A DNA stretch of 64,000 nucleotides from contig QZKQ01000131.1 of the NCBI GenBank assembly GCA_003599535.1, forward strand, positions 22,612-86,611, given 5' to 3'. Each line of letters begins with the position of its first letter. Positions within the stretch are counted from its first letter, which is position 1. The notes under the pieces were generated by a model, which saw only the letters and a program-made list of their open reading frames with translations, was not told where the DNA came from and did not search any database. Of the stretch, positions 1-64,000 are shown one piece after another. Position numbers and translations under genes: made by a program. This DNA comes from Candidatus Zixiibacteriota bacterium (lineage in GTDB: Bacteria; Electryoneota; B3-LCP).

Positions 1-461
1 CCCGTCTGGCGCGCGCCCACAACGCCGTCAGCCCGCATTCCGGACGCATCCTGTCCGGCGGTATGGACGCCACCGCACTGTATGAGCCCAAGCGCTTCTT
101 CGGCGCAGCGCGCAACATCGAGGAAGGCGGAGCGCTGACCATCATCGCCACCGCCCTGATCGAGACCGGCAGCCGCATGGACGACGTAATCTTCGAGGAA
201 TTCAAGGGCACGGGCAACATGGAACTGGTGCTCGACCGCCGCCTGGCCGACATCCGCCTCTTCCCGGCCCTGGACATCAACCGCTCCGGGACCCGCAAGG
301 AAGAGCTGCTGCTGAAGGAAGACGTGCTGAACAAGATCTGGATCCTGCGCAACCTGCTGGGCGATTCCAACCAGATCGAAACCATGCGCTTCATCCTGGA
401 AAAGATGCGCGGCACCAAGACCAACAACGAATTCTTCGAGAACATGAGGAACGGCGGGTAA
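1..461 (+). CDS. rho: Transcription termination factor Rho, C-terminal part (5' end lies outside the window)
   Basis: The frame is open from base 3. The translation ...[69 protein letters not shown] matches the conserved Rho ATPase C-terminus. The ATG at 63 is internal, not the true start. Confidence 0.9.
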
Positions 462-482
462 CCCCCCGCCGGCGGATAAAAA

Positions 483-586
483 AGAGGCTGCCCCTCGAGG
501 CACAAGCAGTGTCATTGCGAGGTCCGACTGAAATCGGTTTCGCAAAGGCATTGATGTGCCTGGAGGGACAGCCTCTTTCTATTTGA
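483..586. terminator. Bidirectional Rho-independent terminator between convergent rho (+) and cdaA (-)
   Basis: Inverted repeat agaggctgcccctcgagg (483-500) / cctggagggacagcctct (560-577) with inner hairpins. It is followed by TTTCTATTTG on the plus strand and by a T6 run on the minus strand (plus-strand aaaaag at 478-482). Confidence 0.6.
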
Positions 587-660
587 AACAGGATTTACGC
601 GTTTGCCGAAAAGTGTAAGTCCTGTTTGAAAAGCTGCGTTTGCGCCTTCAAGCTCTGGGG

Positions 661-1518
661 TTACGCCGTAGAGCTTTCGGGATTGACCGATCCCTTCATC
701 TCGTCCTCTTTGCGCACCCCTTCACCCTGGTCTGCTTTACCATCTTCCCGGACGTGGTGGGTCATCAGGTTACGCAGATCCTCCTTTAGAGTCTCCGCAT
801 TGTAATCTCGCCCGATGAACCGGCCCCGATGCACCAGGGAGATCTTGCCGGTCTCTTCGGAGACCACCACTACAAAGGCGTCGGATTCCTCGCTGACTCC
901 CAGGGCGGCGCGGTGCCGGGTGCCCAAGGCGGGGTCGAGGTCGGGATTGTCAGACAGCGGCAGGATGCACTTGGCTGCTTCCACCAGGTCCCCGCGGATG
1001 ACCACTGCGCCGTCGTGCAGCGGGGTGCGGGGGAAGAAGATGGAGACGATCAGGTCGGAAGTGACGTCAGCGCGCAGCGGCACCCCGGTTTCGATGATGC
1101 CGCGGATGCCCATCTCCCCCTGGATGACGATCAGCCCGCCGTAACGCTTCTGCGCCAGGATCACCGCCGCCCGAACGATCTCGTCCAGGGTTGAAGTACC
1201 CCGTTCCTTGACCAGGGCGCGCATCAGCCGGGTCTGCCCCAGTTCGATCAGCAGGCGGCGCAGTTCCGGCTGGAAGATGATCACGAAAGCGATCACCCAC
1301 ACCGTGGTCACCGACTGGATCAGCCAGGACATCCCCTGCATGCCTAAAAGCTGCACCACGAAGGAGGCGACGAAGATCACGATCAGGCCGGTGAACATCT
1401 GCGAGGCGCGGGTACCCCGCATGATCTTGTACAACTGATAAAAGACGAAATAGACCGCCAGGATGTCGAGCAGGTCCACGACGGTGAAGCGCAGGAAGCC
1501 GATTTGGAACAGTTCCAT
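661..1518 (-). CDS. cdaA: Diadenylate cyclase CdaA: three N-terminal TM helices plus a DAC domain
   Basis: DAC-domain motifs DGAVVIRGDLVEAAKCILPLS and GTRHRAALGVSEESDAFVVVVSEETGKISL. Hydrophobic N-terminus. Confidence 0.85.
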   Translation of the reverse strand: MELFQIGFLRFTVVDLLDILAVYFVFYQLYKIMRGTRASQMFTGLIVIFVASFVVQLLGMQGMSWLIQSVTTVWVIAFVIIFQPELRRLLIELGQTRLMRALVKERGTSTLDEIVRAAVILAQKRYGGLIVIQGEMGIRGIIETGVPLRADVTSDLIVSIFFPRTPLHDGAVVIRGDLVEAAKCILPLSDNPDLDPALGTRHRAALGVSEESDAFVVVVSEETGKISLVHRGRFIGRDYNAETLKEDLRNLMTHHVREDGKADQGEGVRKEDEMKGSVNPESSTA

Positions 1519-1545
1519 GGCGGTACAGGCGGATAGTGGGTGACG

Positions 1546-2226
1546 TTATCCCCCGCGGGGGAAGGGGTAATAGTACTCCGGCTCGGCGTTCTTCAGGTCG
1601 GCGATCCGGCCTCCGAGCAGCCGTTGCGCCGCCAGGCGGGCGGTGGCGACCACCAGCGGTTCCTGAGTCTCCCCCGGTTCCAGTTCGATCCGGCGGCCGG
1701 AAAACCGGCGGTCCAGCTCGGCGCGGTGCCGGGCGTAACCTTCACCGCAGAGGAACACGGGGCCTTGTACTGCTTCAGGGATCCGGTCCACCTCACTGAC
1801 CGTGTGGTCGGCGGAAGCCGTCCAGCCCTCCAGGCCGTACTCAAACAGCCGCCAGTACACTTCCCGGGCGCGCGCCGGCATCAACGGCAGCGCCCGTTGC
1901 ACTCGGGGCGGCGCCGATTCCGCCAAGCCTGCCAGCGTGGGTACCGTAACCAGGGGCAGCTTCCAGACCCAGCAGAGCCCCTTGGCCACGGACATCCCCA
2001 CCCGCAATCCGGTGAATGATCCCGGGCCGGAAGAGACCGCCACGGCGGTCAGGGAGGCGAAGGCCTCCCGGTTCCAGCTCTGCAAAGTGCGGATCTGGTC
2101 CAGGAGCATTTCGTTGTGCCGCAGGTCGGCGTCCGATTCCAGAAAGGCGGTCAGCTCCCCGGCTGTGGTTTCGTTCCACAGGGCCACGCCGCAGCGCGGC
2201 CCGCTGGTGTCCAGGGCGAGTATCAT
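1546..2226 (-). CDS. tsaB: tRNA threonylcarbamoyladenosine biosynthesis protein TsaB (YeaZ)
   Basis: MILALDTSGPRCGVAL ... GPGSFTGLRVG signature of the inactive Kae1/TsaD paralog. Size 226 aa. Confidence 0.85.
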   Translation of the reverse strand: MILALDTSGPRCGVALWNETTAGELTAFLESDADLRHNEMLLDQIRTLQSWNREAFASLTAVAVSSGPGSFTGLRVGMSVAKGLCWVWKLPLVTVPTLAGLAESAPPRVQRALPLMPARAREVYWRLFEYGLEGWTASADHTVSEVDRIPEAVQGPVFLCGEGYARHRAELDRRFSGRRIELEPGETQEPLVVATARLAAQRLLGGRIADLKNAEPEYYYPFPRGG

Positions 2227-2229
2227 CTT

Positions 2230-2730
2230 TTAACCACTCGCGCCGCCGGGCAAAGGTTTCGCCGACCGGGCGGAAAGTGCCGACAACCGCCGGGGATCGC
2301 GGCCGGTGAAGCGCAGCCGCCGCAGGTCTTCGCCGCCGGGATCGAAGGCGAATTCCACCCGGAAGGTCCAGTCATCGTAGTAGGAGGCGATCATGTCGGC
2401 CCACTCCACGATCACCAGGCCGGACCCCGTGCCGACATATTCGTCGAACCCCGTGGTGGCGATTTCCCGGGGGTCGCGCAGGCGGAAGCAGTCGAAATGG
2501 TACACCGGCATCCGGGCGCGGTAGTGGTGCACGATGGTGAAGGTGGGACTGGTCACGGTCCCCCGGCAGCCCATTCCGGCGCACAGGCCGCGCACGAACA
2601 CGGTCTTGCCGGTTCCCAGCTCGCCGCTCAGTCCCACGGTATCCCCGGCGCGCAACAGCGCCGCGAATTGCTCCCCCAGGTGAAAGGTATCGTCCGGCCC
2701 ACGGGTCAACAGTTCAATGGCGGCCGGCAT
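2230..2730 (-). CDS. tsaE: tRNA threonylcarbamoyladenosine biosynthesis ATPase TsaE (YjeE)
   Basis: Walker A GELGTGKTVFVRG. 166 aa. Immediately upstream of tsaB. Confidence 0.85.
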   Translation of the reverse strand: MPAAIELLTRGPDDTFHLGEQFAALLRAGDTVGLSGELGTGKTVFVRGLCAGMGCRGTVTSPTFTIVHHYRARMPVYHFDCFRLRDPREIATTGFDEYVGTGSGLVIVEWADMIASYYDDWTFRVEFAFDPGGEDLRRLRFTGRDPRRLSALSARSAKPLPGGASG

Positions 2731-2731
2731 A

Positions 2732-4285
2732 TCACTTCGGTTCCATGGTGATTACGGGAAGGACCATCTCTTCCAGGGAGATGCCGCCATGCTGGAAGCT
2801 GTTGCGGTAGAGGTTGATGTATTTGTGAAAATTGGTCGGGTACACGAAGTAATAATCCTCCTTGGCGATGATATAATTGACGTTGAGGCCGCGCCGGGGC
2901 AGCTTGTACACTTCCGGGTCGCGGATGAACAGCGCGTGCTTGTCCTCGCACTTCAGGTTGCGGCCGTACTTGTAGCGCAGGTTGGTGGAGGCGTCCTTGT
3001 CGGAGATGACCTTGGAACCGCGCTGGCTGCGGATGGAGCCGTGGTCGCTGGTCAGTACCACCACCACGTCCTGGCTGGCGTAGGCCCGCAGGATGTTGAA
3101 CAGGGAAGAGTGCTCGAACCAGGAGCGGGTCACGGCGCGGTAGGAAGCCTCATTGCGCACCATCTCTTTAATCACGTCGGAATTGGCCCGGGCGTGGGCC
3201 AGGATGTCCACAAAGTTGAACACCATGGACACCAGCGGCTGGCTGTAATACGAGGCCACTTTGCGTTCCACGCTGTCTGCTTCTTCCGGATCCAGGATCT
3301 TGACGTATTTGCTGTCCGACTTCATCCCCACGCCCAGCCGCGCCAACTGCTGGTCCAGGAGCTGGTGTTCGAAGCGGTTTGAGGATGATTCATCGTCCTC
3401 GCTGCGCTTCCACAGGTCGGGGTAATGCTTCTCCAGCTCGATGGGAAACAACCCGCTGAACAGGGCGTTGCGAGAGTAGGGAGTGGAGGTGGGGAGGATG
3501 GAGTAGTAGTAATCCCGGCGGATGGTGAACAGGTCCAGTAGCAGCGGTTCCAGGGCCAGGTACTGGTCCAGGCGCAGGCAGTCAATGACCAGGAAGAGCA
3601 CCTTCCGGCCGGCCTTCAGGTGGGGCGCCACCTGCCACTTGACTATATCCACCGACAGGGGCGGCGGCTCCTGCCCCCGGATCCACTTCAGGTATTGGTC
3701 CTCGATGAACCGCCCGAATTCCAGGTTGCACTGGTTGCGCTGATCCTGCAAGACCTCGCCCAGTCCCAGTTCCGGGTAGCGGTCCAGCTCCATCTCCCAG
3801 CCCGACATCTTCAGGTGGACGTCTATCCAGTCCTGCCAGCGGGAGCCTCCGGCGATCAGGGAGGATATTTCGTTGAACTGCGACAGGTACTCCCGGGCCA
3901 GGCGGTCGCGGGAGATCTGGGAGGCTTCGGTCAACTTCTTCAGCACCAGCAGGATTTGGCTGGGGTTGACCGGCTTGGTCAGGAAGTCGTCTATCTGCCG
4001 GCCGATGGCCTCTTCCATGAGATGTTCTTCTTCATGCTTGGTGATCATCACCGTGGGCAGCCCCGGCCGCAGCGCCTTGATTTCCGCGAAGGTGGCGATC
4101 CCGTTCTTGCCGGCCATCTGCTCATCCAGGAGCACCACGTCGAAATTATCACGGGTGACGTGGGCGATGGCGTCATCGCCGTTGGTCACCGGAGTGACGT
4201 CGTAGCCGCGTTCCTGCAGGAACAGGACGTGAGGGCGCAGGAGATCAATTTCGTCATCGGCCCAGAGAACCCTTTTGCGATCCAT
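2732..4285 (-). CDS. porX: PorX-like response regulator: CheY-like receiver plus PglZ (alkaline-phosphatase-like) domain
   Basis: N-terminal receiver (LWADDEIDLL, VVLLDEQMAG, TKP). C-terminal PglZ domain (VVVLTSDHGS). 517 aa, the same architecture and length as the T9SS regulator PorX. Confidence 0.75.
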   Translation of the reverse strand: MDRKRVLWADDEIDLLRPHVLFLQERGYDVTPVTNGDDAIAHVTRDNFDVVLLDEQMAGKNGIATFAEIKALRPGLPTVMITKHEEEHLMEEAIGRQIDDFLTKPVNPSQILLVLKKLTEASQISRDRLAREYLSQFNEISSLIAGGSRWQDWIDVHLKMSGWEMELDRYPELGLGEVLQDQRNQCNLEFGRFIEDQYLKWIRGQEPPPLSVDIVKWQVAPHLKAGRKVLFLVIDCLRLDQYLALEPLLLDLFTIRRDYYYSILPTSTPYSRNALFSGLFPIELEKHYPDLWKRSEDDESSSNRFEHQLLDQQLARLGVGMKSDSKYVKILDPEEADSVERKVASYYSQPLVSMVFNFVDILAHARANSDVIKEMVRNEASYRAVTRSWFEHSSLFNILRAYASQDVVVVLTSDHGSIRSQRGSKVISDKDASTNLRYKYGRNLKCEDKHALFIRDPEVYKLPRRGLNVNYIIAKEDYYFVYPTNFHKYINLYRNSFQHGGISLEEMVLPVITMEPK

Positions 4286-4337
4286 AATGTCTCCCAGTTA
4301 CATCATAAACACCCGTTATCCGGGGAAGGCGGAGCGG

Positions 4338-5222
4338 TCAGGTCAACACCTCCTGAACGAGATCGGCCCGGGCGGAATCCAGGCCCTGCTCCAGGGCCAG
4401 TTCCAGGGCTTTCAGACTGAGCATGCGGTAGAGGGCTTCACCGGCGGGGCTGGACCGGTTCAAGGCTTCCCGGTGCCGCTGTACGGTGGCCGCGTCGCCG
4501 CGGGCGACGGGGCCGGTCAGGGCGGCGGTCTCGCCCAGCGTCAGCACGTTTTCCAGGCTGCGGCGCATCAGCGGCGCCAGCATGGCGGAGCCCTGCTCCC
4601 GGGCTACTCCCGCCTCGGTCAACAGTTCCAGCGCCAGGCGCAGCAGGACCGGGAGGAAGTTGGAGGCGAACACCGCGGCGGCATGGTATGCCGCCTTTCC
4701 TTCGCTGCGAATTTCCACCGGAATGCCGCCCAGGCGCTCCACCACCGCACGCAGGGAAGCCACCAGCGCGGAGTCCCCTTCCAGCGCGAAATACGTGCCC
4801 TGCAAGGCCGGGCTGGGGCCCCGGGCGGGGAAGGTCTGCAAGGGGTGCAGAGAACCGACCGCCACACCCGCCTGCGCCAGGCGCTGGAATTCCGAGCCCG
4901 GCAGTGCCCCGGAAGTGTGCAGGCAGGCAGCCAGCGCCAGCTCGGGAAGGCGGCGGGCTACGGCCCGGTCCACCGCGGCGATCTGCCCGTCGGGCACAGC
5001 CACGATCAGCAGATCGGTATCGCGGCGCAGCAGGGCGGGGTCCGACCCGGCCCGGCCGGCGGACACCTCCCGGGCCAGCTCACGGGCGGAGGGCGCCTGG
5101 CGGTCCAGGATCGCCGTCAGGGTGTACCCAGCCTGAGACAGCGACCGCGCCAGCGCCCGGCCCACCGCGCCGGCGCCCAGGAGGGCCAGGCGGGGGGGCT
5201 GCCCGGAAGAGAGATCATGCAT
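4338..5222 (-). CDS. Rossmann-fold NAD(P)-binding protein, DUF2520 family (predicted oxidoreductase)
   Basis: GxGxxG motif ALLGAGAVGRALARSL right after the ATG at 5222. The 49 codons further upstream in the ORF-track frame are probably not translated. Confidence 0.6.
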   Translation of the reverse strand: MHDLSSGQPPRLALLGAGAVGRALARSLSQAGYTLTAILDRQAPSARELAREVSAGRAGSDPALLRRDTDLLIVAVPDGQIAAVDRAVARRLPELALAACLHTSGALPGSEFQRLAQAGVAVGSLHPLQTFPARGPSPALQGTYFALEGDSALVASLRAVVERLGGIPVEIRSEGKAAYHAAAVFASNFLPVLLRLALELLTEAGVAREQGSAMLAPLMRRSLENVLTLGETAALTGPVARGDAATVQRHREALNRSSPAGEALYRMLSLKALELALEQGLDSARADLVQEVLT

Positions 5223-5256
5223 GACTTGAATTGCAGCAGTATTTACACGTTTCGTT

Positions 5257-5333
5257 CGGAGGGCCACGCTTCGTCGTGGCCTTTCTTTTACGAAGGTCGA
5301 ATTTTTATGGCCACAACGGAGCGTGGCCCTCCG
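5257..5333. repeat. 77-bp imperfect palindrome (two 25-bp arms, 23/25 complementary, 27-nt AT-rich spacer) in the leader of the DUF2520-porX-tsaE-tsaB-cdaA operon
   Basis: cggagggccacgcttcgtcgtggcc (5257-5281) and ggccacaacggagcgtggccctccg (5309-5333) are reverse complements with two mismatches. Confidence 0.7.
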
Positions 5334-5381
5334 AAGCGGCGACATTTCCGGGAGTACGCGGGAGTTCACTTGCAGATTAAA

Positions 5382-5414
5382 GAAGCCGGTTCACGTGGGG
5401 CGAACCGGCTTCCC
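5382..5414 (-). terminator. Rho-independent terminator of the S8 protease gene
   Basis: Minus-strand hairpin GAAGCCGGUUC-GCCCCACGU-GAACCGGCUUC followed by UUUAAUCUG. Confidence 0.55.
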
Positions 5415-5443
5415 GTCAAGATGGTAGTGGAAGGCGCTGCCGG

Positions 5444-8095
5444 TTACTTCAGCAGGACCATTTTCCGGGTCAACTGCATGGCGCCCGTTTCCAGGCGGTA
5501 GAGGTAGACGCCGCTGGCCAGATCCGGCGCCTGGAAGGCGGCGGTGTGGCGTCCGGCCGGCATCTGACCGTTGACCAGGGTGGCGACCAGGCGGCCGCTC
5601 AAGTCGAACACCGACAGTTTCACCCGTTCCGCCTTGGGCAGGGAGAAGGTGATTTCCGTGCCCGGATTGAAGGGGTTGGGGTAGTTCTGGTCCAGGGCGT
5701 AGTCGGCCGGCAGAACCGGTTCGCTGACGGTCGGCGCGGCCAGCACCAGGCTGTCGAACCAGTCAAAGATGTTCTGCAGCACGATACGGCGGTTGGTGTA
5801 GCCGGGCAGACCGGACGAGGCTTCGAAGTTGAAGGCAAGGTACACCAGGCCGCCGGTCTGGTGATCCCAGCGCAACCCGGCGCCCGGACCGGAAGTGCTC
5901 CCGTAGTTGTAGATCAGTACCGCGTCGTTAACGGCATTGATGGTGGCGGAAGATCCCGCGTTGCCCGCACCGCCGGCGCCGGCCAGCATCATGCTGGTGC
6001 CGCTGGAGATGGGGTCGCCATCCACGCCGAATACCATGGGCGCAGGCGTCAGGCCGGCCGCCGAAGCGTGCAGGACATCCCCATATGCGGCAGAGCTGTC
6101 CAACTGCTCGTCAATGTTCTGTCCGGTCAGGAACAGGCAGCCGGTGCTGTTGATATAGCTCCCGATGGCGGCCAGTTCATTCTCCGTCAACGGGTTCTGT
6201 TCCGTGGAGGTGTGCCAGATGACCTTGGAGTACGGCTGGATGATCTCAAAGTCCACTTCACCCTGGGTGCTGACGTTCCAGTAGTCGTAGACGATGGCGA
6301 GGGAATCCAGATCCATCTCGTACCAGACCTGCCAGTTCACGCCGCCGTCGTCATCCACCAGCAGCACGTCAGGGACGCCGACCATCTGCAGCAGGTTCTG
6401 GGTGATCGGGAACATCAGGGTGGTCTCGTTCATGCTCAGAGTGAAGGTCGCCTCGAAGGGCGGCGCACCGGCGTCCACGCTGAAGGTAAAGGGACTGGTA
6501 GCGTTGTTCTGGCTGCTCTGAGTGCCGATGCTGCCCAGGTTGCAGGTCCCCTGGCTGAAGGAGACGTTGGTGTTGTTGCAGGTCAGGTCCACGACCACGC
6601 CGTTGGCCGCCACCGTGCGGGAGCTGTTGTTCACGGTAATCAGCAGCTTCCAGGTTTCGCCCGGATCAATGCGGGTGTCGCCGTTGCCGGTGACCTCCTG
6701 GAAGGTCGTCTCCGTGAAGCTCAGGGTGGGGAAGAGAGCGGTGATGGCCGCCCCGGCGTCAATGCGGCCGTGCCCCAGGAAGCCGGACCAGGCGTATCCG
6801 GTCACGTCAATGGGCACGCAGGTGTCGTATATCTGCTGGATCACCTGGGTGTTGGTCCAAGCCGGCCGGGCCGCCCAGATCTGCGCCGCCAGGCTGGCGG
6901 CGATGGGGGTGGACATGGAAGTACCGGAAAACGAGGTATAGGAGTACGGCACGGTGCTCAGGATGCCTTCCCCCGGGGCGGCGACGTCCACCGTCGGGGC
7001 GTAGGTGGAGAAGCCGGCCTTGTGGTCGCCGGAATTGGAAGCTGCAACGCTGACCACGTTATCGTAGCCGGAGGGGTAACGGATCTCATACTGGCCGGTG
7101 TTGCCAGCGGAAGCGAAAAGCGCCGCGCCCTGGCTGTAGGCATTGTTGATGATGGACTGTTCGTAGCCGGACGAACCCGTCCCTCCGAAGGACATGCTGA
7201 TGATGTGAGCACCTTCGCCCGCCGCGTAAGCCACGCCGGAAGTCCAGGAGTAGACGAATTCCCCGTCGCCGCAGCGGCTGGTCAGTATTTTGGTCTTGCA
7301 AGCCAGGCTGGCGATGCCCATGCCGTTGTTGGTCACGCCGCTGGCCAGCCCGGAGCAGTGCGTGCCGTGGCCGCCCTGCGGTTGGTTATCCTGGACGTCG
7401 TTGTTCCCCTGCCAGAAGTTCCAACCCCAGAAGTCGTCCACCAGGCTGTTACCGTCGTTGTCCTGGCCGTCCCAATCGCTGGGATCAATGATGCCGTTGC
7501 CGTTCAGGTCCTCTTCCGGGTTGATCCAGAGGTTGTTCCGGAGATCCTGGTGCGTGGTGTCAATGCCGGAGTCCACCACCCCGATGATAACGGTGTCGCT
7601 GCCCTGGCAGTAGTCGAAGGCCAGGTTGGCATGCATTGTGTTCATGGCCCACTGGCTGAAGTACATGGGGTCATTGGGCACCCAGTCCGCCCGGCGGATC
7701 ATGTACGGTTCGGCGGTGATGACGTTGGGATCCAGGGCATAGGCCTGGGCCACTTCGTGCAGGTCGGTATCGAAGGGGAAGTGAAGGATGTAATATCGTG
7801 AGATGTCCCGTATCGCCGGATCCTGGGGCTTCTCGGCAAAGGGAATCAGTTTTTCAATGTGATGCACGTTGAACTGATGCGCCAGCGCGTCCAGGCCGAC
7901 GTCGCCGGTCAGCATCAGGCCCGAATTCTGGGTCAAACGGATCGGTCCCAGCGCTTCGCGGAATTCCACCACGATGCGGCCCTTCCATTCGAGATTTTCG
8001 GTCATGGGTGGGGGCGCGTTGTTGGCCATGACCATCCCGGTGATCACAAGCACGGCGACTGCTGCAGCCACGGTTAACCAACCGCGATACTTCAT
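5444..8095 (-). CDS. Secreted subtilisin-like serine protease (S8) with extra beta-rich domains and a T9SS C-terminal sorting domain
   Basis: Signal peptide. Catalytic triad motifs VVDSGID (Asp), HGTHCSG (His), GTSMSTP (Ser). C-terminus YPNPFNPGTEITF ... GVYLYRLETGAMQLTRKMVLLK is a typical T9SS C-terminal domain. Confidence 0.85.
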   Translation of the reverse strand: MKYRGWLTVAAAVAVLVITGMVMANNAPPPMTENLEWKGRIVVEFREALGPIRLTQNSGLMLTGDVGLDALAHQFNVHHIEKLIPFAEKPQDPAIRDISRYYILHFPFDTDLHEVAQAYALDPNVITAEPYMIRRADWVPNDPMYFSQWAMNTMHANLAFDYCQGSDTVIIGVVDSGIDTTHQDLRNNLWINPEEDLNGNGIIDPSDWDGQDNDGNSLVDDFWGWNFWQGNNDVQDNQPQGGHGTHCSGLASGVTNNGMGIASLACKTKILTSRCGDGEFVYSWTSGVAYAAGEGAHIISMSFGGTGSSGYEQSIINNAYSQGAALFASAGNTGQYEIRYPSGYDNVVSVAASNSGDHKAGFSTYAPTVDVAAPGEGILSTVPYSYTSFSGTSMSTPIAASLAAQIWAARPAWTNTQVIQQIYDTCVPIDVTGYAWSGFLGHGRIDAGAAITALFPTLSFTETTFQEVTGNGDTRIDPGETWKLLITVNNSSRTVAANGVVVDLTCNNTNVSFSQGTCNLGSIGTQSSQNNATSPFTFSVDAGAPPFEATFTLSMNETTLMFPITQNLLQMVGVPDVLLVDDDGGVNWQVWYEMDLDSLAIVYDYWNVSTQGEVDFEIIQPYSKVIWHTSTEQNPLTENELAAIGSYINSTGCLFLTGQNIDEQLDSSAAYGDVLHASAAGLTPAPMVFGVDGDPISSGTSMMLAGAGGAGNAGSSATINAVNDAVLIYNYGSTSGPGAGLRWDHQTGGLVYLAFNFEASSGLPGYTNRRIVLQNIFDWFDSLVLAAPTVSEPVLPADYALDQNYPNPFNPGTEITFSLPKAERVKLSVFDLSGRLVATLVNGQMPAGRHTAAFQAPDLASGVYLYRLETGAMQLTRKMVLLK

Positions 8096-8211
8096 ACTTC
8101 CTCCGGTTCAGGCTTGCCCGTTTCCTTGGGGGTAGAAACTTCTTTGGCTACGGGTGGTTAGTGATATGCTTTACTACATCTTAAAATAGACATTTATACG
8201 ACCCGTGTCAA

Positions 8212-8229
8212 GCGAAATCTTTTGCACTT
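8212..8229. promoter_or_regulatory. Conserved motif GCGAAATCTTTTGCACTT about 120 nt upstream of the S8 protease start. A near-identical copy lies upstream of T9SS paralog C.
   Basis: 17/18 identity with gcgcaatcttttgcactt at 30445-30462. An inverted partial copy aagtgcaa is at 8305-8312. Direct repeat cgtgtcaag at 8204 and 8298. Confidence 0.5.
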
Positions 8230-8325
8230 CACACCCAACTACTTGCAATTTTGATTGACATTCGACCCTCTTAATGCTAAATTAAGGCAGTCGAATCGTG
8301 TCAAGAAGTGCAACGAAAAGCCCAT

Positions 8326-9414
8326 ATGCGTGTTTCTTTTAGAATTATCCGGATAACTCTTGGTATTTTCCTTCTGGTGGCCGTGGTGCTGCTGGCCCGC
8401 AAGGTACATCAGTCGGTGTACGGCCCCAATGCTCAGCGGGCCGCGGGCGAATACGTGGAACTGTCCATCACACCGGGAATGCCTCTGCCCCTGGTAGCCC
8501 GGCAACTGGAGGAGAAGGGCGCCGTCAACCGCGCCCGGGATTTCGTGTTCGCCGCCCGCCTGCTGCGGCTGGATCACCGCATCCAGGCCGGGGAATACGT
8601 TCTTCCCTTCGGCCTCTCCAATGCCGACCTCCTGCGCCGCCTGATCCGCGCCGGCGCCAACGCCTCCCTGGTCACCATACCCGAAGGCTACAACACTCGC
8701 GAGATTGCCGCCCTGCTGGAAGAAAAAGTGGGGATGGATTCGGCCGCCTTCATGCAGGCGGTGTACGACAGCGCCCTGCTGGCGCGGCTGGGAATTGAGG
8801 CCCCTTCCTTCGAAGGGTTCCTGTTCCCCGAAAGCTACAGCCTGCACCGGGGGATGGAGCCGGCCTGGGTCATCCAGAAGATGGTCCAGCTCTTCTTCCA
8901 GGCGTTCGATTCCACCGACCGCGCCCGGACCGATTCCCTGGGGCTGTCCCTGACGGAAGCCGTCACCCTGGCGTCCATCATCGAAGGGGAGATGTTAGAC
9001 CCGGAAGAGGCGGGGCTGATTTCGGCGGTGTACCACAACCGCCTGAAGAAGAAAATGCTGTTGCAGGCCGATCCTACCATCCAGTACGTGGTGGGAGACA
9101 AGCCCAGGCGGCTAGTCCGCAGCGACCTGGCGGTGGAATCGCCCTACAACACGTACCGCTATCCCGGGCTGCCGCCCGGCCCAGTGTGCAACCCCGGGAA
9201 ACTGTCGCTCCAAGCCGCCCTGCATCCGGCTCCGGCGCCGTACATCTTCATGGTATCGCAGGGCAACGGCCGGCATGCCTTCACCACCAATCTCGACGAC
9301 CACCTTCAGGCCAAGGTCAAGCTGGACAGCGTGCGCCGGGTCCTGGAGGAAGCCCGGGCGCAGGCCGCCCTGGAAGATTCCACCCGGACAGATACGACGC
9401 AGACGAAAGAATGA
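8326..9414 (+). CDS. mltG: Endolytic murein transglycosylase MltG (YceG-like)
   Basis: N-terminal TM, then YceG-family motifs (AGEY, IPEGYNTREIA). An alternative GTG start exists at 8308. Confidence 0.8.
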   Translation: MRVSFRIIRITLGIFLLVAVVLLARKVHQSVYGPNAQRAAGEYVELSITPGMPLPLVARQLEEKGAVNRARDFVFAARLLRLDHRIQAGEYVLPFGLSNADLLRRLIRAGANASLVTIPEGYNTREIAALLEEKVGMDSAAFMQAVYDSALLARLGIEAPSFEGFLFPESYSLHRGMEPAWVIQKMVQLFFQAFDSTDRARTDSLGLSLTEAVTLASIIEGEMLDPEEAGLISAVYHNRLKKKMLLQADPTIQYVVGDKPRRLVRSDLAVESPYNTYRYPGLPPGPVCNPGKLSLQAALHPAPAPYIFMVSQGNGRHAFTTNLDDHLQAKVKLDSVRRVLEEARAQAALEDSTRTDTTQTKE

Positions 9415-9418
9415 CGCA

Positions 9419-11620
9419 GTGAATCTGAACGATTTAAGCCCCGCCCAGAAGAAGGCGGTCGAAGAATACCGGGGCCCGGTGCTGGTGCTGGCCGGCGCGG
9501 GCAGCGGCAAGACCCGCGTGATCACCTACCGCATCGCTTTCCTGCTGCGCGAGCGCCTGGCGCGTCCCGGGGAAATCCTGGCCGTGACCTTCACCAACAA
9601 GGCCGCCGCGGAAATGCGCGAGCGGGTCAGCCAGCTCCTGGAAGGCCACACCGGGGATCTCTACCTGGGCACCTTCCACGCCTTCGGGGCGCGTTTCCTG
9701 CGCCGGCACGCGGAAGCCTTCGGCCGCACCTCCCGGTTTACCATCTACGACGATGATGACCAGAACCGCCTGGTTCGCGGCCTGCTGAAGCAGTCCGCCG
9801 ACGACAAGGACAAGGGTTGGTTGCAAGCCCTGCGCCATTTCGTGGCCGAGGTGAAGGGAAACTTGAAGAGTCCGGAATTAGCCGCCGCCCAGGCGGAGAA
9901 ATCCCGGGGTAATTACCTGCTCGACCTCTACTATCAATACGAAGCGGCGCTGAAAAACAATAATGCCTTCGATTTCGACGACCTGATCAGCCTGCCCTGC
10001 CATCTGCTGCAGAACGACGCCGACCTGCTGGCCCGCTACCGCGACCGGTTCCGCTACGTGCTGATTGACGAATTTCAGGACACCAACATCCCCCAGGGGG
10101 AGATGGCCCGCCTGCTGGCCGCGCCTTCGGGCAACATCACCGCGGTGGGCGACGACGATCAGTCCATCTACGGCTGGCGGGGCGCCTGCATCGGCAACAT
10201 TCTGCAATTCGAGCACGATTACCAGGGCGTGCGGGTCTTCCGCCTGGAACAGAACTACCGCTCCACCCAGGCCATCCTGGAGACCGCCTACCAGGTGATC
10301 AAGAACAACGCCGCCCGCCACGCCAAGAAGCTCTGGACCGCCCGCCAGGGAGGCGACAAGCCGCGTGTCCTGCCGGCCAATGACGACCGGGAAGAAGCCC
10401 GCATTATCGTGGAGAAAATTCAGGAACTTTTACTCTCCGGACAGTATAATCAGGGAGACGTGGTCATTCTCTACCGCACCAACGCTCAATCCCGGTCCCT
10501 GGAAGACGCCCTGCGCCAGAACGCCCTCCCCTACATGATCGTAGGGGGCTTGCGTTTCTATGAGCGGCGGGAGATCAAGGATTTCCTGGCCTACCTGCGG
10601 CTGCTGGTCAACCCCAGCGACGTCCTGGGCCTGCAGCGGGTCATCAACCTGCCGGCACGGGGCATCGGGGACAAGACCGTCCAGCGCTTGCGGGCCCACG
10701 CCGCACAGCGGGAAATTTCCCTGTTCGAGGCCGTCCTGAATGCCGCCGAGATAGAGGATTTAAGCCCCCGCACCGCCGCCAAGGTCGCCGAATTCGGAAA
10801 GTGGATCGTGGACCTGCAGGCCTTCGCCGGTAAGGAAAGCCTGCACCGGGTGGGGGAGAGGCTGATGCACGAATCCGGCCTCCTGCCCCACTACCAGAAA
10901 GAGGACGCGGCAGAATTCAAGAACCGCCAGGAAAACTTAAGCGAATTGCTGAACGCCCTGCGCGAGTACAGCTTCGAAAGCCGCAATACCGGCCTGGACG
11001 ACCTGGACAGCTTTCTGCAGGAAGTCGCGCTGGTGACCGACGTGGACCGCTGGGATGCCGACCGGAAGGCCGTCACCCTGATGACCCTGCACGCGGCCAA
11101 GGGGCTGGAATTCCCCGTGGTGTTCATGTCCGGCCTGGAGGACGGGTTGTTTCCCTTGCAGAACAGTTCCGGCAGCCTGGATGAGATCGAGGAAGAACGG
11201 CGGCTGTTCTACGTGGGCGCCACCCGGGCCAAGGACCGCCTGTTCCTGACCTACGCCCGCCATCGCATGCGCTGGGGACAGGAGATCGCCTGGCAGCGGC
11301 CTTCCCGCTTCCTGAAAGAGATCCCCGAGGAGCTGCTGGATTACGAAAATGAGCGCGAAACGGCTCCGGCGGCCAACAGGACCGAAGGTCTGTTCCGTAG
11401 CAATAAACGGCGTGACTCTGTCGCGCCGCTGGTGAAACGTCCGCCCGCCACCGAAGACGCTTATCCCCTGGGTTCCCGCGTCCGTCACGCGCAGTTCGGC
11501 GAAGGCGTGGTCATTCACGCCGAAGGCCGCGACGAATCCCTCCGGCTCCTGGTCAATTTTGAATCGGCCGGCCAGAAGCTGCTTCTGGCCAAGTACGCCA
11601 AGCTGCAGAGAATTCCCTGA
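9419..11620 (+). CDS. pcrA: ATP-dependent DNA helicase, UvrD/PcrA family
   Basis: Helicase motifs GAGSGKT, DEFQDTN, VGDDDQSIY, QNYRST, LHAAKGLEF, GATRAKDRL. Probable GTG start at 9419. The ORF-track start at 9275 overlaps mltG and is rejected. Confidence 0.85.
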   Translation: MNLNDLSPAQKKAVEEYRGPVLVLAGAGSGKTRVITYRIAFLLRERLARPGEILAVTFTNKAAAEMRERVSQLLEGHTGDLYLGTFHAFGARFLRRHAEAFGRTSRFTIYDDDDQNRLVRGLLKQSADDKDKGWLQALRHFVAEVKGNLKSPELAAAQAEKSRGNYLLDLYYQYEAALKNNNAFDFDDLISLPCHLLQNDADLLARYRDRFRYVLIDEFQDTNIPQGEMARLLAAPSGNITAVGDDDQSIYGWRGACIGNILQFEHDYQGVRVFRLEQNYRSTQAILETAYQVIKNNAARHAKKLWTARQGGDKPRVLPANDDREEARIIVEKIQELLLSGQYNQGDVVILYRTNAQSRSLEDALRQNALPYMIVGGLRFYERREIKDFLAYLRLLVNPSDVLGLQRVINLPARGIGDKTVQRLRAHAAQREISLFEAVLNAAEIEDLSPRTAAKVAEFGKWIVDLQAFAGKESLHRVGERLMHESGLLPHYQKEDAAEFKNRQENLSELLNALREYSFESRNTGLDDLDSFLQEVALVTDVDRWDADRKAVTLMTLHAAKGLEFPVVFMSGLEDGLFPLQNSSGSLDEIEEERRLFYVGATRAKDRLFLTYARHRMRWGQEIAWQRPSRFLKEIPEELLDYENERETAPAANRTEGLFRSNKRRDSVAPLVKRPPATEDAYPLGSRVRHAQFGEGVVIHAEGRDESLRLLVNFESAGQKLLLAKYAKLQRIP

Positions 11621-11621
11621 C

Positions 11622-12458
11622 ATGACCGAATTGTCTCAACTGGTGAGCGCCGCTCTGCGCGAAGACGTGGGCGAGGCCGATTGGACCACCCGGCTGCTGC
11701 TTGACCCGCAGACCGCGGGGACCGCCAAAGTCATGGCCAAGGCCCCGGGAATCCTGTCGGGACTGGAACCTTTCGTTGAAGTTTTCCGCCAGGTTGACGA
11801 TCAGATAGTGGTCCGGCCGCAATGCCGCGAAGGCGACCGCCTGTCCCCCGGCGAGGTCGCCGTCTACGTGGAAGGGCGGCTGGGCGGGATCATGACGGGC
11901 GAGCGCACCGCCTTGAACTTTCTGCAGCGGCTCTCCGGCATCGCCACCCTGACGGCGCGGTTCGTGGAAGCGGTGGAGGGGACCCGGGCGGTCATCCTGG
12001 ACACCCGCAAGACCACGCCCGGCCTGCGCCTCCTGGAGAAGGCGGCCGTGCGGCACGGCGGCGGATCCAACCACCGCCTGGGCTTGTACGACATGATATT
12101 GATTAAGGACAACCACGTGGCCGCCGCCGGGGGTGTCACGGCGGCCCTGCAGCAGACCCGCCAGGCCCTGGCCCACGCCGGGCGCAACCTGCCCATCGAG
12201 GTGGAAGTCCAGAACCTGGAGCAGTTGGACGAAGCCCTGGCGCTGCGCCCTGATCGCATTCTGTTGGATAATTTTTCCCTGGACCAGATCCGCCGCGCGG
12301 TGGAAACCGCGGCCGGCCGGGTGCCCCTGGAAGTTTCCGGCGGCGTCACCCTGGAGGGCGTGCGCGAGGTGGCGCACTGCGGCGTGGATTACATTTCCGT
12401 GGGCGCCCTGACCCATTCGGCGCCCGCCCTGGATCTCAGCCTCCTGTTGATGGCATGA
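11622..12458 (+). CDS. nadC: Nicotinate-nucleotide pyrophosphorylase (carboxylating) / quinolinate phosphoribosyltransferase
   Basis: Conserved QPRTase motifs (GERTALNFLQRLSGIAT, ILDTRKTTPGLR, DMILIKDNH). ATG lies 1 nt after the helicase stop. Confidence 0.85.
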   Translation: MTELSQLVSAALREDVGEADWTTRLLLDPQTAGTAKVMAKAPGILSGLEPFVEVFRQVDDQIVVRPQCREGDRLSPGEVAVYVEGRLGGIMTGERTALNFLQRLSGIATLTARFVEAVEGTRAVILDTRKTTPGLRLLEKAAVRHGGGSNHRLGLYDMILIKDNHVAAAGGVTAALQQTRQALAHAGRNLPIEVEVQNLEQLDEALALRPDRILLDNFSLDQIRRAVETAAGRVPLEVSGGVTLEGVREVAHCGVDYISVGALTHSAPALDLSLLLMA

Positions 12459-15061
12459 ATCGCGGCGATATCAAAATATTGGTCGGTGATACCGACCAGA
12501 AGTCTCTTCAGCGCCTGCGCAAGATCCTGGCGGAAGAGTCGTACGGGGTGTGGACTTCCGACGACGCGGGGGAACTGCTGCGCATCTACGAGGCCGGCAC
12601 GTTCGATCTGCTGATCCTGGACGTGCGCCTCTACGCCCAATTGCGCCGGCAGCGCTTCCCCGTCGAACCCCAGGCGGAACACTTCCCCCTGATCATCGTG
12701 ATGACCGGCGAAGAGGATTTTCCCGCCACTGTGGAGGCCATCAAGGAAGGGGCCATTGACTTCCTGGAACGGCCCATCCGCGTCAAACGGCTCCTGATAA
12801 CCATCCGCAACGCGCTGCAGCACCGCCACAAGCTCCAGGAGATGCGCCGCGATCAACAGGAGCTGGCCTTCCTGAAGGAGCTCTACGAGCGCATCATCAA
12901 CGGCATTGATTACGGCATCGTGGTGCTCGATTCCAACCTGCGCATCGAATCCATCAACGAATATCTGAAGCGCAAGCAGCGCAAGGACACGTCCCGCTCA
13001 CTGGGCCGACCCTGCTATCGCTTCTTCTACGACCGCCGCACCATCTGCAATGACTGCCGCATCAAGGAGGTGTTCGAGACGGGGGCGCCGGTCCGGTATA
13101 AGCTGGTGCAAAAGACCGCCTGGGGCACGCAGCACTACATGGAGGTCGAGGCTTTCCCGCTGTTCGACCCCGAAGGCCGGGTCAACCGGGTGGTGCAACT
13201 GATCAAGGACGTCACCGAGCGGGTGAAGCTCGAACAGGAACTACGGGAGAAGAAGGATTACCTGGAAAACCTGCTGTCGCACGCTCCGGTGGGCATTTTT
13301 TCCACGGATTCCCGGGGATTCATTCAGGCGGCCAATCCGGCTTTCGCCCAGATCATCGGCGCCCGGGAATCGTCCGATGCCCTGGGTTTGAATGTGCTGG
13401 AATTCGAGGATTTCCGCAAGAACGGACTGGATCAGAAGTTCCGGCTGGTGCTGGAGAAGGGCGAACCGCAGGAAGTCGAGCGCCTGGCCTGCGAATCCAG
13501 TTGGGGACACAGCAGCATTTGTTCTCTCCGTTGCGTACCACTACGAGGGGAAGGCGGCGCCATCGCCGGATTGATCGCCACGGTCGAGGACGTCACCACC
13601 AAGCACCAGTTGGAGGAGAGTTACCAGAAGCGCATCGCCGAACTGACCAACTTCAAGGAAGTAGGCGAGCTCCTGCAAAGCACGGTGGATCTGGCGGACA
13701 TCTACGCCATCACCCTGATCGGCGTGACCGCGGGCATGGGCCTGGGATTCAACCGCGCCTTTCTGTTGCGTTACGACCGCGGCAGCAACACCCTGATCGG
13801 CGAAACCGCCATCGGGCCGTCGGACGCCGCGGAAGCCGGCCGCATCTGGTCGGAACTGTACGAGAAGAAGCTCTCCCTGAAGGAAATCTTCGACAATTAC
13901 AAGGAAACTCTGGACGACAAGGACGTCAAGGTGCGGGAGGTCGTCAAGCGGCTGCGCATCCCCTTGACATGGGAAGAGGGCCTGTTCCAGGAAGTCCTGT
14001 TCCACAACCTGCCGCAGAACGTGACCGGCGCCTCCCAGGGCCGCTACGCCGACCAGAAACTGATCTCCAAGACCATCGGCAGCGACGCGTTCGCCGTGGT
14101 GCCATTGATCAGCCGGGGCAAGGCTGAAGGCGTCATTATCGCCGACAACCTGATTACCGGAAAGGAGATCACCGACGAGGACGTCAAGCGGCTCTCCATC
14201 ATCACCAACCAGGCCGGCACGGTAATCGAAAACACCCGGCTGCTGCGCAACCTGGAAGAGAAGGTCGAAGCGCTGCGCCTGGCTTACCTGGACTTGAAAG
14301 AGAACCGAGACCGGCTGCTGCGCGCCGAACGGCTGTCCGCCGTGGGTGAAGTGGCGGCCATGGTGGCCCACGAGATCCGCAACCCCTTGACCTCCATCGG
14401 CGGGTTCGCCCGCGCGGTGATGCGGGACATGGGAAAGGCCGAGAAGGCCGAGACGAATCGCCGGTTCCTTAACATCATCCTGGAAGAGGTCAAACGGCTG
14501 GAGCGGATCGTCACCGAGATCCTGGGGTTCATCCGCCCGCTGACCATGAATTTTACCCCCACCAACCTGCACGAGGTCATTGACCAGACCTTCAGCATGA
14601 TGGCGGGAGAGATAGACGAGACCAAGATCATCGTGACCCGGGACTACCAGCCCAATCTACCCGCGGTCATGGCGGACGCCGACCAGATTCGCCAGGTGCT
14701 GCTGAACCTGCTGCGCAACGCCCTGCATGCCATGCATAACGAAGGGATGCTGTCGGTCATCACCGAGACGGTGGAGGACAATATCCGCATCTACATCGCC
14801 GACACCGGGGAAGGCATCCGCGCCGAGCATCTGGACAAGCTATTCAACGCCTTTTTTACCACCAAGGCCAGCGGGTCGGGTCTGGGCCTGACGATCTGCA
14901 TGCAGATCATCCGCGGGCATGGGGGAACCATCGAAGTGGACAGCCGGGAAGGCGAAGGATCCACTTTCATCGTTACGCTTCCGGTAAGACGGGAGGAGGT
15001 TGATCATGAAGAAGCGAATTCTCGTGGTGGACGACGAGAAGAACCTGCGAATTCTGTATGA
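12455..15061 (+). CDS. Multi-sensor hybrid histidine kinase: degenerate receiver, two PAS, GAF, HisKA, HATPase_c
   Basis: N-terminal CheY-like fold with the conserved Lys replaced (FLERP). PAS-like segments. GAF-like region. H-box HEIRNPLTSI. N/G1/G2 boxes LLNLLRNALHAM ... DTGEGI ... GSGLGL. Confidence 0.8.
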   Translation: MNRGDIKILVGDTDQKSLQRLRKILAEESYGVWTSDDAGELLRIYEAGTFDLLILDVRLYAQLRRQRFPVEPQAEHFPLIIVMTGEEDFPATVEAIKEGAIDFLERPIRVKRLLITIRNALQHRHKLQEMRRDQQELAFLKELYERIINGIDYGIVVLDSNLRIESINEYLKRKQRKDTSRSLGRPCYRFFYDRRTICNDCRIKEVFETGAPVRYKLVQKTAWGTQHYMEVEAFPLFDPEGRVNRVVQLIKDVTERVKLEQELREKKDYLENLLSHAPVGIFSTDSRGFIQAANPAFAQIIGARESSDALGLNVLEFEDFRKNGLDQKFRLVLEKGEPQEVERLACESSWGHSSICSLRCVPLRGEGGAIAGLIATVEDVTTKHQLEESYQKRIAELTNFKEVGELLQSTVDLADIYAITLIGVTAGMGLGFNRAFLLRYDRGSNTLIGETAIGPSDAAEAGRIWSELYEKKLSLKEIFDNYKETLDDKDVKVREVVKRLRIPLTWEEGLFQEVLFHNLPQNVTGASQGRYADQKLISKTIGSDAFAVVPLISRGKAEGVIIADNLITGKEITDEDVKRLSIITNQAGTVIENTRLLRNLEEKVEALRLAYLDLKENRDRLLRAERLSAVGEVAAMVAHEIRNPLTSIGGFARAVMRDMGKAEKAETNRRFLNIILEEVKRLERIVTEILGFIRPLTMNFTPTNLHEVIDQTFSMMAGEIDETKIIVTRDYQPNLPAVMADADQIRQVLLNLLRNALHAMHNEGMLSVITETVEDNIRIYIADTGEGIRAEHLDKLFNAFFTTKASGSGLGLTICMQIIRGHGGTIEVDSREGEGSTFIVTLPVRREEVDHEEANSRGGRREEPANSV

Positions 15062-15359
15062 GGAGGAACTGAAGGCGGAAGGATACGGCGTGGACGTGGC
15101 CGATTCCGCCGACATGGCTTTTCGCCTCCTGGATGAGAATACCTATGACGTCATCGTTCTCGATATCCAGATGCCGGGAATGAACGGCCTGGAAGCCATG
15201 GGACATATCCTGCACAAGAACCGCAAGCAGACCATTATCTTGAATACTGCCTATTCCCAGTTCAAGGATGACTTCGAATCCTGGTCCGCGGATGCCTACG
15301 TGGTGAAGTCCGGCGATCTGACGGAACTGAAGGATAAGATCCGGGAGTTGGTGGGCTGA
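15006..15359 (+). CDS. Single-domain response regulator (CheY-like receiver)
   Basis: ILVVDDE, VIVLDIQMPGMNG, VKS. 118 aa. GGAGGAGG sits 6 nt upstream of the ATG. Overlaps the kinase 3' end. The stop overlaps the next gene's start (TGATG). Confidence 0.8.
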   Translation: MKKRILVVDDEKNLRILYEEELKAEGYGVDVADSADMAFRLLDENTYDVIVLDIQMPGMNGLEAMGHILHKNRKQTIILNTAYSQFKDDFESWSADAYVVKSGDLTELKDKIRELVG

Positions 15360-17503
15360 TGTCCATGGCCGGCAAGCTCAATGTCGCGTTTCTGTGGCAC
15401 ATGCATCAACCCGATTACCGGGATCCCGGCACCGGTCAACCCCTCATGCCCTGGGTGCGGTTGCACGGCCTTAAAGGTTACACCGACATGCTCGAGGCTG
15501 TCCGCCGCTTTCCCGAGATCCGGGTGACCTTCAATTTCGCTCCGGTGCTGGTCAAGCAGTTGGTGGCCCTGACCCTGGAGGGGCAAACCGACCACTACTG
15601 GGATCTGACCGCCAAACCGGGCGAAGAGTTGGAAATCGGCGAGCGCAAGCACATCCTGCGACACTTCTTCTCGGCCAACTGGGAAACCATGGTGCTGAAG
15701 TATCCCCGCTACCGGGATCTGTTGCACCGCCGCGGCCGGGACGTGTCGGAAGCGGAACTGGAGCGTGCGGCCGGGCGGTTTTCCGACCAGGATCTGCGCG
15801 ACCTGCAGGTGTGGTTCAACTTGGCCTGGTTCGGATGGGCCGCCGAAGAGCGCCACCCGCAGATCCGGGAATGGAAGCGCAAGGGGAGGAATTTCAGCGA
15901 AGAAGATAAGCTGGCCGTCCTCCAGATGCAAAAGGAGGTACTGTCCCGCATCCTGCCCGACTACCGGGCCGCGTGGGAACAGGAGGCCATCGAAATCTCC
16001 GCCTCGCCCTTCTACCATCCCATCCTGCCGCTCCTGGTGGACAGCGGCGCGGCGCGCATTTGCCAGCCGCGGGACGACATGCCAGACAAGCCGTTCATGC
16101 GTCCGGACGATGCCCGGGAGCAGTTGCGCCGGGCGATGGAATACACCAAAAAACATTTGGGCCGGGCTCCGGAAGGGCTGTGGCCCAGCGAGGGATCGGT
16201 AAGCCCCAAGGCGGCCGAATTCGCCGGGGAAGCCGGCTTCCGCTGGATGGCCACCGACGAGGCCGTGCTCATGGCCACCCTGGGGCGCGGAAAGCGGGAA
16301 GAGGTGATCTACCAGGGCTACCGGACTTCTCCCAGCGGGCCGGATATCGTCTTCCGCGACCGCTACCTGTCGGATGCCATCGGCTTCCGCTATGCCCGCA
16401 ACACCGCCAAGCAGGCGGTGGACGACCTGCTGGGCCATCTACAGAACATCGCGTCGCACAAGGCGCATCCGGAAAATCATGTGGCTGCGGTCATCCTGGA
16501 CGGCGAGAACGCCTGGGAATACTTCTCCGACGGCGGCCGCCTATTCTTCGAAGAGCTGTACGGCCGGTTGAGCAAGCATCCGCGTTTACGCACGGCCACG
16601 GTTGGCTCCTACCTGAAAGCGCATCCGCCCGAAACCGTGCTGCCGCCCCTGTTCCCGGCCTCCTGGATCCGCTGCTCGTTTCGCATCTGGATCGGCGATC
16701 CCATCAAGAATGTGGCCTGGAACCGGCTGCGGGAGTGCGGCGAGATGATAGACGAGTACCTGAAGAAGCCCCAGAAGCGGGAAGCGGCTCTGCGGGCGCG
16801 CGAATGGCTGCTGGTGGCCGAGGGCAGCGACTGGTTCTGGTGGTACGGCGAACCCAACAATTCCTCCTTCGATGCGGAATTCGACCAGCTCTTCCGCCTG
16901 AACCTGATGCAGGCCTACAAGGAGCTGGGCGTGCCGGTGCCGCCGACCCTGGAACACCCCATAGACGTCAGCGAGATGCCCGAGGAGGTGCCGCTGTTCC
17001 CTATGGAGCCGATCATTGACGGGAAGGAGACCACTTTCTACGAGTGGGTCGGGGCGCGGGTGATAAAGGCCAGCGACCTGTCCGGGGCCATGACCTTCAC
17101 CACCCGGCTGTTCGACCGAGTCTGTTACGGGCTCTCCCCGTCGCACTTTTTCCTGCGGCTGGACCCTTCCGAGCACCTGCGCGACCGCCAGGAGCTGACC
17201 CTGGTCATCCGCTTCATCGGGGAAGGCCAGCCGCGAGTCGAGATGGGGAACCTGGAGGCGCCGGAACACCTGGAGGCGGTGTGGATCCGGGGCGAAACCC
17301 GGCACCCGCTGAAAGCCGCGGCTATCGGCCGAATCATTGAACTGGCCGTTCCCTTCGACCAGTTGCCTCGAGAATTGAATGAGATCCACTTCGCCGTGCT
17401 CCTGAAGCGGGGCGACTTCGAAATAGAACGCTGGCCCCGGCTGGGGACCTACGCCTGCCCCTGGCCTACGCCGGAGTATCTTACCAGAAACTGGGTTATT
17501 TAA
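15359..17503 (+). CDS. Glycoside hydrolase family 57 protein (alpha-amylase / 4-alpha-glucanotransferase type)
   Basis: N-terminal GH57 signature AFLWHMHQP with a Trp-rich catalytic region (WFWWYGEP). 714 aa. Confidence 0.75.
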   Translation: MSMAGKLNVAFLWHMHQPDYRDPGTGQPLMPWVRLHGLKGYTDMLEAVRRFPEIRVTFNFAPVLVKQLVALTLEGQTDHYWDLTAKPGEELEIGERKHILRHFFSANWETMVLKYPRYRDLLHRRGRDVSEAELERAAGRFSDQDLRDLQVWFNLAWFGWAAEERHPQIREWKRKGRNFSEEDKLAVLQMQKEVLSRILPDYRAAWEQEAIEISASPFYHPILPLLVDSGAARICQPRDDMPDKPFMRPDDAREQLRRAMEYTKKHLGRAPEGLWPSEGSVSPKAAEFAGEAGFRWMATDEAVLMATLGRGKREEVIYQGYRTSPSGPDIVFRDRYLSDAIGFRYARNTAKQAVDDLLGHLQNIASHKAHPENHVAAVILDGENAWEYFSDGGRLFFEELYGRLSKHPRLRTATVGSYLKAHPPETVLPPLFPASWIRCSFRIWIGDPIKNVAWNRLRECGEMIDEYLKKPQKREAALRAREWLLVAEGSDWFWWYGEPNNSSFDAEFDQLFRLNLMQAYKELGVPVPPTLEHPIDVSEMPEEVPLFPMEPIIDGKETTFYEWVGARVIKASDLSGAMTFTTRLFDRVCYGLSPSHFFLRLDPSEHLRDRQELTLVIRFIGEGQPRVEMGNLEAPEHLEAVWIRGETRHPLKAAAIGRIIELAVPFDQLPRELNEIHFAVLLKRGDFEIERWPRLGTYACPWPTPEYLTRNWVI

Positions 17504-17517
17504 CGAGAGGTATCGCC

Positions 17518-19308
17518 ATGCCGAATATTGGAGCTTTTAGCCTGGTGCTGCACAGCCACCTTCCGTACGTCATTTCCCACGGGAAATGGCCCCACGGGAT
17601 GGATTGGCTCAACGAAGCCGCGTCAGAAACCTACCTGCCGCTGCTGCGATCCTTCGATCAGTTGGTGGCGGAAGGGATATCCCCCAAGGTGACCATTGAC
17701 ATCACCCCGGTGCTGTGCGAAATGCTGGCGGATCCGGTGTTCAAGGAGGAGTTCATCGCTTACTTGAACATCAAAATCGAAGCCGCCCGCCTGGACGTGC
17801 ACTGGTTCGAGAGCAACCCGCCCGAAGGTGACCAGGAAGCACAGGAACACATGATCCGCCTGGCCCGGAATTGGGAGCGCTTCTACATGGACTTGCTGGA
17901 CGACTTCCGCGGCCGCTACAACCAGGATATCGTGGGCGCATTCCGCCGGCTGCAGGACGATGGCCACCTGGAGGTGATCACCTGCGCGGCCACACACGGC
18001 TATCTGCCACTGCTCTATGAAGACGCCTGCATTGACGCCCAGATCCGCATGGCCGTGGAAAATTACAAGCGGCACTTTGGCCGGCCCCCCCGGGGCATTT
18101 GGCTGCCGGAGAGCGCCTACCGGCCCATGCGGGAATGGAGTTCGCCCCTGGGCAACGACGAGCCCCGGGCGCGCCGCGGCCTGGAGGAATTTCTGGACCG
18201 CCACGGTCTGCGCTACTTCTACGTGGATTCCCACCTGATCGCCGGGGGCAAGGCCATGGGCGTCTACCTGGAACGCTTCGAGGCTCTGAAGAAGTACTGG
18301 CACGAGTTCTCCCGGGGCTACAGCGAACCGGCGGACGAATTCAAGCGCAGCCCCTACCAGACCTACCTGGTGCGGTCGCGCGACGAGTTCATGGGTCGGG
18401 TATCAGCCTTCGTGCGCGATCCTAAAACCGGGCTGCAGGTGTGGTCCGGGGAACACGGATATCCCGGCGATGGTAATTATCTCGATTTCCACCGCAAGCA
18501 CTGGCCCGGCGGTTTGCGCTATTGGCGGGTCACCTCCACCAAGGTGGGCCTGGGCGAAAAGGAAGTGTACAATCCCGACATCGTGGAATCCCGAGTGCAG
18601 GAAAACGCCGGCCACTTCAAGGAGATGATCCGGCAGATCCTGCTGCATGAAGGCCAGGAGGCCGAGGGTTTACCCATCGTCTGCGCCCCCTACGACACCG
18701 AGCTGTTCGGCCACTGGTGGTTCGAAGGCCCGCAATGGATTTACCATGTGCTGAAGTGGGTCAACCAGGATCCGGAACTGGAGGCTATGACCGGAAGTGA
18801 GTACCTGGAGCAGGTGAGCACCCACCGGGTGGTGTCTCTGCCGGAAGGGTCCTGGGGGGAAGGCGGCTTCCACCACATCTGGTTCAACAAGGATACCGAG
18901 TGGACCTGGGAGCTGATTTACCCGGCCGAACGCAAGATGGTGGAAGCGGCCCGCCAGTGGAGCCGACATTCCGACGGCCGGGTCCAGGAAGCGTTGCGCC
19001 AGTTGGCCGTGGAGCTGTTGCTGCTGGAAAGTTCCGATTGGCAGTTCCTGATCTCTACCGTGGCCGCGCGCGATTACGCCGAAACCCGCGTGATCAAGCA
19101 CAACTACGACTTCTGGCGCATCTATGAGCTGCTGGAGAAGCTGACTAACGGGGAGGAGCCGGACCAGGAAGCCTGGGCTCATTACGCCCTGGTGCGGCAG
19201 CGGGATACGCTCTTCCCGCAGGTGGATCCTTCCTGGTGGACCGGGGCGGATTTATCCCCCGATTTACAAAAAGCGTTACCCTTGACCACAGAAACAGTGG
19301 AGTCCTAA
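17518..19308 (+). CDS. GH57-family 1,4-alpha-glucan branching enzyme
   Basis: LVLHSHLPYV N-terminus and overall GH57 layout, as in Thermus/Thermococcus GH57 branching enzymes. 596 aa. Confidence 0.7.
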   Translation: MPNIGAFSLVLHSHLPYVISHGKWPHGMDWLNEAASETYLPLLRSFDQLVAEGISPKVTIDITPVLCEMLADPVFKEEFIAYLNIKIEAARLDVHWFESNPPEGDQEAQEHMIRLARNWERFYMDLLDDFRGRYNQDIVGAFRRLQDDGHLEVITCAATHGYLPLLYEDACIDAQIRMAVENYKRHFGRPPRGIWLPESAYRPMREWSSPLGNDEPRARRGLEEFLDRHGLRYFYVDSHLIAGGKAMGVYLERFEALKKYWHEFSRGYSEPADEFKRSPYQTYLVRSRDEFMGRVSAFVRDPKTGLQVWSGEHGYPGDGNYLDFHRKHWPGGLRYWRVTSTKVGLGEKEVYNPDIVESRVQENAGHFKEMIRQILLHEGQEAEGLPIVCAPYDTELFGHWWFEGPQWIYHVLKWVNQDPELEAMTGSEYLEQVSTHRVVSLPEGSWGEGGFHHIWFNKDTEWTWELIYPAERKMVEAARQWSRHSDGRVQEALRQLAVELLLLESSDWQFLISTVAARDYAETRVIKHNYDFWRIYELLEKLTNGEEPDQEAWAHYALVRQRDTLFPQVDPSWWTGADLSPDLQKALPLTTETVES

Positions 19309-20339
19309 TGCCAGAGCTACGTCACGATCCCATTCAGAAACGTTGGGTCATCATCGCCACCGAACGGGGCCGGCGTCCGTCCGATTTCGTCAAGTCCGAA
19401 CCGCCGCCCATCAGTGGCTTCTGTCCCTTCGACGAAGGCAACGAGGATAAAACCCCCCCGGAAGTCCTGGCCTTCCGGCGCCCCGGTACGGCGCCCGATA
19501 CACCCGGCTGGGACGTGCGGGTGGTATCCAATAAATTCCCCGCCCTGCGCATCGAAGGCGACCTGGATCGTGCCGCCGATGGCATCTACGACAAAATGAA
19601 CGGCATCGGCGCACACGAGGTGGTGATCGAAACGCCGCAGCACGACCTGAACCTGGCCGACCAACCGGTGGAACAATTCACCAACATCATGCTGGCGGCC
19701 CAGATGCGCCTGACTGACCTGATGCGGGATCTGCGCTTCCGCTACGTGCTGATCTTCCGGAATCACGGCACCACCGCCGGCGCTTCGCTGGCACACCCGC
19801 ACACCCAGATCATTGCCACGCCGGTGACTCCGCGGACGGTTTCCATGGAGCTGGATTCGGCCCGGGAACACTACCATGCCAAGGAACGCTGCCTGTTCTG
19901 CGACATCATCCGCCAGGAGATGAAGCAGGGCATTCGCGTGATCAGCGAAGTGGATGGGATGATCTCCTTCACGCCGTTCGCTTCCCGGTTCCCCTTTGAA
20001 GTGTTCGTCATGCCCATCCAACATTCGCACGATTTTGCCGAATTAAATCAAGATGGCCTGACCGCGCTGTCCAAATGCCTGAAGGATACCCTGCTGCGCC
20101 TGAAACTGGCACTGGATGATCCTCCGTACAACTTCATGCTGCACACCGCCCCCAACACCAGGACGGCGGCCCGTCGTCCGGGGCATTGGCTGACGTTGCC
20201 CTTCGATTACCACTGGCATTTCGAAATCACTCCGCGGTTGGTCAAAGTCGCAGGCTTCGAATGGGGCACGGGCTTCTATATTAACCCCACGCCCCCCGAA
20301 GACGCCGCCCGGTACCTGCGCGAGATTGTCATTCCCTGA
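19308..20339 (+). CDS. galT: Galactose-1-phosphate uridylyltransferase family (HIT superfamily) nucleotidyltransferase; possibly a glucose-1-P/ADP-glucose-specific homolog
   Basis: FRNHGTTAGASLAHPHTQ (HxHxQ nucleotidyl-transfer motif with T in place of G). CPF motif. Start overlaps the previous stop (TAATG). Confidence 0.7.
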   Translation: MPELRHDPIQKRWVIIATERGRRPSDFVKSEPPPISGFCPFDEGNEDKTPPEVLAFRRPGTAPDTPGWDVRVVSNKFPALRIEGDLDRAADGIYDKMNGIGAHEVVIETPQHDLNLADQPVEQFTNIMLAAQMRLTDLMRDLRFRYVLIFRNHGTTAGASLAHPHTQIIATPVTPRTVSMELDSAREHYHAKERCLFCDIIRQEMKQGIRVISEVDGMISFTPFASRFPFEVFVMPIQHSHDFAELNQDGLTALSKCLKDTLLRLKLALDDPPYNFMLHTAPNTRTAARRPGHWLTLPFDYHWHFEITPRLVKVAGFEWGTGFYINPTPPEDAARYLREIVIP

Positions 20340-20355
20340 AACGAGAGAGGGTATT

Positions 20356-20658
20356 ATGTGCACCTGCAGTGTGACGATTATTCCCGTGGGCAAGGGTACT
20401 TCCATGTCTGACGTATTGTCCAAGTCCATCCAGGTCCTGGATGAATTTGAAGACGTGAAGCACCAGATCACGCCCATGTCCACCCAACTGGAAGGCCCCA
20501 CCGAGCGCATCATGCAAGCGATTCAAGCCATGCATGAAGCCGCGTTCGAGAGCGGAGTGGACCGCGTGTACACCACCATCGTGCTGGACGAGCGCCGCGA
20601 CAAGGATCTGTCGCTGGAGGAGAGGGTGGAGCACGTGAAGCAGAAAGTACCGGCTTGA
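20356..20658 (+). CDS. MTH1187/YkoF-family (DUF77) small protein, putative thiamine/ligand-binding
   Basis: MCTCSVTIIPVGKG ... ~100 aa ferredoxin-like fold family. Confidence 0.55.
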   Translation: MCTCSVTIIPVGKGTSMSDVLSKSIQVLDEFEDVKHQITPMSTQLEGPTERIMQAIQAMHEAAFESGVDRVYTTIVLDERRDKDLSLEERVEHVKQKVPA

Positions 20659-20689
20659 TTTCCGGAATCAACCGGCAGGTGGGTGGATT

Positions 20690-22048
20690 TTGGCTAAACC
20701 GGAAAAATTGATCGTGGTCGGGGGCAACGCCGCCGGCATGGCGGCCGCCACCGCCGCGCGACGGCGTCGCCCCGATCTCGATATTACTCTCGTGGAACAA
20801 TCCGGCCGCATTGCGACGGCCAATTGTTCCGCCCCCGCGTACCTGGACGGCCGCATCGTCCAGGTCAGCGCCCTCGAGAACCTCACGCCGCAAAACGCCT
20901 CCGAGCAGTACTCCCTGAACGTCCTGACCGGCCACCAGGCCCTGGAGATCCAGCCCCGAGCGCATCGCTTGGCCGTGCGCAACGCGGCCACCGGTCAGAC
21001 CTTCGATCTTCCTTACGACCGCTTGATTCTGTCCACCGGCGCCCGCCCCATCCGGCCCTCCGTGCCCAACGTTGGCGCGCGGGGCATCCTGGCGCTGCGC
21101 AGCCTGGACGACGCCGAGGAGATCCGCCGCTGGCTGGAAATCCGCCGCCCCTCCACCTTCGTGGTCATCGGTACCGGTACCATCGCCCAGGTGTGCGCCG
21201 AGGCCCTGAAATCCCACGGCCTGGAGATCCACTTCATCGGCCGGGAAGAGGGCTTGATGGAGGACCTGGAGAAGCCCATCTCCGAGTGTCTTATGCAGGC
21301 GCTGCTGGATGCCGGTATCCACGTACATTTCGCGGAGAACATCACCGGCTTTCAAGTGTCGCTTGAAAACGAAGTGGAGGCCGTGGAATTTCCCGGGCAA
21401 ACCCTGCGCTGCCAAGGGGTGCTGATCGCCATGGGGGTGGCGCCCAACACCGATCTGGCTCGCAGCGCCGGATTGCGTCTGGGGGTGCAGGAAACCTTGC
21501 AGGTGGATCGGCGCCTGGGGACTTCGCGGGCGGGAATCTACGCCTGCGGGGATTGCACGCATTCTTTTTTCCGCACCACCAACAAGCCGTTCTACTGGCC
21601 GCTGGCCACGACCGCCAGCCGGCAGGGGCGCCAGGCGGGGGAAATCGCCGCCGGGGCGCGGGGAGAAGATCCCGGTACGCTGGCCACGCGCCTGTGGACC
21701 TGCCTGGGCCTGCAGGTGGCCCGAGTGGGGCTGTCGTCGAAGCTGGCGCGGGACATGGGTGTGAAGCACCGCGTGACTCACGCCAGCGCCGCGTCCAAGC
21801 CGGGCATGTATGGCGGCCATAGCATGGACCTGGCGCTGATCAGCGATCCCGAAACCGGGCGGCTGCTCGGCGCCCAAATCATCGGCAAGGAAGGCGTTCA
21901 CGCGCGCCTGTGCGCGCTGAGCGCGGCAATTTCCGGTAAACTGACGCTGAAGGAGGTGGAAAACCTGGATCTGGGATATTCACCGGAACTGGCCGCCCTG
22001 TGGGATCCAGTGCAGATCGCCGGCCGCCTGGGGAGGAAGCGCCCTTGA
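20690..22048 (+). CDS. FAD-dependent pyridine nucleotide-disulfide oxidoreductase (NADH oxidase / CoA-disulfide reductase family)
   Basis: FAD-binding IVVGGNAAGMAAA. Redox Cys in ATANCSAPAY. NAD-binding VVIGTGTIA. C-terminal dimerisation domain. TTG start is assumed. Confidence 0.75.
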   Translation: MAKPEKLIVVGGNAAGMAAATAARRRRPDLDITLVEQSGRIATANCSAPAYLDGRIVQVSALENLTPQNASEQYSLNVLTGHQALEIQPRAHRLAVRNAATGQTFDLPYDRLILSTGARPIRPSVPNVGARGILALRSLDDAEEIRRWLEIRRPSTFVVIGTGTIAQVCAEALKSHGLEIHFIGREEGLMEDLEKPISECLMQALLDAGIHVHFAENITGFQVSLENEVEAVEFPGQTLRCQGVLIAMGVAPNTDLARSAGLRLGVQETLQVDRRLGTSRAGIYACGDCTHSFFRTTNKPFYWPLATTASRQGRQAGEIAAGARGEDPGTLATRLWTCLGLQVARVGLSSKLARDMGVKHRVTHASAASKPGMYGGHSMDLALISDPETGRLLGAQIIGKEGVHARLCALSAAISGKLTLKEVENLDLGYSPELAALWDPVQIAGRLGRKRP

Positions 22049-22145
22049 GAAGCATCTTCTTTTTGGATGCATAACTTTACATAATATATCTTATGCGACA
22101 TTGCGCGTCCAAGCGCCTGATCCAGCGTTTACGGCCAAATCCACG

Positions 22146-22184
22146 TAAAAACGGCGGAAGAGCTCACGGGGCTCCTTCGCCGTT
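22146..22184 (-). terminator. Rho-independent terminator on the minus strand (distal)
   Basis: Minus-strand AACGGCGAAGGAGCCCCGUGAGCUCUUCCGCCGUU followed by UUUUUACGUGG. Confidence 0.55.
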
Positions 22185-22460
22185 ATGGTACCCTCTACCT
22201 GACCCGCCGCGCAGACCGCCATGAGTTCCCTTGCCCATCCCGGGCAAAGCCTCTGCTGGACGGGATCGTGGTGCAGGGGCAAAGCATTTGACGGGATGAG
22301 ACCTCCACGGCCCGACCGAGCCGCCGAACCCTGCGAAGATCGCTACCGCAAAGCGGCCGGGCAAATGCTTCGTTCTGGATCGGGAGCGGCAGAATAACCC
22401 TGTCCCCTCGCTCAGTGACCCCTTCGGGGATGGCGGGATGGCCCTCCGAACCGACAACCA
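22185..22460 (-). ncRNA. Candidate structured non-coding RNA (~280 nt) between two minus-strand terminators; identity unknown
   Basis: 475-bp gap between convergent genes with no plausible ORF. Bracketed by two minus-strand intrinsic terminators. Dense local hairpins (CCCCGAAGGGG, GCGAUCUUCGC) and internal direct repeats (GACGGGAU x2, GGGCAAAGC x2-3). Confidence 0.3.
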
Positions 22461-22495
22461 TAAAGAAGGCGGAAGCGCCTCGCAGCGCCTCCGCC
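22461..22495 (-). terminator. Rho-independent terminator of the zinc-ribbon membrane protein gene
   Basis: Minus-strand GGCGGAGGCGCUGCGAGGCGCUUCCGCC followed by UUCUUUAUGG, right after the stop codon. Confidence 0.65.
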
Positions 22496-22524
22496 TCTGT
22501 CATGAGTCAGTTCTCAGGGTAAGT

Positions 22525-23301
22525 CTACTTTTGCGGCCACAACTGCGGAACCCAACTAAACAGCCCGTGGAAAAGCTCGAGGATCTCATTCAGCGTGGGG
22601 TTGCTCTTGATCATCCACCACAGGCCGGGGACGTGCATCAGGCCGTAAAACACCCCTGCCGCCACCACGATGGCGATCAGGTAGGCTCCGCTGGCTTTGC
22701 GCCATTCCCGTAGCCGCTTCACCCCCAGGTAGTGGAAATACGTCTGCACCTTGGCGTCCAGAAACTCGCGGTCGTCCACGCGGAAGGCCTGGATACTCCA
22801 GAAGGCCGCCGTGAACAGGGACATGATCAGGGCATAGGCCGGCATGAGTTCCAGGAAGTTCAGCGGTCCCACCACCACCACGGCGGTCAGGAAGCCGGCC
22901 GCCAGGCTTCGGTTGGTGCCCCGGCGGAATTTGCGGATGATCAGCCGGTCGACCCAGTACGGGCCGGGATAGCCGGGGCGGATCTCGGTGTTGATGTTGC
23001 GCACGAGCTGCAGGTGCGCAGCGATGTACAGGATCATCAGGGTGGCGACGAACTTGTGCTGATCCAGGGTCTGGCCCAGAATGCCCTTCCCCAGCAGGTT
23101 CTCCAGGACCGCGAGAAACAGCAGCAAAACGACAAAGGTGAGGAGCCAGAAGAGGAAACCGCGATCGTGTGTGAATCCGGCGACGCGTTGCGACCATTCG
23201 TACAACAGCGAGCGTTTCAGGTCGAGCGGTTCGCCGCAGGAGGGACAGGTTTTGCCCTTGTAGTCGCCCGCGATGTCGCCTTTGCAATTTGGGCACTTCA
23301 T
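22525..23301 (-). CDS. Hypothetical membrane protein with N-terminal zinc-ribbon (CxxC ... CxxC) and about 6 TM helices
   Basis: MKCPNCKGDIAGDYKGKTCPSCGEPL followed by multiple hydrophobic segments. No recognised family. Confidence 0.5.
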   Translation of the reverse strand: MKCPNCKGDIAGDYKGKTCPSCGEPLDLKRSLLYEWSQRVAGFTHDRGFLFWLLTFVVLLLFLAVLENLLGKGILGQTLDQHKFVATLMILYIAAHLQLVRNINTEIRPGYPGPYWVDRLIIRKFRRGTNRSLAAGFLTAVVVVGPLNFLELMPAYALIMSLFTAAFWSIQAFRVDDREFLDAKVQTYFHYLGVKRLREWRKASGAYLIAIVVAAGVFYGLMHVPGLWWMIKSNPTLNEILELFHGLFSWVPQLWPQK

Positions 23302-23444
23302 GTCCTAACGCCCCGAGTGATTTGGTGGGTGTGCCGATTCCTTCCCCCCGGTCCGCGAGGTAAAGGATCCTTTCAGGATTAATTTACGCATTCCGGGCGA
23401 AAATACAAGCAAATTCTGAAGAAATCAGCATTTGGGGACATAAA

Positions 23445-23468
23445 GAAGGGGCGCCACGCGGCGCCCCT
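23445..23468 (-). terminator. Rho-independent terminator of T9SS paralog A
   Basis: aaggggcgccacgcggcgcccctt hairpin followed by a U-rich tract on the minus strand. Confidence 0.6.
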
Positions 23469-23490
23469 TGCGTTTATCGCCTGATAAGGA

Positions 23491-25116
23491 TTACTTCAAC
23501 AGCACCATCTTGTTCTGTAGCATCAGGCCTTCGGCTTCCAGGCGGTAGAGGTACACGCCGGACGCCAAACCTCCGGCATGGAAATCCACCTGGTACGATC
23601 CGGCGTTCAGGGAACCGTCCAGCAAGCGGCGGACTTCGCGGCCGACCAGGTCATAGACCGACAAGCGCACCGGCCCGTTGCGGGTCAGCGCGAAGGTGAT
23701 GGTGGTGGACGGATTGAAGGGATTGGGCGCGTTCTGCTGCAGGGAAAATTCACGCGGCACCACCCCCGGATCCAGGGGCCGCACGCCCAGCGCGCCGGTG
23801 CCTTCCACCCAGAAGTTATCCACGAACATACCGGTGCCGCTGAACTGGTCGGGATCGGCCTGGAACAGGATACGCACCAGCACCGTGCTGCCGATATAGG
23901 GTGTCAGGTCAATGCCGTCCTCCGCCCCCTGCCACGTTTCCGACCATCTCTGGAACGCAACGGGCAGGCTGGAGAAGACGAAGTTCTGCCCGCCCGGCTG
24001 GCCGAAAGGATTGGACCAGTAGTACCAGTTGGCGCCGTTATCCGGGCTGATCTGCACGGTCCAGTAATCCACGTCGGGGAACGGATCCGGGTCGCCCACG
24101 TTGATGGTTCCGGCGTGATAGAAGTCGGCGAAGAAGCTGTCGCTGTCCGCCGAGAAGGTGGTCAGATCAATGGGCGGCGTGACCAAGGCGCTGTAAGCGA
24201 AGGGAGGGTATCCCGGATTGGCCGTATCGGAAAAGGCCATCACCGTGGGCGGGGAGGGCGGCGGGGGAAGCGTGAGCTCCTCCAGGTGCCACGCCGTGCC
24301 CACCACCATACCGGCCCGGGGGATCATGTCCGCCGGTTCCGCCAAGTCGTCGGCGTTATTGGCCAGGTAGGTGGTGGTCCCCTCGCGGATCACGATGTTG
24401 TCCACGAAGAAGCCAATGAAGGCCGAATCGTTGATGGTGGAACCAGCCGGGTCGGAGGCGAAGGCGAACCGGAGCACCACGTTGTTCTGGGTGAAGTTGG
24501 CCAGGCTGGAGTTGCCGTTGACCCACTGCCCGGGGCGTCCGCCGCCGGAGAACCCGGTCCATCCGGGAATGCCCGGGCCCAGGCCGAATTCAAACCCGAA
24601 GCTGTACACGCTGCTGGCCTCGTAGGGCGGCTGATTCACATTCAGCACCTGGAAATTGTTTCCCCCGTCCGTGGAGATCCACACGTTGGCGCCGTCCCAG
24701 GCGTCGTAGCCGGTCGGGAACGGCCCGAGCGGGTCTTCCAGGGCGTAGAACACGTTGAAGGTCAGGTTGGGGTTGGTCGCGCCGGAAAGATCCAGCACCG
24801 GCGAATCAAGATACTGCAACCAATGGTTATCATACCCCTCAATCAGGGTATCCCCAGCCCACCAGGACATGCCTTCAAATGCGTTGAAGGTGGTTTTCTG
24901 CCAGGCGGCGAAGTCGGTCAGGTCCAATCGCTGCCAATTGGGTGCGCCATTTTCAAACGTCTCAAAAAACAGGGTGTCATCCGTAGCCTCCAGACCCGCT
25001 CCCGGGTTCGTTGAGAGCGGGGTTTCCTGGATTTCCCGATCCACCGGCGCAGAATGAACCTGGAATCCCCACACGAGAACCACGGCGAAAAGCGCATAAA
25101 TTCCAAGTCGTCTCAT
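23491..25116 (-). CDS. T9SS-sorted secreted protein, paralog A of a three-gene tandem family (function unknown)
   Basis: Signal peptide MRRLGIYALFAVVLVWGFQVHSA. Family block HWLQYLDSPVLDLSGATNP ... DAWDGANVWISTDGGNNFQVL. C-terminal NAPNPFNPSTTITF ... GVYLYRLEAEGLMLQNKMVLLK T9SS C-terminal domain. Confidence 0.75.
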   Translation of the reverse strand: MRRLGIYALFAVVLVWGFQVHSAPVDREIQETPLSTNPGAGLEATDDTLFFETFENGAPNWQRLDLTDFAAWQKTTFNAFEGMSWWAGDTLIEGYDNHWLQYLDSPVLDLSGATNPNLTFNVFYALEDPLGPFPTGYDAWDGANVWISTDGGNNFQVLNVNQPPYEASSVYSFGFEFGLGPGIPGWTGFSGGGRPGQWVNGNSSLANFTQNNVVLRFAFASDPAGSTINDSAFIGFFVDNIVIREGTTTYLANNADDLAEPADMIPRAGMVVGTAWHLEELTLPPPPSPPTVMAFSDTANPGYPPFAYSALVTPPIDLTTFSADSDSFFADFYHAGTINVGDPDPFPDVDYWTVQISPDNGANWYYWSNPFGQPGGQNFVFSSLPVAFQRWSETWQGAEDGIDLTPYIGSTVLVRILFQADPDQFSGTGMFVDNFWVEGTGALGVRPLDPGVVPREFSLQQNAPNPFNPSTTITFALTRNGPVRLSVYDLVGREVRRLLDGSLNAGSYQVDFHAGGLASGVYLYRLEAEGLMLQNKMVLLK

Positions 25117-25231
25117 CACAATCTCCTTGCATGAATACATCACCATCGAAAAGAACATCCCATTCATACTCACCATAAATTACGAAATTCTCGAGAGGTG
25201 AATTGGCGCAAGCCCCTCTTCCCCACTCCCC

Positions 25232-25277
25232 GGCAGTCCCGGAAAACGCCAGGGGGCGATGCCCGGCATCGCCCCCT
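25232..25277 (-). terminator. Rho-independent terminator of T9SS paralog B
   Basis: agggggcgatgcccggcatcgccccct hairpin (25251-25277) followed by GGCGUUUUCC on the minus strand. Confidence 0.55.
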
Positions 25278-25308
25278 GCAGATGGTGCGGTAAGATTACC
25301 ACGGAATG

Positions 25309-27759
25309 CTACTTCAGCAGGACCATCTTTTCCTGCAGCGACTTGCCGTCGGCTTCCAGGCGGTAGATGTAGACGCCGGAGGCGAGACCCTGGGCTTCGA
25401 ATTCCACCGTGTGCGAACCCGCGGAGTAGTTGCCGCCGGCCAGCACGCGGATCTCACGGCCCGCCAGGTCGAACACCGCCAACCGCGCCATGCCTGCCTT
25501 CTCCAGGGAGAAGGTGATGGAGGTGGTGGGGTTGAACGGGTTGGGGCTGTTCTGATACAGCGCGAACACTTTGGGCGAGGCCGCGCCGGCGCCGGGATTT
25601 TCCACCCCCACGGCCGGCTGGAAGACCGTGCGGATGAAGAAGTCGTAGTCGGACGGACCGAAGTTGCCGCCGAAGTTGGTGAAGAAGTGACCCGCACCGT
25701 GCTCCAGGTCGTCACCGTAAACATGCGGCGTGCCGGCCGTATTCTGCACTTCGAACCACACCCAGAAATCCGTGTTGGCGTTCTGCAGGTAGGTTACGTC
25801 ATTCAGCGGGATTTCCTGCCATGCGGGCGAAACCGTCGTGACGGTGAAGGGGAAGTTGGTCACTTCGGGGCCCGGGGTGGCAGCGGTGCCAGCCTCGTAG
25901 ATGTGCACCTGCATGGAACCGGTGTCGCGGAACAGACCCTTCAGGTGCAGGGCGTCCAGGTTCTCCGTCACACCGTCAGCCGACGGGGTGAAGCGGACGT
26001 AGGGGCCCTGGCCGGTGGTGAAGTTGAAGTAGTAGATGGTGTCCTGCCAGGTGTACTGGCGGTTGTCGTAGCCGAATTCCAGCATATCGGCGGGGGTGAC
26101 TTCCACGAATCCTGCCTTGGAGGTGTCGTTGGCGCGGAATTCGTCGGTGGTCAGGTTGGTGTAGGCATCCAGGAAGTAGGTGCCCACGCCGGACGGGGTC
26201 CAGGTGAAGGTCTTGACCACGCTCTGGCCTGCAGGCACCGAAGCCCACGGCACCAGCGGCTGGCCGGGACCCATGTTGACCCGCCAGAACGCCGGGATCT
26301 GGCTCTCGTCGCTCATGCCCAGGTTGTGGATTTCCACCGAGCAGTCAAAGCTGTCGAAGTACAGCGAGGTGGGCATGGGAACGAGCAGCTTGCGAGCGGC
26401 CACGTCGTGATCCAGGCCGGAGAGATATTCCACCTGGAAGTTGTCCACGAACAGGCCCTGGCCGAAGTGGCTGTCCGAATCCGACTGGAACAGGATGCGG
26501 ACCATCACGTTGTGGCCCAGGTAGGGGGTCAGATCCAGAGCCCCCGAGGTGTTGACCTCGGACCACAGCATGTAGCCGGCCGGTACCTGGGTGAGCACGT
26601 AGTTGGTGCCGCCGGGGGAGCCCCACGGATTGGAGTAGTAGTACCAATTGACGCCGTCATCGGGGCTGACCTGCACGGTCCAGATGTCGTTATCCGGGAA
26701 CGGGTCGGGATCATTCACGTTGATCTGCCCGGCGATGTAGAAGTCCGCTAAAGCGGAACCGGAATCCGGATTGTACGGGGTCAGGTCAATGACCGGGGAA
26801 ATCAGCGAGTTCGACATCAGGGGTACATAACTGTTCATCTCGTTGGCCATCCGCGCGACGTGGGTGGGGGAAGGCGGCGGAGGCAGCGTGGAGGTGGCGA
26901 CGTGCCACAGGTTGCCGGCGACCAAGCCCGAGGTGGGAATCAGGTCACTGGGAGTGGCGACGCCCTGGGCATTGTTCTGCAGGTAGAAGGTGGCGCCATC
27001 GCGGACCGCGATGTTGTCCACGAACATGCCCTTCAGATTGGGGTCGTTGCCGGTGCTGTAGGCCGGGTCGGAGCAGAAGGCAAAGCGGATCTTGACCTGG
27101 GAGCCGATGAAGCTGGACAGGCTGGTGGAAGCGTTCACCCACGTGCCCGGCACGGCGCCGCCGGAGAAGCCGCCCCAGCCGGGGATGTTCGGACCCATGC
27201 CGAATTCGGACCCGAAGCTGTACAGGCTCTGGCAGTTGTAGGCCGGAGTGGTCATGGGCAGCACCTGCCAGGTGGTTCCGCCGTTGGTGGAGATCCAGAC
27301 GTTGCAGCCGTCCCAACCATCATACGGAGCCGTGGCGCCGGCCGGGTCTTCCACGGCATAGAACAGGTTGAAGGACAGGCTGGGATTAGTGGCGCCGGTC
27401 AGGTTCAGAGTGGGGCTGACCAGATACTGCAGCCAATGGTCGGAATAGCCGCCGATGGTGGAATCGCCGGACCACCAGGACAGGCCGCTGCCGCCATGGG
27501 CGTTGAAGTCATCCACGTGCCAGGTATTGATGTCGGTGTGGTCAACCATCTGCCAGCCGGGCGCGCCGGTTTCGAAATTTTCGAACAGCAGAACGACATC
27601 GGCAGCCCCCACGGACGGATCGGGGCTGGAGGGGATCTGAGGATTGTCAACGGCGACGTGCTTCATGCCGGGTGAGCTCAGGATTCCTACTTTGGCCCAG
27701 CCCTGCGATCCCAGCAACAATGCCAGAGCGAGGACAACCCAGATTACTCTTTTGGTCAT
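25309..27759 (-). CDS. T9SS-sorted secreted protein, paralog B
   Basis: Signal peptide. The same family block (HWLQYLVSPTLNLTGATNP ... DGWDGCNVWISTNGGTTWQVL) duplicated within the protein. C-terminal NSPNPFNPTTSITF ... GVYIYRLEADGKSLQEKMVLLK. Confidence 0.75.
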   Translation of the reverse strand: MTKRVIWVVLALALLLGSQGWAKVGILSSPGMKHVAVDNPQIPSSPDPSVGAADVVLLFENFETGAPGWQMVDHTDINTWHVDDFNAHGGSGLSWWSGDSTIGGYSDHWLQYLVSPTLNLTGATNPSLSFNLFYAVEDPAGATAPYDGWDGCNVWISTNGGTTWQVLPMTTPAYNCQSLYSFGSEFGMGPNIPGWGGFSGGAVPGTWVNASTSLSSFIGSQVKIRFAFCSDPAYSTGNDPNLKGMFVDNIAVRDGATFYLQNNAQGVATPSDLIPTSGLVAGNLWHVATSTLPPPPSPTHVARMANEMNSYVPLMSNSLISPVIDLTPYNPDSGSALADFYIAGQINVNDPDPFPDNDIWTVQVSPDDGVNWYYYSNPWGSPGGTNYVLTQVPAGYMLWSEVNTSGALDLTPYLGHNVMVRILFQSDSDSHFGQGLFVDNFQVEYLSGLDHDVAARKLLVPMPTSLYFDSFDCSVEIHNLGMSDESQIPAFWRVNMGPGQPLVPWASVPAGQSVVKTFTWTPSGVGTYFLDAYTNLTTDEFRANDTSKAGFVEVTPADMLEFGYDNRQYTWQDTIYYFNFTTGQGPYVRFTPSADGVTENLDALHLKGLFRDTGSMQVHIYEAGTAATPGPEVTNFPFTVTTVSPAWQEIPLNDVTYLQNANTDFWVWFEVQNTAGTPHVYGDDLEHGAGHFFTNFGGNFGPSDYDFFIRTVFQPAVGVENPGAGAASPKVFALYQNSPNPFNPTTSITFSLEKAGMARLAVFDLAGREIRVLAGGNYSAGSHTVEFEAQGLASGVYIYRLEADGKSLQEKMVLLK

Positions 27760-27930
27760 TGCATTTCTCCTTGCGGTAATGTGTATCGGGGTACTGTGGT
27801 GAGAGAGTGCTATACCGAAGGCGGGAAAAGCTTCCGGAAGTCGCTTTCCTGCTTTAATATAATGAAGGAATTCGGATTTAGCGATAAACTTGGCTCCTTT
27901 TTTTTATCGCACGCGCGATTCTCGCCGAAG

Positions 27931-30327
27931 TTACTTAAGCAGCACCAGGCGCTGGGTGCGGAGGTGCCCGTCCGCCTGCAGGCGGATCCAGTAATTCCCG
28001 GAGGGCTGACCGGTGGCTTCCCAGACGGCCGTGTGGTACCCGGCGCCCAAAGGACCCCGCAACAGCTCCGCCACCTTCCTCCCGGCCGCGTCGAACAGGT
28101 CCAACCGCACCTCGGCCGGTCCCGGCAAGGTGAAGGCGATCCGGGTCGTCGCGTTGAAAGGGTTGGGATAGTTGGGCAGCAGGTCGAGGCCATAGGTTCC
28201 CGGCCGGCCCGGTTCCGGATACACCGCCGCCGATCCCGTCAGAGTGGCGCGGATATTGAAATTCACCAGGGTCGGTTCCGCCTGCGCGCCGTTGAACACG
28301 AAGAAGTGTCCGGTGCTGTAGGCGTCTTCCAGGTGGCCGGTGATGTGCGGCGTCAGGTCCGGGGCGGTAATTTCAAACCAGACCCAGAAATCGGGGTGGC
28401 CGCCCTGCAGGTAGCCGACGTCGGAGATGTCTATTTCCATCCAATCCGGGTAGACGTTGGCGGCCGGTACGGTTACCGTGCGGCTGTACACCTCCGCACC
28501 GGGCGAGCCTCCCGTCCCGGCGGCGTAAATGTGCAGGTCGAAGGTTCCCGCCGAGTAAAACATGGCCTTGATAGTGTTGCCGGCCAGGATGCCGGGGAGG
28601 CCGTCCGCGGCCGGGGTGAAGCGCACCAGCGGTCCGTTGCCGGGGTTCAGGTTGAAGGGATAGAAATCAGGCAGGTAGGTGATCTGCCGGTGGTCGTATC
28701 CCAGTTCAAAAAAGCCGGGCGGTGTGACTTCGATCAGTCCCGCGACGCAGGTGTCGTTGCTGCGGACTTCGTCCAGGGTCAGTTGGGTGTAGGCATTCAC
28801 CCAGTATTGGCCGGCGGGAGGCGGCGTCCAGGTGAAGTTCCGGATCACGGTGTCGCCCGAAGCGACCGAAGACCAGGGGATCAAAGCGGTGGCGGCGCCG
28901 TCTACCGCCCAATAGGCCGGTACCTGGGGCGCGTTGTACAGACCATAATTGCAGAGCTGTACGGAACAGTTCACCGGCCCCTGACCCTGGTAGGTAGGAA
29001 ACGGCACGACGAGCCGGGTGGCGCCCACGTCATGATCCGGCAGGCTGCGGGACACCAGGGTTATGTCGTCAATGTACAGCCCGTCGCCCTGGCCGCCGTC
29101 GCTGTTGCCGTCGGTGACCATGCGAAAGCGGATTTTCACGTTCTGCCCCGCCCAAGGAGTCAGGTCGAGCACGGGGATGATGGTATTTTCCCAGTAGCCG
29201 TTGGACCGCTCCACCCACTGGAACTGGGATCCGTTGTGCGCCCAGTCGTAGGCCAGCGGCGTCCAGATGGCGCTGTTGGCCGGAGCCACTTCGATGTAGT
29301 AGTAATCGTCCAGGTAGTCGTCGTTGTCCCCGTCCACGTCCGGGAGATCGCAGTACACCCAATAGCTCAGGTAGGTGGCCGAATCAGCCGGCAGGGCCAC
29401 GGTGGGCGACACCAGGGCGTTGGAAAGGAAGTAGCGGTCGTCGCAGTTGCGGCTGTGGGAGGGGCTGTGGGATTCCCCGGTGGTCAGCACCCAGTAATTG
29501 CCCGACGGGGGACCGGCGCTCACGGTTAAAGCCGAAGGGTAGCCTCCCCCCTCAGCGTTGTTCGACAGGTATACGGTGCTGCCGGCGCGCACTTCGACGT
29601 TGTCAATGAAGAAGCCCAGCAGGGCGGGATTATCGGCGGTGCAGGTGGCGGCGTCGGAACAGAAGGCGAAGCGGAGGCGGACGTCGGGGTAGGCGTAGGC
29701 GGACAGATCGAAGCGCGCCTCGGTCCAGCCGCCGGACGACCCGGCCCAACCGGGAATGCCGGGACCCATGCCCCACAGCCAGCCGAAACCGTACAGGCTT
29801 TGACAGGTGTAGGCCGGATATTCCGGCTCCAGCACGTCCCAGGTGTTGCCGCCGGTGATGGAGATCCACACATTGCAGCCGTCCCAACCGTCGTACCCCG
29901 GAGTGTGGCTGGTATCCTCCACCGCCCAGTACAACTTCAGGGTCAAGGCCGGATCGGTCGTCCCGGCCAGGTTGATGACGGGGGTGACCAGGTACTGCAG
30001 CCAATGGTTATCGTAGCCCATCAGGCTGGTCTTTCCCGACCACCAGGAATGGCCACTGTAGGCGTTGTAGGTGTCGGTGTGCCAGGTCGGCCCCGGATTG
30101 GTGAGGTCCACCGCAGTCCAGTTGTTGGGACCGGTAGTGGTTTCGAAATCGGCGAAATAGATGACGGTATCCTCATCGGCCCCGGCAGGCATGCGGGCAG
30201 GATCGGACACTCGCACCGGTTGGGGTTGCGATGACCGCTCGATTTTTTCTCCCCATCCCGGCGCAGCCCACAGGGCCAACGTCAGGAGGAGTACCCAAGA
30301 CCTGCGCTTCATCCTTTGCTCCGACAT
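27931..30327 (-). CDS. T9SS-sorted secreted protein, paralog C
   Basis: Signal peptide. HWLQYLVTPVINLAGTTDP ... DGWDGCNVWISITGGNTWDVL block. C-terminal NYPNPFNATTRIAF ... GNYWIRLQADGHLRTQRLVLLK. Confidence 0.75.
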   Translation of the reverse strand: MSEQRMKRRSWVLLLTLALWAAPGWGEKIERSSQPQPVRVSDPARMPAGADEDTVIYFADFETTTGPNNWTAVDLTNPGPTWHTDTYNAYSGHSWWSGKTSLMGYDNHWLQYLVTPVINLAGTTDPALTLKLYWAVEDTSHTPGYDGWDGCNVWISITGGNTWDVLEPEYPAYTCQSLYGFGWLWGMGPGIPGWAGSSGGWTEARFDLSAYAYPDVRLRFAFCSDAATCTADNPALLGFFIDNVEVRAGSTVYLSNNAEGGGYPSALTVSAGPPSGNYWVLTTGESHSPSHSRNCDDRYFLSNALVSPTVALPADSATYLSYWVYCDLPDVDGDNDDYLDDYYYIEVAPANSAIWTPLAYDWAHNGSQFQWVERSNGYWENTIIPVLDLTPWAGQNVKIRFRMVTDGNSDGGQGDGLYIDDITLVSRSLPDHDVGATRLVVPFPTYQGQGPVNCSVQLCNYGLYNAPQVPAYWAVDGAATALIPWSSVASGDTVIRNFTWTPPPAGQYWVNAYTQLTLDEVRSNDTCVAGLIEVTPPGFFELGYDHRQITYLPDFYPFNLNPGNGPLVRFTPAADGLPGILAGNTIKAMFYSAGTFDLHIYAAGTGGSPGAEVYSRTVTVPAANVYPDWMEIDISDVGYLQGGHPDFWVWFEITAPDLTPHITGHLEDAYSTGHFFVFNGAQAEPTLVNFNIRATLTGSAAVYPEPGRPGTYGLDLLPNYPNPFNATTRIAFTLPGPAEVRLDLFDAAGRKVAELLRGPLGAGYHTAVWEATGQPSGNYWIRLQADGHLRTQRLVLLK

Positions 30328-30444
30328 AGCCGTCTGATTGTGTATGGCAACATATAAGTTACAATCCTTTCACGCGGATGTCAAGCCCCGTCTACGAAAA
30401 TCGGATGCCACCCATAAGATAACCTTGTCCAGGGCCTAAAAAAA

Positions 30445-30511
30445 GCGCAATCTTTTGCACTTGTGGTTTCTGGAAAGTTATCCGGAACCGATAAGGTGCA
30501 AAACATTGCGC
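30445..30511. promoter_or_regulatory. 15-bp inverted repeat GCGCAATCTTTTGCA / TGCAAAACATTGCGC (45-bp spacer) upstream of paralog C. On the minus strand it would also act as a terminator after the BMC genes.
   Basis: The first arm carries the same 18-mer as 8212-8229. On the minus strand the hairpin is followed by U7 (plus-strand aaaaaaa at 30438-30444). Confidence 0.5.
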
Positions 30512-30592
30512 TGGGTTATCCTGGGGCACTGACATGATTTTCGCGCTGGTTATTCGCCGGTGGAGGCAGGCGCCAGCACCGGCTGGTACTGT

Positions 30593-31093
30593 CTAAGAGC
30601 GGACGTGGAAGCGGCGCAACTCCGTAATCAGCAGATCTTTGCCGGCGCGGGAGATATCCCGGCCGGACAAGGGGAAACCGGGAGTCCGGCGGGCCAGGGA
30701 ACGCAACTCCTGCACCGACATTTTTTCCAAGTCACCCAAGGGAAAGCGGCCGCCGTTCTTGCCATCGGGGGTCACCGGGCCGGCCGGCGGTTCCGGATAG
30801 ATCAGGCGATCTTCCACTTCGTCGTGGGGGCGGGGGATGATGTGGGTGGCGACCAACTGCCCCACCCGCTCCGCAGCGCGGGCCCCGGAGTCCACCGCGG
30901 CTCGCACCGCTCCGACCTCACCGACGACTTCAACGGTGACCAGGCCGCCCGAAGTCCGCTCCCTGCGCAGGAGGGTCACGTGGGCGGCCTTCACCATGGC
31001 GTCCGCGGCTTCGATGGCGCCCACCAGGCCGCGGGTTTCGATCAGACCGAGAGCGCGTTCCGCCAGGGGCGGTTTGCCCTGTATTTCAGCCAT
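30593..31093 (-). CDS. BMC-H shell protein (PduA/EutM/CcmK family) with a ~70-aa C-terminal extension resembling a Rho-N/SAP-like helix-hairpin
   Basis: BMC domain [23 protein letters not shown] ... GAVRAAVDSG ... HIIPRPH. Tail ...LEKMSVQELRSLARRTPGFPLSGRDISRAGKDLLITELRRF. Confidence 0.7.
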   Translation of the reverse strand: MAEIQGKPPLAERALGLIETRGLVGAIEAADAMVKAAHVTLLRRERTSGGLVTVEVVGEVGAVRAAVDSGARAAERVGQLVATHIIPRPHDEVEDRLIYPEPPAGPVTPDGKNGGRFPLGDLEKMSVQELRSLARRTPGFPLSGRDISRAGKDLLITELRRFHVRS

Positions 31094-31112
31094 GCTGGGT
31101 CCCGGCTATGGA

Positions 31113-31409
31113 TTATTCCACGTTGGGGTTATCGCGCTGCGGAAGGATGGATTCGACTTCGTAGTGCGGGCGCGGAATGACGTGCACCGACACCAGTTCT
31201 CCCACCTTTTCCGCGGCGGTGGCGCCGGCGTCCGTGGCCGCTTTGACCGCGCCGACGTCGCCGCGCACGAACACGGTCACGTAACCGCCACCGATCTTCT
31301 CCTTGCCGACCAACTGCACTTTGGCGGCTTTGACCATGGCGTCCGCCGCTTCGATGGCTGCGACCAGCCCCCGGGTCTCGATCATGCCCAGGGCTTCCAG
31401 GGTACGCAT
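31113..31409 (-). CDS. BMC-H shell protein
   Basis: [37 protein letters not shown] ... VHVIPRPH. About 98 aa from the ATG at 31409. Confidence 0.8.
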
Positions 31410-31642
31410 GGTATCACCAGGCATACAATCTCCAGTTAATTCCAGTTGTGGTTTGAACTAAAAATAACGATTTTATACATCAAAGTCAATGATTTATTGC
31501 AGGATGTTTGGAAGGAGAATTCAGGGTTGCGAGGTTCCATGGAGTCTCTCTCTACGTTCTATTTCTTAAGAATTTACTTGTTTTCGCGAGAACTTGGTGT
31601 TTAATTAGTTTCAACGAAGGAAAAAGGAGTTACTCATTTAGA

Positions 31643-33103
31643 ATGCGGCTAATAATCATCCTGTTAACGGTCATCGGTGGACTATGTCTGGCAGCGTCGG
31701 CTATAACCTCCGGGCTTTCCCTGCATCCCCGTGACATCGAACGTACCATTTCCCCTGATGGGATGCTGGATGCCATCGTGCATTATGCCCTTCCTGCACT
31801 GTCACCGGGTTTGGCTTTGGTCGGCATTTGTCTGCTGATTCTATCCGGCCTGTTTTACCTCCTCACTCGGGTTTTGGATCGTAACCCGGACTTCGGTGGG
31901 GCCAAATTCATCCTTCTGCTGATGATCGTACAAGCCTGCTTCGGATTAATCTATGCACACTACGCAGATCATAATCTTAATGATGACTCTCTCTGGTACC
32001 ATACTCAAGCCGGCAATATTGCTTCAGGCAAGCCGGTCGCCAACGAGGACGGAACTCCCACAACCTACTGGCCGATTGGGTATTCTTTGATTTTAGGTTT
32101 GTTCTACCGCTTGTTCGGCGCGAATGTCACCGTCGCTGAGGTATTAAATATATTTTTTGCAGCCGGCATCACTCTCTTTACCTACCTGATTGGCCGGACC
32201 CTATTCTCCGGCAAAGCCGCCCGCCAGGCAGCCTTGGTGATGGCGGCATGGCCATCCATAATCTTCTTCGTCATTCTGCCTTTCGCCGATCTGTTTTTAA
32301 CCTTTCTGGCTACGGTTATATTCTATTTATCCATTAAACCGGCCTCGCGCACCAATACTCTGCTACTCGGAATGATGGTCGGCTTGGCGACACTTACGAG
32401 GCCGACCTTTCTGTTTTTCCCCTTGGTGATCGCATTTTACCGGTTGCTGCGGGATCGGCAATGGAAGCCGGTGCTGGCGCAAACTGCGATTATCATCCTT
32501 ATAACTGAATTGATACTGCTGCCGTGGCAGATCCGCAATTATCGAGCCTTTGACGATTTTATCCTGGTCTCCACCAATGGCGGAATTCATGCCTGGATGG
32601 GCAATAATCCCCATGCCAGCGGAGGCTTCATCGGGTTGTGGATGTTTATTCCCGATTCGACCTACAAATGGATGAATCGCTCCCTAAATGAAGTCGAGCG
32701 CGAACAATACGCGTATCAGCAGGCCAAGACCTACATCAAGAGCGAACCCCTCCGGGCAATAGCTAACTGGCCCAAAAAGATCGTGTATTTATATTATCGT
32801 GACAGCAAATCTGTGACTTACGGCTTGGGAGATACCTATAAAATGCTCGCCCCTGTCGTGGTATGCGCGCTGATCATTATCGCTGAAGCCTATTATTTCA
32901 TTCTCGGCGCGGCCTTCCTGATCGTACTTCTTTTTTCCCTTCGCCGGCCTCCGTCACCATGGCTCTGGTTCGTGCTGGGAAGTGGTGTCTACTTTACGGC
33001 CATAAATCTGCCCTTTATCGCCGAAGGCCGCTACCATATGCCGCTGCTGCCGCTGTTTGCTCTGGTGGCTGTCACGGGGAAAGCCATCCAAAACACCAAA
33101 TAA
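31643..33103 (+). CDS. Glycosyltransferase family 39 (ArnT/PMT_2-like, GT-C fold) integral membrane protein
   Basis: About 12 TM segments. PMT_2-like core TYWPIGYSLILGLFYRLFG ... LFTYLIGRTLFSGKAARQAALVMAAWPS. Lower GC than surrounding genes. Confidence 0.65.
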   Translation: MRLIIILLTVIGGLCLAASAITSGLSLHPRDIERTISPDGMLDAIVHYALPALSPGLALVGICLLILSGLFYLLTRVLDRNPDFGGAKFILLLMIVQACFGLIYAHYADHNLNDDSLWYHTQAGNIASGKPVANEDGTPTTYWPIGYSLILGLFYRLFGANVTVAEVLNIFFAAGITLFTYLIGRTLFSGKAARQAALVMAAWPSIIFFVILPFADLFLTFLATVIFYLSIKPASRTNTLLLGMMVGLATLTRPTFLFFPLVIAFYRLLRDRQWKPVLAQTAIIILITELILLPWQIRNYRAFDDFILVSTNGGIHAWMGNNPHASGGFIGLWMFIPDSTYKWMNRSLNEVEREQYAYQQAKTYIKSEPLRAIANWPKKIVYLYYRDSKSVTYGLGDTYKMLAPVVVCALIIIAEAYYFILGAAFLIVLLFSLRRPPSPWLWFVLGSGVYFTAINLPFIAEGRYHMPLLPLFALVAVTGKAIQNTK

Positions 33104-33107
33104 AACC

Positions 33108-34649
33108 ATGATTCAACCTGAATCACCACCCGACCACTCTCATCGCGACCTGGCGCCAGACGCAGCGCAGAGCTCAATTCTGCGGTTGTCCTTTTGTCTC
33201 GCATCGATTGCCCTGGGCTTATTGTTGATTTGGGGAATCCTGGAATTCTCTGGTTTCAAAGTGCAAAAGCTTGAGGGGTTCCTGGCAGCTGATGGTTCAT
33301 TTGACGGCCCGGCATCCATGGCTATCCGCGCCATGAACATAGGATTGCCGGCGGCAGCGATAACCCTGTTGATTATCTCCGTGCTATGGCTGCTCTTTGA
33401 ACGATTTCATTGGAGTCCATTCCGGTTGCGGGAGAGATCTTTTCTCCTCTTCATCATCATCCTGAAATTGGGCCTCAGCCTGGCATATATTTATTCCATG
33501 CCTTATCAACCATGGACCGATGATCATTGGTATCTGACCGCTGCCCAGCATTTGTCACAAGGCATTAACCCTCATATCAACGGTCAACCCACCGCGCTTT
33601 GGCCTATCGGCTATCCCATGATCCTTTCTGTGTTTTTCCGAATATTTGGGGCTACGGTTATCGTTGCACAGTGGGTGAATGTATTGACTCTGGTAGGAAT
33701 AACCCTGTTGACCTATCACCTTGGTAAGGATCTCTTTGGAACCGCCACCGCCCGCCGCGCCGCACTGGTCATCGCGCTGATGCCGTCCCAGATCTTCTTC
33801 GCCTTGCCGATCATGTCAGACCCTCTTCAGGCTTTGCTGATGTTGGGTCTGATTTATTTAGCGATCAAACCCCTGAACAGGTGGAGAACCATTTCCATGG
33901 GATTGATCTTCGGATTTTCCATTCTGGTAAAACCGGTAATACTATTTTTTCCAGCCTTTTTGGCACTCTATTGGTATTGGAAAGGCGAACCCTTGAGAAG
34001 CACGATTTTTACTACGGCATGGATTCTAATACTGGGGATCATTACCGTTATTCCCTGGCAAATCCGCATGCAGCGCGACTTCGGCAGATTCGCCCTGGTT
34101 TCCACCCAGGGAGGACACAATATCTTGCAGGGAAATAATCCCCGGGCCAGTGGCGGAACCATGGACGTTCGCGATTTCGTCCCGGATAGCTTACTGAAAC
34201 GCTTCAGCACTCTGAATGAAGCGGAGCGTGATGCCCTGATGGCCCAAACAGGAATCGAGTGGATCAAAAATAATCCACTGTGGGCCATGCGACTCTGGAT
34301 TAAAAAATTCATAGTTCTCTTCTATGAAGACAGCAAATGTGTCTCGCGCAGTGTGCACCTCTCGTACGTAGATTTGCCCGCCGCAATGGTCGCGACGATG
34401 ATCTTCCTGACAGAAGGTTATTACTACGCCCTCGGCTTGGCTTTTCTGTTGGCTTCAGTGGGATTCCTGCGTCGGGAGCGGTTGACCGCCCGTTCCTGGT
34501 TGATTTACGGCACACTTCTCTACACCATCGCCATCCACTTGCCCTTCACCGCCGAAGGGCGTTACCATACGGTTCTCCTGCCCCTGTTCGCCATGATCGC
34601 GGTGTGGGCGATGAAGGAAACCACCTCGCGGCCGAAAAAAGCCGCCTGA
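33108..34649 (+). CDS. Glycosyltransferase family 39 (ArnT/PMT_2-like) integral membrane protein, paralog
   Basis: Paralogous to the previous gene (TALWPIGYPMILSVFFRIFG ... LLTYHLGKDLFGTATARRAALVIALMPS). Lower-GC region. Confidence 0.65.
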   Translation: MIQPESPPDHSHRDLAPDAAQSSILRLSFCLASIALGLLLIWGILEFSGFKVQKLEGFLAADGSFDGPASMAIRAMNIGLPAAAITLLIISVLWLLFERFHWSPFRLRERSFLLFIIILKLGLSLAYIYSMPYQPWTDDHWYLTAAQHLSQGINPHINGQPTALWPIGYPMILSVFFRIFGATVIVAQWVNVLTLVGITLLTYHLGKDLFGTATARRAALVIALMPSQIFFALPIMSDPLQALLMLGLIYLAIKPLNRWRTISMGLIFGFSILVKPVILFFPAFLALYWYWKGEPLRSTIFTTAWILILGIITVIPWQIRMQRDFGRFALVSTQGGHNILQGNNPRASGGTMDVRDFVPDSLLKRFSTLNEAERDALMAQTGIEWIKNNPLWAMRLWIKKFIVLFYEDSKCVSRSVHLSYVDLPAAMVATMIFLTEGYYYALGLAFLLASVGFLRRERLTARSWLIYGTLLYTIAIHLPFTAEGRYHTVLLPLFAMIAVWAMKETTSRPKKAA

Positions 34650-34893
34650 ACCGCCTCAATGTATCTCCTCCTGGACTTGCTCTGTTGCGCCAGTTCATTG
34701 TACTCTCCACTCCGCCGCCAGCGTAATCGCTTATCGCATTGATATATCATCCCTTACGCCAACAGCCCGATTTCCTCAAGGGTCTAAATTTAAAGCAAAA
34801 GTGTTGGATTTCCCCGAGGGGTGAAGTATATTTGTGGTACTTTCTGCCCGGGCGGAATCCATCTACTTTACCATAGTATTACTTGGGGGTATC

Positions 34894-35823
34894 ATGAAGA
34901 ACATCCTGGTGACCGGGGGGGCCGGTTATGTGGGCACGATGCTGGTGCCCATGCTGCTGGGGCGCGGTTACAAGGTCCGCGTCATGGATAACCTGATGTA
35001 CGGCGGCAAGGGGTTGCTGCCCTGCTTCGCTTCGAAAGATTTCGAATTCGTGAAGGGCGACGTGCGCAAGATCGAAGACGTGCGCAGCTCCCTGGACGGC
35101 ATGGACGCCGTCATCCACCTGGCCGCCATCGTCGGTTTCCCCGCCTGCAAGAAAGATCCGCAACTGGCCGAAGAAACCAATCACAAAGCTACGGTACTTC
35201 TGGAAGGCCTGCGCCACGACCGCCCGCTGATCTTCGCTTCCACCGGATCCAACTACGGCGCCCTGGTGGGCGACGTCTGCCGCGAAGATTCCCCCTTGAA
35301 TCCCCTGACCATCTATGGGTCCACCAAGACCGCCGCCGAGCAGTACCTGCTGAAGTGCGGTAACGTGGTGGTCTACCGCTACGCCACCGCCTATGGCCTG
35401 TCCTACCGCCAGCGGCTGGACCTGCTGATCAACGACTTCGTTTACCAGGCGGTCAAGAACCGCAACCTGATCATCTACGAGAAGTCCTTCAAGCGGACTT
35501 TCATCCACGTGCGCGACATCGCCGCCTCGCTGCTCTACGCCCTGGAACACTTCAACAAGATGCGCGACGAAGTGTTCAACTGCGGGTCCAACGACCAGAA
35601 TTTCAGCAAGGAAGAGGTCGCCCTGCTGATCCAGAAGCGGGTGAACTACTACCTGCACTTCGCGGAAATCGGCAAGGACGAGGACCAGCGCAACTACGAG
35701 GTATCCTACGAGAAGGTCAATAAGGCCGGATTCTTCACCACCGTGGGCATTGACGAGGGCATTGACGAGCTGATCCGTTCCATGGCCGTGGTCCAGGTGG
35801 TCAACGAATACAGCAACGTCTAA
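34894..35823 (+). CDS. NAD-dependent epimerase/dehydratase (extended SDR) acting on a nucleotide sugar
   Basis: ILVTGGAGYVG Rossmann motif. Catalytic YxxxK region (YGSTKTAAE). About 310 aa from the ATG at 34894. Confidence 0.7.
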   Translation: MKNILVTGGAGYVGTMLVPMLLGRGYKVRVMDNLMYGGKGLLPCFASKDFEFVKGDVRKIEDVRSSLDGMDAVIHLAAIVGFPACKKDPQLAEETNHKATVLLEGLRHDRPLIFASTGSNYGALVGDVCREDSPLNPLTIYGSTKTAAEQYLLKCGNVVVYRYATAYGLSYRQRLDLLINDFVYQAVKNRNLIIYEKSFKRTFIHVRDIAASLLYALEHFNKMRDEVFNCGSNDQNFSKEEVALLIQKRVNYYLHFAEIGKDEDQRNYEVSYEKVNKAGFFTTVGIDEGIDELIRSMAVVQVVNEYSNV

Positions 35824-35834
35824 AGGGGGCGGTC

Positions 35835-36788
35835 ATGGGATTCTGGAAGGGCAAGAACGTGGTGGTGACCGGGGGGTCGGGCTTCCTGGGCAGCCACGTG
35901 GTGGAAATATTGGAAGCGGAAGGGGCGCGAGTCACCGTGCCCCGCAAGCGCGATTTCAACCTGATGACGCTGGACGGCAGCCTGCGCTGTTTCCTGGAAG
36001 CCCGGCCGGACCTGGTCATCCACGGAGCGGCCTTCTACGGCGGGATCTGGATCAACCAGGTGCACCCGGGGCGGATTTACTACGAGAACCTGGTCATGGG
36101 AGCCAACGTCATCGAAGCCTGCCGCCTGGCCGGAGTGAAGAAGTTCGTGGGAGTGGGCACGGCCTGCTCCTATCCGGGCTATCTCGAAGGGCTGCTGTCC
36201 GAAGAGCGCCTGTGGGACGGCCCGCTGCACGACAGCGTGCGCAACTACGGCCTGACCAAGAAAATGATGCAGGTGCAGTGCTGGGCTTACCAGAAGCAGT
36301 ACGGCTTCAATGGCATCCACCTGATCCTGACCAACCTGTACGGTCCGCGGGATTCCTACAATCCCCAGCGGTCGCACGTGGTGGCGGCGCTGATCCGCAA
36401 GTTCGTGGAAGCGGAAATGACCCGGGCGCCGGAAGTGGAAGTCTGGGGCACGGGCAAGCCCATTCGCGAATTCCTGTACGTGCAGGACTGCGCCGAAGGT
36501 ATCGTGCGGGCCGCCGAAGTCTACGACGAGGTCGAACCGCTGAACCTTGGCACCGGCCTGGGCACCAGCATCCGCGAACTGACCGACCTGACCCACGAGC
36601 TGTCCGGCTTCCAGGGGCAGATCCGCTGGAACGCCGACAAGCCCGACGGCCAGATGGTGAAAATCCTGGACGTGTCCAAAATGAAGAAGGCGCTGGGCTG
36701 GCAACCGCCCACCAGCCTGCGGGACGGCCTGGAAAAGACCATCCACTGGTACCGCGAGCACAAGGCGGAAGCGGACGAGAGATTTTAG
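35835..36788 (+). CDS. fcl: GDP-L-fucose synthase (GDP-4-keto-6-deoxy-D-mannose 3,5-epimerase/4-reductase)
   Basis: VVTGGSGFLGSH, NLYGPRDSYNP, VWGTGKPIREFLYV. These are typical Fcl/WcaG motifs. Confidence 0.8.
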   Translation: MGFWKGKNVVVTGGSGFLGSHVVEILEAEGARVTVPRKRDFNLMTLDGSLRCFLEARPDLVIHGAAFYGGIWINQVHPGRIYYENLVMGANVIEACRLAGVKKFVGVGTACSYPGYLEGLLSEERLWDGPLHDSVRNYGLTKKMMQVQCWAYQKQYGFNGIHLILTNLYGPRDSYNPQRSHVVAALIRKFVEAEMTRAPEVEVWGTGKPIREFLYVQDCAEGIVRAAEVYDEVEPLNLGTGLGTSIRELTDLTHELSGFQGQIRWNADKPDGQMVKILDVSKMKKALGWQPPTSLRDGLEKTIHWYREHKAEADERF

Positions 36789-37157
36789 CGGTAAGCTTTA
36801 AGCTGTAAGCTGTAAGCGAACAGGGCGGCCCGGTGGCCGCCCGCTTTTATGTTACGCGTAGGGGTGGGGTTTAGCTTGTAGGGCGGACTAAGCGGCGGAG
36901 CACCGGATCCAACTTTGTTCGATGGAATTGATCCGCCGCGCAGTCCGCCGTGTGTTTCCCCCCTCACCCAGCCCCTCCACTCGTGTCATTGCGAGCGAAG
37001 CGAAGCAATCTTCGCCCCTCGCCCACCCCTAAAGGAGTAGGCTACGGCTAAAATGCAAAAGCCCCGTAAACGGGGCTCATTAGATGCGAGATGCGAGAAA
37101 GGGGCGGCCACACCGGGCCGCCCCTACTAACGACTAACGACCAACGACTAACGACTA
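36789..37157. repeat. Structured intergenic element between convergent fcl and the SBBP gene: 7-mer tandem repeats at both ends, nested inverted repeats, several terminator hairpins
   Basis: (GTAAGCT)x4 at 36792-36819. Terminator GGGCGGCCCGGUGGCCGCCC+UUUUAU at ~36822-36850. Inverted repeat taggggtggg (36859-36868) / cccaccccta (37023-37032). Long hairpin 36882-36949. Minus-strand terminators at 37056-37076 and 37100-37124. (TAACGAC)x4 at 37127-37154. Confidence 0.6.
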
Positions 37158-38456
37158 TTTCAGCAGCACGATCTTCTGCACCTGCGACACCTCCCCCGCC
37201 GTCAGTCTCACCAAATACACCCCCGACGGCAGCCCCGTCCCATCGAAACTCACCTCGTGCGATCCCGCCGGGTACCATGCCTCCCCCTGTAGGGGCGGGC
37301 CGATGTGCCCGCCCCCGGGGCGACCACATAGGATCGCCCCTACATTCCGTCCTCCCGTGTCGAACACCTCCAGCCTCACATACCCCGCCGCCGGCAGGCC
37401 GAAGCGGAGGGTGGTCACCGGATTAAACGGATTGGGGTAAACGGACAGGGTGAACTCCTCGGCCACGACGAAGCGCCACGCAGTGGCCCTTGGTGGTGGC
37501 CCTCCAGGCTCGCCGGGGAAGGGGTCGCCCCAATTTTCATTGTTATAGACGAAGGCGCCGCTCCCGTCCGTGGCGGACTTGGTGAAGGTGAAGTAGCTGG
37601 AATCCCAGATGCTGCCGGATGCGTAGATCCCGGCATAGCCCACGTAGGTGTATTCCCCGGGAGGATTGGTTCCGGCCACGTTCTGGGCGCGGCCAAAGGT
37701 GAGGTCGGCGCCAACAGGCACATTGGTCAGGCGGAAGGGCCCCAGAATCCCTATCCAGTTCCCGTCGGGGGAATACCAGCCGCTCCACACCTGGAATTCT
37801 TGAGTCAGGCCGGAGAGGTTCTGAATCCGGACTTGGTAATCGAAGCTGCCGCCGGTGGCGGGGATGACGAGGGGCGGGTTCACGGGCGTCAGGGTGGTCT
37901 CCAGGGGTTGCCCCCCAGCCTCGGTCTTGATCAGGTAAACATCCCAACTACCTGCGCCGCAGGACCACGTCTCTCCAGCGATGACGTACCCACCGTCCGC
38001 CGTCTGTTGCACGCTGCGACCAAAATCACCACTGCTCCCGCCGAATGCCTGCTGCCAAAGCGGGTTGCCGGAGGCGTCGGTCTTGACCAGGTAAACATTA
38101 TAACTGCCAGCGCCGTAGGGCCATGTCTCTCCGGCGATGACATACCCGCCGTCCGTGGTCTGCTGCACGCTGTAACCATAATCATAATAGCTCCCGCCGA
38201 AGGTGCGCTGCCAGACCGGGTTTCCCTCCGCGTCGGTCTTGACCAGGTAAACGTCATGGTAGCCTAAGCCGAAGGACCAGGTGTATCCGGCGATGATGTA
38301 CCCGCCGTCCGTAGTCTGCTCCACGCTGGAACCATAATCATAACTGCTCCCGCCGAAGGTGCGCGTCCAGAGCGTATCGGGCGGCTGGGCGCCGGCCCCC
38401 GCAGCCAGCCCCAGCCCTCCCACCGCCAGCAGACTGATCCATAATGATTTCTTCAC
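37155..38456 (-). CDS. Secreted protein with three SBBP-type beta-propeller repeats and a T9SS C-terminal domain
   Basis: Signal peptide. Three ~48-aa repeats of FGGSSYDYGxSVQQTxDGGYxIAGETW ... DVYLVKTD. C-terminus YPNPFNPVTTLRF ... GVYLVRLTAGEVSQVQKIVLLK. Confidence 0.75.
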   Translation of the reverse strand: MKKSLWISLLAVGGLGLAAGAGAQPPDTLWTRTFGGSSYDYGSSVEQTTDGGYIIAGYTWSFGLGYHDVYLVKTDAEGNPVWQRTFGGSYYDYGYSVQQTTDGGYVIAGETWPYGAGSYNVYLVKTDASGNPLWQQAFGGSSGDFGRSVQQTADGGYVIAGETWSCGAGSWDVYLIKTEAGGQPLETTLTPVNPPLVIPATGGSFDYQVRIQNLSGLTQEFQVWSGWYSPDGNWIGILGPFRLTNVPVGADLTFGRAQNVAGTNPPGEYTYVGYAGIYASGSIWDSSYFTFTKSATDGSGAFVYNNENWGDPFPGEPGGPPPRATAWRFVVAEEFTLSVYPNPFNPVTTLRFGLPAAGYVRLEVFDTGGRNVGAILCGRPGGGHIGPPLQGEAWYPAGSHEVSFDGTGLPSGVYLVRLTAGEVSQVQKIVLLK

Positions 38457-38697
38457 GACGACCTCATGGGAATAGGATGATGAATCTTCCGAGTTCCAGC
38501 GATGCCATCAATATAGAGGTTTCCGCCGGAAAAATCCAGTGCAATTTTTTGCATTTCATGACGACCGGTCAACCGCCTGCTGTAAGCTGAGTGTTGACTG
38601 CTGAATGCTGAGAGCTTACTTTTCGCTTTTCTTTCCGCCAATTTTTTCGTACATTATGATCTTGCCGTCACATCCATATTGCAGGCCGAACCGAACC

Positions 38698-39174
38698 ATG
38701 AAGCTCACCGACCTTTGCCGCGAAGACCGCGTGTTGATCCCTCTCCTGGCCCAGACCCGGGACGAGGTGCTAAGCGAGATGGTGCAGCCGCTGCAGCGCC
38801 AGGGCGCCATCGCCGATCCGGAGGAAATTCTGGCCTTGCTGCAGGATCGCGAGCGGCAGTTGACCACCGCCATCGGCAACGGAGTGGCCATCCCTCACAC
38901 CCGCCCCCTGGAGGTGCCCGAACCGCTGCTGGTCATCGGCCGCACCGCCCGGCCGGTGGACTTTCAGGCCCTGGACGGCCAGCCGGTGCGCCTGGTCTTC
39001 CTGCTCATCACTCCCAAGGGCAACATCAGTCTGCATTTGAAACTGCTCTCCCGAGTCAGCCGTTTAATGAATGACGAGGCCCTGCGCCGGCAACTGCTGG
39101 AGGCCCGCAACGCCGCCGAAGTCTTAGCCCACCTGCGCGCGGCGGAAGCGGATTACTTTGACTTGACGCCATAG
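38698..39174 (+). CDS. ptsN: PTS EIIA-Fru/Ntr-type regulatory protein (PtsN-like)
   Basis: GNGVAIPHTR phosphorylation-site motif. LDGQPVRLVFLLITP ... HLKLLSRVSRL. Start taken at the ATG at 38698. Confidence 0.75.
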   Translation: MKLTDLCREDRVLIPLLAQTRDEVLSEMVQPLQRQGAIADPEEILALLQDRERQLTTAIGNGVAIPHTRPLEVPEPLLVIGRTARPVDFQALDGQPVRLVFLLITPKGNISLHLKLLSRVSRLMNDEALRRQLLEARNAAEVLAHLRAAEADYFDLTP

Positions 39175-39565
39175 GGATCACCGGCCACCCTGCTTACCCT
39201 CGAATAAATTCGGGGGCTCTCCTGATAAAACAAAGTCTCTAAAGAGACTGTCTGGTACACTGACCGGGCAGTCTCTTCAGAGACTTCATCGCGTAAAAGA
39301 GCGCACCCGATCGTCGGCTGATGGATATGGGCGCGGGTGATTTCCCCATTTCTGGAAGGGCACGGACGGCAGAAAGATCGGCGGGAGAGATGTTCGCGTC
39401 AGGTCACGCCGCTGCAGTACCGAAGCAAGCATCCGTCCACCCCTGCCGAAGGGATCTCACTCCTGCGGCTAAGACCTGACGCAACGCGCATGGAGCACCC
39501 GCTTCAGCGGGTAGCATGATAGTAGCCCAGGAATTCATTCCTGGGAAAAAAGGGTCCAGAATCCC

Positions 39566-40936
39566 ATGTTCATCGACTCCCACGCCCACCTGGATTTCCC
39601 TGAACTGAAGCCCCACCTGGACGCGGTCCTGGCCAACGCCCGCATGGCCGGCGTCACCCACATCCTGACGGTGGGCATTGACGGCGCCACCAACCAGGCG
39701 GCGTACGATATCGCCCGGGCGCACGAAAGCGTGTACGCCTCGGCGGGGTGGCACCCCCACGACGTCTCCAGGGCCGACGCCGGGCTGGAACGCCACCTGG
39801 AAGATTTCCTGTCGCGCCCCAAGGTCGTGGCCCTGGGCGAAGCGGGGCTGGACTACTACCGCGACCTCTCCCCGCGGGACACCCAGCGGGAAGTCTTCGC
39901 CCGCATTGTCCGGCTGGCCCGGCGGCTGGACCGGCCGCTGATCGTCCACTGCCGCGACGCCTTCCCCGACACGTTTGAGATCCTGCATCGCGAGGGCGAA
40001 GGGCAGGTCAAGGGGGTGTTCCACTGCTTTTCCGGCGGGCCGGACGAGCTGCGCAAAGCGCTGCACCTGGGCTTCTTCGTCTCGTTTACCGGCAACATCA
40101 CCTACAAGAACACGGCCCTCCTCCCCACCCTGCAGGCCGCTCCAGTGGACCGCCTGCTGCTGGAAACCGACTGCCCCTTCATGACCCCGCATCCGCACCG
40201 GGGCAAACGCAACGAACCGGCCTACGTGCCCCTGGTGGCGGCCAAAATTGCTGAAGTCAAGGGCCTGTCGGTGGAGGACGTGGCCCGCATTACCCGCTAC
40301 AACACCTGGCGGCTGTTCGGTATCGGCGAAGCCCCCGAGCAGCGGTTCGTCTATCCCATCCGCAATTCGCTCTACGTGGCCCTGACCTCCCGCTGCACCA
40401 ACGACTGCCGTTTCTGCCCCCGGCACGTGCATCCGGTGGTCAAGGGGCATTATATCGGCATGACGGAAGCCGAAGAGCCATCCCCCGACCAGGTCATCGC
40501 CGCGCTGTCGGACCTGGGGAATTACGACGAAGTGGTCTTCTGCGGGTTCGGCGAACCGACCATCCGCCTGGAAGAGTTGAAGCAGATTGCCCGGTGGGTA
40601 AAAGGACAGGGCAGGAAGGTGCGGCTGGACACCAACGGCCAGGCCAACCTGATCCACGGCCGGGACATCGTCCCCGAACTGGCGGGGTTGGTAGACGCCG
40701 TCTCCATCAGCTTGAACGAGCACCGCGCCGACCTGTACCAGGCCCTGGTGCACAGCGAGTTTGGGGAGGCCGCCTTTCAGGCGCTGCTGGATTTCGCCCG
40801 GCGGTGCGTGGAATTGCTGCCCGAAGTGACGCTGTCTGTGGTGTCGTATCCGGGAGTGGACCTGGAGGCGGCGCGGAAGGTGGCCGAAGGCACCGGGGCG
40901 AAGTTCCGGGTGCGGGAATACAACGAGGTTGGGTAA
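39566..40936 (+). CDS. Fusion protein: TatD-family metal-dependent hydrolase (N) plus TatD-associated radical SAM-like domain (C)
   Basis: MFIDSHAHLDF, GLDYYRD, ETDCPF (TatD). Then SRCTNDCRFCPRH (CxxxCxxC) and a ~190-aa partial radical-SAM fold. Confidence 0.7.
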   Translation: MFIDSHAHLDFPELKPHLDAVLANARMAGVTHILTVGIDGATNQAAYDIARAHESVYASAGWHPHDVSRADAGLERHLEDFLSRPKVVALGEAGLDYYRDLSPRDTQREVFARIVRLARRLDRPLIVHCRDAFPDTFEILHREGEGQVKGVFHCFSGGPDELRKALHLGFFVSFTGNITYKNTALLPTLQAAPVDRLLLETDCPFMTPHPHRGKRNEPAYVPLVAAKIAEVKGLSVEDVARITRYNTWRLFGIGEAPEQRFVYPIRNSLYVALTSRCTNDCRFCPRHVHPVVKGHYIGMTEAEEPSPDQVIAALSDLGNYDEVVFCGFGEPTIRLEELKQIARWVKGQGRKVRLDTNGQANLIHGRDIVPELAGLVDAVSISLNEHRADLYQALVHSEFGEAAFQALLDFARRCVELLPEVTLSVVSYPGVDLEAARKVAEGTGAKFRVREYNEVG

Positions 40937-40945
40937 AAAAAGAGG

Positions 40946-41152
40946 CGCCGGGGGTGGACCCGGCGCTTCTGCAGGGGTAGTGCTCTTCAGTACACGCCAT
41001 CAATCGTCAATATCGAGATCCTTTCTGTGGGAGGTGACGTTTTCCTGTCCTCTCTCTTATCGGAACTTCACAGTGAAACTTTAGCTTTCCTGCAAAATAT
41101 TTTTATCTCACCCGAAAAGCAAAGGGCGCGAGAATTCGCGCCCTTTGTTTGT
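40946..41152. terminator. Pair of bidirectional intrinsic terminators between the convergent TatD fusion and the cytochrome operon
   Basis: GCGCCGGGGGUGGACCCGGCGC (40952-40973), followed by UUCUGC on the plus strand and by U7 on the minus strand (plus-strand aaaaaaa at 40945-40951). AGGGCGCGAGAAUUCGCGCCCU (41120-41141) is flanked by U-rich tracts on both strands. Confidence 0.6.
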
Positions 41153-41168
41153 TTATGGGAATCAGAAG

Positions 41169-43217
41169 CTATTTCCGGCTGGCGGTCTGCTTTTCCGGGG
41201 CGGGTTGCAGCCGGTCTTCGACTTCTTCCAGCTTCTTCTGTAGCGTGGAGTAAATTTCTGTCGCGGCATCGTAGTTGTGCAGCGGTCCGGCTTCTTTCAG
41301 GATCTTGGCGCGGCGCTCGATCTCATCCAGGGCTTTGGCCTGATCCACAGTTTTGCGGCCGTTCTGCTGAGCGGATTCCAGCGTGGCACGCACTGATTCC
41401 AACTTCACCGCCAGGCGTTCCTGGAGTTGAGTCAATTCCTGGGACCACTGTGTCAACATGGCGGCGTAATCTCGGCTGTGACAGTCGGCGCATCGGTCGC
41501 CCACACCCTCCAGAGTCAGCGGCTTGGTGTGATCGTGGCAACCGTCGCAGGTAACCTCGGCCGCAGCCATGACATCGGGTCTCTCTTCCAGGCCCAGTTC
41601 ATGGCTGGCGCCGCGGTAGAGATCATCCTGCCGCCAGTGACAGGTGACGCAGGCGATAGGATAATCACCATGGTGGCATTCCTTACAGGATTGCCGCTCC
41701 ACGACTCCCAGGCGATGATTATCCGGTTCGTGGCAACTGGTACAGGGCTGCTCCAGATCCTGCGTGTGCATGGTATGAGGGAAAGCCATGCGTTCATAGG
41801 TCACTTCATCCGGCCGGGGAATGCGGGAATGGCACAGGGATTGGCAGTAACCGTCGGATTGCCCCAGGAGCTGGCCCAAGTCCATCTGTTCGCTTAAACC
41901 CAGGGCCGGGCGGGCGGCTTTCAGACGATCTCCGGATCGTTTCAGCAGGTCAATGGCGTAGAAAGGGTTATGCGTCAGCCGGCCGTCTTTTACGAAATCG
42001 TAATTATACCGTGCCTCTTCCACCGCCACGCGGGCTGTGGAAACGTCCCGGCCGCGTGCTTCCGCAGCGCGCAGGGCGCTTTCCGTTTGCCGCAGGTGCG
42101 GCTCCAGGGAGCTCAGCATCACCGGCGCCAGACGAATCCAGTCATCCAGCATCAGGTCATAGCCTGGACCATGGCACTTGAGACAGGATTCCCGCCGCGT
42201 CTTCATGGCCAGTGCTCCGAACTCCACCTCCCCAATGGCTTCACCCTTGCTGTGGCACCCGTCGCAGGAAACCTGCGCCAGAAACATCTTGGCCGGCTCA
42301 TCCGGAATGCCCTGGCCGCCGGCGCCGAAATATAACTGCTTTTCCGGCGTGTGCAGTTTGACGTGGCACACTTCACAGCGCACTTCCAGAGAACTGATCA
42401 ATCCGAACTTCCCGTGTTCGATCTGTCCATGGCAGCGGAAGCAATCGATATGCTCGCCGTTGACATGGACTTCGTGCACCAGTGGGAAGTCGCCAAAACT
42501 CTCCTGGCGCGATACGTGACAGGTGAAGCAGGCCTCCTGAGGCACGGCGGCGTCACCTTTCAGCACGTCCAGGTGGCATTCACTGCACTGCAAGCCAATA
42601 TCGACATACGACTGGTGGCTGAACTGGAAACCCTGGTGATCGACGGATTCCGTGGGATTGCCGTGACAATTCTGGCAGCCGCTCTGGGACTGACCCGGCT
42701 GGGTGCCTTTGAAATGGCACAGGAAGCAGGAACTGTGGTCGACCTGCAGGTAGGATCCCGGCACACGATGGTTATGGCAGGTGGTGCAATGCAGCTCCAC
42801 ACCTCGCATCGGCTTGGAAAGGTGAACGCTGTGATCGAACGAAATATCCCGTTCGAAGTGCGCTTCGGTGTCCAGAGTCTGGTTTTCGTGGCAGTTCAGA
42901 CAGGATTCGTCCTTTACCTCCGTGGTGGGCCGCCAATCGCGGGAAGTGACTACGTAATCCAGGGTCCAGTTGCTGAGCAGATGCCGCCGGTCCGGGTGGC
43001 AGGCCACGCAGGCCACGTCGCGGTGGTTGGAGTGCGCCCAAAGATTGTAGTAAGGACGCATGGTGTGGCAACTTATGCAGGTATCCGGGTCGCTGCTGAT
43101 GAAGTAATAGCCGATATTCAGGAGCAGGAACAGTCCCAGCAACGAGACGATGATCAGTAGAATTTGGCGGTAGTAGGTGGCCAACCCTCGGATGATCGCC
43201 CGCAGAAAATCCCTCAT
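41169..43217 (-). CDS. Membrane-anchored multiheme c-type cytochrome, about 17-18 haem sites: NapC/NirT/CymA-like N-terminus fused to a long polyheme extension
   Basis: N-terminal TM, then CISCH...CVACH (NapC-type). 17 CxxCH plus one CxxxCH motif in total (CLNCH, CTTCH, CFLCH, CQNCH, CSECH, CFTCH, CFRCH, CEVCH, CDGCH, CLKCH, CQSLCH, CTSCH, CKECH, CVTCH, CDGCH, CADCH). Confidence 0.8.
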
Positions 43218-44173
43218 GAGCGCCCTCCCCGGGAGGCCTTCCGCTGGGATTGTCCGGAAGATTCCTGGTTTTTCCGTTGCATAATCTCCTCGTACTCCAG
43301 TGGATGCTCATCCAGCATCTCTTCCTTGGAGATCTTGCCGGTGATCCAGGTTTTAGACATGGGGAATTTGTGGGGGTTCAGGTGCACGTTGTAGAAGTGC
43401 CAAATGATGATGGCCAGAGTGGCCAGCAGGGCTTCATCGGAATGGGCTTCCTTGGCGATATCCAGGAAGAACTTGGGCAGGAACTGCATCGTGACGCTCT
43501 CAAACCAGAGCAGCGAGCCGGAGCCGATCATGATGATCATGCCCCAATATACCGCCCAGTAGTCGAACTTTTCGATGTAACTGAAGCGACCGAAGCGGGG
43601 CTTTTGATCGCTCTTGCCCAGGTAGTATTTCAGTTGCTGCACGTAATCCAGGGCGTCTTGAAGTTTCGGCAGGAGCAGAAGAAAATCGCGTCGGCCTGCC
43701 TTGGACAGGATCGTGTAAACTACGTGGAACACGCCTACAAACGCCAGCGCCGTGGCTGCGATGCGGTGGATGATAGCGGAGCTTTCAATGCCACCCAGCA
43801 GGTTAATGACGAAGTGGGAGAGGCCGGCTTCATGGAATTTCAGCGGCAGGCCGGTGATGATCAGGGCGATGATCGAGGTCAGCATGGTGACATGCTGTAA
43901 TCTCAGGTTCAGCGACAGGCGGACAAACTCTTCCGGCTCCTCTTTCGGCATTTTCACCGGCGGGGCAGGCTGGGGCACGGGGGCGGGACGTACCTGGGCC
44001 GCCAGGCGTTCGGCTTGCTGGTCGAGGTTCACGTCCAGCCCGGAAATCATCTCATCCAGGCGCGCGTCACTCAGTTCGCTGTCGGGAACCCCGCGAGCCT
44101 GCATCTTTTCGCGCAGAGCCCGGCGCAGGGCTTCCCGCAACACATGATCGGAGTTGGAATTGCTGGCAGTCAT
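43214..44173 (-). CDS. Di-heme b-type cytochrome membrane subunit (HyaC/FdnI-like, PF01292-type)
   Basis: About 4-5 TM with conserved His in helices ([28 protein letters not shown]). Start taken at MTASN (44173). The upstream ORF extension overlaps the preceding gene. Confidence 0.65.
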
Positions 44174-44193
44174 GCAGTGAAGGTTATTCCAGG

Positions 44194-45237
44194 TTAATGG
44201 TTGCCTTTTCGATGGCCCAGGAGGCGCTTGGACAGGTCCAGGATAATATTCCCGATCAACCCCACTAAGGTCAGGATGGTCAGCCACTTGAAAAAGCTGG
44301 CGACGTAGTAGATGATGCCCGCCTCGGGGCTCTTGGCGTTGACGTGGATCTTGCCTTTGGCCCAATTGGCGTTGGCCTGGGGGTGACACTTGCCGCAGGT
44401 TTTGGGGATGTTGGCCGGGTGCACCAACGATTCCGGGTCGGTGGGCGGCAGGATGTCATGAGCCCCATGGCAGGAGGCGCAGTTGGCGGCCGTGGTCGAA
44501 CCGAACTGGCTGGCGATGCCGTGAAAACTTTCCGTGTAAGATTCGACCTGTTCGGTGGTCAGTCCCGCGGGCCCCACGATGGTCTCGGCGGCATGGCAGT
44601 GCCCGCAGGTCTCGGGAATATTGGCGGAGAAAACCTGCGAGGAAGGAGCCAGAGGCGACGCGATGGTGTGCTCGCCATGACAATCCGTACAGGTAGGAGT
44701 GCTGTCATGCCCTTCCTTTAACAGCTTTCCGTGGATGGAGTGGGTGTAATGCGAGTAAATCTCCAGGTGACAGCGACCGCATAGATCCGGGATGTTCTGC
44801 CGGTGCAAGGGAGATTCGGCCGACTGCGGCGGATGGATATTATGGGCTCCGTGGCAGTTCTGACACAGGGGCGCCTTACGGTTGCCGGATCGAGCGGCTT
44901 GCCCGTGGACGCTCTCACGGTATTGGTCGTAAACGGGCAGTTCCGGGGCGCCGGCCAGGTTGCCGATGTAGTGACAGGAGGTGCAGTCTACCCGTTGCAA
45001 CCCGGGCTGGTGGGGGATTTCCACCACGTCGCGATGGCAGTCAGTGCATTCGTGGCGGGGATGGACGGATTGAGCCAGAGAATCCGGAGGCACATGCAGT
45101 GACACCCGCACGGAATCGGCTCCCACCACGTGAAAATTAGGCTTGGCATGGCAAATTTCGCATTTTTGCACCGGAGCGGCAAGCGCGACCGTCAGGCCAA
45201 TCGGGATCAGGGCAAAGCAGAGCAACCATCGTTTCAT
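44194..45237 (-). CDS. Periplasmic nine-haem c-type cytochrome with C-terminal TM anchor
   Basis: Signal peptide. 9 CxxCH (CEICH, CTDCH, CTSCH, CQNCH, CGRCH, CTDCH, CGHCH, CASCH, CGKCH). Repeated NIPxxCGxCH units. Hydrophobic C-terminus. Confidence 0.8.
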
Positions 45238-45917
45238 GCCGCGTTCTCCCCTCCTGAGGACACGCGGCGGTACTCGGCCGGATGCTTCTCCTTTAACTCG
45301 TCCATGGTGATGCGCCCCGTGATCCAGCTCATGTTCATGGGGAAATTGCCCGGCGCCAGATGTACATTGTACAGGTGCCAGAACAGCAGGATGATGAAGA
45401 TCAGCAGCCCCTCATAGCCGTGAATGACCAGGGTTAAATCCACCAGCCACTTAGGTGCTATTGCCACGGCTTGAGGCCCCATCCACAGTATCAGACCGGT
45501 CACTGACAGGCTGATGACGCCCAGGATGACGCCGAAGTACTGCACTTTTTGAAAGTAGGTGAAGCGATCCCATTCCGGCGGGGCTGCGGTTTTGCCCAAG
45601 TCATACCGGAAGCTCTGGAATCCCTTGCCCAAGTCGCCCTTGCGGGGTAGCATCGCCTGAAAGAGCTCCTGGCCACGGCGGGAGATCAGGGTGTAGCCGT
45701 AATGGTAGATCGAAACCGCAATCAGGACCACTGCCGAAATGCGATGGATCAGGCCCCGGCCTTCCAGTCCCCCTTCCAGTTCGATCATGAACCGGCCCCA
45801 GTAGGTATCATGGTATCTCAGGGACAGCCCGGTCAAGGCCAGGGTAATCAGGCTAAGCGCCAGAATCACATGTTGGACGCGTTCCGACACGGTGAAGCGA
45901 AGCACTGTCGCGGGCAT
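45234..45917 (-). CDS. Di-heme b-type cytochrome membrane subunit, paralog (HyaC/FdnI-like)
   Basis: ERVQHVILALSLITLALTG (PF01292 TM1 pattern), HRISAVVLIAVSIYHYGY, WHLYNVHLAPGNFP. Start taken at MPATVL (45917). Confidence 0.65.
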   Translation of the reverse strand: MPATVLRFTVSERVQHVILALSLITLALTGLSLRYHDTYWGRFMIELEGGLEGRGLIHRISAVVLIAVSIYHYGYTLISRRGQELFQAMLPRKGDLGKGFQSFRYDLGKTAAPPEWDRFTYFQKVQYFGVILGVISLSVTGLILWMGPQAVAIAPKWLVDLTLVIHGYEGLLIFIILLFWHLYNVHLAPGNFPMNMSWITGRITMDELKEKHPAEYRRVSSGGENAA

Positions 45918-45918
45918 C

Positions 45919-47154
45919 CTACCGTCCCTTCCTTTCCCGGCGCCGGCGGGCGGAGCCGGTCTGCTCGATAACAATGTAAGCGACGAAGATAACCATTAGC
46001 CCGCCGATAAAGATGTAGTAGAACTGCCGCACTATGAATACTCCTGGGGAGTTTTCAAAGGTGGCCGCGACGTGCATCTTGCCCTCGGTAAATTTCTCAC
46101 CGGCATTGGGATGGCACCGGCCGCAGGTGTGGGCCAGATTGGCGGGATGGATGGTGGAAGCCGGATCGGAGGGTGGCAGCACCTTGTGGAATCCGTGGCA
46201 GGAGGCGCAGTTGGCTACCAGGGTGCGGCCGTAGTGGTTGGCCACGCCGTGATAGCTATCCTTGTATGTCGCGAAACGATCCGCGGACAGGCCGTACTTA
46301 TCGGTCAACTGCACATTGCCGTGGCACTTTCCGCAGGTTTCCGGGACGTTGGCGGGAGCTACCCGGGAAGAGGCCATATCCGGTGCTTCGATAGTGTGTT
46401 CGCCGTGACAGTCCGTGCAGACGGGGGAATCGGTCACCCCTTTGGCCAGCTCCTGTCCATGGATTGAGGTGCGGTAATCTTCGACAACCTGCGCATGGCA
46501 TTGGCCGCAGGTGTGGGGAATTTGCGGTTTGTGGACCGGCGAATCGGGATCATCGGCGGGCAGGATGTGATGGCTGCCGTGGCAGTCGACGCATTCCGCC
46601 ACGCTGGTCTGGCCTTCCTGCATCATGCGGCCGTGGACGCTCTTCTGGTAGGCTTTGACGATCACGCCGCTGCCGGCATGGACCTCCTGGTCGGCATGGC
46701 AGCTCAAGCAGGCAGCGTTGATATTGCGGCGATGGGTGCGGGAGGTGGGATCATCTGACGCCTTCACGCCGTGATAGCCGTGGCAGGCGACGCAGGCTGG
46801 GCCGGCGGGGCGGTCGGACCGCACCAGTTCGGCGTGTGACGACTGGGCCAATTCACGACCTTCCAGTGCATGGCAGGAGGCACAGTCTACGGGATTTTTT
46901 TCCGGGGGGTGCGGCCACTGGGTTACACGGGCCAGTTCGCGGTGGCAGAAGGTGCAGCCGATCTCCGCATGGACAGATTGACGATGGCTTTCCACGTCAA
47001 TAAAGAGGGAGATTTTGCCGCCGGAGGAGTCCGTTTTGGCAAGCTGGGGTTGGCCGTGACATTCCTGGCACTGACTATCCGGAGGCTGCGCGGAAGTCAT
47101 CAGGGGCAGAAACAACCATCCCAGCAGCAGGAGGGTTCTTGAGCCTGTGAGCAT
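45919..47154 (-). CDS. Periplasmic eleven-haem c-type cytochrome with C-terminal TM anchor (paralog of 44194-45237)
   Basis: Signal peptide. 11 CxxCH (CQECH, CTFCH, CASCH, CVACH, CLSCH, CVDCH, CGQCH, CTDCH, CGKCH, CASCH, CGRCH). Hydrophobic C-terminal helix. Confidence 0.8.
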   Translation of the reverse strand: MLTGSRTLLLLGWLFLPLMTSAQPPDSQCQECHGQPQLAKTDSSGGKISLFIDVESHRQSVHAEIGCTFCHRELARVTQWPHPPEKNPVDCASCHALEGRELAQSSHAELVRSDRPAGPACVACHGYHGVKASDDPTSRTHRRNINAACLSCHADQEVHAGSGVIVKAYQKSVHGRMMQEGQTSVAECVDCHGSHHILPADDPDSPVHKPQIPHTCGQCHAQVVEDYRTSIHGQELAKGVTDSPVCTDCHGEHTIEAPDMASSRVAPANVPETCGKCHGNVQLTDKYGLSADRFATYKDSYHGVANHYGRTLVANCASCHGFHKVLPPSDPASTIHPANLAHTCGRCHPNAGEKFTEGKMHVAATFENSPGVFIVRQFYYIFIGGLMVIFVAYIVIEQTGSARRRRERKGR

Positions 47155-47178
47155 GAAGGTCCGTTGTATTTGGCCAGA

Positions 47179-47883
47179 TTAAATTCCGACAGAAAGGGAA
47201 AACTGGAAAAACGGGCTGATCAGATCCAACTCCTGAGCGCCATAGAGATCATTGCCGTTTATCATCCAGTTATCCGCGCCCAGCTTCACCAGCGGGACCT
47301 CCACACTACCGCTGATCGCCAGCCAGGTGGCGGGATAAAAGCGCGCTCCCACGCGGGGTTGCGGCCAGAAAAAGCGTTGTTCCATTTCGGCGGTCAGATT
47401 GGTGGCAGAATCCGAGGGCGCCGGTTGGAACTGTCCCCAGACGTCATCCCACCCCACCGGGCTGGTATTGCGCTCCAGCCGAACCGAAGCCCAGCCCGCT
47501 CCCACGGATGCCCCGGCATACGCTTCGAAGCGAGGGATGTCCAGGAAGCGGTATTCGATCAGCAGGCCCAACAGAGTCAGATTGAAACTGGCTTCCCGGG
47601 CCACCCCGCCGGACAGGGTTTCAACGCTGTTGCCTCCCGTCAGCACCGTCACTCCCACGCGCAACGGGTCCGACAGGTGAGCGAAGCCCTGCGCGCCGTA
47701 CAGCAGCAGGGGATCATCCAATTCGGGCATTCCCAAGGCCCGAAGTTCCTCATTTACCGGCCCCAGGTCCGGATTGTAGATTGCGAAATTAAAACTGGCA
47801 GCCCCCCGGTAACCGTAAGAAATGGCCTGCGCGGCCATGCACGGTAAGAAAATCACAAGCAGAAGCAGAGTGATCTTTCGCAT
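47179..47883 (-). CDS. Secreted hypothetical protein, probably a small outer-membrane beta-barrel; first gene of the cytochrome operon
   Basis: Signal peptide MRKITLLLLVIFLPCMAAQA. Alternating hydrophobic beta-strand-like segments. No known-family motif. Confidence 0.4.
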   Translation of the reverse strand: MRKITLLLLVIFLPCMAAQAISYGYRGAASFNFAIYNPDLGPVNEELRALGMPELDDPLLLYGAQGFAHLSDPLRVGVTVLTGGNSVETLSGGVAREASFNLTLLGLLIEYRFLDIPRFEAYAGASVGAGWASVRLERNTSPVGWDDVWGQFQPAPSDSATNLTAEMEQRFFWPQPRVGARFYPATWLAISGSVEVPLVKLGADNWMINGNDLYGAQELDLISPFFQFSLSVGI

Positions 47884-47927
47884 TGCTCCTCCAGGTAGTT
47901 ATAATTTAGGAAAAGAAATTCGATAAG

Positions 47928-48653
47928 TCAAGTCTTGAGTTGTTGAATTTCCGACATCTTCAGGTCCCGCCAGTGGCCCGGAGCCAGGTCTCCTAAGGTC
48001 AAACTACCCAGGCGCACGCGGTGGAGCTTCTCGATGGGCAGGTCAATGGCCTTCAAGGTGCGGCGGATCTGCCGCTTGCGGCCTTCGGTCAGGATGACCT
48101 TCAGGCGCCTCTCCCCCATCTTCTCGGTGACCTTGAAGCGAGAGAAGCCATCTTCGATGGTGAGGCCGGCGCGCAGCCGTTCCAGGTCCGCCTCGGTGAT
48201 GGGGCGGCCGGTATGGATGTGGTACTCCCGTTCGATCTGGTAGGAAGGGTGAATGAGCTTCTGGACCAGCTCGCCGTCATCGGTCAGCAGGATCAGCCCG
48301 GAAGTGTCGCGGTCCAGGCGGCCGGCGGGGAAAACGCGCTGGGGAACTTTCACCAGGTCCAGGATGGTCTGGCCTCGTTCGCGGCTGGGCTGGCAGGTGC
48401 TCAGCACTCCCACCGGCTTATTGAAGATGATGTAGCGGTACTCCTGGAGCGGCTTGACCAGGTGGCCCCGGACCTTGACTTCCACGTGATCCGGGTTGAT
48501 GCGGGTCTCGGGAGTGTTTACCACCTGTCCGTTAACCTGCACCCAGCCGGCGCGGATGTACTCCTCGCTCTTGCGGCGCGAGGCCACTCCGCAGCGGGCC
48601 AGGTACTTGGCCAGCTTTTCCGTCTGTTCGATAACGTCTGACACAGAATACAT
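47928..48653 (-). CDS. rRNA pseudouridine synthase, RsuA/RluB family (S4 domain plus catalytic domain)
   Basis: S4 motif YLARCGVASRR. Catalytic FPAGRLDRDTSGLILLT. Confidence 0.8.
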   Translation of the reverse strand: MYSVSDVIEQTEKLAKYLARCGVASRRKSEEYIRAGWVQVNGQVVNTPETRINPDHVEVKVRGHLVKPLQEYRYIIFNKPVGVLSTCQPSRERGQTILDLVKVPQRVFPAGRLDRDTSGLILLTDDGELVQKLIHPSYQIEREYHIHTGRPITEADLERLRAGLTIEDGFSRFKVTEKMGERRLKVILTEGRKRQIRRTLKAIDLPIEKLHRVRLGSLTLGDLAPGHWRDLKMSEIQQLKT

Positions 48654-48754
48654 CACCCGGACTCCGGGGCCAGTGGTGGAAAACAAGGGTAGGGGCACGG
48701 GCGTTCCCGTACCCCTACAGGATATTCGTCCCCCGGCGTTTCCGTATTTGCCGC

Positions 48755-49498
48755 CTACGGCGTCTTTTTCATGAATACGGAAAACAGGTCGATGGGGATG
48801 GGGAAGATGGTGGTGGAGTTGTTTTCCGAGGCGACTTCCGAGAGGGTCTGCAGGTAGCGCAACTGCAGGGCCATGGGGTGATCGCCGATGATGGTGGCGG
48901 CTTCGGCCAGGCGGGTGGCGGCCTGGAACTCGCCTTCGGCGTTGATCACCTTGGCGCGGCGCTCGCGCTCGGCTTCGGCCTGCCGGGCCATGGCGCGCTG
49001 CATGTCGGGAGGCAGGTCAACATGCTTGATTTCCACCAGCGACACCTTGACGCCCCAGGGATCGGTGTGCGCGTCGACGATCTCCTGCAGCTTCCGGTTG
49101 ATCTTCTCCCGTTCGGCCAGCAGGTCATCCATTTCCACCTGGCCCAGCACGGAACGCAGGGTGGTCTGGGCGATCTGGCTGGTGGCGTAGAGGTAGTTTT
49201 CCACTTCGACTACGGCCTTGTTGGCGTCCATAACGCGGAAATTCAACACCGCGTTGACCTTGATGGAGACGTTATCCCGGGTGATTACGTCCTGGGGCGG
49301 CACGTCGGAGACGATGGTCCGCAGGGAAATGCGCCGCATACGATCCACAATGGGGATCAGCAGGATGACGCCCGGCCCCTTGGCGCCGATCAGGCGCCCC
49401 AGCCGAAAGATGACGGCCCGTTCGTATTCGTTCAAAACCTTGATGGCGGATGCAAGCAACAGGACAATCAGTCCGATCAGAATGGCAATACCCGGCAT
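48755..49498 (-). CDS. SPFH/band-7 (stomatin-like) membrane protein
   Basis: N-terminal [17 protein letters not shown], then the stomatin core ([13 protein letters not shown] ... coiled-coil [14 protein letters not shown]). Start taken at 49498. Confidence 0.75.
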
Positions 49499-49542
49499 GG
49501 CATTCCTCCGTTGAGTAAGAAAAGAATCCCAGAATGGCGCGG

Positions 49543-49836
49543 TCAGCGGTTTTCCAGTATCAGGTAGAGGCCCAGAATGATCAACGCCGCAGGGATCCAG
49601 GGAATTTCGAAGTAGAACCAATCGAAGTGATTGGCCAACAGAATGAGCCCCACGACCAGCAGCGCGATGCCCCAGAAGGAGTTGTCGCGGGAGCGGCGGT
49701 GAGGCGGAGTGAGGGGAGGAAGCGGCGAGCCGGAGGCGGAGAACCGCTGGTCGAGCGACTTTTCCAGGTCCTCGATGCGTTTCTCCAGTCTGGCGACTAT
49801 GTCTTCCACCCGGCGTTCCAGATCTTCAGTACTCAT
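49543..49836 (-). CDS. Small hypothetical membrane protein (N-terminal coiled coil plus 2 TM)
   Basis: 97 aa, a charged helical N-terminus followed by two hydrophobic helices. No family recognised. Confidence 0.4.
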
Positions 49837-49948
49837 GGCAGAGCCTACCTTGAGAACCGGTCATCGGGAGGGAGAAGAATTTTAGCGGACAGAAATTGCG
49901 CGCCAGCGCTTTATTCCCCGCGCAATTTCTGTCCTGGAATCATGCGGT

Positions 49949-50344
49949 TCAGGAAGACTTCCGCATCCGCCGAGGTTCCGGGGCGGACATGCCCAAACCC
50001 TTGGCTTCCACAGAATCCTCACCGGCCTGCGCCGCATTCTGGGCGGCCTTGCGGCGGCGATACCATTCCCGCTGATACTTGAGGCGCTCCTCGCGGTGCG
50101 TCCGGTAATAATTCAGCAGGTAGGAACGGCGCTTCTTGTACTGCTGCCGCTGGCGCTGTAGCAGTTCTTCGCGGTTCAACTGGTAGTAATCCCGCGTGAC
50201 GGCGCGGTAGCATTCCTTGCACCGGGACCGCAGTACGGTCGTGCCGGCGCCGGTCTTTTGAGTGTAGAATTCAGAGGCAGGGAGCTTGCGGTGGCAGAGG
50301 TTACAAACCTTCTCCTCCTTCATCTTGCGTCCTTTGCTTGTCAT
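49949..50344 (-). CDS. Hypothetical basic zinc-ribbon protein
   Basis: CNLCH ... CKEC pairs. Arg/Lys-rich coiled C-terminus. 131 aa. Confidence 0.4.
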   Translation of the reverse strand: MTSKGRKMKEEKVCNLCHRKLPASEFYTQKTGAGTTVLRSRCKECYRAVTRDYYQLNREELLQRQRQQYKKRRSYLLNYYRTHREERLKYQREWYRRRKAAQNAAQAGEDSVEAKGLGMSAPEPRRMRKSS

Positions 50345-50382
50345 GTCTTAGCCCGTTGTGATACTGTTGATGGTTGTTGCGT

Positions 50383-51708
50383 TTACTCTGTGTAGGGTTC
50401 TACCTGCAGCACGAGCTGCTTCACGCCGGTAACCCTGACCGGCTGACCGGCAGGGATCGTTCCGGCCATCGCCTTGGCGTACCATATCTCGCCGTGGATT
50501 TTCACCTGGCCGGTGGGCGCCAGATCTTCGATGGCTCTCCCGATCTCGCCGATCATGCCTTCATACCCCGTGGTGGGTTTGCGCCGCTGCGCGCGGGCGG
50601 CCAAGCCGATGGCCAGCGCGAAGAACAGCAAGGTGCCCAGGGCCGCAGGGATGATGACACTCCAAGATATCCGTAACCCCGGAATCGGCGAATCAATCAG
50701 CATCACCGATCCCAATACCAAGGCGATCGTTCCTCCGATGGACAGTATTCCGTAGCTGGTCACCTTGATCTCCAGGAGAAACAGGATAACGGATAACAGT
50801 ATCAACAACAGTCCGGCAATATTGACGGGCAGCGTCTGAAAGGCGAAGAAAGCCAGGATCAGACAGATGCCGCCGATGACTCCGGGAACGATGGCTCCCG
50901 GATTGTACAGTTCGAAGAACAGGCCGTAGATGCCCAGAAGCATCAACACGTAGGCGATGTTGGGGTTGCTGATCAGGTCCAGAAGCTGGTCCCGCCAGGA
51001 CATGGGGATCTCTTCCAGCTCGGCCGCCCGGGTCTGAAGCGTGTCCGGCCCCAGGGGCAGTTCCACCACCCGCCCGTCCACCATGGCCAGGAGACTGTCC
51101 CGGGAAGGGGCAACCAGGTCCACCACGTTCAGAGTCAGCGCCTCCGTTTCGGTGATGGAGGCGGATTCCCGCACCGCCTTTTCCGCCCAGTCGGCGTTGC
51201 GTCCGCGCCGTTCGGCCAGGGATCGGGCGAAGGCCGCCGCATCGTTGACCATCTTGCCGGCCATGACCGAATCCGGCTGCGCGCCCATGGTCACAGGGTG
51301 GGCCGCCCCGATGTTGGTGCCGGGAGCCATGGCGGCCACGTGCGCGGCCAGGGTGACAAAGACTCCCGCCGACCCCGCCCGCGCGCCCGAAGGCGCCACG
51401 TAGACGATTACCGGTACTTCGGCGCCCAGCAGGTCCTTGGCGATAATCCGCATGGACTCCATCAGTCCGCCGGGCGTATCCAGCTCGATCAGCAGGGCTT
51501 CGGCGCCGCTCTCTTCAGCTTCTTCCAAGGCATCGGAAATGAACCGGGCGCTGGCGGGATGAATCACTCCATCAACTTCGATCCATAGAACGGTAGAGGC
51601 AACGGCGGGGGCATGGATCAGAAGGATTCCCAGGAAAATCCAGAATATCGGGTAACGCTTCACAGTCCGCTCAGGAATAGGGTTGTTGATGACAATAACT
51701 CCGATCAA
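50383..51708 (-). CDS. NfeD-family membrane-bound serine protease (ClpP-class) with C-terminal OB domain
   Basis: ClpP-like core (PGGLMESMRII ... VAPSGARAGSAGVF ... GAAHPV). Multi-TM segment. C-terminal OB-fold (VKIHGEIWYAKA). Confidence 0.75.
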   Translation of the reverse strand: MIGVIVINNPIPERTVKRYPIFWIFLGILLIHAPAVASTVLWIEVDGVIHPASARFISDALEEAEESGAEALLIELDTPGGLMESMRIIAKDLLGAEVPVIVYVAPSGARAGSAGVFVTLAAHVAAMAPGTNIGAAHPVTMGAQPDSVMAGKMVNDAAAFARSLAERRGRNADWAEKAVRESASITETEALTLNVVDLVAPSRDSLLAMVDGRVVELPLGPDTLQTRAAELEEIPMSWRDQLLDLISNPNIAYVLMLLGIYGLFFELYNPGAIVPGVIGGICLILAFFAFQTLPVNIAGLLLILLSVILFLLEIKVTSYGILSIGGTIALVLGSVMLIDSPIPGLRISWSVIIPAALGTLLFFALAIGLAARAQRRKPTTGYEGMIGEIGRAIEDLAPTGQVKIHGEIWYAKAMAGTIPAGQPVRVTGVKQLVLQVEPYTE

Positions 51709-51838
51709 GAGCTAAATATACAACATGAAAACAGAAAAATCAAGTTTTTATATGAAAAATTATTATTGTCGCGAGGGCTCTTTGGCTGTAAAAAAATGAA
51801 AATTTTTATCTTTTTGTACGCTGTAATTACTTAAATAA

Positions 51839-51866
51839 CAGGGGCGCATCACCATGCGCCCCCTTG
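51839..51866 (-). terminator. Rho-independent terminator of selA
   Basis: GGGGGCGCAUGGUGAUGCGCCCC hairpin followed by UGUUAUUUAAGUAAUU on the minus strand. The adjacent AT-rich 51709-51830 probably carries the nfeD promoter. Confidence 0.6.
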
Positions 51867-51903
51867 CCGTCATCAAATGTAATCCGCCGCTATTTCAATG
51901 GTT

Positions 51904-53346
51904 TTATTTTACTTTCCCTGAAGGTACACTTGTCGTGAAGTTTTTCTTTTTAAGCGCGCCGGCCAGAATTTCGGCCAGGAGCGCGATCTCCTCGTCAGGG
52001 ACGGCCTTCAAGTCGAGCAGGAGCGCCTCGCGCTGGAGGTATCCCACCACTGGAGGATTTTCTCTTCTCAGCCCCTGGGCCAGGACGGCGGCAGGCATCC
52101 CGCGGACGGACACGCGCAGGGCCGCCGAGGGGAATTCTTCCAGCGGCAGCGCGCCGGAGCCCAACTGGGCTTTGGCGGGGACAATTTCCACGGTAACTTC
52201 TTCCGGCAAACCCAGGGTGTCGAGCCGGTCCCGCAGCGCCTGCGCCCGGCTCTGGGCGGCTTCCGGAGATTCGGCCAGCCGGGCCAGCACCGGGTGATGT
52301 TCCAACAGCCGTTCCGGCGCCAGGTAGAGCTTCAGGGTCTCTTCCAGCAGCGCCAGGGTGAACTTATCCGGCCGCAGGGCGCGCATCAGCGGATTCTTGC
52401 GGACCTTCGCCAGGGTTTCCCGCCGGCCCACCAGGATGCCGGCCTGCGGCCCGCCCAGGATTTTGTCGCCACTGAACGTCACCACGTCCGCGCCCGCGAC
52501 CACCCCGGCAGAAGCCAGCGGTTCGGGCGGCAGGCCCCAGCGCGCCAGGTCCAGGAGGACCCCGCCCCCCAAGTCGTGGATCAGGGGCACGTTATACCGG
52601 CGGCAGAGCCCGGCCAACTCCCCGATCTCCACCTCGTGCACGAATCCTTTCACGCGGTAGTTGCTGGTGTGAGCCAGCAGCACGGCGCCGGTTTTGGGCG
52701 AGAGGGCGGCCTCGTAATCCTGCAGGTAGGTGCGGTTGGTGGTACCGACTTCTACCAGGCGCGCGCCCGATTTGCGCATCACTTCCGGCAACCGGAAGGA
52801 CCCGCCGATCTCGATCAACTGGCCTCGGGAGACGATCGCTTCCCGGCGGTTGGCCAGGGTGTTCAGGGCCAGGAGTACGGCGGCGGCGTTGTTGTTGACC
52901 ACCGCGGAACTCTCCGCTCCGGTGAGAAATTCCAGCAGGTCGCCCAGGGTGTCCTGGCGGTCGCCGCGCTGTCCGGTGGCCAAGTCCAGTTCCAAGTTGC
53001 AGGCCCCCCGGACGCGTTCGAAGGCGCGGCGGAAGGCTTCGTCCAGCAGCGGAGCGCGCCCCAGGCCGGTGTGCAGGAGAATTCCGGTGGCATTAATGAC
53101 ACGCTGCAGCCTGGGCTCCAGGAAGGCCTCCAGCCGAATCTGAACGCGGCGGATCAGGATCTCCATGTCCGGGACCGCCTCCGCGCCGGCCAGGAGATCC
53201 TGGCGCGATTCTTCGATGGCGTCGCGGGCGAAGCGCTTGATCAGTTCGTGCGACCAGGCAGCGGCCAGATCCCGGAGCGGGGGCGTCTCCAGCAGCGCGT
53301 TGACCTGGGGAAGAGCCTTCAGGCGGGATTGCAGAACAGCGTCCAT
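51904..53346 (-). CDS. selA: L-seryl-tRNA(Sec) selenium transferase
   Basis: PLP-lysine region FSGDKILGGPQAGILVG. Length and conserved blocks typical of SelA. Confidence 0.8.
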   Translation of the reverse strand: MDAVLQSRLKALPQVNALLETPPLRDLAAAWSHELIKRFARDAIEESRQDLLAGAEAVPDMEILIRRVQIRLEAFLEPRLQRVINATGILLHTGLGRAPLLDEAFRRAFERVRGACNLELDLATGQRGDRQDTLGDLLEFLTGAESSAVVNNNAAAVLLALNTLANRREAIVSRGQLIEIGGSFRLPEVMRKSGARLVEVGTTNRTYLQDYEAALSPKTGAVLLAHTSNYRVKGFVHEVEIGELAGLCRRYNVPLIHDLGGGVLLDLARWGLPPEPLASAGVVAGADVVTFSGDKILGGPQAGILVGRRETLAKVRKNPLMRALRPDKFTLALLEETLKLYLAPERLLEHHPVLARLAESPEAAQSRAQALRDRLDTLGLPEEVTVEIVPAKAQLGSGALPLEEFPSAALRVSVRGMPAAVLAQGLRRENPPVVGYLQREALLLDLKAVPDEEIALLAEILAGALKKKNFTTSVPSGKVK

Positions 53347-53523
53347 AAGTTCATCATGAGGGGTCCAACGTGCCGGAAGCTGTTCCCGGAAGCCCCGGCG
53401 TCACGGTTCTGCCACTGGGATTGTGGCTGAAGTCGCGCACTGCTTCGCCGGGTTTTCCGGAACAGCCTCCGGTATTGAATGCCCGCGCCACGTGTTCCGC
53501 CCAGGTGAACGGGCGGCGCGGAA

Positions 53524-54939
53524 TCAGTAGTTCTTGATGTTGCGGATGCCGATCCAAACGGCATGGAAGAAGCCGTTGCCCGATTCCCGCAGGTAGCGGA
53601 TGAAGTAGGTGCCGATGAAGATCACGTTGTAGAGCGGGTCCAGGTTGACGTGCGCCAGCTTGCGGATGACGGGGATGAACCAGGGGAATTTCACCCCCAG
53701 GTAAAACAGCTTCTGGACGCGAATGACTTCCTTGATCTCCGGTTGGTTCAAACGGCTGGAGCGGAACACCGATTTGCCCATGCTGTCTATGGTGAAATCG
53801 GCCTCCAGGTAGCCCATCTGCCGGGCGATGGCCTCGGTCTGGGTGCCGGGGTGCGGCTGGTAGATGGCGTGCCAGGGATAATCCACCTTGGCCTGGGCGT
53901 TCAGACGGACCGTGTCCAGGGCTTCTTCCAGGGTTTCCGAAGGGCATCCCAGGATGTTGTACGCGGTCACTTTGACGCCGTTGCGGTGGAGCATGTCCAC
54001 GGCCTTCAGGAATTGCTCGTTGGTCACTCCCTTGCCCATGATGATGTTGCGCACCCGCGGATTGCCCGATTCCAACCCCATCATGACGTGGTGGCAGCCG
54101 TACCGGCCCAGGAGCTGCGCCACGCGCTCCTTCATCATGTTGATGCGCGCCTGGCAACCGAAGGGTATGCCGACTTCCTTCTGGTACATGGGCAGGAATT
54201 TTTCCAGCCACTCGACGTCGTAGATGAAGATGTCGTCGTTGAAGATCACCCGCCTGGTGGGGAAGCTGTTCTTGCAGCGCACCAGCTCCTCGATGACCCG
54301 TTCGGGAGAATTGCGGCGCAGGATCTCCTTCCCCTTCAGGTTGTACATCTTGCGAAATTCCTGGTTGAAGCAGAAGTAGCAGTTGTGGGGGCAGCCCCGG
54401 CCGCTCATGAACTGCTTGTGGTAGGAATCGCGCAGGGTGGGATATTTATAGTAGAAGTGCCGGTCGGCGATGGGGTACTTGTCCAGGTTGGGTTCCAAGG
54501 GGCGCAGGGGATTGCTGATGATCTCCCCGTTGCGCTTGGTCACCAGGTTGGGGATGTGGAGGTAATCTTCCCCCCGGTCGTGTGCGTCCAGGAAATCCGC
54601 CAGGGCTTCTTCGGCCTCGCCGCGGATGATAACGTCCACTTCTTCATGCTGGATGGCCTGCGGGAAATAGGAAACGTAGGGTCCCCCGAAAATGGTCCCC
54701 ACCCCCAGGCGCTCTTTGACCTCACCGGCCAGGCGGTAGTTCTCGTGGTGCAGCCCGGCAATGGAGGAGAACCCCACCCAGTCCGGTTTGAAATCTTTCG
54801 CCTTATCCCAGAAGGCCTGGCCTTCCGCGGATCGTATCAGCACTTCGACTTCATGCCCCCTGGCCGGCAGATACCCGCACAAGGAGAGTACGCCCGGGTA
54901 TTCGAACTGGGAGTCATGGACGAAGAGCAACCTTGCCAT
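53524..54939 (-). CDS. B12-binding-domain radical SAM protein (class B), paralog 1
   Basis: N-terminal B12-binding-like Rossmann (LLFVHDSQFEY ... DWVGFSS). CPHNCYFC CxxxCxxC cluster. ~470 aa. Confidence 0.7.
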   Translation of the reverse strand: MARLLFVHDSQFEYPGVLSLCGYLPARGHEVEVLIRSAEGQAFWDKAKDFKPDWVGFSSIAGLHHENYRLAGEVKERLGVGTIFGGPYVSYFPQAIQHEEVDVIIRGEAEEALADFLDAHDRGEDYLHIPNLVTKRNGEIISNPLRPLEPNLDKYPIADRHFYYKYPTLRDSYHKQFMSGRGCPHNCYFCFNQEFRKMYNLKGKEILRRNSPERVIEELVRCKNSFPTRRVIFNDDIFIYDVEWLEKFLPMYQKEVGIPFGCQARINMMKERVAQLLGRYGCHHVMMGLESGNPRVRNIIMGKGVTNEQFLKAVDMLHRNGVKVTAYNILGCPSETLEEALDTVRLNAQAKVDYPWHAIYQPHPGTQTEAIARQMGYLEADFTIDSMGKSVFRSSRLNQPEIKEVIRVQKLFYLGVKFPWFIPVIRKLAHVNLDPLYNVIFIGTYFIRYLRESGNGFFHAVWIGIRNIKNY

Positions 54940-55140
54940 AGGAGTATCCTGGTAATTCTGCGGATATAAGTCATTGCATATAATGTAACAAAAAACACCG
55001 GGGAGTATCAAGACTTTTCCCCGGAATCTGCACGTAAGGCGAAGATCGCCCGCGCAGTGGCGTTCACTTTCTTTAAACCCAGAAAACCCTTCGCACGCGC
55101 GGCGAAGGGTTTTCTGGCAAGCGGAGGGATACGGGGAAAA

Positions 55141-56556
55141 TCAGTAGTGCTTCAGATTCCTGGCGCTGAACAGAATCGCCTGCCAGAGGCTGGCGCCGGA
55201 TTCGCCCACGTAACGGATGAAGTAGGTGATCAGAAAGATCAGGGTGTAAATCGGTCCCAGGTTGTAGCGCACCACCCGGCGTATGACCGGGATGAACCAG
55301 GGCATCTTGGCCCCCAAGTAGAAGAACTTGTGCACCCGCTCCACCTCGCGGATCTGGGGCTGCTTCAACAGGCTTCTTCCGAACACGGAGCGGCGTTGCT
55401 CTTCCACTGTGAAATTGGAATCCAGGTAGCCGTGCGCCCGGGCGATGGCGTCGGTCTGTGTGCCCGGGTGGGGATTGTAGAGCCCGAACCAGGGGTAATC
55501 CACCTTGGCTCGGGCGTTCAAGCGGACCGTGTCCAGAGCTTCATCCAGAGTCTCCGTGGGACACCCCAGGATGTTGTAGGCAGTGACCTTGACGCCGTAC
55601 TTGTGCAGCAGGTCGGCGGCCCTCAGGAATTGCTCATTGCTGAAGGTTTTTCCCATGATCTGATGGCGAACCCGGGTGTTGCCGGATTCCAGCCCGATCA
55701 TGACATGGTGGCACCCCCCCATGCCCAGCAGCCGGGCGATGCGATCCGTCACCATCTCGACCCGCGCCTGGCAGCCGAAGGGCACGTTGATTTCCTTTTT
55801 ATAGCGGGGTAGAAATACTTCCAGCCATGCGGGGTCCAGGATGAAGATGTCATCGTTGAACACCAGCCGCTTTACGGGCCACCGGGACTTGCACTGCGCC
55901 AGCTCTTCGATCATCCGCTCGGGGGAATGGCGACGCAACAGCTCTTTTCCTTTAATATCATAGAGCTTGCGGAATTCCTGGTTGAAGCAGAAATAGCAGT
56001 TGTAGGGGCAACCCCGGCCACTCATGAATTGCTTGTGGTAGGCGTTGCGGATGTGGGAATACTTGTAATAGATGGAACGGTTGGGAATGGGGTACTTGTC
56101 GAGGTTGCTTTCCAGCGGGTGAGGGGGGTTGGCGAGGACCTGGCCGTTGCGCTTGGTCACGATGCTGGGCAGGGAAACGTAGTCTTCGCCCCGGTCGTGG
56201 CTGTCCAGGAACAGCAGCAGGGACTCTTCGGCCTCGCCGCGGATGATGACGTCCACTTCCTCGTGTTGGATGGCTTGGGGGAAGTAGGAGACGTAGGGGC
56301 CGCCGAAGACGGTCCCGACCCCCAGTTTTTCCCTGGCCTCCCGAGCCAGGCGGTAGCACTGGTGATGCCGGCTGAAGATGGAAGAGAAGCCGACCCAATC
56401 CGGCTTGATCTCCCTGGCCTTATCCCACAGTGCCGCGCCTTCGCAGGATTCGACCAGCACTTCAACCGTATGCCCCTTCGATTGAAGATAACCGCTCAGA
56501 GAAAGAACACCCGGATACTCGAAGGGAGAATCATGGACGAAGAGTAACGTGGCCAT
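55141..56556 (-). CDS. B12-binding-domain radical SAM protein (class B), paralog 2 (tandem duplicate, ~75% identical)
   Basis: MATLLFVHDSPFEY ... CPYNCYFC. Collinear with paralog 1 over the full length. Confidence 0.7.
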   Translation of the reverse strand: MATLLFVHDSPFEYPGVLSLSGYLQSKGHTVEVLVESCEGAALWDKAREIKPDWVGFSSIFSRHHQCYRLAREAREKLGVGTVFGGPYVSYFPQAIQHEEVDVIIRGEAEESLLLFLDSHDRGEDYVSLPSIVTKRNGQVLANPPHPLESNLDKYPIPNRSIYYKYSHIRNAYHKQFMSGRGCPYNCYFCFNQEFRKLYDIKGKELLRRHSPERMIEELAQCKSRWPVKRLVFNDDIFILDPAWLEVFLPRYKKEINVPFGCQARVEMVTDRIARLLGMGGCHHVMIGLESGNTRVRHQIMGKTFSNEQFLRAADLLHKYGVKVTAYNILGCPTETLDEALDTVRLNARAKVDYPWFGLYNPHPGTQTDAIARAHGYLDSNFTVEEQRRSVFGRSLLKQPQIREVERVHKFFYLGAKMPWFIPVIRRVVRYNLGPIYTLIFLITYFIRYVGESGASLWQAILFSARNLKHY

Positions 56557-56737
56557 ATTTTCTCCTATCGGTTCACCGCATGTTTTCAATTTAAAATATT
56601 TTCATGCTATTGTCAAGCATTATTATTAAAATTACAATATTATTTTGATATTAGGATATTCAGTAGGGACAACAAAAAAGGACTACCGGTATATCCGGTA
56701 GTCCTTTCCGGCGGCTCGAGCCGCTTCATTCACAGGA

Positions 56738-58183
56738 TCATTGGATCTGCACCACTTCCACCGGCCCCAGGATTTCCAAGTTCGGGGCGATATCATCGGC
56801 CTTGGACACCACTACCATGACCATGTCCTCCGGGTGCAGGTACTTCTGCGCCACCCGGCGCACGTCCTCCGCGCTCACCGCTTCGATCCGGGAACGGTAC
56901 TTCTCGATGTAATCGGCTCCCAGTTCGAACAGGTCAATGTTCAGGAGCTGTCCGGCGATCTGGCTGGGAGTTTCGAAGTTCAGTGGATAGCTGCCGGTCA
57001 TATAGGACTTGGCTTCGGCCAGTTCCTGCTCGGTGGGGCCTTCCTGCTGGTACTGCTTCACCAGGTCAATGGTCCCCTGGATGGCTTCCAGGATGGACTC
57101 GTTCTTGGTGAAGGTATCAATCACGAACGGCCCGGTCTGCTTGCGGGCGGAGAAGTAGGAAGAGATGCCGTAGGTCAATCCCTTCTCGGCGCGGATGGTC
57201 TTCATCATGCGGGAAGCGAATCCGCCGCCGCCCATGATGTAGTTCATCACCATCAGGGGGAAGTAGTCTTCGCTGCGGCGGTCAACGCCCAGATGCCCCA
57301 AGCGGATCTGGGCCTGGGTGGCGTCCGGCTTGTTGACCACGTAGACGCGGTATCCGGTGGGGGCCGGCGGCAACTGGGCCTGTGGTGCGGCGTGGGAAGC
57401 GCCTTTCCAATCCCCCAGCAGTTTTTCCGCCAGGCGGAAGCCCTCCTTGGCGCTGACGTCGCCGACCACCGCCAGTGTGCTGTGCCCGGGCGCGAAAACT
57501 GTGCGGTACTGCGCCAGGACGTCATCCCGGGTGAAGGCTGCCACCGTCTCTTCCGTGCCGCCGATGGGCTGGGCGTAGGGGTACTGCCCGAACAGGCGCC
57601 GGTCGAACTCCTCATCCGCCAGCACGTCCGGTTGATCCTTGCTGTTCTCGATACCGGACAGGGTCTGCTGCCGCAGGCGTTCGATCTCTTCCGGGGCGAA
57701 GCTGGGATGGAGAGTCACCTGCCGCATCAATTCGACGGCGGTGTCCAGGTACTTGGCCAGGACGGTCGTCTCCACGTGGGAGGCGTCCCAGCTGCTGCCC
57801 GCGCCCAGGCTGCCGCCCACGAAGTCAATCTTATCCGCGATCTGGGTGGCGGAATATTTTTCCGTGCCCTGGGTCAGCAGCCCGGTCATGAACTGAGTCA
57901 GGCCGGCTTTGCCCGGGGGATCGTAGAAGCTGCCCGCCCGGGCCTGCAAGCGCAGACTGACCACCGGCAGTTCATGATGTTCCACCACGATGACTTTCAG
58001 ACCGTTCTTCAGGGTTTTCTCGTGGATGGGGGGCAACTTGACTGGCGCCAGAGCCGGGTTGGCCGGCGGGGTGTAGGTCGGAACCGCGTCAGGTTTGTCC
58101 GGCTGGGCGCCGGCGCCGGCCGGCAGCATAAGCATCCCCGCGATCAACAGGCCGGCGATGAGGGTTACAGGTCGTAGCATGGT
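56738..58183 (-). CDS. M16-family peptidase, non-catalytic (beta-like) subunit
   Basis: Signal peptide. M16 fold. No HxxEH motif. Confidence 0.7.
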   Translation of the reverse strand, partial: TMLRPVTLIAGLLIAGMLMLPAGAGAQPDKPDAVPTYTPPANPALAPVKLPPIHEKTLKNGLKVIVVEHHELPVVSLRLQARAGSFYDPPGKAGLTQFMTGLLTQGTEKYSATQIADKIDFVGGSLGAGSSWDASHVETTVLAKYLDTAVELMRQVTLHPSFAPEEIERLRQQTLSGIENSKDQPDVLADEEFDRRLFGQYPYAQPIGGTEETVAAFTRDDVLAQYRTVFAPGHSTLAVVGDVSAKEGFRLAEKLLGDWKGASHAAPQAQLPPAPTGYRVYVVNKPDATQAQIRLGHLGVDRRSEDYFPLMVMNYIMGGGGFASRMMKTIRAEKGLTYGISSYFSARKQTGPFVIDTFTKNESILEAIQGTIDLVKQYQQEGPTEQELAEAKSYMTGSYPLNFETPSQIAGQLLNIDLFELGADYIEKYRSRIEAVSAEDVRRVAQKYLHPEDMVMVVVSKADDIAPNLEILGPVEVVQIQ

Positions 58184-58199
58184 CATTCCTCCTTCTGGA

Positions 58200-59558
58200 T
58201 CAACGCTGGCCCATGGGTTCATTTTCGGGGATCAGGATTACCGTGGTGCGGTTGGTGGGGACGAAATACTTACCCACCACCTCGGCCACCTTCTCGGCCG
58301 TCACCGCCTGGTACTTGGACGGGATCTCGAACAGCAGCCGCCAATCGCCCGCCACGGTCTGGTACATGCCCAGGTTGTTGGCCTTGCGGGAATTGGTCTG
58401 CATGGCCAGGATGAAATCGGCCTCCAACTGGTTCTTGGCCTTCTGCAGCTCTTCGGGAGTGGGGGGATTCTGGGCCATGCCCTCGATGATGCCGAACAGC
58501 GCCTTTTCACCCGCCTCGATGTCATGGCCGATGGCCATGCCGCAGTAGGCGTAGAAGAGGCTGGGGTCCTTGGCCTCGTCGGCGGCACCGCCGGCGTACA
58601 GAGCGATCTGATCCTCGTAAACCATTTTGCGGTAGATGCGAGAGCTTTCCCCGTCGGACAGGATCTTCTGCGCCACGGCCAGGGCGGGCATATCCTCGTG
58701 GGCCATTTCCGGGATGTGATAGCCGCCGAACAGCATGGGCAGTTGCGCCCGGCGGTGCAGGTACACCCGACGCTCACCGCGCTGCGGCGGTTCCACGGTG
58801 GCCACCTCCGGAGGCGGCTCCTGGGCGGGAATGGCGCCGTAATACTTCTCCACGGTCTTGACCGCGTCCTCGGTTTTGAAGTCGCCCACGATCACCACGG
58901 TGGCATTGTTGGGGGCGTAGTGGATGCGGTGGTACTCCCGGCAATCTTCCAGGGTGATGGCGTTCAGGTCGGACATCCAGCCGACGATGGGCCACTGGTA
59001 GGGGTGCGCCGTATAAGCGTTGGCCATGAGCTGCTCGACCACGTCACCGAAGACGTTGTTGTCGGTGCGCATGCGGCGCTCTTCCTTGACCACCTCCCGC
59101 TCGGAAGCCAGGTTCTCCGCGGTGATGGCCAGGTTGGCCTGGCGCTCGGCTTCCATGGCGACGACCAGTTCCAGCTTGTCCGAGGCGATGTTCTCGTAGT
59201 ACACCGTCATATCATTGGAGGTGAAGGCGTTCAGCCGCCCTCCCTGCGCCTGGACGATATTGGCGTGCTCTTCCGGCCCGTACTTCTTCGATCCCTTAAA
59301 CATCATGTGCTCGAAGAGGTGGGAGATGCCGGTAATGCCGGGCCGTTCGTTGCGCGACCCGACGTTGAACCACACCTGGTAGGAAACCACGGGCGCGGAA
59401 TGATCTTCCCAGGCCAGGATGCGCAGACCGTTGGGCAGGATGTGTTCGCTGACGCCGGTGGCGGGAATGATGGGCCCGCCCTGGGTCTTGGGCTCATCGG
59501 CCCGAACGCCGGCCGTCATTCCCAGCAGCAGGGCCAGCGCCAGGATGAGTCGTTTCAT
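58200..59558 (-). CDS. M16-family zinc peptidase (insulinase/pitrilysin-like), catalytic subunit
   Basis: Signal peptide. Inverted zincin motif HLFEHMMFKG with a downstream Glu (EREVVKEE). Confidence 0.8.
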   Translation of the reverse strand: MKRLILALALLLGMTAGVRADEPKTQGGPIIPATGVSEHILPNGLRILAWEDHSAPVVSYQVWFNVGSRNERPGITGISHLFEHMMFKGSKKYGPEEHANIVQAQGGRLNAFTSNDMTVYYENIASDKLELVVAMEAERQANLAITAENLASEREVVKEERRMRTDNNVFGDVVEQLMANAYTAHPYQWPIVGWMSDLNAITLEDCREYHRIHYAPNNATVVIVGDFKTEDAVKTVEKYYGAIPAQEPPPEVATVEPPQRGERRVYLHRRAQLPMLFGGYHIPEMAHEDMPALAVAQKILSDGESSRIYRKMVYEDQIALYAGGAADEAKDPSLFYAYCGMAIGHDIEAGEKALFGIIEGMAQNPPTPEELQKAKNQLEADFILAMQTNSRKANNLGMYQTVAGDWRLLFEIPSKYQAVTAEKVAEVVGKYFVPTNRTTVILIPENEPMGQR

Positions 59559-59675
59559 GGTACCTCCGAATCATCGTGATATATGGAAAAGGACTGTGGA
59601 CAACATGGCGAGGGGTGAGGCGAACCTCACCCCTGCCTCATATTAGACGCCGTTTTTGGCGCAGGGATGCTCCGC

Positions 59676-60893
59676 TCACTGCTGTCTGTTCAAGGCCTCG
59701 ATCTGCAGGTTGATCAGTTCCACCACATCGGGACGGTAACCCAGGTGGCGGTACTGCAGGCGCCCTTCCCGGTCTACCACGTACAGGGTGGGGATGCCGG
59801 AGACGTCGTAGTCCCGGGACGTGCCCTGGTTGAACAGCACCGGGAAAGTGTACTGGTGCTCCGCGATGAAGGGGGCCACCTTGCTGGTATCCTTATCCGT
59901 GGTGATGGCCAGCAGTTCAATGCCCCGCTCCTTCCACCTGGAATACTCGGCCTGCAGCAGCGGCAGTTCCCGCTTGCAGGGACCGCACCAGGTGGCCCAG
60001 AAGTCCACCAGGACGATGCGCCCGCGGTAGTCCGACAGCTTGACCGTGCGCCCATCCAGGCTTTTCAGTTCGAAGTCTTTGGCGGGCTCGTTCAGACGCT
60101 TCTCCACCAGCCGAGTGCGCTCGGCCTGGGCGATCTCTTCGTGCCGCGACTTCAAGTACTGCTCGAGCCCGGACAAGTCGCCGCGCAGCAGGGTATAGGA
60201 TTCCTGCAGCACGCTGTGGACCTCTTCGTCCTCGCGGTCGCCCAGGTAGTAGTCGGCCTGGACCGCCCAGTCCAGCGCCGCCTGCGGATTCTTCAACTGC
60301 CATTCCGCCAGGGCCAGGTGCTTGAACACCTCGTAATCCGGCTCGTCGGCGGTCAGGGAATCCACCTGCAGGAAGATCTCCCGCGCGGCCTTGGCCTCGC
60401 CCTGCTTCAGCAGGACATAGCCCTGGGTGTCCAACACGTAGGCCAGCATGGAGGCCTGCCGCTCCTGCCAGGCTTTGGCCGACCGATCCTCGGGCGGCGG
60501 AAGTTTCAGCATTTGTCGTTGGGCACCGGCCGCGTGCCGGGCGAATTCCAATGCCTTGTCCAGGGCGGTGTCGGCTTGCGCCAGGGCGTAGGCCAGCGTG
60601 TTCAGCGGGTTGGGTGACGGCGGCTTGTATTGCAGCAGATGGTCGCCCAGCCGCACCATGTCGGCCGGGCGGTGTTCCTTGGCCAGCAGGTTGGCGAAGC
60701 TGCCCAGGGCGTCATGGTAGCCGGAATCGCCCCGTGCTTCGGCAGCGTACTGCCAGTACAGGGCGATGGCCTTGCCGGGATCCTGCTCCGCTTTGGCCTG
60801 CTGCAGGAGCGGGTGCTCGGCCCGGGATACCTGGCACAGCAGTGCGGCGGCCAACCCCGCCGCGGCCAGGAGACGTGTCCAGAACATCGGCAT
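59676..60893 (-). CDS. Secreted TPR-like domain plus thioredoxin-fold thiol:disulfide oxidoreductase (TlpA/ResA-like)
   Basis: Signal peptide. Helical repeat N-domain. C-terminal WATWCGPCKRELP thioredoxin motif. Confidence 0.75.
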   Translation of the reverse strand: MPMFWTRLLAAAGLAAALLCQVSRAEHPLLQQAKAEQDPGKAIALYWQYAAEARGDSGYHDALGSFANLLAKEHRPADMVRLGDHLLQYKPPSPNPLNTLAYALAQADTALDKALEFARHAAGAQRQMLKLPPPEDRSAKAWQERQASMLAYVLDTQGYVLLKQGEAKAAREIFLQVDSLTADEPDYEVFKHLALAEWQLKNPQAALDWAVQADYYLGDREDEEVHSVLQESYTLLRGDLSGLEQYLKSRHEEIAQAERTRLVEKRLNEPAKDFELKSLDGRTVKLSDYRGRIVLVDFWATWCGPCKRELPLLQAEYSRWKERGIELLAITTDKDTSKVAPFIAEHQYTFPVLFNQGTSRDYDVSGIPTLYVVDREGRLQYRHLGYRPDVVELINLQIEALNRQQ

Positions 60894-60988
60894 ACCTCAA
60901 GTTGAAGAGGACTGAAGCGTTGGCCCGGACTATGTCGCCGATCGGAGGGCCGGGGAAGCGTAAACGCGTGAGTCCTGGTTGAATCCGA

Positions 60989-63400
60989 TTATTTGACTTC
61001 CAGTTTGTAAGGCATCAGCATCAGCGGTTCGCTGCCATAGACCTGCAGGGCCAGGTAGAGCGGCTCCAGCGCCTGGCGGATATCCTTGGGCAGGGGGCGC
61101 TGCTTCAGCCGGACCAGGTCGCCGAGGGCAGTGTCGAAGAAGCCCTTCTGCTCGGGCATGACTTTCAGATCCAGCGCTGCACCGGATTCCACGCCCAACT
61201 GGCCGCGAACGATTTCGAAGGCCAGGTCCATGCCGCCCATCAGGTCCACCAGTTGCCGTTCCTGGGCCTGCTGCCCGGTCCAGACGCGGCCTCGAGCCAC
61301 GTCGTCCACCGCTTCCTTGGTCAGGTCGCGTTCCTGCGCCACCCGGGTGATGAAATCGTCGTAGAATTCCTCGATGCCGTCCTGCAGCAGGGCCAACTCT
61401 TCCTCGTCGAAGGGGCGGGATAGGGTGAAGGCGTCGGCGTGTTCCCCGCGCTTGAAAATGTGGGTGTTGTACCCGATCTTGTCGTACAGGCCATCCAGGT
61501 TGGGCTTCAGGGCGATGACGCCGATGGACCCGGTGATGGTGCCGGGTTCGGCGATGACGGTGTCCGCTCCCATGGCGATGTAGTACCCGCCGGAAGCGGC
61601 CACGTTACCCATGGAGACGATGAAGGGCTTGCGGTTCTTGCCGGTGGTGGTGCGCACGACTTCCCGGTAGATGATCTCCGAAGCGATGCCCGACCCGCCG
61701 GGGGAATCCACCCGCATGATGATGGCGTCCACGGATCCATCCTCACGGGCCTTCCTGATTGCGCCGGCGATGGTTTCGGCGCCCATCAGCGCGCCGCCGA
61801 ACAGCTCCTGGCTGCTTTCCCCGGAAACGATGGCGCCCTCGGCGTAAATCACCGCCACCTTGGGGATGCGCATGTCGGGCCACTCTTCCTGGTAGTAGCC
61901 GGTGCGCCAGTAGGCTTCGTCGCTGGTCATGATGTAATCCTGGTCCTCCAGGCGCTCCTTCAGGACGTCGTGGTGCACCAGCGAATCCACCAGGCCGTCG
62001 TCCACCGCCCACTGGGCGAAGTAGGGTCCCCGGTCAATCAGGGCCTTGACGGTGTCCGGTTCCCAGTTGCGGCCGGCGGCGATTTCCGACACGAGCTGAT
62101 CGTACAGGCCGTCCAGCAGCCAGTTGATCATCTCGGCTTCCGCCTCGGGGGTATCATAGTACAGAAAGGAGTTGCCCGCAGTCTTGTAATCGCCCACCCG
62201 GGCCACCTGGGCGCCGATGCCCAGCTTGTCCATGGTCCCCTTCCAGTAGGAGAGTTCGGCCAGCAGGCCGTGCAGATCCACCATACCCACGGGCAACAGG
62301 TAGATCTCGTCGCACAGGCTGGCCAAGTAGTAGTCCCGCTGGGAATAGGATTCCGACCAGGCCATCAGTTTTTTGCCCGTGGCCTTGAAATCTTCCAGGC
62401 TGCGGCGCACCTGCTGCATCTGGGCCCAGCCGATGTCGGGATTGTTGAAATTGATCAGCAGGCCGTCCACCTTGGGGTCGTCGGCGTATTCCTGGATCTG
62501 GCGGCGCAACTGCCGCAGCGTCATGCCGCTCATTGGCCGGAAGAAGGAGAACGGAGCTTCCGTCTCGCGGATTTCCCCTTCCAGGGTCATCTCCACGATC
62601 TGGTGATCCGGCGGCGAGAAGAAGTTGCGGAACCGGTCGGAGGTCAGGTGCAGGTAACCCACGCTGGCCAGGTGATCGCCGTTCTCGTTCATGCGGCGGT
62701 AGTTGCCCAGGGTCACGTTGTCAATGGCCAGCGACAACCCGGCGGCGAAGATCTGGCTGTCGGTGCGGTATTCCCCGGTCAGGCGCAGGCCGTCAATGGG
62801 CACCGCTTCCAGGCGCAGCAGGGGGTCGAGTTCATCGCCGTAATCATGGGTGGTAGACTTGGTGAAGAGCAGGTCGCCGGACAGGGTCAGCCGGTAGCCG
62901 AATGGCCGCACGGCCAGGCCCGCGCCGTAGGTGGGGTACAGTTCCACCCCCTCCCGCAGGGGGCGGTTCAGGTCGTAGGCCACCGCGCCGGCGCTGATGA
63001 AGGGCAAGGGGCGGAAGCCCAGCCCCAGGTTCCAGCTTCCTTCCCAGTCCACGGCGCGATACCAGCTCTTGCTGACGCCGAAATGGAAAAAGCGGCTGAA
63101 GGGCAGGCCCAGGCCGATTTCGTAGCGGTTGAACTGTTGCTGGTCGTTGGTGACCCAGTCCCCGGTGAAGCCCAGCGGACCCAGCTTGACGGCCAGGCCG
63201 AAATCCTCGTCGCCGGTACTGTCGTAGGGAACCAGGAAGAAGGCTTCCACTCCCGACCGGGCTCCCAGCCAGGCGGGATTGACCCGGGTGGACAGGGCAT
63301 TGTCGGTAACAGCGATGGAGGTGGAAGGTAGCGTGATCCCCTGGGCCCAGGTACTGCCGGCCAGGATCAGGAGCAACAGGAAGACGAGCAGTTTTCTCAT
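60989..63400 (-). CDS. sppA: Signal peptide peptidase SppA (protease IV, 67K type) with an extra ~250-aa N-terminal beta-rich domain
   Basis: Two ClpP-like halves. Catalytic region VSMGNVAASGGYYIAMGADTVIAEPGTITGSIG. 803 aa, against ~600 for a typical 67K SppA. Confidence 0.75.
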   Translation of the reverse strand: MRKLLVFLLLLILAGSTWAQGITLPSTSIAVTDNALSTRVNPAWLGARSGVEAFFLVPYDSTGDEDFGLAVKLGPLGFTGDWVTNDQQQFNRYEIGLGLPFSRFFHFGVSKSWYRAVDWEGSWNLGLGFRPLPFISAGAVAYDLNRPLREGVELYPTYGAGLAVRPFGYRLTLSGDLLFTKSTTHDYGDELDPLLRLEAVPIDGLRLTGEYRTDSQIFAAGLSLAIDNVTLGNYRRMNENGDHLASVGYLHLTSDRFRNFFSPPDHQIVEMTLEGEIRETEAPFSFFRPMSGMTLRQLRRQIQEYADDPKVDGLLINFNNPDIGWAQMQQVRRSLEDFKATGKKLMAWSESYSQRDYYLASLCDEIYLLPVGMVDLHGLLAELSYWKGTMDKLGIGAQVARVGDYKTAGNSFLYYDTPEAEAEMINWLLDGLYDQLVSEIAAGRNWEPDTVKALIDRGPYFAQWAVDDGLVDSLVHHDVLKERLEDQDYIMTSDEAYWRTGYYQEEWPDMRIPKVAVIYAEGAIVSGESSQELFGGALMGAETIAGAIRKAREDGSVDAIIMRVDSPGGSGIASEIIYREVVRTTTGKNRKPFIVSMGNVAASGGYYIAMGADTVIAEPGTITGSIGVIALKPNLDGLYDKIGYNTHIFKRGEHADAFTLSRPFDEEELALLQDGIEEFYDDFITRVAQERDLTKEAVDDVARGRVWTGQQAQERQLVDLMGGMDLAFEIVRGQLGVESGAALDLKVMPEQKGFFDTALGDLVRLKQRPLPKDIRQALEPLYLALQVYGSEPLMLMPYKLEVK

Positions 63401-63454
63401 GGGGTCCTCGCAGCCAATATATTCGCGGGGCCGCTGCGCGCCCCGCCCGGGATA

Positions 63455-64000
63455 TCAGTACAATTTCTTGCGCTTGTTGAGGTACTCCACCAGGGCAAAG
63501 TCGTATGGCTGGCGGGTGTCGAAGAGGGCGTAATCCACCCCGTTTTCCCGGCAGCCGGTTTTCAGTTCCTCCAGGAAGCGGCCCATCTCCTCCTGGTAAG
63601 CCTGGCGCAAGTGCCACGGCTGGGTGATGATCATTTCGTCTGTTTCCAGGTCGTGGAAGCGGGCGTCGCGGGGAAAGGCGAAGGAGCGTTCCAGGGGGTC
63701 CAGCACTTGCAGGACGATAACCTCATGGCCGTCCCAGCGGAAGTGCTTCAGGCCGGAAAGGAGGTCCGCCGGCTCGTCCAGCAGGTCGGAAATCAGGATG
63801 ATCAGGCCGCGGCGCTTCATGCGCTCGGCCACCCGGTGGAGGGCCTCCCCCACCCCGGTCTTGCCCGATGGCTGCACCGCCTCCAGTTCGGCCAGGATCA
63901 GGTTCAGGTAACCGCGCACCGACCTGGGCGGCAGCAGCTTGCGCAGGTGGTCATCGAACAGGGCCAGCCCCACGGCGTCGCGCTGTTCCAGCATCAGGTA
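63455..64000 (-). CDS. DUF58-domain protein (vWA-like, MoxR-associated), C-terminal part; gene continues beyond the window
   Basis: C-terminal DUF58 pattern (LIILISDLLDEP ... VIVLQVLDP). The frame is open to the window edge. Confidence 0.6.
   Translation of the reverse strand, partial: YLMLEQRDAVGLALFDDHLRKLLPPRSVRGYLNLILAELEAVQPSGKTGVGEALHRVAERMKRRGLIILISDLLDEPADLLSGLKHFRWDGHEVIVLQVLDPLERSFAFPRDARFHDLETDEMIITQPWHLRQAYQEEMGRFLEELKTGCRENGVDYALFDTRQPYDFALVEYLNKRKKLY

Follow-up and report, generated by a model that had tools for sequence, protein, structure and literature searches.

Several described systems resemble parts of the locus that we report here. In Thermotoga maritima, Mesoaciditoga and Kosmotoga, the two-component pair ThkA/TrrA is encoded in a conserved Mut7-C - ThkA - TrrA - IleRS order, and we were not able to find any glycogen genes at these loci. 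Among the GH57 enzymes, conserved sequence regions are available for the Aquifex amylopullulanase AaApu (PMC12106739). Among the relatives of GalT, the Pyrobaculum protein (PaGalT) has been reported as a GalT, and for At5g18200 the reported activity is ADP-glucose phosphorylase, not GalT (PMC6329318; bioRxiv 10.64898/2026.09.13.751320).

Relatives of ThkA, TrrA, AaApu and the GalT family lie side by side in a window of 64,000 nt (the whole stretch that we analysed) from Candidatus Zixiibacteriota bacterium (GCA_003599535.1, contig QZKQ01000131.1, positions 22,612-86,611, forward strand). A first-pass annotation had placed six ORFs at 12455-20658. All of them were found there on the + strand, and the proposed gene order, overlaps and domain calls agree with Pfam and with the junctions as read from the DNA. 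The features, in window coordinates, are:

8255-8283, +: candidate sigma-70-type promoter ahead of mltG, in the intergenic region between divergent genes; TTGACA-17-TAAATT plus a TG extension
8308-9414, +: MltG/YceG, first gene of a 10-gene array, context (Pfam YceG, E = 1.7e-77; syntenic in L007, L009, L011 and L067)
9419-11620, +: UvrD/PcrA helicase with a GTG start 4 nt past mltG, context (Pfam UvrD-helicase, UvrD_C, PcrA_UvrD_tudor)
11622-12458, +: NadC, quinolinate phosphoribosyltransferase, context (TIGR00078, 319 bits, cut-off 198)
12455-15061, +: soluble, ThkA-related sensor histidine kinase, atypical REC-PAS-PAS-GAF-like-HisKA-HATPase_c (Pfam)
15006-15359, +: TrrA-family receiver protein with D9/D10, D53, T81 and K101 (Pfam Response_reg only)
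15359-17503, +: GH57 enzyme of the amylopullulanase (AaApu) type (Pfam Glyco_hydro_57; PDB 9JLQ/8ZYI, E = 3e-73)
17518-19308, +: GH57 1,4-alpha-glucan branching enzyme (Pfam Glyco_hydro_57 and BE_C)
19308-20339, +: GalT-like class I HIT nucleotidyltransferase of the At5g18200 (ADP-glucose phosphorylase) type (Pfam GalP_UDP_transf N and C domains)
20356-20658, +: MTH1187/YkoF-family protein, thiamine-binding fold (Pfam Thiamine_BP; TIGR00106, 89 bits, cut-off 54.7)
20690-22048, +: flavoprotein resembling CoA-disulfide reductase / NADH oxidase; the array ends with this gene (Pfam Pyr_redox_2, Pyr_redox_dim)
22466-22497, no strand assigned: hairpin, GC-rich, 14-bp stem, in the convergent intergenic region (476 nt) at which the array ends; scored as a - strand terminator

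The ten genes from mltG to the CoADR-like gene form one packed run (8308-22048) with gaps of 4, 1, -4, -56, -1, 14, -1, 16 and 31 nt, of which -56, -1, +14, -1 and +16 separate the six genes from kinase to MTH1187. The nadC stop and the kinase ATG overlap as ATGA. The kinase gene runs 56 nt into the receiver gene, which starts at ATG 15006 behind a GGAGG. The receiver stop and the GH57 start share TGATG, the 14-nt gap between the two GH57 genes contains a GAGAGG ribosome-binding site, and the branching-enzyme stop and the GalT-like start share TAATG. For the MTH1187 gene we prefer the ATG at 20356 (GAGAGGG upstream) to the TTG at 20326, which agrees with gaps of 15-23 nt in orthologous loci.

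While the overlaps themselves had been described correctly, they are not restricted to these six genes and extend to unrelated housekeeping genes. Since equally tight packing joins nadC, uvrD, mltG and the oxidoreductase, overlap alone is no evidence of a functional link. Co-transcription of the array is plausible, and all the genes are probably carried by a single long transcript with its start upstream of mltG. The candidate promoter is the sole + strand sigma-70-like match within 8000-23500; note that it is a consensus match only, as the region gave 3 sites where 3.0 are expected by chance. An Rfam search with the hairpin matched no family. At the far end of the array, the MTH1187 protein matches PDB 1LXN (E = 7e-19), and the flavoprotein scores 304 bits against TIGR03385, below its cut-off of 579. 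The MTH1187 gene is indeed present, as had been noted, but it is not a general member of the cluster: both it and the oxidoreductase accompany the cluster only in close relatives (6/80 loci).

The first GH57 enzyme has its nucleophile at E278 (in WPSEGS) and its acid/base at D381 (in DGENAW), shares four of the five conserved sequence regions of AaApu, and carries about 195 additional C-terminal residues of unknown fold. It had been labelled a glucanotransferase/amylase. It is amylopullulanase-like, not a glucanotransferase, and lacks the middle and C-terminal domains of 4-alpha-glucanotransferases; in related clusters these domains mark another GH57 gene. Such an enzyme would trim or debranch alpha-1,4 and alpha-1,6 linkages, and the second GH57 enzyme would make alpha-1,6 branches. 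The latter matches characterised glycogen branching enzymes of known structure (3N8T, E = 4e-130; 5WU7; 1UFA/3P0B, E about 1e-115) and the NCBIfam branching-enzyme equivalogs (E = 1e-152, below their lineage-specific cut-offs). We did not find any GlgA, GlgC, GlgP, GlgX, GlgB or MalQ homologs within the 64-kb window, so the pathway is locally incomplete. That GH57 enzymes have taken over all GH13 functions, as had been stated, is more than 64 kb can support; GH13 enzymes adjoin the cluster in a few related loci.

GH57 branching-enzyme-like genes also occur in pathways for other alpha-glucans, e.g. mycobacterial Rv3031. The cluster could therefore make or remodel a methylglucose-lipopolysaccharide-like or capsular oligoglucan, or a compatible-solute precursor, and the lack of GlgA and GlgC in the window would fit. 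We consider this extremely unlikely: the match to glycogen branching enzymes is strong and includes BE_C, canonical GT5 GlgA, GlgC and GlgP are found in related clusters, and among the ORFs and Pfam domains of the cluster there are no methyltransferase, acyltransferase or export genes.

The GalT-like protein has the motif HPHTQ (H163-Q167) with the nucleophile H165, and a zinc site of C39, D42, H112 and H163. HPHTQ had been read as a deviation of the active site. It is the consensus of the family, which has more than 8000 homologs: in an alignment of 21 sequences, H163, H165 and Q167 are invariant and T166 is at least 90% conserved. On the other hand, the second Cys of CPFC is replaced here as claimed (CPFD); most of the family has CPFC, and CPF(D/E) is a minority state (4 of 21 aligned sequences).

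That this protein is not a Leloir enzyme had been proposed from the sequence, and our comparisons agree. At5g18200 is its nearest relative by score (233 bits, E = 4e-68, against 140 for PaGalT and 72 for E. coli GalT), its sister in a neighbour-joining tree, and the top fold match (1Z84/2H39, E = 2e-26, TM-score 0.73-0.79) of an AlphaFold2 model that is itself only moderate (pLDDT 70.7). In favour of a Leloir enzyme, most family members are annotated by JGI and NCBI as "UDPglucose--hexose-1-phosphate uridylyltransferase", and two NCBIfam models for this function match below their cut-offs (PRK11720, 126 bits against 448; TIGR00209, 95 against 102). Identity is 38.5% to At5g18200, 36% to PaGalT and merely 25.6% to E. 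coli GalT. As PaGalT is nearly as identical as At5g18200, homology does not reveal which nucleotide and acceptor the enzyme prefers.

We collected 80 species genomes from about ten phyla and 80 metagenome loci that contain the GalT-like gene. GalK and GalM are absent from all 160 loci and from the window, and a GalE-like gene occurs in 3/160. By contrast, in 72 of the 80 genome loci one or more further glycogen genes lie within 10 kb. The commonest neighbour (n = 80) is the GH57 amylopullulanase-like gene (53), followed by GlgA (41), GH57 4-alpha-glucanotransferase (20), GH57 branching enzyme (19), GlgP (15) and GlgC (14). A genuine galactose-1-phosphate uridylyltransferase that channels galactose to glucose-1-phosphate for glycogen is thus very unlikely: the constant neighbours are enzymes of ADP-glucose and alpha-glucan metabolism, and the closest characterised relative reportedly does not act as a GalT.

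With His165 as covalent nucleotidyl carrier, we infer that the enzyme catalyses ADP-glucose + Pi <-> ADP + glucose-1-phosphate, which would couple the pools of activated glucose and glucose-1-phosphate without ATP or pyrophosphate. The likeliest direction would be removal of ADP-glucose at the switch from synthesis to breakdown. In many clusters GlgC occurs together with the GalT-like enzyme, and the two would form a futile cycle if simultaneously active.

The opposite direction, in which an ATP-independent ADP-glucose synthase would turn glucose-1-phosphate + ADP into ADP-glucose + Pi for GlgA and so replace or supplement GlgC in energy-limited anaerobes, is an unlikely alternative, even though the conserved phosphoanhydride bond makes the reaction reversible in principle. 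In its favour, the GalT-like gene directly adjoins GlgA in 41/80 loci, often with GlgP on the other side (GH57-GlgP-GalT-like-GlgA), and GlgC is not in the cluster in the lineage of the window (L001-L006, L081). However, the many loci that contain both GlgC and the GalT-like gene argue against a simple replacement, and for the plant enzyme McCoy et al. (2006) reportedly found an equilibrium about 5- to 40-fold in favour of ADP + glucose-1-phosphate.

In the kinase, Pfam finds Response_reg at residues 8-117 (41 bits), PAS_4 at 153-257, PAS_9/PAS at 270-381 and GAF at 507-591, followed by HisKA at 631-692 (with H639) and HATPase_c at 741-845. We could not see any transmembrane segments (maximum Kyte-Doolittle value over 19 residues, 1.51). 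The first-pass annotation called the N-terminal receiver degenerate. Its residues make it atypical but not clearly degenerate: the phospho-acceptor D56 and the conserved Thr are kept, and the changes are Lys to Arg only (orthologs keep Lys) and DD to GD.D. Pfam finds no output domain in the stand-alone receiver, and a search for receiver-enzyme fusion proteins found none. The signature of the receiver family is ILNTAYSxYxDDFxSWxADAYVVKSxDLxELK.

The arrangement is beyond chance. The full gene order recurs in L003-L006 with 50-86% protein identity, from nadC onward in L081, and in part in L001 and L002. Among the 80 GalT-like loci, 25 have the receiver family and 17 the kinase, and the position of the pair varies: upstream of the enzymes in the Zixibacteria lineage, downstream of GlgA in Acidobacteriota, or between GlgC and the GalT-like gene. 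For a reverse test we seeded on the receiver in an independent metagenome collection and counted informative loci. Receivers that are at least 50% identical have a glycogen gene in 25/31 loci (including L113, with a GH13 pullulanase), whereas those of 45-50% identity have one in 3/20. In 55 loci of the former kind, the next gene downstream is GlgC 22 times, the GalT-like gene 8 times and GH57 6 times. Direct translational coupling of a sensor kinase to storage-polysaccharide enzymes had been called uncommon, which is misleading, as the link recurs widely in this family.

The pair could still be a mere neighbour, brought to the GH57 genes by genome compaction and inherited synteny and controlling another target or, as ThkA/TrrA may do in Thermotogota, a general state. 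The equally tight junctions from mltG to the kinase would fit this, as would the old synteny on the mltG side (L007-L011, L067) and a receiver that has no output domain to point to a target. The Thermotogota pairs adjoin ileS, and in one metagenome locus (L115) the pair lies beside flagellar rod genes; what the system reports may hence be the general state of the cell and not glycogen in particular. We nevertheless find it distinctly unlikely that the pair lacks a specific glycogen role, since in different phyla receiver and kinase accompany glycogen genes despite their shifting position, linkage drops below 50% identity, and in L007-L011 GlgC still directly follows the receiver, also in loci that lack the kinase.

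We therefore lean, if only slightly, towards a Zixibacteria version of a widespread, conserved glycogen-turnover cluster with its own ThkA/TrrA-type two-component system, including the following mechanism. A cytoplasmic cue would reach the soluble kinase via the PAS domains and, most of all, via the conserved GAF-like domain; the kinase would autophosphorylate at H639 and transfer the phosphoryl group to D53 of the receiver. With neither a DNA-binding nor an enzymatic domain, the receiver may use its highly conserved alpha4-beta5-alpha5 face to contact other proteins, probably the glycogen enzyme(s) encoded directly downstream, that is, GH57 here and GlgC or the GalT-like enzyme elsewhere.

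The recurrence of the same partnership across many uncultured phyla points to real, conserved wiring. While this wiring of glycogen metabolism is uncharacterised, the component protein families are already known. The best solved structures for the receiver are TrrA-like (3A0R_B, 3A10, 3A0U; E = 5e-33, 117 bits, with the next receiver at 58 bits), which by similarity makes it a close relative of Thermotoga TrrA. The kinase shares 39% identity with T. maritima ThkA in its kinase core (E = 9e-41) and 26% in its GAF-like domain (residues 403-603; E = 3e-16).

Ten genes on the forward strand of the window, identified from its open reading frames and from domain searches, form a nearly spacer-free array (8308-22048). 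The array and the signals in the intergenic regions on either side of it are as follows:

8255-8283, + strand: sigma-70-like promoter candidate, a consensus match in the divergent intergenic region that bounds the array
8308-12458, + strand: mltG, uvrD/pcrA and nadC, in this order
12455-15061, + strand: sensor kinase
15006-15359, + strand: receiver
15359-17503, + strand: GH57 enzyme resembling AaApu, the Aquifex aeolicus amylopullulanase
17518-19308, + strand: second GH57 enzyme, with branching-enzyme domains
19308-20339, + strand: GalT-like protein
20356-20658, + strand: MTH1187-family protein
20690-22048, + strand: protein resembling CoA-disulfide reductase (CoADR-like)
22466-22497: strong, GC-rich hairpin with a 14-bp stem in the convergent intergenic region that ends the array

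The gaps between successive genes are 4, 1, -4, -56, -1, 14, -1, 16 and 31 nt. The junctions quoted in the first-pass annotation are all found again, with the exception of the MTH1187-family gene, which most likely starts at the ATG at 20356. Between 8300 and 22000 on this strand we saw no internal promoters or terminators, in a search that covered sigma-70 consensus sites only and in which the site counts equalled the chance expectation. None of the array products contains a hydrophobic segment, and they are therefore cytoplasmic. The last gene is followed by 476 non-coding nt (22049-22524) with several GC-rich hairpins and no Rfam match; Rfam and tRNA scans of the whole window gave no match either. 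The mltG-uvrD-nadC block (8308-12458) is also syntenic in a distant second lineage (L007-L011 and L067, with ~40-47% protein identity), and thus the whole neighbourhood is old, beyond its glycogen part.

The window stems from a metagenome-assembled genome of Candidatus Zixiibacteriota, and its GalT-like protein is 100% identical to an NCBI entry from this source. The N- and C-terminal domains of the GalT-like protein are PF01087 and PF02744, the two half-barrels of the GalT fold. The best characterised match, over the full length, is At5g18200 from Arabidopsis (E = 4e-68, 233 bits, 38.5% identity), and its lead over PaGalT, the Pyrobaculum GalT (E = 7e-40, 140 bits, 36.2% identity), is clear in bits and small in identity. 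E. coli GalT (E = 5e-19, 25.6% identity) and human GALT are both far behind. In a neighbour-joining tree the GalT-like protein is the sister of At5g18200, and the top fold matches of its AlphaFold2 model (pLDDT 70.7) are 1Z84 and 2H39, both structures of At5g18200 (E = 1e-18 to 1e-26 for 1Z84, 6K5Z, 1HXQ and 5IN3). At5g18200 has been reported to be an ADP-glucose phosphorylase and not a GalT (PMC6329318; bioRxiv 10.64898/2026.09.13.751320).

The HxHxQ motif of the protein reads H163-P-H165-T-Q167. H163, H165 and Q167 are invariant in an alignment of 21 family members and correspond to H164, H166 and Q168 of E. coli GalT. The putative zinc site consists of C39, D42, H112 and H163; here, an Asp replaces the second Cys and could itself be a zinc ligand. 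In the first-pass annotation HPHTQ and the loss of this Cys stood out as departures from the GalT pattern, which might be taken as signs of a degenerate enzyme. The family is, however, very large and highly conserved, with HPHTQ as its consensus, and CPFD is a minority variant (CPFC is kept in 17 of the 21 aligned relatives). We have rejected the idea of a degenerate enzyme, as the family is 60-85% identical across phyla, with a mean column identity of 71%. We also note that four residues conserved in the bacterial family, E181, H279, H304 and E306, fall on the positions of the structural iron site in E. coli GalT (E182, H281, H296 and H298 in its own numbering); At5g18200 lacks the last two of them. 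Altogether, sequence and model place the protein among the class I GalT/HIT nucleotidyltransferases, with a predicted catalytic activity.

Seeded on the GalT-like protein, a scan in which each species was represented by a single genome returned 80 loci. By their MAG labels they come from Zixibacteria-like bacteria, Calditrichota, LCP-89, KSB1, Latescibacterota, Gemmatimonadota, Acidobacteriota, Myxococcota/"Deltaproteobacteria", Anaerolineae and Margulisbacteria/Saganbacteria. Another glycogen gene is found within 10 kb of the GalT-like gene in 72 of the 80 loci. The most frequent neighbours are the AaApu-like GH57 (53 loci) and the GT5 glycogen synthase GlgA (41 loci, usually directly downstream of the GalT-like gene), followed by a GH57 4-alpha-glucanotransferase (20), the GH57 branching enzyme (19), GlgP (15) and GlgC (14). 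A rival reading of the same neighbourhoods is that the GalT-like enzyme is biosynthetic and works independently of GlgC. The MTH1187-family and CoADR-like genes were considered as functional members of the cluster and rejected, since they are linked to it in 6 of the 80 loci, all of them close relatives; they are probably passengers. The assignment of the former to the MTH1187/YkoF family is supported by TIGR00106 (89.4 against a cut-off of 54.7), PF01910 (E = 3e-26) and 1LXN (E = 7e-19).

Could the protein be a true Leloir GalT? It shares with the Leloir enzymes (E. coli 1HXP; human 5IN3) the class I GalT/HIT fold, the HxHxQ motif and the zinc-site positions. On the other hand, the identity to E. 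coli GalT is low, the C-terminal sugar-binding loop is different and the partners galK, galM and galE are absent. The scores stay below the Leloir equivalog cut-offs (126 vs 448 for PRK11720 and 95.1 vs 102.1 for TIGR00209). There is no GalK or GalM in the window or in 160 related loci, and GalE-like genes are found in 3 loci. The first-pass annotation had suggested a nucleotide-sugar phosphorylase, a reading against which grouping with true GalT proteins next to galK and galE would have counted; that context is missing from the loci, and therefore the objection does not arise. The suggestion is the one best supported by the relatives, the fold and the glycogen neighbours, with the activity itself predicted. 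More specifically, the protein may be an ADP-glucose phosphorylase of the At5g18200 type, its nearest characterised relative by sequence, tree and fold, for which an adenylyl transfer from ADP-glucose to phosphate is predicted. Such a transfer is supported indirectly by the neighbouring ADP-glucose enzymes (GlgA in 41 and GlgC in 14 of the 80 loci).

The sole GalE-like matches in the window are two NAD-dependent epimerases/dehydratases (34834-35823 and 35835-36788), which are 15 kb away from the GalT-like gene, inside a polysaccharide island, and unrelated to it. The island (~30000-36800) has a low GC content (0.50-0.57 vs 0.60-0.65 elsewhere), includes two tandem PMT_2-type glycosyltransferase paralogs (31508-33103 and 33057-34649) and may have arrived by horizontal transfer as a set of glycan-modification genes.

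The first GH57 enzyme (15359-17503) has AaApu as its closest solved relative (PDB 8ZYI and others; E = 3e-73 over residues 6-519), the conserved sequence regions of which have been described (PMC12106739). Both proteins contain HMHQP, WP(P/S)E(A/G)S, DGEN(C/A)W, LVAEGSDW and the catalytic Glu/Asp, the dyad here being E278 in WPSEGS and D381 in DGENAW. Of the five conserved sequence regions of GH57, the second (GKGSV in AaApu) is divergent and the other four are kept; unlike AaApu the protein has ~195 additional C-terminal residues without a recognised domain. It thus appears to be amylopullulanase-like, with a predicted alpha-1,6 activity. The alternative first proposed, a glucanotransferase, does not hold up, as the protein lacks both domains of the Thermococcus litoralis type, AmyA-A_glucT in the middle and AmyA-gluTrfs at the C-terminus; these domains occur in another GH57 gene, in 20 related clusters.

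The second GH57 enzyme (17518-19308) is, by its domains and motifs, a branching enzyme. It has the GH57 catalytic domain (PF03065) and the helical BE_C domain (PF09210) in common with the known enzymes from Thermococcus kodakarensis (TK1436, 3N8T), Thermus thermophilus (TTHA1902, 1UFA/3P0B) and Pyrococcus horikoshii (5WU7), contains the motifs WLPESAY and YDTELFGHWW, and matches 3N8T (E = 4e-130), 5WU7 (3e-123) and 1UFA (2e-115) over the full length. In contrast to these enzymes it comes from a mesophilic uncultured phylum, and it stays below lineage-specific NCBIfam equivalog cut-offs (509 vs 1000 and 476 vs 920).

No GH13 or GH77 homologs were found in the 64-kb window, and tblastn gave no GlgA, GlgC or GlgP matches in it (E < 0.01 with E. 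coli queries and E < 0.001 with cluster-family queries). Seen from this window, the "GH57-only" label in the first-pass annotation is unproven. One could also argue that the cluster acts on an alpha-glucan other than glycogen; GlgA, GlgC and GlgP are members of the related clusters in other phyla.

We now turn to the signalling genes. The kinase (12455-15061) has the domain order REC, PAS, PAS, GAF, HisKA, HATPase_c. Its N-terminal receiver had been described as degenerate; it keeps the phospho-acceptor Asp and the Thr, and the Lys is replaced by Arg in the window genome alone, so that its residues suggest a domain that is atypical rather than dead. Among the sensor elements, the GAF-like domain is the best conserved in the kinase-family alignment; as to its ligand, sequence matches in the PDB gave no clue beyond weak and generic ones (3OOV, 4G3K). 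A C-x12-C-x2-C motif in PAS1 (residues ~185-202) is present in 5/5 full-length orthologs (the window and L003-L006, the loci with its complete gene order) and may be a metal or redox-sensing site.

The receiver consists of 117 residues with PF00072 (residues 5-113) as the sole domain and no output domain. Its pocket is formed by D9/D10, D53, T81 and K101, with D10, D53 and K101 invariant in an alignment of 14 family members. Its closest solved relative is a response regulator of 116 residues from Thermotoga maritima (PDB 3A0R_B/3A10/3A0U; E = 5e-33, 116.8 bits), and the next PDB receiver reaches only 58 bits. We take these structures, together with 3A0T, to be those of the ThkA/TrrA system (tags TM1359/TM1360), in which TrrA was crystallised with the kinase ThkA. 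By homology, the receiver is most simply read as a TrrA-type stand-alone response regulator with a ThkA-like kinase, between which phosphotransfer is predicted.

A relative of the receiver (44-90% identity) is found in 25 of the 80 GalT-like loci and a homologous kinase in 17. The arrangements are the following:

L002-L006 and L081 (window lineage): kinase and receiver upstream of the GH57 genes
L007-L011: receiver directly upstream of GlgC, kinase absent
Acidobacteriota: kinase and receiver downstream of GlgA
Many metagenome contigs: receiver between GlgC and the GalT-like gene, together with a GAF- or PAS-kinase of greater divergence

In the Acidobacteriota (L018, L022, L027, L028, L033, L046 and others) the order is GalT-like, GlgA, kinase and receiver, and the receiver is regularly followed by a beta-lactamase-family gene (PF00144) and then by a DUF4147/MOFRL (glycerate-kinase-like) gene.

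A possible objection is that the two-component system is merely a coincidental neighbour of the glycogen genes. For the reverse test, metagenomes were scanned with the receiver alignment as the seed, and informative loci were counted. Where the receiver is at least 50% identical, glycogen genes are present in 25 of 31 informative loci, including L113, in which a GH13 pullulanase adjoins the receiver. In four of the other six loci the sequence after the receiver gene is shorter than 300 nt, so that these are little informative. At 45-50% identity, the fraction falls to 3 of 20. Directly downstream of the receiver (n = 55 loci) we find GlgC in 22 cases, the GalT-like gene in 8 and GH57 in 6. Because the linkage drops below 50% identity and the position of the genes varies, it is specific to one receiver orthogroup and outlasts rearrangement. 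This persistence speaks for a functional connection and against coincidence or compaction alone.

Thermotogota (Thermotoga maritima, Mesoaciditoga lauensis and Kosmotoga sp.; L163, L165 and L166) have the order Mut7-C, ThkA, TrrA, IleRS, and no glycogen genes were found around ThkA/TrrA in these three loci. Elsewhere in its genome, T. maritima may have a second galT beside glgA. In one further locus, L115, the pair adjoins flagellar rod genes. It follows that the glycogen association, found in many phyla, is not universal, and systems of the ThkA/TrrA type may report a general metabolic state. In L113, the order GH13 pullulanase, TrrA-like receiver, IleRS bridges the glycogen and the Thermotogota contexts. 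A search of the receiver against 1.84 billion representative proteins revealed no receiver-enzyme fusions among the closest homologs: the close matches are all stand-alone receivers of 115-260 residues, and the few longer ones are REC-PilZ proteins, double REC proteins or mis-called starts, so that they do not point to a target of the receiver.

Several other genes of the window deserve mention. Five large secreted proteins on the reverse strand (5444-8095, 23491-25176, 25309-27759, 27931-30327 and 37155-38456), that is, an S8 subtilase, three paralogous InhA-like MAM-domain proteins and one more, have a common LxxYxLE...KMVLLK tail. In three of the five, Pfam recognises Por_Secre_tail, the C-terminal sorting domain of the T9SS, and by homology this Zixibacteria genome should thus encode a type IX secretion system. 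At 41169-47154 (-), what appears to be a module for respiration or extracellular electron transfer comprises a membrane subunit resembling cytochrome b561 (43214-44389) and three c-type cytochromes with multiple haems (MtrC/MtrF-like, cytochrome c7/c3 and NrfB-like domains). At 39566-40936 (+), a single predicted ORF combines a complete TatD-family hydrolase domain (residues 3-252) with a radical SAM domain (273-439), and at 2732-4285 (-) there is a response regulator with PglZ (alkaline-phosphatase-like) as the output domain. Finally, the stretch 51904-59558 (-) encodes, all in the same direction, SelA (selenocysteine synthase), two B12-binding radical SAM paralogs (53524-55011 and 55141-56589) and an M16 peptidase pair (56738-59558).

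The model best supported by the observed homologies, residues and linkage is a module for glycogen remodelling and turnover with post-translational two-component control. The cluster genes would be co-transcribed. The AaApu-like GH57 would debranch or trim glycogen and the GH57 branching enzyme would branch it within the same module. The GalT-like enzyme, with substrates and direction as we presume them, would interconvert ADP-glucose plus Pi and ADP plus glucose-1-phosphate through a nucleotidyl intermediate on His165. The kinase would sense some cytoplasmic cue and become phosphorylated on H639, from which the phosphoryl group would pass to D53 of the receiver; the phosphorylated receiver might then contact at least one enzyme encoded alongside. 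A far-reaching version of this model, to which we give a rather low chance of being correct, holds that outside the Thermotogota the ThkA/TrrA-type system is a dedicated, non-transcriptional regulator of glycogen flux, in which the GAF-like domain senses a metabolite and the phosphorylated receiver binds GlgC, the GalT-like protein or GH57. In the same version, the GalT-like protein is a bacterial ADP-glucose phosphorylase which, with GlgC and GlgA, creates a regulated ADP-glucose/glucose-1-phosphate cycle, a core step that had gone unrecognised in the glycogen metabolism of prokaryotes.

The feature is real, and all of its parts come from known families. Their combination is conserved and, it seems, a variant of bacterial glycogen clusters that has not been described before. 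A full-text literature search retrieved no paper on an association of the GalT-like protein or of ThkA/TrrA with glycogen; in most of the papers found, "ADP-glucose phosphorylase" means GlgC/AGPase. In the textbook picture, bacterial glycogen metabolism (GlgC, GlgA, GlgB, GlgX and GlgP) is controlled allosterically at GlgC and by global regulators. The window and ~100 related loci from ~ten mostly uncultured phyla suggest two additional conserved components: a HIT-type GalT-like enzyme, the only characterised close relative of which is the plant ADP-glucose phosphorylase, and a sensor kinase of the ThkA/TrrA type, paired with a receiver that lacks an output domain. We know of no settled physiological role for the plant enzyme, nor, to our knowledge, has one been established for ThkA/TrrA in spite of the solved structures. 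If the model is true, a structurally well-studied orphan signalling pair gains a function, and a systematic mis-annotation is corrected, as thousands of proteins carry the galactose-1-phosphate uridylyltransferase label. Moreover, the carbon-storage models of sediment and soil bacteria, e.g. Zixibacteria, KSB1, Latescibacterota and Acidobacteriota, would be extended by the phosphorolysis of ADP-glucose and by signalling that acts post-translationally.

How does the cluster compare with known systems? At5g18200 and the GalT-like protein have in common the HxHxQ motif with a nucleophilic second His, the zinc-site His and the C-terminal sugar loop GFE-GTG-YINP. They differ in the motif itself (HSHSQ in the plant protein, HPHTQ here), in the Asp at the second zinc Cys and in an insertion of ~8-10 residues before the (D/Y)HWH motif, which is a trait of the bacterial family. 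Unlike At5g18200, the window protein, its activity being predicted, is encoded beside glycogen enzymes in what resembles a bacterial operon.

TrrA and the window receiver are stand-alone REC proteins of equal length, with ~55% identity (an estimate from the alignment), the motif TAYSxYxxDxxSWxADxYVVKS in common and an alpha4-beta5-alpha5 sequence that is conserved in the receiver family. Like ThkA, the window kinase is soluble and encoded directly upstream of the receiver gene, which it overlaps here; the HisKA/HATPase core (39% identity, E = 9e-41) and the distinctive GAF-like domain (E = 3e-16) both match. The architectures differ, as the window kinase is REC-PAS-PAS-GAF-DHp-CA, whereas ThkA has a PAS between the GAF-like domain and DHp and no N-terminal receiver.

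As in glgBXCAP of E. coli, genes for branching, debranching and nucleotide-sugar steps of glycogen metabolism are grouped in the window cluster. In place of the GH13 enzymes GlgB and GlgX, however, we see GH57 enzymes; the core set includes a GalT-like enzyme of the HIT type, and a two-component system whose receiver has no output domain sits among the genes. GlgA, GlgC and GlgP, which belong to the E. coli operon and are missing from the window, are part of the same cluster in related loci.

Follow-up and report, generated by a model that had tools for sequence, protein, structure and literature searches.

A TatD-family protein fused to a radical SAM domain of the TIGR04038 family, and what the fusion may couple

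Does the reading frame at positions 39566..40936 of this DNA really join a TatD hydrolase to a radical SAM enzyme in a single polypeptide and, if so, on what might the two halves act together? The window (the whole stretch of 64,000 nucleotides that was analysed) carries at this place, on the + strand, a complete coding sequence of 456 codons plus stop that opens with ATG, closes with TAA and has zero internal stops on translation. An earlier note, made from the letters of the sequence, had read its product as a TatD hydrolase at the N-terminus followed by a TatD-associated radical SAM domain with the motif CTNDCRFC, and both assignments were borne out by profile scans. The NCBIfam model TIGR00010 (YchF/TatD) scored 259.7 bits against a cutoff of 206 (residues 2-252, model positions 1-252 of 253), and TIGR04038 (tatD_link_rSAM) aligned over its full model with 236.3 bits against a cutoff of 129.7 (residues 261-453, model positions 2-192 of 192). 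The Pfam scan placed PF01026 on the protein with an E-value of 1.3e-80 (270.9 bits; cutoff 27) and PF04055 with an E-value of 4.6e-15. As profile matches, the TatD and radical SAM assignments are both far beyond chance. The TatD domain, of group II (HxH) and YcfH/YabD type, occupies 39566..40321 (+; residues 1-252; TIGR00010, PF01026), and the radical SAM domain, a minimal single-cluster core of the TIGR04038 family, occupies 40346..40924 (+; residues 261-453). Between them lies a short linker at 40322..40345 (+; residues 253-260), which is in frame and aligns with homologs of 60-71% identity. In the full-length search the product was 100% identical to GenBank RJP73670.1 (P0121), which is encoded on a 108-kb contig and titled 'MAG: YchF/TatD family DNA exonuclease [Candidatus Zixiibacteriota bacterium]'. 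We regard it as virtually certain that the reading frame is a genuine fused member of a known family, and we have good confidence in the account given here of the identity, architecture and coupling of its two parts; this second judgement bears mainly on these and leaves the exact chemistry outside.

Judged by its residues, the N-terminal half is probably a catalytically intact group II TatD metallo-nuclease of the YcfH/YabD type. The HxH motif defines group II of the TatD family (PMC10085689), and here it reads H6-A-H8 (39581..39589, +). The segment E200-T-D202-C-P-F (ETDCPF) contains, in the invariant columns E200-T-D202 (40163..40171, +), the metal-ligand Asp of the domain. The protein has every TatD ligand (H6, H8, E92, H128, H153 and D202); each of them is invariant in an alignment of 68 fused homologs and aligns with S. 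aureus TatD (2GZX). The closest solved relatives of this half are 2GZX (E 1e-58), 6L25 (deposited under the title 'Deoxyribonuclease YcfH'), T. maritima TM0667 (1J6O) and E. coli YcfH (1YIX), with E. coli TatD proper clearly more distant than these YcfH/YabD-type structures. E. coli YcfH degrades ssDNA as a 3'-5' exonuclease and cuts dsDNA as an AP endonuclease, and a triple TatD-family mutant of E. coli is sensitive to H2O2 (PMC10085689). According to the introduction of the same paper, RNA is also degraded by E. coli TatD. The family members with a demonstrated metal-dependent 3'-5' exonuclease or AP-endonuclease activity are limited to YcfH, TatD and YjjV of E. coli and the human proteins TATDN1 and TATDN3 (PMC10085689). 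The window protein has the group II HxH motif and all metal ligands in common with the YcfH/YabD-type nucleases, but it carries a C-terminal radical SAM domain of ~200 aa that is missing from the enzymes characterised in E. coli and S. aureus. It also has the TatD fold in common with QatD, the TatD-family nuclease of the Qat anti-phage system. Identity with QatD was nonetheless rejected, as the model score was 95.1 bits against a cutoff of 230 and the genomic context is a housekeeping one without a defence island.

The C-terminal half has the features by which the radical SAM superfamily is recognised: a CX3CX2C motif whose last Cys directly follows an aromatic residue, a GGE-type motif and a partial (beta/alpha) barrel fold. 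The cluster-binding motif C277-x3-C281-x-F283-C284 (CTNDCRFC; 40394..40417, +) shows 100% conservation across 107 domains of the family. A 'GGE'-type SAM-binding motif follows a Cys that is invariant in the family and reads C326-G-F-G-E-P331 (40541..40558, +); like the TatD ligands, the residues of both motifs are invariant in the 68 fused homologs. Across the same 107 TIGR04038-family domains the CX3CX2C motif, F283, GxGEP and S382-L-N384 are 99-100% conserved. The earlier note had held that a C-terminal part lacking SAM-binding motifs would undo its reading; the motifs are in place and, being intact, lead us to predict that the domain binds a [4Fe-4S] cluster and SAM. The domain ends ~170 residues past the cluster motif, and no conserved extra Cys triad, SPASM/twitch or other extension was found in the 107 domains. 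Apart from the cluster-binding trio, C326 is the one Cys that all members conserve; the Cys columns 395 (80%) and 436 (76%) are common in the family and absent from the window protein. An auxiliary Fe-S cluster of the SPASM/twitch kind was considered and rejected, as columns 326, 395 and 436 fail to co-vary and the set is incomplete in the window protein. Nine basic positions are conserved in at least 85% of the 107 domains, which fits phosphate binding. The conserved basic residues of the window protein include R286, R334, K346, R353, R366, R448 and R450. The domain is otherwise acidic (median pI ~5.8 for the 107 domains) and contains no recognisable nucleic-acid-binding module, and neither observation favours direct nucleic-acid binding by the radical SAM domain alone. 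AlphaFold2 modelled this domain by itself with a pLDDT of 94.9 and the full-length fusion with a pLDDT of 94.8 and a pTM of 0.88; in a two-domain chain a pTM of this size indicates a defined relative orientation of the modelled halves.

Comparison with named families places the radical SAM half near several others. By sequence, the closest sister family is TIGR04100 ('rSAM_pair_X'), whose model is matched over full length with 177-181 bits; the window protein scored 177.4 bits against a curated cutoff of 262 and is therefore not a TIGR04100 member. Behind TIGR04038 and TIGR04100, the named HMM families that follow are TIGR04317 (a tungsten-cofactor maturase) and MoaA, each with a low score. 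The best PDB sequence-profile match is RlmN (E 4e-5, 26 bits). Foldseek top matches include the RlmN-like methyltransferase 6fz6 and TYW1, and viperin, BlsE, QueE and MoaA rank high in fold searches. The nearest solved fold is that of PFL-AE (PDB 3C8F), at an identity of only 20%. PFL-AE is a protein-directed activase whose partner is a glycyl-radical enzyme, whereas the partner within the fusion is a nuclease. Membership among the glycyl-radical activating enzymes (PflA/NrdG) was rejected on an NrdG2 score of 21.5 bits against a cutoff of 131, the likeness being in fold only, and no glycyl-radical enzyme is conserved beside the fused gene at 74 loci.

The fused form recurs widely. In the full-length search, of which the best 120 clusters (90% identity) were listed, nearly all of these clusters are full-length proteins of 456-465 aa with both Pfam domains, giving more than 100 full-length fused clusters. 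The carriers include isolates whose genomes are complete or nearly so, namely Geoalkalibacter halelectricus, G. ferrihydriticus, Malonomonas rubra DSM 5091 and Pelobacter seleniigenes. When each GTDB species was represented by one genome, scanning gave at least 598 loci encoding a relative. The best 80 of these, which were examined, come from Desulfuromonadota, Syntrophorhabdaceae, Acidobacteriota, Planctomycetota (including an anammox genus), Verrucomicrobiota, Nitrospirota, Nitrospinota, Bacteroidota/Ignavibacteriota, Omnitrophota, Myxococcota, Zixibacteria and several candidate phyla. By tblastn, all 80 gave one uninterrupted HSP that covered at least 95% of the 456-aa query and contained no stop codon. 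The spacing between the invariant residues L250 and Y263 is 12-14 residues in 68/68 aligned fusions, and the junction itself is conserved as LFGIGEAP-x3-Y-x-IRNSLY. Each of the 68 fused homologs scored with TIGR00010 as well as TIGR04038, and the 40 stand-alone relatives tested all scored with TIGR04038. A stop codon or frameshift between the domains in related genomes, which the earlier note had named as the sign of an artefact, was encountered at the junction in none of the 80 loci, and the single-polypeptide fusion that it proposed stands as real. Although split, overlapping pairs of tatD and radical SAM genes occur in other lineages and broken versions of the fused gene occur in low-quality assemblies, the chance that an assembly, sequencing or gene-calling artefact merged two adjacent genes is next to nil, given a continuous ORF, uninterrupted copies at 80 independent species loci, fusions in complete isolate genomes, a linker conserved in both length and sequence and a reading frame of 456-459 aa in relatives of 60-71% identity.

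One class of shorter homologs bears separate mention. Proteins of 296 aa that start just past the TatD HCFSG motif recur on long contigs and brought selenocysteine/TGA recoding into consideration. Six-frame translation showed a deletion and a frameshift inside tatD at one such locus (L001), and indel errors at another (L002), where metG is fragmented too; at both, the gene call resumes at a conserved internal Met. Selenocysteine or other recoding was accordingly rejected for the 296-aa class.

The earlier note had also assumed that the radical SAM protein is normally encoded by a separate neighbouring gene, and this premise held only in part. An exhaustive HMMER search with the radical SAM half against 1.84 billion cluster representatives (50% identity) returned 222 clusters at E <= 1e-30. 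Among the best 150 of these 222, full-length fusions account for 82 and stand-alone-like proteins, in which the domain starts within the first 30 residues, for 42; the other 26 carry a partial TatD remnant and are mostly truncated fusions. When 107 radical SAM domains were placed on a neighbour-joining tree, the stand-alone forms fell into essentially one clade, the named members of which are Firmicutes (Clostridiales, Syntrophothermus, Thermosediminibacterales and Tepidanaerobacteraceae). A few 'stand-alone' sequences are placed among the fusions, and these start with TatD C-terminal residues or otherwise look truncated. From the cluster counts and the tree, the separate-gene premise is right mainly for the Firmicutes-type clade and wrong outside it, where the fused form is the commonest state. 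When the genes are split they may still lie together, with the gene order of the fused loci retained: one pair (L084) has the order metG-tatD-rSAM with a 1-nt overlap, and another (L086) has a 38-nt gap from tatD to the radical SAM gene, followed by yabE-ksgA. Beside two further stand-alone members (L083 and L085), tatD is absent. Six relatives of odd length (P0303, P0311, P0372, P0274, P0280 and P0272) all proved to be TatD plus radical SAM proteins with insertions. By predicted domain content, TatD is the sole recurrent fusion partner of the radical SAM domain among the relatives tested. A singleton, P0041, includes part of a signal-peptidase II and is probably a chimera created by gene calling.

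The genomic setting of the fused gene is in many lineages that of an ordinary tatD. The classical ycfH/yabD slot has the order tmk-holB-ricT-metG-tatD. When neighbours were clustered for 74 fused loci, metG was found directly upstream on the same strand at 30, and holB (DNA polymerase III delta'), PSP1/ricT and tmk (thymidylate kinase) were found nearby at 23, 18 and 13 loci, respectively; rsmA/ksgA or prmA lies downstream in a minority of the 74. The slot after metG and near holB/tmk that YcfH/YabD-type genes hold is thus also held by the fused gene in most phyla. This position indicates that the gene fused to radical SAM is the core housekeeping YcfH/YabD TatD and not an accessory paralog. 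The window's own lineage differs from the rest of the TIGR04038 family in this respect, its fused gene lying outside the usual metG/holB neighbourhood: a tblastn search of the 64-kb window found none of metG, holB, PSP1, tmk, rsmA and prmA. Upstream of the fusion gene, after a 391-nt gap, is instead an EIIA-2 (PtsN-like) gene, and downstream is a convergent multihaem cytochrome/cytochrome b operon. The same arrangement of EIIA-2, fusion and cytochrome genes is kept around a 69%-identical relative (L087).

The earlier note took the fusion as support for a functional coupling of the two activities. This is a fair 'Rosetta stone' argument, though not a new one, as it is the basis of the TIGR04038 family name. 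Coupling is further supported by the 12-14-residue linker, by the pTM of the full-length model and by split pairs that overlap by 1 nt or stand 38 nt apart. Taken together, the bare core devoid of add-ons, the rigid tether and the restriction to TatD as recurrent partner lead us to infer that both sites act on the same molecule. In the mechanism that we propose, the C-terminal domain would bind one [4Fe-4S] cluster through C277, C281 and C284, and reductive cleavage of SAM by this cluster would yield a 5'-deoxyadenosyl radical that abstracts a hydrogen atom from the substrate. As the shared substrate we would expect a nucleic acid strand, a free nucleotide being less probable. The radical step would convert or mark a position such as a lesion, a blocked end or a modified residue, and the two-metal site of TatD would then cut or trim there, using the 3'-5' exonuclease and AP-endonuclease activities that are known for E. 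coli YcfH. That the radical chemistry is performed on a nucleic acid or nucleotide substrate has, in our judgement, a somewhat better than even chance of being right. The narrower version, in which the module processes DNA lesions specifically, is possible but doubtful. The proposal in full, namely that TIGR04038 comprises nucleic-acid-directed radical SAM enzymes that act on a damaged or blocked nucleotide of DNA or RNA and pass the product to the TatD site, is put forward tentatively and is rather unlikely to hold as it stands. Counting against a nucleic-acid mechanism are PFL-AE as the nearest fold, TIGR04317 and MoaA as the nearest named HMM families, the members L083 and L085 that lack an adjoining tatD, and the placement of the window gene outside the metG/holB string. 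If the proposal were true, the universal YcfH/YabD nuclease would have been extended, specifically in anaerobes, into a 'radical excision' system for repair or processing, and the housekeeping TatD would gain a defined physiological substrate. To our knowledge, spore photoproduct lyase is the one earlier kind of DNA repair by a radical SAM enzyme, which would make this the second.

The genomic setting also lends itself to a module directed at RNA, in which the radical SAM domain would modify or process rRNA or tRNA in the manner of RlmN, Cfr or TYW1 and TatD would serve as an RNA 3'-exonuclease or an aminoacyl-tRNA-type hydrolase. Where the gene is embedded in the string metG-tatD-(yabE)-(rnmV)-ksgA, its setting is that of the translation apparatus; the frequent metG directly upstream and the occasional rsmA/ksgA or prmA downstream point the same way, and co-evolution analysis has linked yabD to metG, ksgA and rsmG (PMC3814617). 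The degradation of RNA by E. coli TatD (PMC10085689), together with RlmN as the best PDB profile match and 6fz6 and TYW1 among the top Foldseek matches, is also consistent with such a role. However, the RlmN match is weak and covers the generic core only, the catalytic Cys pair of RlmN is not evident, and the acidic domain comes without a TRAM, PUA or other RNA-binding module. Moreover, the DNA replication genes holB and tmk are equally conserved neighbours. On balance an RNA-directed role in this form appears unlikely, though it deserves to be kept in mind.

A pathway of small molecules would account for a different part of the evidence. Here the radical SAM domain would transform a free nucleotide or phosphorylated metabolite, as viperin, MoaA and QueE do, and the amidohydrolase-fold TatD would hydrolyse the product or a precursor. 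TIGR04317 and MoaA as nearest named HMM families after TIGR04038 and TIGR04100, and the high ranks of viperin, BlsE, QueE and MoaA in fold searches, are in keeping with this, and the conserved basic residues of an otherwise acidic domain would suit a phosphate-binding pocket. One stand-alone member is moreover found amid metabolic genes (RuBisCO-like, URO-D and an FAD oxidoreductase). Set against this, zero biosynthetic genes are conserved around the fusion at the 74 loci, and the TatD half is an ordinary YcfH/YabD ortholog in its ordinary slot, of a type that is a demonstrated nuclease and that occurs in aerobes without such a partner. We consider this reading quite improbable.

The closeness of the PFL-AE fold raises a further alternative, a protein-directed activase or maturase like PFL-AE or EpeE, the target of which could be the attached TatD domain itself. 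A permanent tether to one protein partner would suit self-modification, and a minimal open core, as in the structure of PFL-AE, is typical of enzymes that act on macromolecules. The low NrdG2 score and a TatD domain without a glycyl-radical-type motif speak against it. Among the forms examined, no TatD residue is conserved solely in those associated with radical SAM (C203 varies), and TatD orthologs function in aerobes without the partner. An activase is accordingly a very unlikely explanation, and action on a nucleic acid or nucleotide, as set out above, is the reading that we prefer.

Taken by itself, the locus is of minor importance: its protein has been deposited, the family is catalogued together with its TatD link, and most members are fused. 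TIGR04038 is entered in NCBIfam as 'TatD family nuclease-associated radical SAM protein' and typed as a subfamily_domain. A preprint names the InterPro entry IPR023821 'TatD-associated rSAM family' (bioRxiv 10.1101/2024.11.19.624229). The window protein, with its full-model match and its association with TatD by fusion, shows no substantive difference from TIGR04038/IPR023821; it is a typical representative of a family already catalogued, and its widespread fused architecture is likewise known. Searches of the full-text literature returned no functional study of the TIGR04038 family and no substrate for it, only the InterPro label in one preprint. Of broader interest is that anaerobes of a dozen phyla or more have a radical SAM domain joined to their core YcfH/YabD nuclease, mostly in the metG/holB string. 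Solving its radical chemistry could show the cellular role of the ubiquitous housekeeping TatD nucleases.

Two smaller features flank the gene in the window. A regulatory RNA was considered for the 391-nt upstream gap, where an Acido-Lenti-1 match falls on a palindrome; it was rejected because the score is sub-threshold (26.3 against 37 bits) and the palindrome is not conserved in the syntenic relative L087. Just past the stop codon, at 40945..40966, the sequence contains a GC-rich hairpin of 8 G-C pairs with an A-run on one side and a T-run on the other, which is probably a bidirectional terminator between the convergent genes.

Homologs of 296 aa that appear to combine a TatD remnant with the radical SAM domain recur in public databases. 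We rejected this class as a distinct architecture, as the loci behind it in two relatives (L001, positions 3628-4891; L002, positions 2511-3881) are broken fusion loci. In both, the 296-aa form originated from a deletion and frameshift, or from indel errors, within tatD, and the gene call resumes at an internal Met that is a conserved residue. These loci are thus either pseudogenes or assembly errors. The JGI name "TatD DNase family protein" is given even to family fragments that have only the radical SAM part, and the NCBI name for the full fusion is only "YchF/TatD family DNA exonuclease". The radical SAM half is therefore concealed by routine annotation.

The stand-alone family member P0078 (49% identical), encoded at the locus of another relative (L083, positions 2568-7902), has no adjoining tatD there. 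It is flanked on one side by genes for a RuBisCO-like protein and a URO-D-family protein, and on the other by those for an FAD oxidoreductase, a rhodanese, and a MauE-like protein. This metabolic context differs from the metG-tatD string in which the family is usually found.

Two cysteine columns of the radical SAM domain are common in the family without being universal. Among the 107 aligned domains, fused and stand-alone, Cys is present at residue 395 in 80% and at residue 436 in 76%. Both positions are non-Cys in the window protein (window about 40748-40750 and 40871-40873), as they are in several other family members among those inspected. Because the two columns do not co-vary, a second Fe-S cluster is unlikely.

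A 449-aa antisense ORF on the minus strand (window 39404-40753) spans nearly the whole fusion gene. We interpret it as a shadow ORF, a type known from GC-rich DNA, because the domain matches (E 1e-77 and 1e-70) sit in the plus-strand frame. The intergenic gap 5' of the fusion gene is unusually long (391 nt, window 39175-39565) and contains a perfect palindrome, CCCAGGAATTCATTCCTGGG (window 39526-39545), 20 nt 5' of the ATG. Its match to the Rfam family Acido-Lenti-1 is sub-threshold (26.3 vs 37 bits), and it is not kept in the syntenic, 69%-identical relative (L087).

Directly past the stop codon of the fusion gene lies a GC-rich hairpin (window 40945-40966; 8 G-C pairs, 6-nt loop), preceded by an A-run and with a T-run on the other strand. 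The hairpin probably serves both the fusion gene and a convergent, minus-strand operon (window 41169-45237) as a bidirectional intrinsic terminator. The products of this operon are a 682-aa multihaem c-type cytochrome with an MtrC/MtrF-like domain match, a membrane subunit of the cytochrome b561 type, and another multihaem cytochrome; L087 has the same convergent layout. Also on the minus strand, a gene at window 37155-38456 encodes a 433-aa secreted protein with repeated, beta-propeller-like "GGSxxDxGxSVxQTxDGGY" units; its C-terminus carries a T9SS sorting domain (Por_Secre_tail).

Follow-up and report, generated by a model that had tools for sequence, protein, structure and literature searches.

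Outside Geobacter and Shewanella, the step of extracellular electron transfer that is understood least is the passage of electrons out of or into the quinone pool. A cluster of multihaem cytochrome genes in a Candidatus Zixiibacteriota bacterium raises this question directly: what do its products connect, in which direction do electrons pass, and does the outer-membrane barrel encoded beside them take part? The window (the whole stretch of DNA that was analysed, 64,000 nt) contains no gene for an outer-membrane conduit or an extracellular cytochrome. Judged from sequence, the most likely role of the five cytochrome genes (g2-g6) is electron exchange between the quinone pool and the periplasm.

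Organisation of the gene cluster

We found all six open reading frames described in the original prediction, on the minus strand at 41169-47883 and tightly packed, encoding a secreted barrel (g1), an 11-haem cytochrome c (g2, c11), an FdnI-type cytochrome b (g3), a 9-haem cytochrome c (g4, c9), another FdnI-type cytochrome b (g5) and an 18-haem cytochrome c (g6, c18). The CxxCH motif occurs 11 times in g2 (411 aa), 9 times in g4 (347 aa) and 17 times in g6 (682 aa), which has one CxxxCH in addition, so that the 17-18 haems first read for g6 become 18 sites. The motif is absent from the approximately 50 other long ORFs of the window, and this confinement to the cluster excludes chance.

The longest ORFs overshoot the probable starts of both b genes. 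Homologues and start context favour ATG 45917 for g3 (longest ORF 246 aa, to 45974), 1 nt past the g2 stop codon, and ATG 44173 for g5 (longest ORF 391 aa, to 44389). With the likeliest starts, the gaps are 24 nt between g1 and g2, 1 nt between g2 and g3 and 20 nt between g4 and g5, and g3-g4 and g5-g6 overlap by 4 nt each; g5 is predicted to be translationally coupled to g6. Upstream of g1 lies a sigma-70-like promoter candidate (47903..47931, minus strand; TTGACT-17-TAAATT, 9/12 matches), which is a consensus match only. An intrinsic-terminator-like hairpin (40945..40966, minus strand), with an 8-bp all-GC stem and a T-rich tail, CTCTTTTTTT, was detected about 200 nt downstream of the g6 stop, inside a convergent intergenic region, and there is no strong terminator between the promoter-like site and this hairpin.

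The multihaem c subunits

The g2 gene (45919..47154, minus strand) encodes a periplasmic cytochrome c of 411 aa and 11 haems, which has a signal peptide, is anchored in the membrane at its C-terminus and matches the Pfam families Cytochrom_c3_2, Cytochrome_C7, Paired_CXXCH_1 and NrfB-like. Its paralogue g4 (44194..45237, minus strand; g2 versus g4 alignment z = 80 above shuffles) encodes a 347-aa periplasmic 9-haem protein with the same two signals. Hydropathy places the anchor helices at residues 372-390 in g2 and 307-325 in g4, as had been predicted for both c subunits, and neither helix contains His. Exactly 11 non-motif histidines are invariant among 36 homologues of g2, and nine are conserved among 64 homologues of g4 (eight invariant, one 98%), with no conserved Met in either family. 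Because the number of distal histidines matches the number of motifs and Met is not conserved, the haems of g2 and g4 all appear to be bis-His.

The FdnI-type cytochromes b

Both b subunits match PF01292 above its gathering score of 30.1, g3 with 49.6 bits (E 5.4e-13) and g5 with 41.2 bits (E 2e-10), and keep all four ligand histidines, as the original prediction demanded of this family. The g3 protein (45234..45917, minus strand; 227 aa) shows four hydropathy peaks, corresponding to four membrane helices; g5 (43214..44173, minus strand; 319 aa) has two peaks above threshold, the other two helices being placed by alignment with g3, and carries about 85 additional, poorly conserved cytoplasmic residues at its N-terminus. 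TIGR01583 matches g3 with E 5e-13, and the FdnI equivalog models match g3 and g5 with scores under the equivalog cut-offs. The homologues of g5 are 300-340 aa long and 50-65% identical between phyla.

The haem ligands of FdnI are H18 (helix 1), H57 (helix 2) and H155 and H169 (helix 4), and four equivalents are conserved in g3 and g5. The helix-4 pair was placed by alignment with FdnI (g3 versus PDB 1kqf_C, E 6.7e-5, query histidines aligned with H155 and H169), and the ligands in helices 1 and 2 were matched by position only. In g3 H16, H58, H72, H166, H181 and H186 are conserved in 100% of 53 sequences; the corresponding set in g5, H94, H136, H150, H244, H259 and H264, is conserved in 95-100% of 82 sequences (H94 95%; H136, H244 and H259 100%). 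Both families therefore carry two conserved cytoplasmic-side histidines beyond the four FdnI equivalents. We classify g3 and g5 as predicted di-haem cytochromes b of the FdnI/HydC type.

The 18-haem cytochrome g6

The g6 gene (41169..43217, minus strand) encodes a 682-aa type-II (N-terminally) anchored cytochrome c, consisting of an NrfH-like head (a membrane helix and 4 haems), further haems and two tandem modules, each a haem block with a three-helix bundle and an invariant His-Asn. The single helix (residues 19-37) is followed by a tetrahaem domain with CxxCH at 47, 70, 106 and 144, which bears out the NapC/NirT-type start proposed earlier. Haem 1 has the NrfH-type CXXCHXM motif (C47-I-S-C-H-T-M53), the Met being kept in 77/88 relatives, and the 18th site is a conserved CX3CH in 68/88 relatives and CXXCH in 20/88.

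The scores of g6 are under the curated cut-offs, with 35.5 bits against TIGR03153 (cut-off 134; model positions 4-134 of 138 aligned) and 16.7 bits against PF03264 (cut-off 24.1), and many more distant family members carry a precomputed PF03264 match. The top Foldseek match of the head is NrfH (2j7a_C; probability 0.97, 114 columns), with a non-significant E of 0.37. The family is likely related to the NapC/NirT/NrfH superfamily on the basis of these profiles, the window protein not being a curated member. No catalytic CxxCK or other known catalytic haem motif was found in the cytochromes of the cluster.

The adjoining barrel g1

The g1 gene (47179..47883, minus strand) has the ribosome-binding site GGAGGAG and encodes a secreted 234-aa protein with the signal peptide MRKITLLLLVIFLPCMAAQA, predicted to be an 8-stranded outer-membrane beta-barrel of the OmpA/OmpW/OmpX type. 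The AlphaFold2 model has pLDDT 92 and pTM 0.83, and its best Foldseek matches are OmpA, OmpW, Ail and OmpX (E about 1e-5 to 1e-6). The gene adjoins the cytochrome genes and possibly is transcribed with them.

The barrel had been proposed as a partner within the operon, which would make it the outer-membrane part of a porin-cytochrome conduit. Its position directly upstream of g2, with a short gap and no strong terminator in between, and its modelled fold, apparently that of a genuine outer-membrane beta-barrel, speak for this; nevertheless we consider it extremely improbable. A barrel of eight strands is too narrow for a cytochrome; MtrB-type porins have about 26. A large porin enclosing a cytochrome (MtrAB or Pcc type) is not encoded with the cytochromes, no g1 homologue was found across 82-84 related cytochrome loci, and no other barrel gene is conserved beside the cluster among 82 loci. 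Three close syntenic relatives (L002, L005 and L006) carry the cytochrome operon without g1. The closest relative of g1 (P0122) follows the same pseudouridine synthase gene in a locus with the same syntenic backbone, which has a flagellin gene and zero cytochromes. Strand number, non-conservation and the cytochrome-free relative locus effectively refute a conduit role. Because g1 is absent from the related loci and present in a syntenic genome without the cytochromes, it does not belong to the conserved parts of the cytochrome system.

Conservation of the cassette

A relative of the 18-haem protein is encoded in at least 356 species genomes. We compared 82 related loci, all from uncultured genomes (MAGs, mostly from groundwater, soils and sediments) with labels of at least ten phyla; the best 80 include Zixibacteria-like, Deferrimicrobia, Acidobacteriota, Methylomirabilota, Latescibacterota, Gemmatimonadota, Calditrichota, Eisenbacteria, Poribacteria and Aminicenantia. 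The order c11-b-c9-b-c18, with or without an extra fusion, is kept in most of the 82 loci. The minimal forms are c9-b-N and [c13-b]-N (N, homologue of the 18-haem protein), and the b gene or fusion ends at most 130 nt upstream of N in 71/73 loci, most often with a 4-nt overlap. Many loci have an additional upstream fused c11-b protein of the CbcL/MtoC/MtrH architecture (signal peptide, haems, anchor helix and four b helices), and the fused c-b proteins of related clusters contain 11-23 haems. Because natural c11-b fusions occur in the same cluster, they provide Rosetta-stone evidence that the c and b subunits would interact.

Any other gene family occurs beside the cluster in at most 11/82 loci, and so no catalytic subunit is conserved there; nor is an outer-membrane conduit or extracellular cytochrome conserved next to it in the same 82 loci. 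Some of the related loci also carry Rieske/cytochrome b genes. The arrangement, earlier taken to be undescribed, is a widely conserved cassette, and its Deferrimicrobium homologue has been described as 'cluster 1' (PMC9386147). The surprise at finding it in an FCB-type genome was likewise overstated, multihaem clusters having been reported earlier in Zixibacteria (PMC3903129).

The cassette is masked by automatic annotation, which names the b subunits 'formate dehydrogenase subunit gamma' and the cytochromes 'cytochrome c3 family protein'. In uncultured lineages, the cassette is a candidate marker of the redox cycling of metals or humics; the relatives of g6 define a new family of 18-haem, NrfH-headed proteins, and CbcL-type fusions also exist in split form.

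Proposed function and alternatives

Gene content, families, ligand conservation, topology, cluster conservation and the b-to-N coupling are seen here; the positions of the quinone sites, physical complex formation, the direction of electron flow and the acceptor are what we infer in the following proposal. FdnI-type b subunits imply a quinone site on the cytoplasmic side and NrfH/CymA/ImcH proteins one on the periplasmic side (bioRxiv 10.1101/2022.08.31.506072, 10.1101/2023.05.03.539133). The g2-g6 products would form a cofactor-poor, haem-only inner-membrane assembly. Two modules, each an anchored bis-His cytochrome c (11 or 9 haems) with an FdnI-type di-haem b, would represent the split form of CbcL/MtoC/MtrH and, by analogy with FdnI and CbcL, may have a cytoplasmic-side quinone site and a transmembrane electron path through the two b haems. 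The g6 head would act as a quinol dehydrogenase of the NrfH/CymA type with a periplasmic-side quinone site, prolonged by its 14 further haems into a long wire; coupled to the second b (g5), g6 probably assembles with the c9:b pair. Menaquinol would be oxidised and electrons passed through periplasmic carriers to extracellular or periplasmic acceptors, for example Fe(III), Mn(IV) or humics, and with both kinds of quinone site the cell could work with acceptors of widely differing potential, a task that Geobacter divides between ImcH and CbcL. An all-haem assembly connecting the (mena)quinone pool to a periplasmic haem wire, with menaquinol oxidation as its likeliest direction, is the reading we favour, with somewhat better than even confidence. 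The family assignments and quinone-periplasm role of the original prediction stood, and its barrel partner, uniqueness, FCB surprise and 'export' did not; quinone-periplasm exchange is the best reading, and the direction was an assumption, the same family being present in Fe(II) oxidisers (PMC6295460).

Electron uptake would use the same hardware inwards, from the multihaem c subunits through the b haems across the membrane to menaquinone, reduced at the cytoplasmic face with generation of proton-motive force as in formate dehydrogenase-N; the proposed donors are Fe(II), reduced humics, a syntrophic partner, or H2/formate via periplasmic cytochromes. In their build the b subunits match those that reduce quinone in Fdn-N and Hyd-1, homologues of CbcL/MtoC/MtrH occur in Mto clusters of Fe(II) oxidisers (PMC6295460), and for the multihaem cluster of Zixibacteria RBG-1 oxidation was judged likelier than reduction (PMC3903129). 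However, bis-His low-potential c haems fit low-potential donors only, at neutral pH Fe(II) is in general too oxidising for menaquinone reduction unless energy is supplied, and the NrfH-type heads of characterised relatives are mostly quinol oxidases. With neither a donor-side enzyme nor a porin conserved near the cluster in 82 loci, we regard uptake as unlikely. The supply of electrons to a soluble periplasmic reductase encoded elsewhere, with the cluster as membrane anchor as in NrfH-NrfA or NapC-NapAB, was considered for nitrite, sulfite, tetrathionate, selenite, arsenate or similar substrates. It appears very unlikely, given that no catalytic subunit is conserved in the 82 loci, that the recognised catalytic haem motifs including CxxCK are missing, and that 38 haems seem more than a simple anchor would need.

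A b-to-N coupling this strict suggests a more integrated system than quinol oxidases working in parallel. One such arrangement is an all-cytochrome redox loop, in which c9:b:N18 would be one energy-conserving machine with quinone sites on opposite faces, passing electrons between periplasmic or extracellular partners: the c+b modules would reduce quinone at the cytoplasmic face with low-potential periplasmic electrons, and the coupled NrfH-type g6 would reoxidise the quinol on the periplasmic side towards a higher-potential acceptor. A single operon would then supply the two arms of a Mitchell loop (2 H+ per 2 e-) using only haems, and would correspond in function to Fdn-N plus Nar or to a bc complex. 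In its favour are the nearly constant co-encoding of FdnI-like (cytoplasmic-side) and NrfH-like (periplasmic-side) modules, overlapping or adjacent in those 71/73 loci, the unusually well conserved b subunit, with its high identity between phyla, and the Rieske/cytochrome b genes of some loci. Yet the loop is constructed purely by inference from predicted quinone sites, and co-encoding would also be expected of parallel oxidases that work at different potentials, like ImcH and CbcL in Geobacter; we consider it quite unlikely. If true, subsurface bacteria would widely possess a functional counterpart of the bc1 complex and alternative complex III that had so far gone unrecognised. What it means for bioenergetics that two kinds of quinone module are paired almost invariably is a question open to testing.

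Comparison with known systems

The analogy with Cbc-type quinol oxidoreductases of Geobacter, proposed originally, holds. In CbcL (GSU0274 of G. sulfurreducens), MtoC and MtrH an inner-membrane multihaem c domain is fused to a HydC/FdnI di-haem b domain, and the likeness to these proteins (CbcL, AAR33608.1) is one of described architecture. They share periplasmic bis-His c haems (9 in CbcL; 9 or 11 here) joined through one anchor helix to an FdnI-type b, the lack of FeS, flavin and molybdopterin, and a predicted cytoplasmic-side quinone site (PMC6295460, PMC9129911). The nine bis-His haems of the CbcL periplasmic domain have an Em of -194 mV (PMC9129911), and the CbcL/MtoC/MtrH family and FdnI-type b subunits are shared by organisms that reduce Fe(III) and organisms that oxidise Fe(II) (PMC6295460). 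In the window, however, c and b are separate polypeptides, are present twice and share an operon with an 18-haem NrfH-type protein. Geobacter CbcBA (GSU0593-0594) also has split genes for a four-helix b and a c subunit with a C-terminal anchor, but the fourth b-haem His was proposed to come from the CbcA anchor helix (bioRxiv 10.1101/2021.04.15.440034), whereas here the anchor helices lack His and the b subunits hold all four ligands.

The g6 protein resembles NrfH, CymA and NapC in its single N-terminal helix directly followed by four CXXCH, and NrfH, with which it shares the haem-1 CXXCHXM, is the best match of its head by sequence and, with a non-significant E, by fold. It differs in its 14 further haems, two three-helix-bundle inserts and scores under the curated family cut-offs, and it lacks a recognised partner enzyme, its gene following a cytochrome b. 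ImcH (Geobacter GSU3259) is likewise an extended NapC/NrfH-like inner-membrane multihaem cytochrome of extracellular respiration, but has three N-terminal membrane helices, a membrane-adjacent CX3CH, 6-10 haems and about 500 aa (PMC6295460); helix number (one in g6), first motif (CXXCH), haem count (18) and length (682 aa) set g6 apart from ImcH. In Desulfuromonas acetexigens the accession numbers of the ImcH and CbcL homologues follow one another, and both proteins showed significant expression when an electrode served as acceptor (PMC12133095). The fold matches to OcwA (Thermincola potens; PDB 6i5b) and to NrfA and octahaem nitrite reductase span just about 160-185 residues; g6 lacks the catalytic CxxCK haem motif, and OcwA is a cell-surface protein of a Gram-positive bacterium.

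ANME Mco, proposed to be a membrane-carrier:cytochrome c oxidoreductase, similarly reuses a hydrogenase/FDH-type (VhtC-type) cytochrome b with a cytochrome of 7 or 11 haems (PMC9012536), but is archaeal, methanophenazine-based and without an NrfH-type partner. 'Cluster 1' of Candidatus Deferrimicrobium borealis, with four multihaem cytochromes (9-16 CxxCH) and two four-helix cytochromes b (PMC9386147), appears to be a homologue of the window cluster; the loci of Deferrimicrobiaceae MAGs read [c11-b] c11 b c9 b N16. Fe(III) reduction was proposed for it, with the 16-haem protein at the outer membrane as terminal Fe(III) reductase (PMC9386147). Because an N-terminal membrane helix and an NrfH-like head are features of the family, the inner membrane is the more likely location of this protein.

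Results

We detected six ORFs on the minus strand at 41169-47883, named g1 to g6 in transcription order. CxxCH motifs are found 11 times in g2 (411 aa), 9 times in g4 (347 aa) and 17 times, with one CxxxCH, in g6 (682 aa), and they are absent from all ~50 other long ORFs of the 64-kb window, so chance is no issue for these motifs. By hydropathy, g2 and g4 each have a signal peptide and a single C-terminal helix, g3 has four helices, and g6 has one at its N terminus. The cofactors of the operon amount to 38 c haems plus 4 b haems, with no others. Assuming the likeliest starts (ATG at 45917 for g3, 1 nt past the g2 stop, and ATG at 44173 for g5), the intergenic spacing from g1 to g6 is 24, 1, -4, 20 and -4 nt. 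Upstream of g1 there is a promoter-like site; downstream of g6 lies a GC-rich hairpin whose tail is rich in T, and no strong terminator was found between the two. The original operon description was accurate overall, but its ORF calls for both cytochrome b genes, g3 and g5, were over-long.

The g2 and g4 cytochromes are paralogous (z = 80 versus shuffles). The g2-like sequences (n = 36) have exactly 11 invariant non-motif His for 11 haem motifs, the g4-like sequences (n = 64) have nine conserved ones for their nine motifs, of which eight are invariant and one is present in 98%, and neither family has a conserved Met, so that both proteins are, as judged from the alignments, pure bis-His electron wires. 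The periplasmic domain of Geobacter CbcL is similar, with nine bis-His haems and an Em of -194 mV (PMC9129911). The last haem motif of g2 and g4 lies ~25 residues ahead of the anchor helix, a distance that would suit electron passage, in either direction, between these proteins and the b haem on the periplasmic side. The PDB sequence search with the c subunits and one c-b fusion gave weak matches only, to 28pb_A, NrfB and ACIII ActA-like chains. Of the solved chains, 28pb_A, 278 aa long and named only 'Cytochrome c', is nearest in sequence both to g2 (E 2e-6) and to the fusion (E 3e-5).

Both g3 and g5, lacking CxxCH, match PF01292 above the gathering score (Pfam), and their matches in NCBIfam and PDB indicate FdnI, the gamma subunit of formate dehydrogenase-N. 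Among 53 g3-like and 82 g5-like sequences aligned from related loci, invariant or nearly invariant His (g3/g5) stand in helix 1 (H16/H94), helix 2 (H58/H136) and helix 4 (H166 and H181/H244 and H259), the helix-4 pair aligning with FdnI H155 and H169. The bis-His ligands, on which the original prediction had staked its reading of the b subunits, are therefore kept, and their loss was not seen in these sequences. Two more conserved His (H72/H150 and H186/H264) would sit near the points where helices 2 and 4 end on the cytoplasmic side. Apart from a poorly conserved, cytoplasmic N-terminal extension of ~85 residues, g5 is remarkably well conserved: homologues of different phyla share 50-65% identity, and 3120 relatives score E ≤ 1e-10, nearly all labelled 'formate dehydrogenase subunit gamma' by annotation pipelines. 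A tie to formate dehydrogenase or hydrogenase was rejected, catalytic subunits being nowhere in the cluster.

In the g6 family alignment (88 sequences), each of the 18 haem sites is kept in at least 98%. M53 of CXXCHXM (77/88), M311 (88/88), K170 (87/88) and two His-Asn pairs, H416-N417 and H647-N648, are also conserved. The distal-ligand candidates are 14 conserved non-motif His and two Met for 18 sites, suggesting that about two haems lack an evident His or Met as distal ligand, as is also found in NrfH. The g6 head (helix and four haems) matched positions 4-134 of 138 of the NrfH model (E 8.7e-9, under the equivalog cut-off). NrfH was the top fold match of the g6 structural model (probability 0.97, but a non-significant E of 0.37), and no global fold match was found. 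A module made up of a haem block and then a three-helix bundle occurs twice in tandem, at residues ~243-440 and 478-670 (z = 12-18). The assignment of g6 as an ImcH orthologue was rejected. Residue 87 (~42957-42959), after haem 2, is Asp in g6 and Lys or Arg in 66/88 relatives (K 45, R 21); NrfH has a conserved Lys in a comparable stretch. The g6 sequence is 100% identical to that of a protein annotated as hypothetical in a Candidatus Zixiibacteriota MAG.

The one-per-species genome scan for g6 relatives, with a 7-sequence alignment as query (a broader one of 15 sequences proved too divergent for scanning loci), detected 356 genomes. All of the best 80 are MAGs, and their labels are Zixibacteria-like, Deferrimicrobiaceae or 'Deltaproteobacteria', Acidobacteriota, Methylomirabilota, Latescibacterota, Gemmatimonadota, Poribacteria, Calditrichota, Eisenbacteria and Aminicenantia. 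When g1-g6 were searched against all ORFs of 84 related loci, most had the gene order c11-b-c9-b-N (11-haem c, b, 9-haem c, b and g6-type genes). A ~700-aa fusion of c11 and b often stands ahead of this series; it joins a signal peptide and 11 haems to an anchor helix and four b helices, as in the architecture of CbcL/MtoC/MtrH (PMC6295460). The smallest forms are c9-b-N and, in Methylomirabilis-type loci, a fused [c13-b] with N. In 71/73 loci a b gene or fusion has its end no more than 130 nt upstream of N, a 4-nt overlap being commonest. The arrangement, originally regarded as a unique oddity, is instead a widespread, mis-annotated respiratory cassette.

Neighbour families were obtained by clustering non-overlapping ORFs with coverage filters after removal of the cluster families. 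None of them reaches more than 11/82 loci, and thus the cluster has beside it, in these loci, neither a conserved catalytic subunit nor a conserved FeS protein, NrfD-type subunit or porin.

Several loci carry variants. In NC10-type loci of Methylomirabilota (L060, L062, L063, L064, L069), the g6 homologue (517 aa, 13 haems) stops after the first helix-bundle module and is followed downstream by a second paralogue (~735 aa, 16 haems). Many Deferrimicrobia-type loci have a second adjacent set downstream, often on the opposite strand, with an 11-haem g6-like NapC-type cytochrome (~480-500 aa) and a 9-haem cytochrome (L001 at 12020-15864; also L011, L014, L016, L020, L041); the L001 set includes a bc-type cytochrome b (PF00033), and in L004 the genes upstream include those for Rieske and cytochrome b proteins. 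Very large c-b fusions are present in L061 (3724-7071, 23 CxxCH, 1115 aa) and L081 (6514-9336, 19 CxxCH, 940 aa), echoing the 3-23 haems reported for the CbcL/MtoC/MtrH family.

The first gene, g1 (47179-47883, 234 aa), has a good ribosome-binding site and a signal peptide. AlphaFold2 models it (pLDDT 92) as a barrel of eight strands, with OmpA, OmpW, Ail and OmpX as the nearest folds, as the original prediction of a barrel fold anticipated. No g1 homologue was found in the 84 related loci; a word-based search returned g1 alone, and its relatives were recovered by a full HMMER scan. In the closest syntenic relatives of the locus (L002, L005, L006), the cytochrome operon directly follows the pseudouridine synthase gene. 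The nearest g1 relative (37% identity) follows the same gene in the same SelA-NfeD-Band7 backbone, with a flagellin gene next and no cytochromes. From this distribution, g1 is a gene of the backbone, and the cytochrome genes behave like a cassette present or absent at this site. The role of g1 as a conduit porin was rejected.

Housekeeping genes flank the operon: SelA, NfeD, Band7 and pseudouridine synthase lie to one side of it, and PTS EIIA and the TatD-radical SAM fusion to the other. The surroundings also include several T9SS-tailed secreted proteins; no further cytochrome, porin-cytochrome or terminal reductase gene was found within the window. The operon GC3 (0.68-0.75) is below that of most flanking genes (0.77-0.86), but it was set aside as a sign of transfer because g1 is low too (0.70).

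Domain matches detected four minus-strand secreted proteins with Por_Secre_tail, the T9SS C-terminal sorting domain, ending in ...VLLK (5444-8095, 23491-25176, 25309-27759, 37155-38456). They include one S8 subtilase and two proteins with InhA-like MAM domains, and one match is just under the curated cut-off; a fifth protein (27931-30327) has the ...VLLK ending without a Por_Secre_tail match at E ≤ 0.001. The fusion of a complete TatD-type hydrolase domain with a radical SAM domain (456 aa, 39566-40936, plus strand) is kept at the corresponding site of syntenic relatives (L002 and the contig carrying P0122, the closest g1 relative). G+C falls to 0.50-0.57 at 30000-36000, versus about 0.60-0.66 elsewhere in the window, and this stretch, with two ORFs of ~530 aa (31508-33103, 33057-34649) of low GC3 (0.58-0.61), may be a foreign island. 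A putative BMC-domain (bacterial microcompartment shell) ORF (103 aa, 31113-31424, minus strand) was recognised by eye from its N-terminal sequence; the P0122 syntenic contig also has a BMC-domain gene.

Discussion

The feature is real, and its best-supported role is a quinone-pool-to-periplasm electron exchange assembly. FdnI-type b subunits have the quinone site on the cytoplasmic face and the redox partner on the periplasmic face, while NrfH/CymA/ImcH-type cytochromes oxidise quinol at the periplasmic face, electroneutrally (CbcL, CbcBA and ImcH papers). The operon thus unites both kinds of quinone module. The c:b pairs would be split CbcL-like units, and the NrfH-headed wire, g6, would be stoichiometrically coupled to the second b, g5.

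Export is the favoured direction: menaquinol oxidation would supply electrons to acceptors in the periplasm and outside the cell, across a wide span of potentials. By analogy, it is suggested by the characterised relatives CbcL, CbcBA, ImcH and CymA, which work as exporters, and by a homologous Deferrimicrobium cluster from a lineage rich in multihaem cytochromes (PMC9386147). Electron uptake is the alternative, as MtoC-type fusions serve Fe(II) oxidisers (PMC6295460), and the strict b-to-N coupling leaves room for a redox-loop machine. Direction, partners and energetics of the cassette are testable.

Literature searches found no functional study of a homologous cluster and one passing description, as 'cluster 1' (PMC9386147). 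Its 16-haem protein was put at the outer membrane, which is unlikely given the N-terminal anchor and NrfH-like head. Hydrogenase/FDH-type cytochrome b with multihaem c is the known quinol:cytochrome oxidoreductase of Geobacter CbcL and CbcBA, and the same has been proposed for ANME Mco (PMC9012536); assignment of the present c+b modules as CbcBA-type was rejected. Compared with these systems, the split, duplicated c+b form, the 18-haem NrfH-headed family with tandem haem-block/helix-bundle modules, and the conserved b-to-N coupling in MAGs of many phyla are new.
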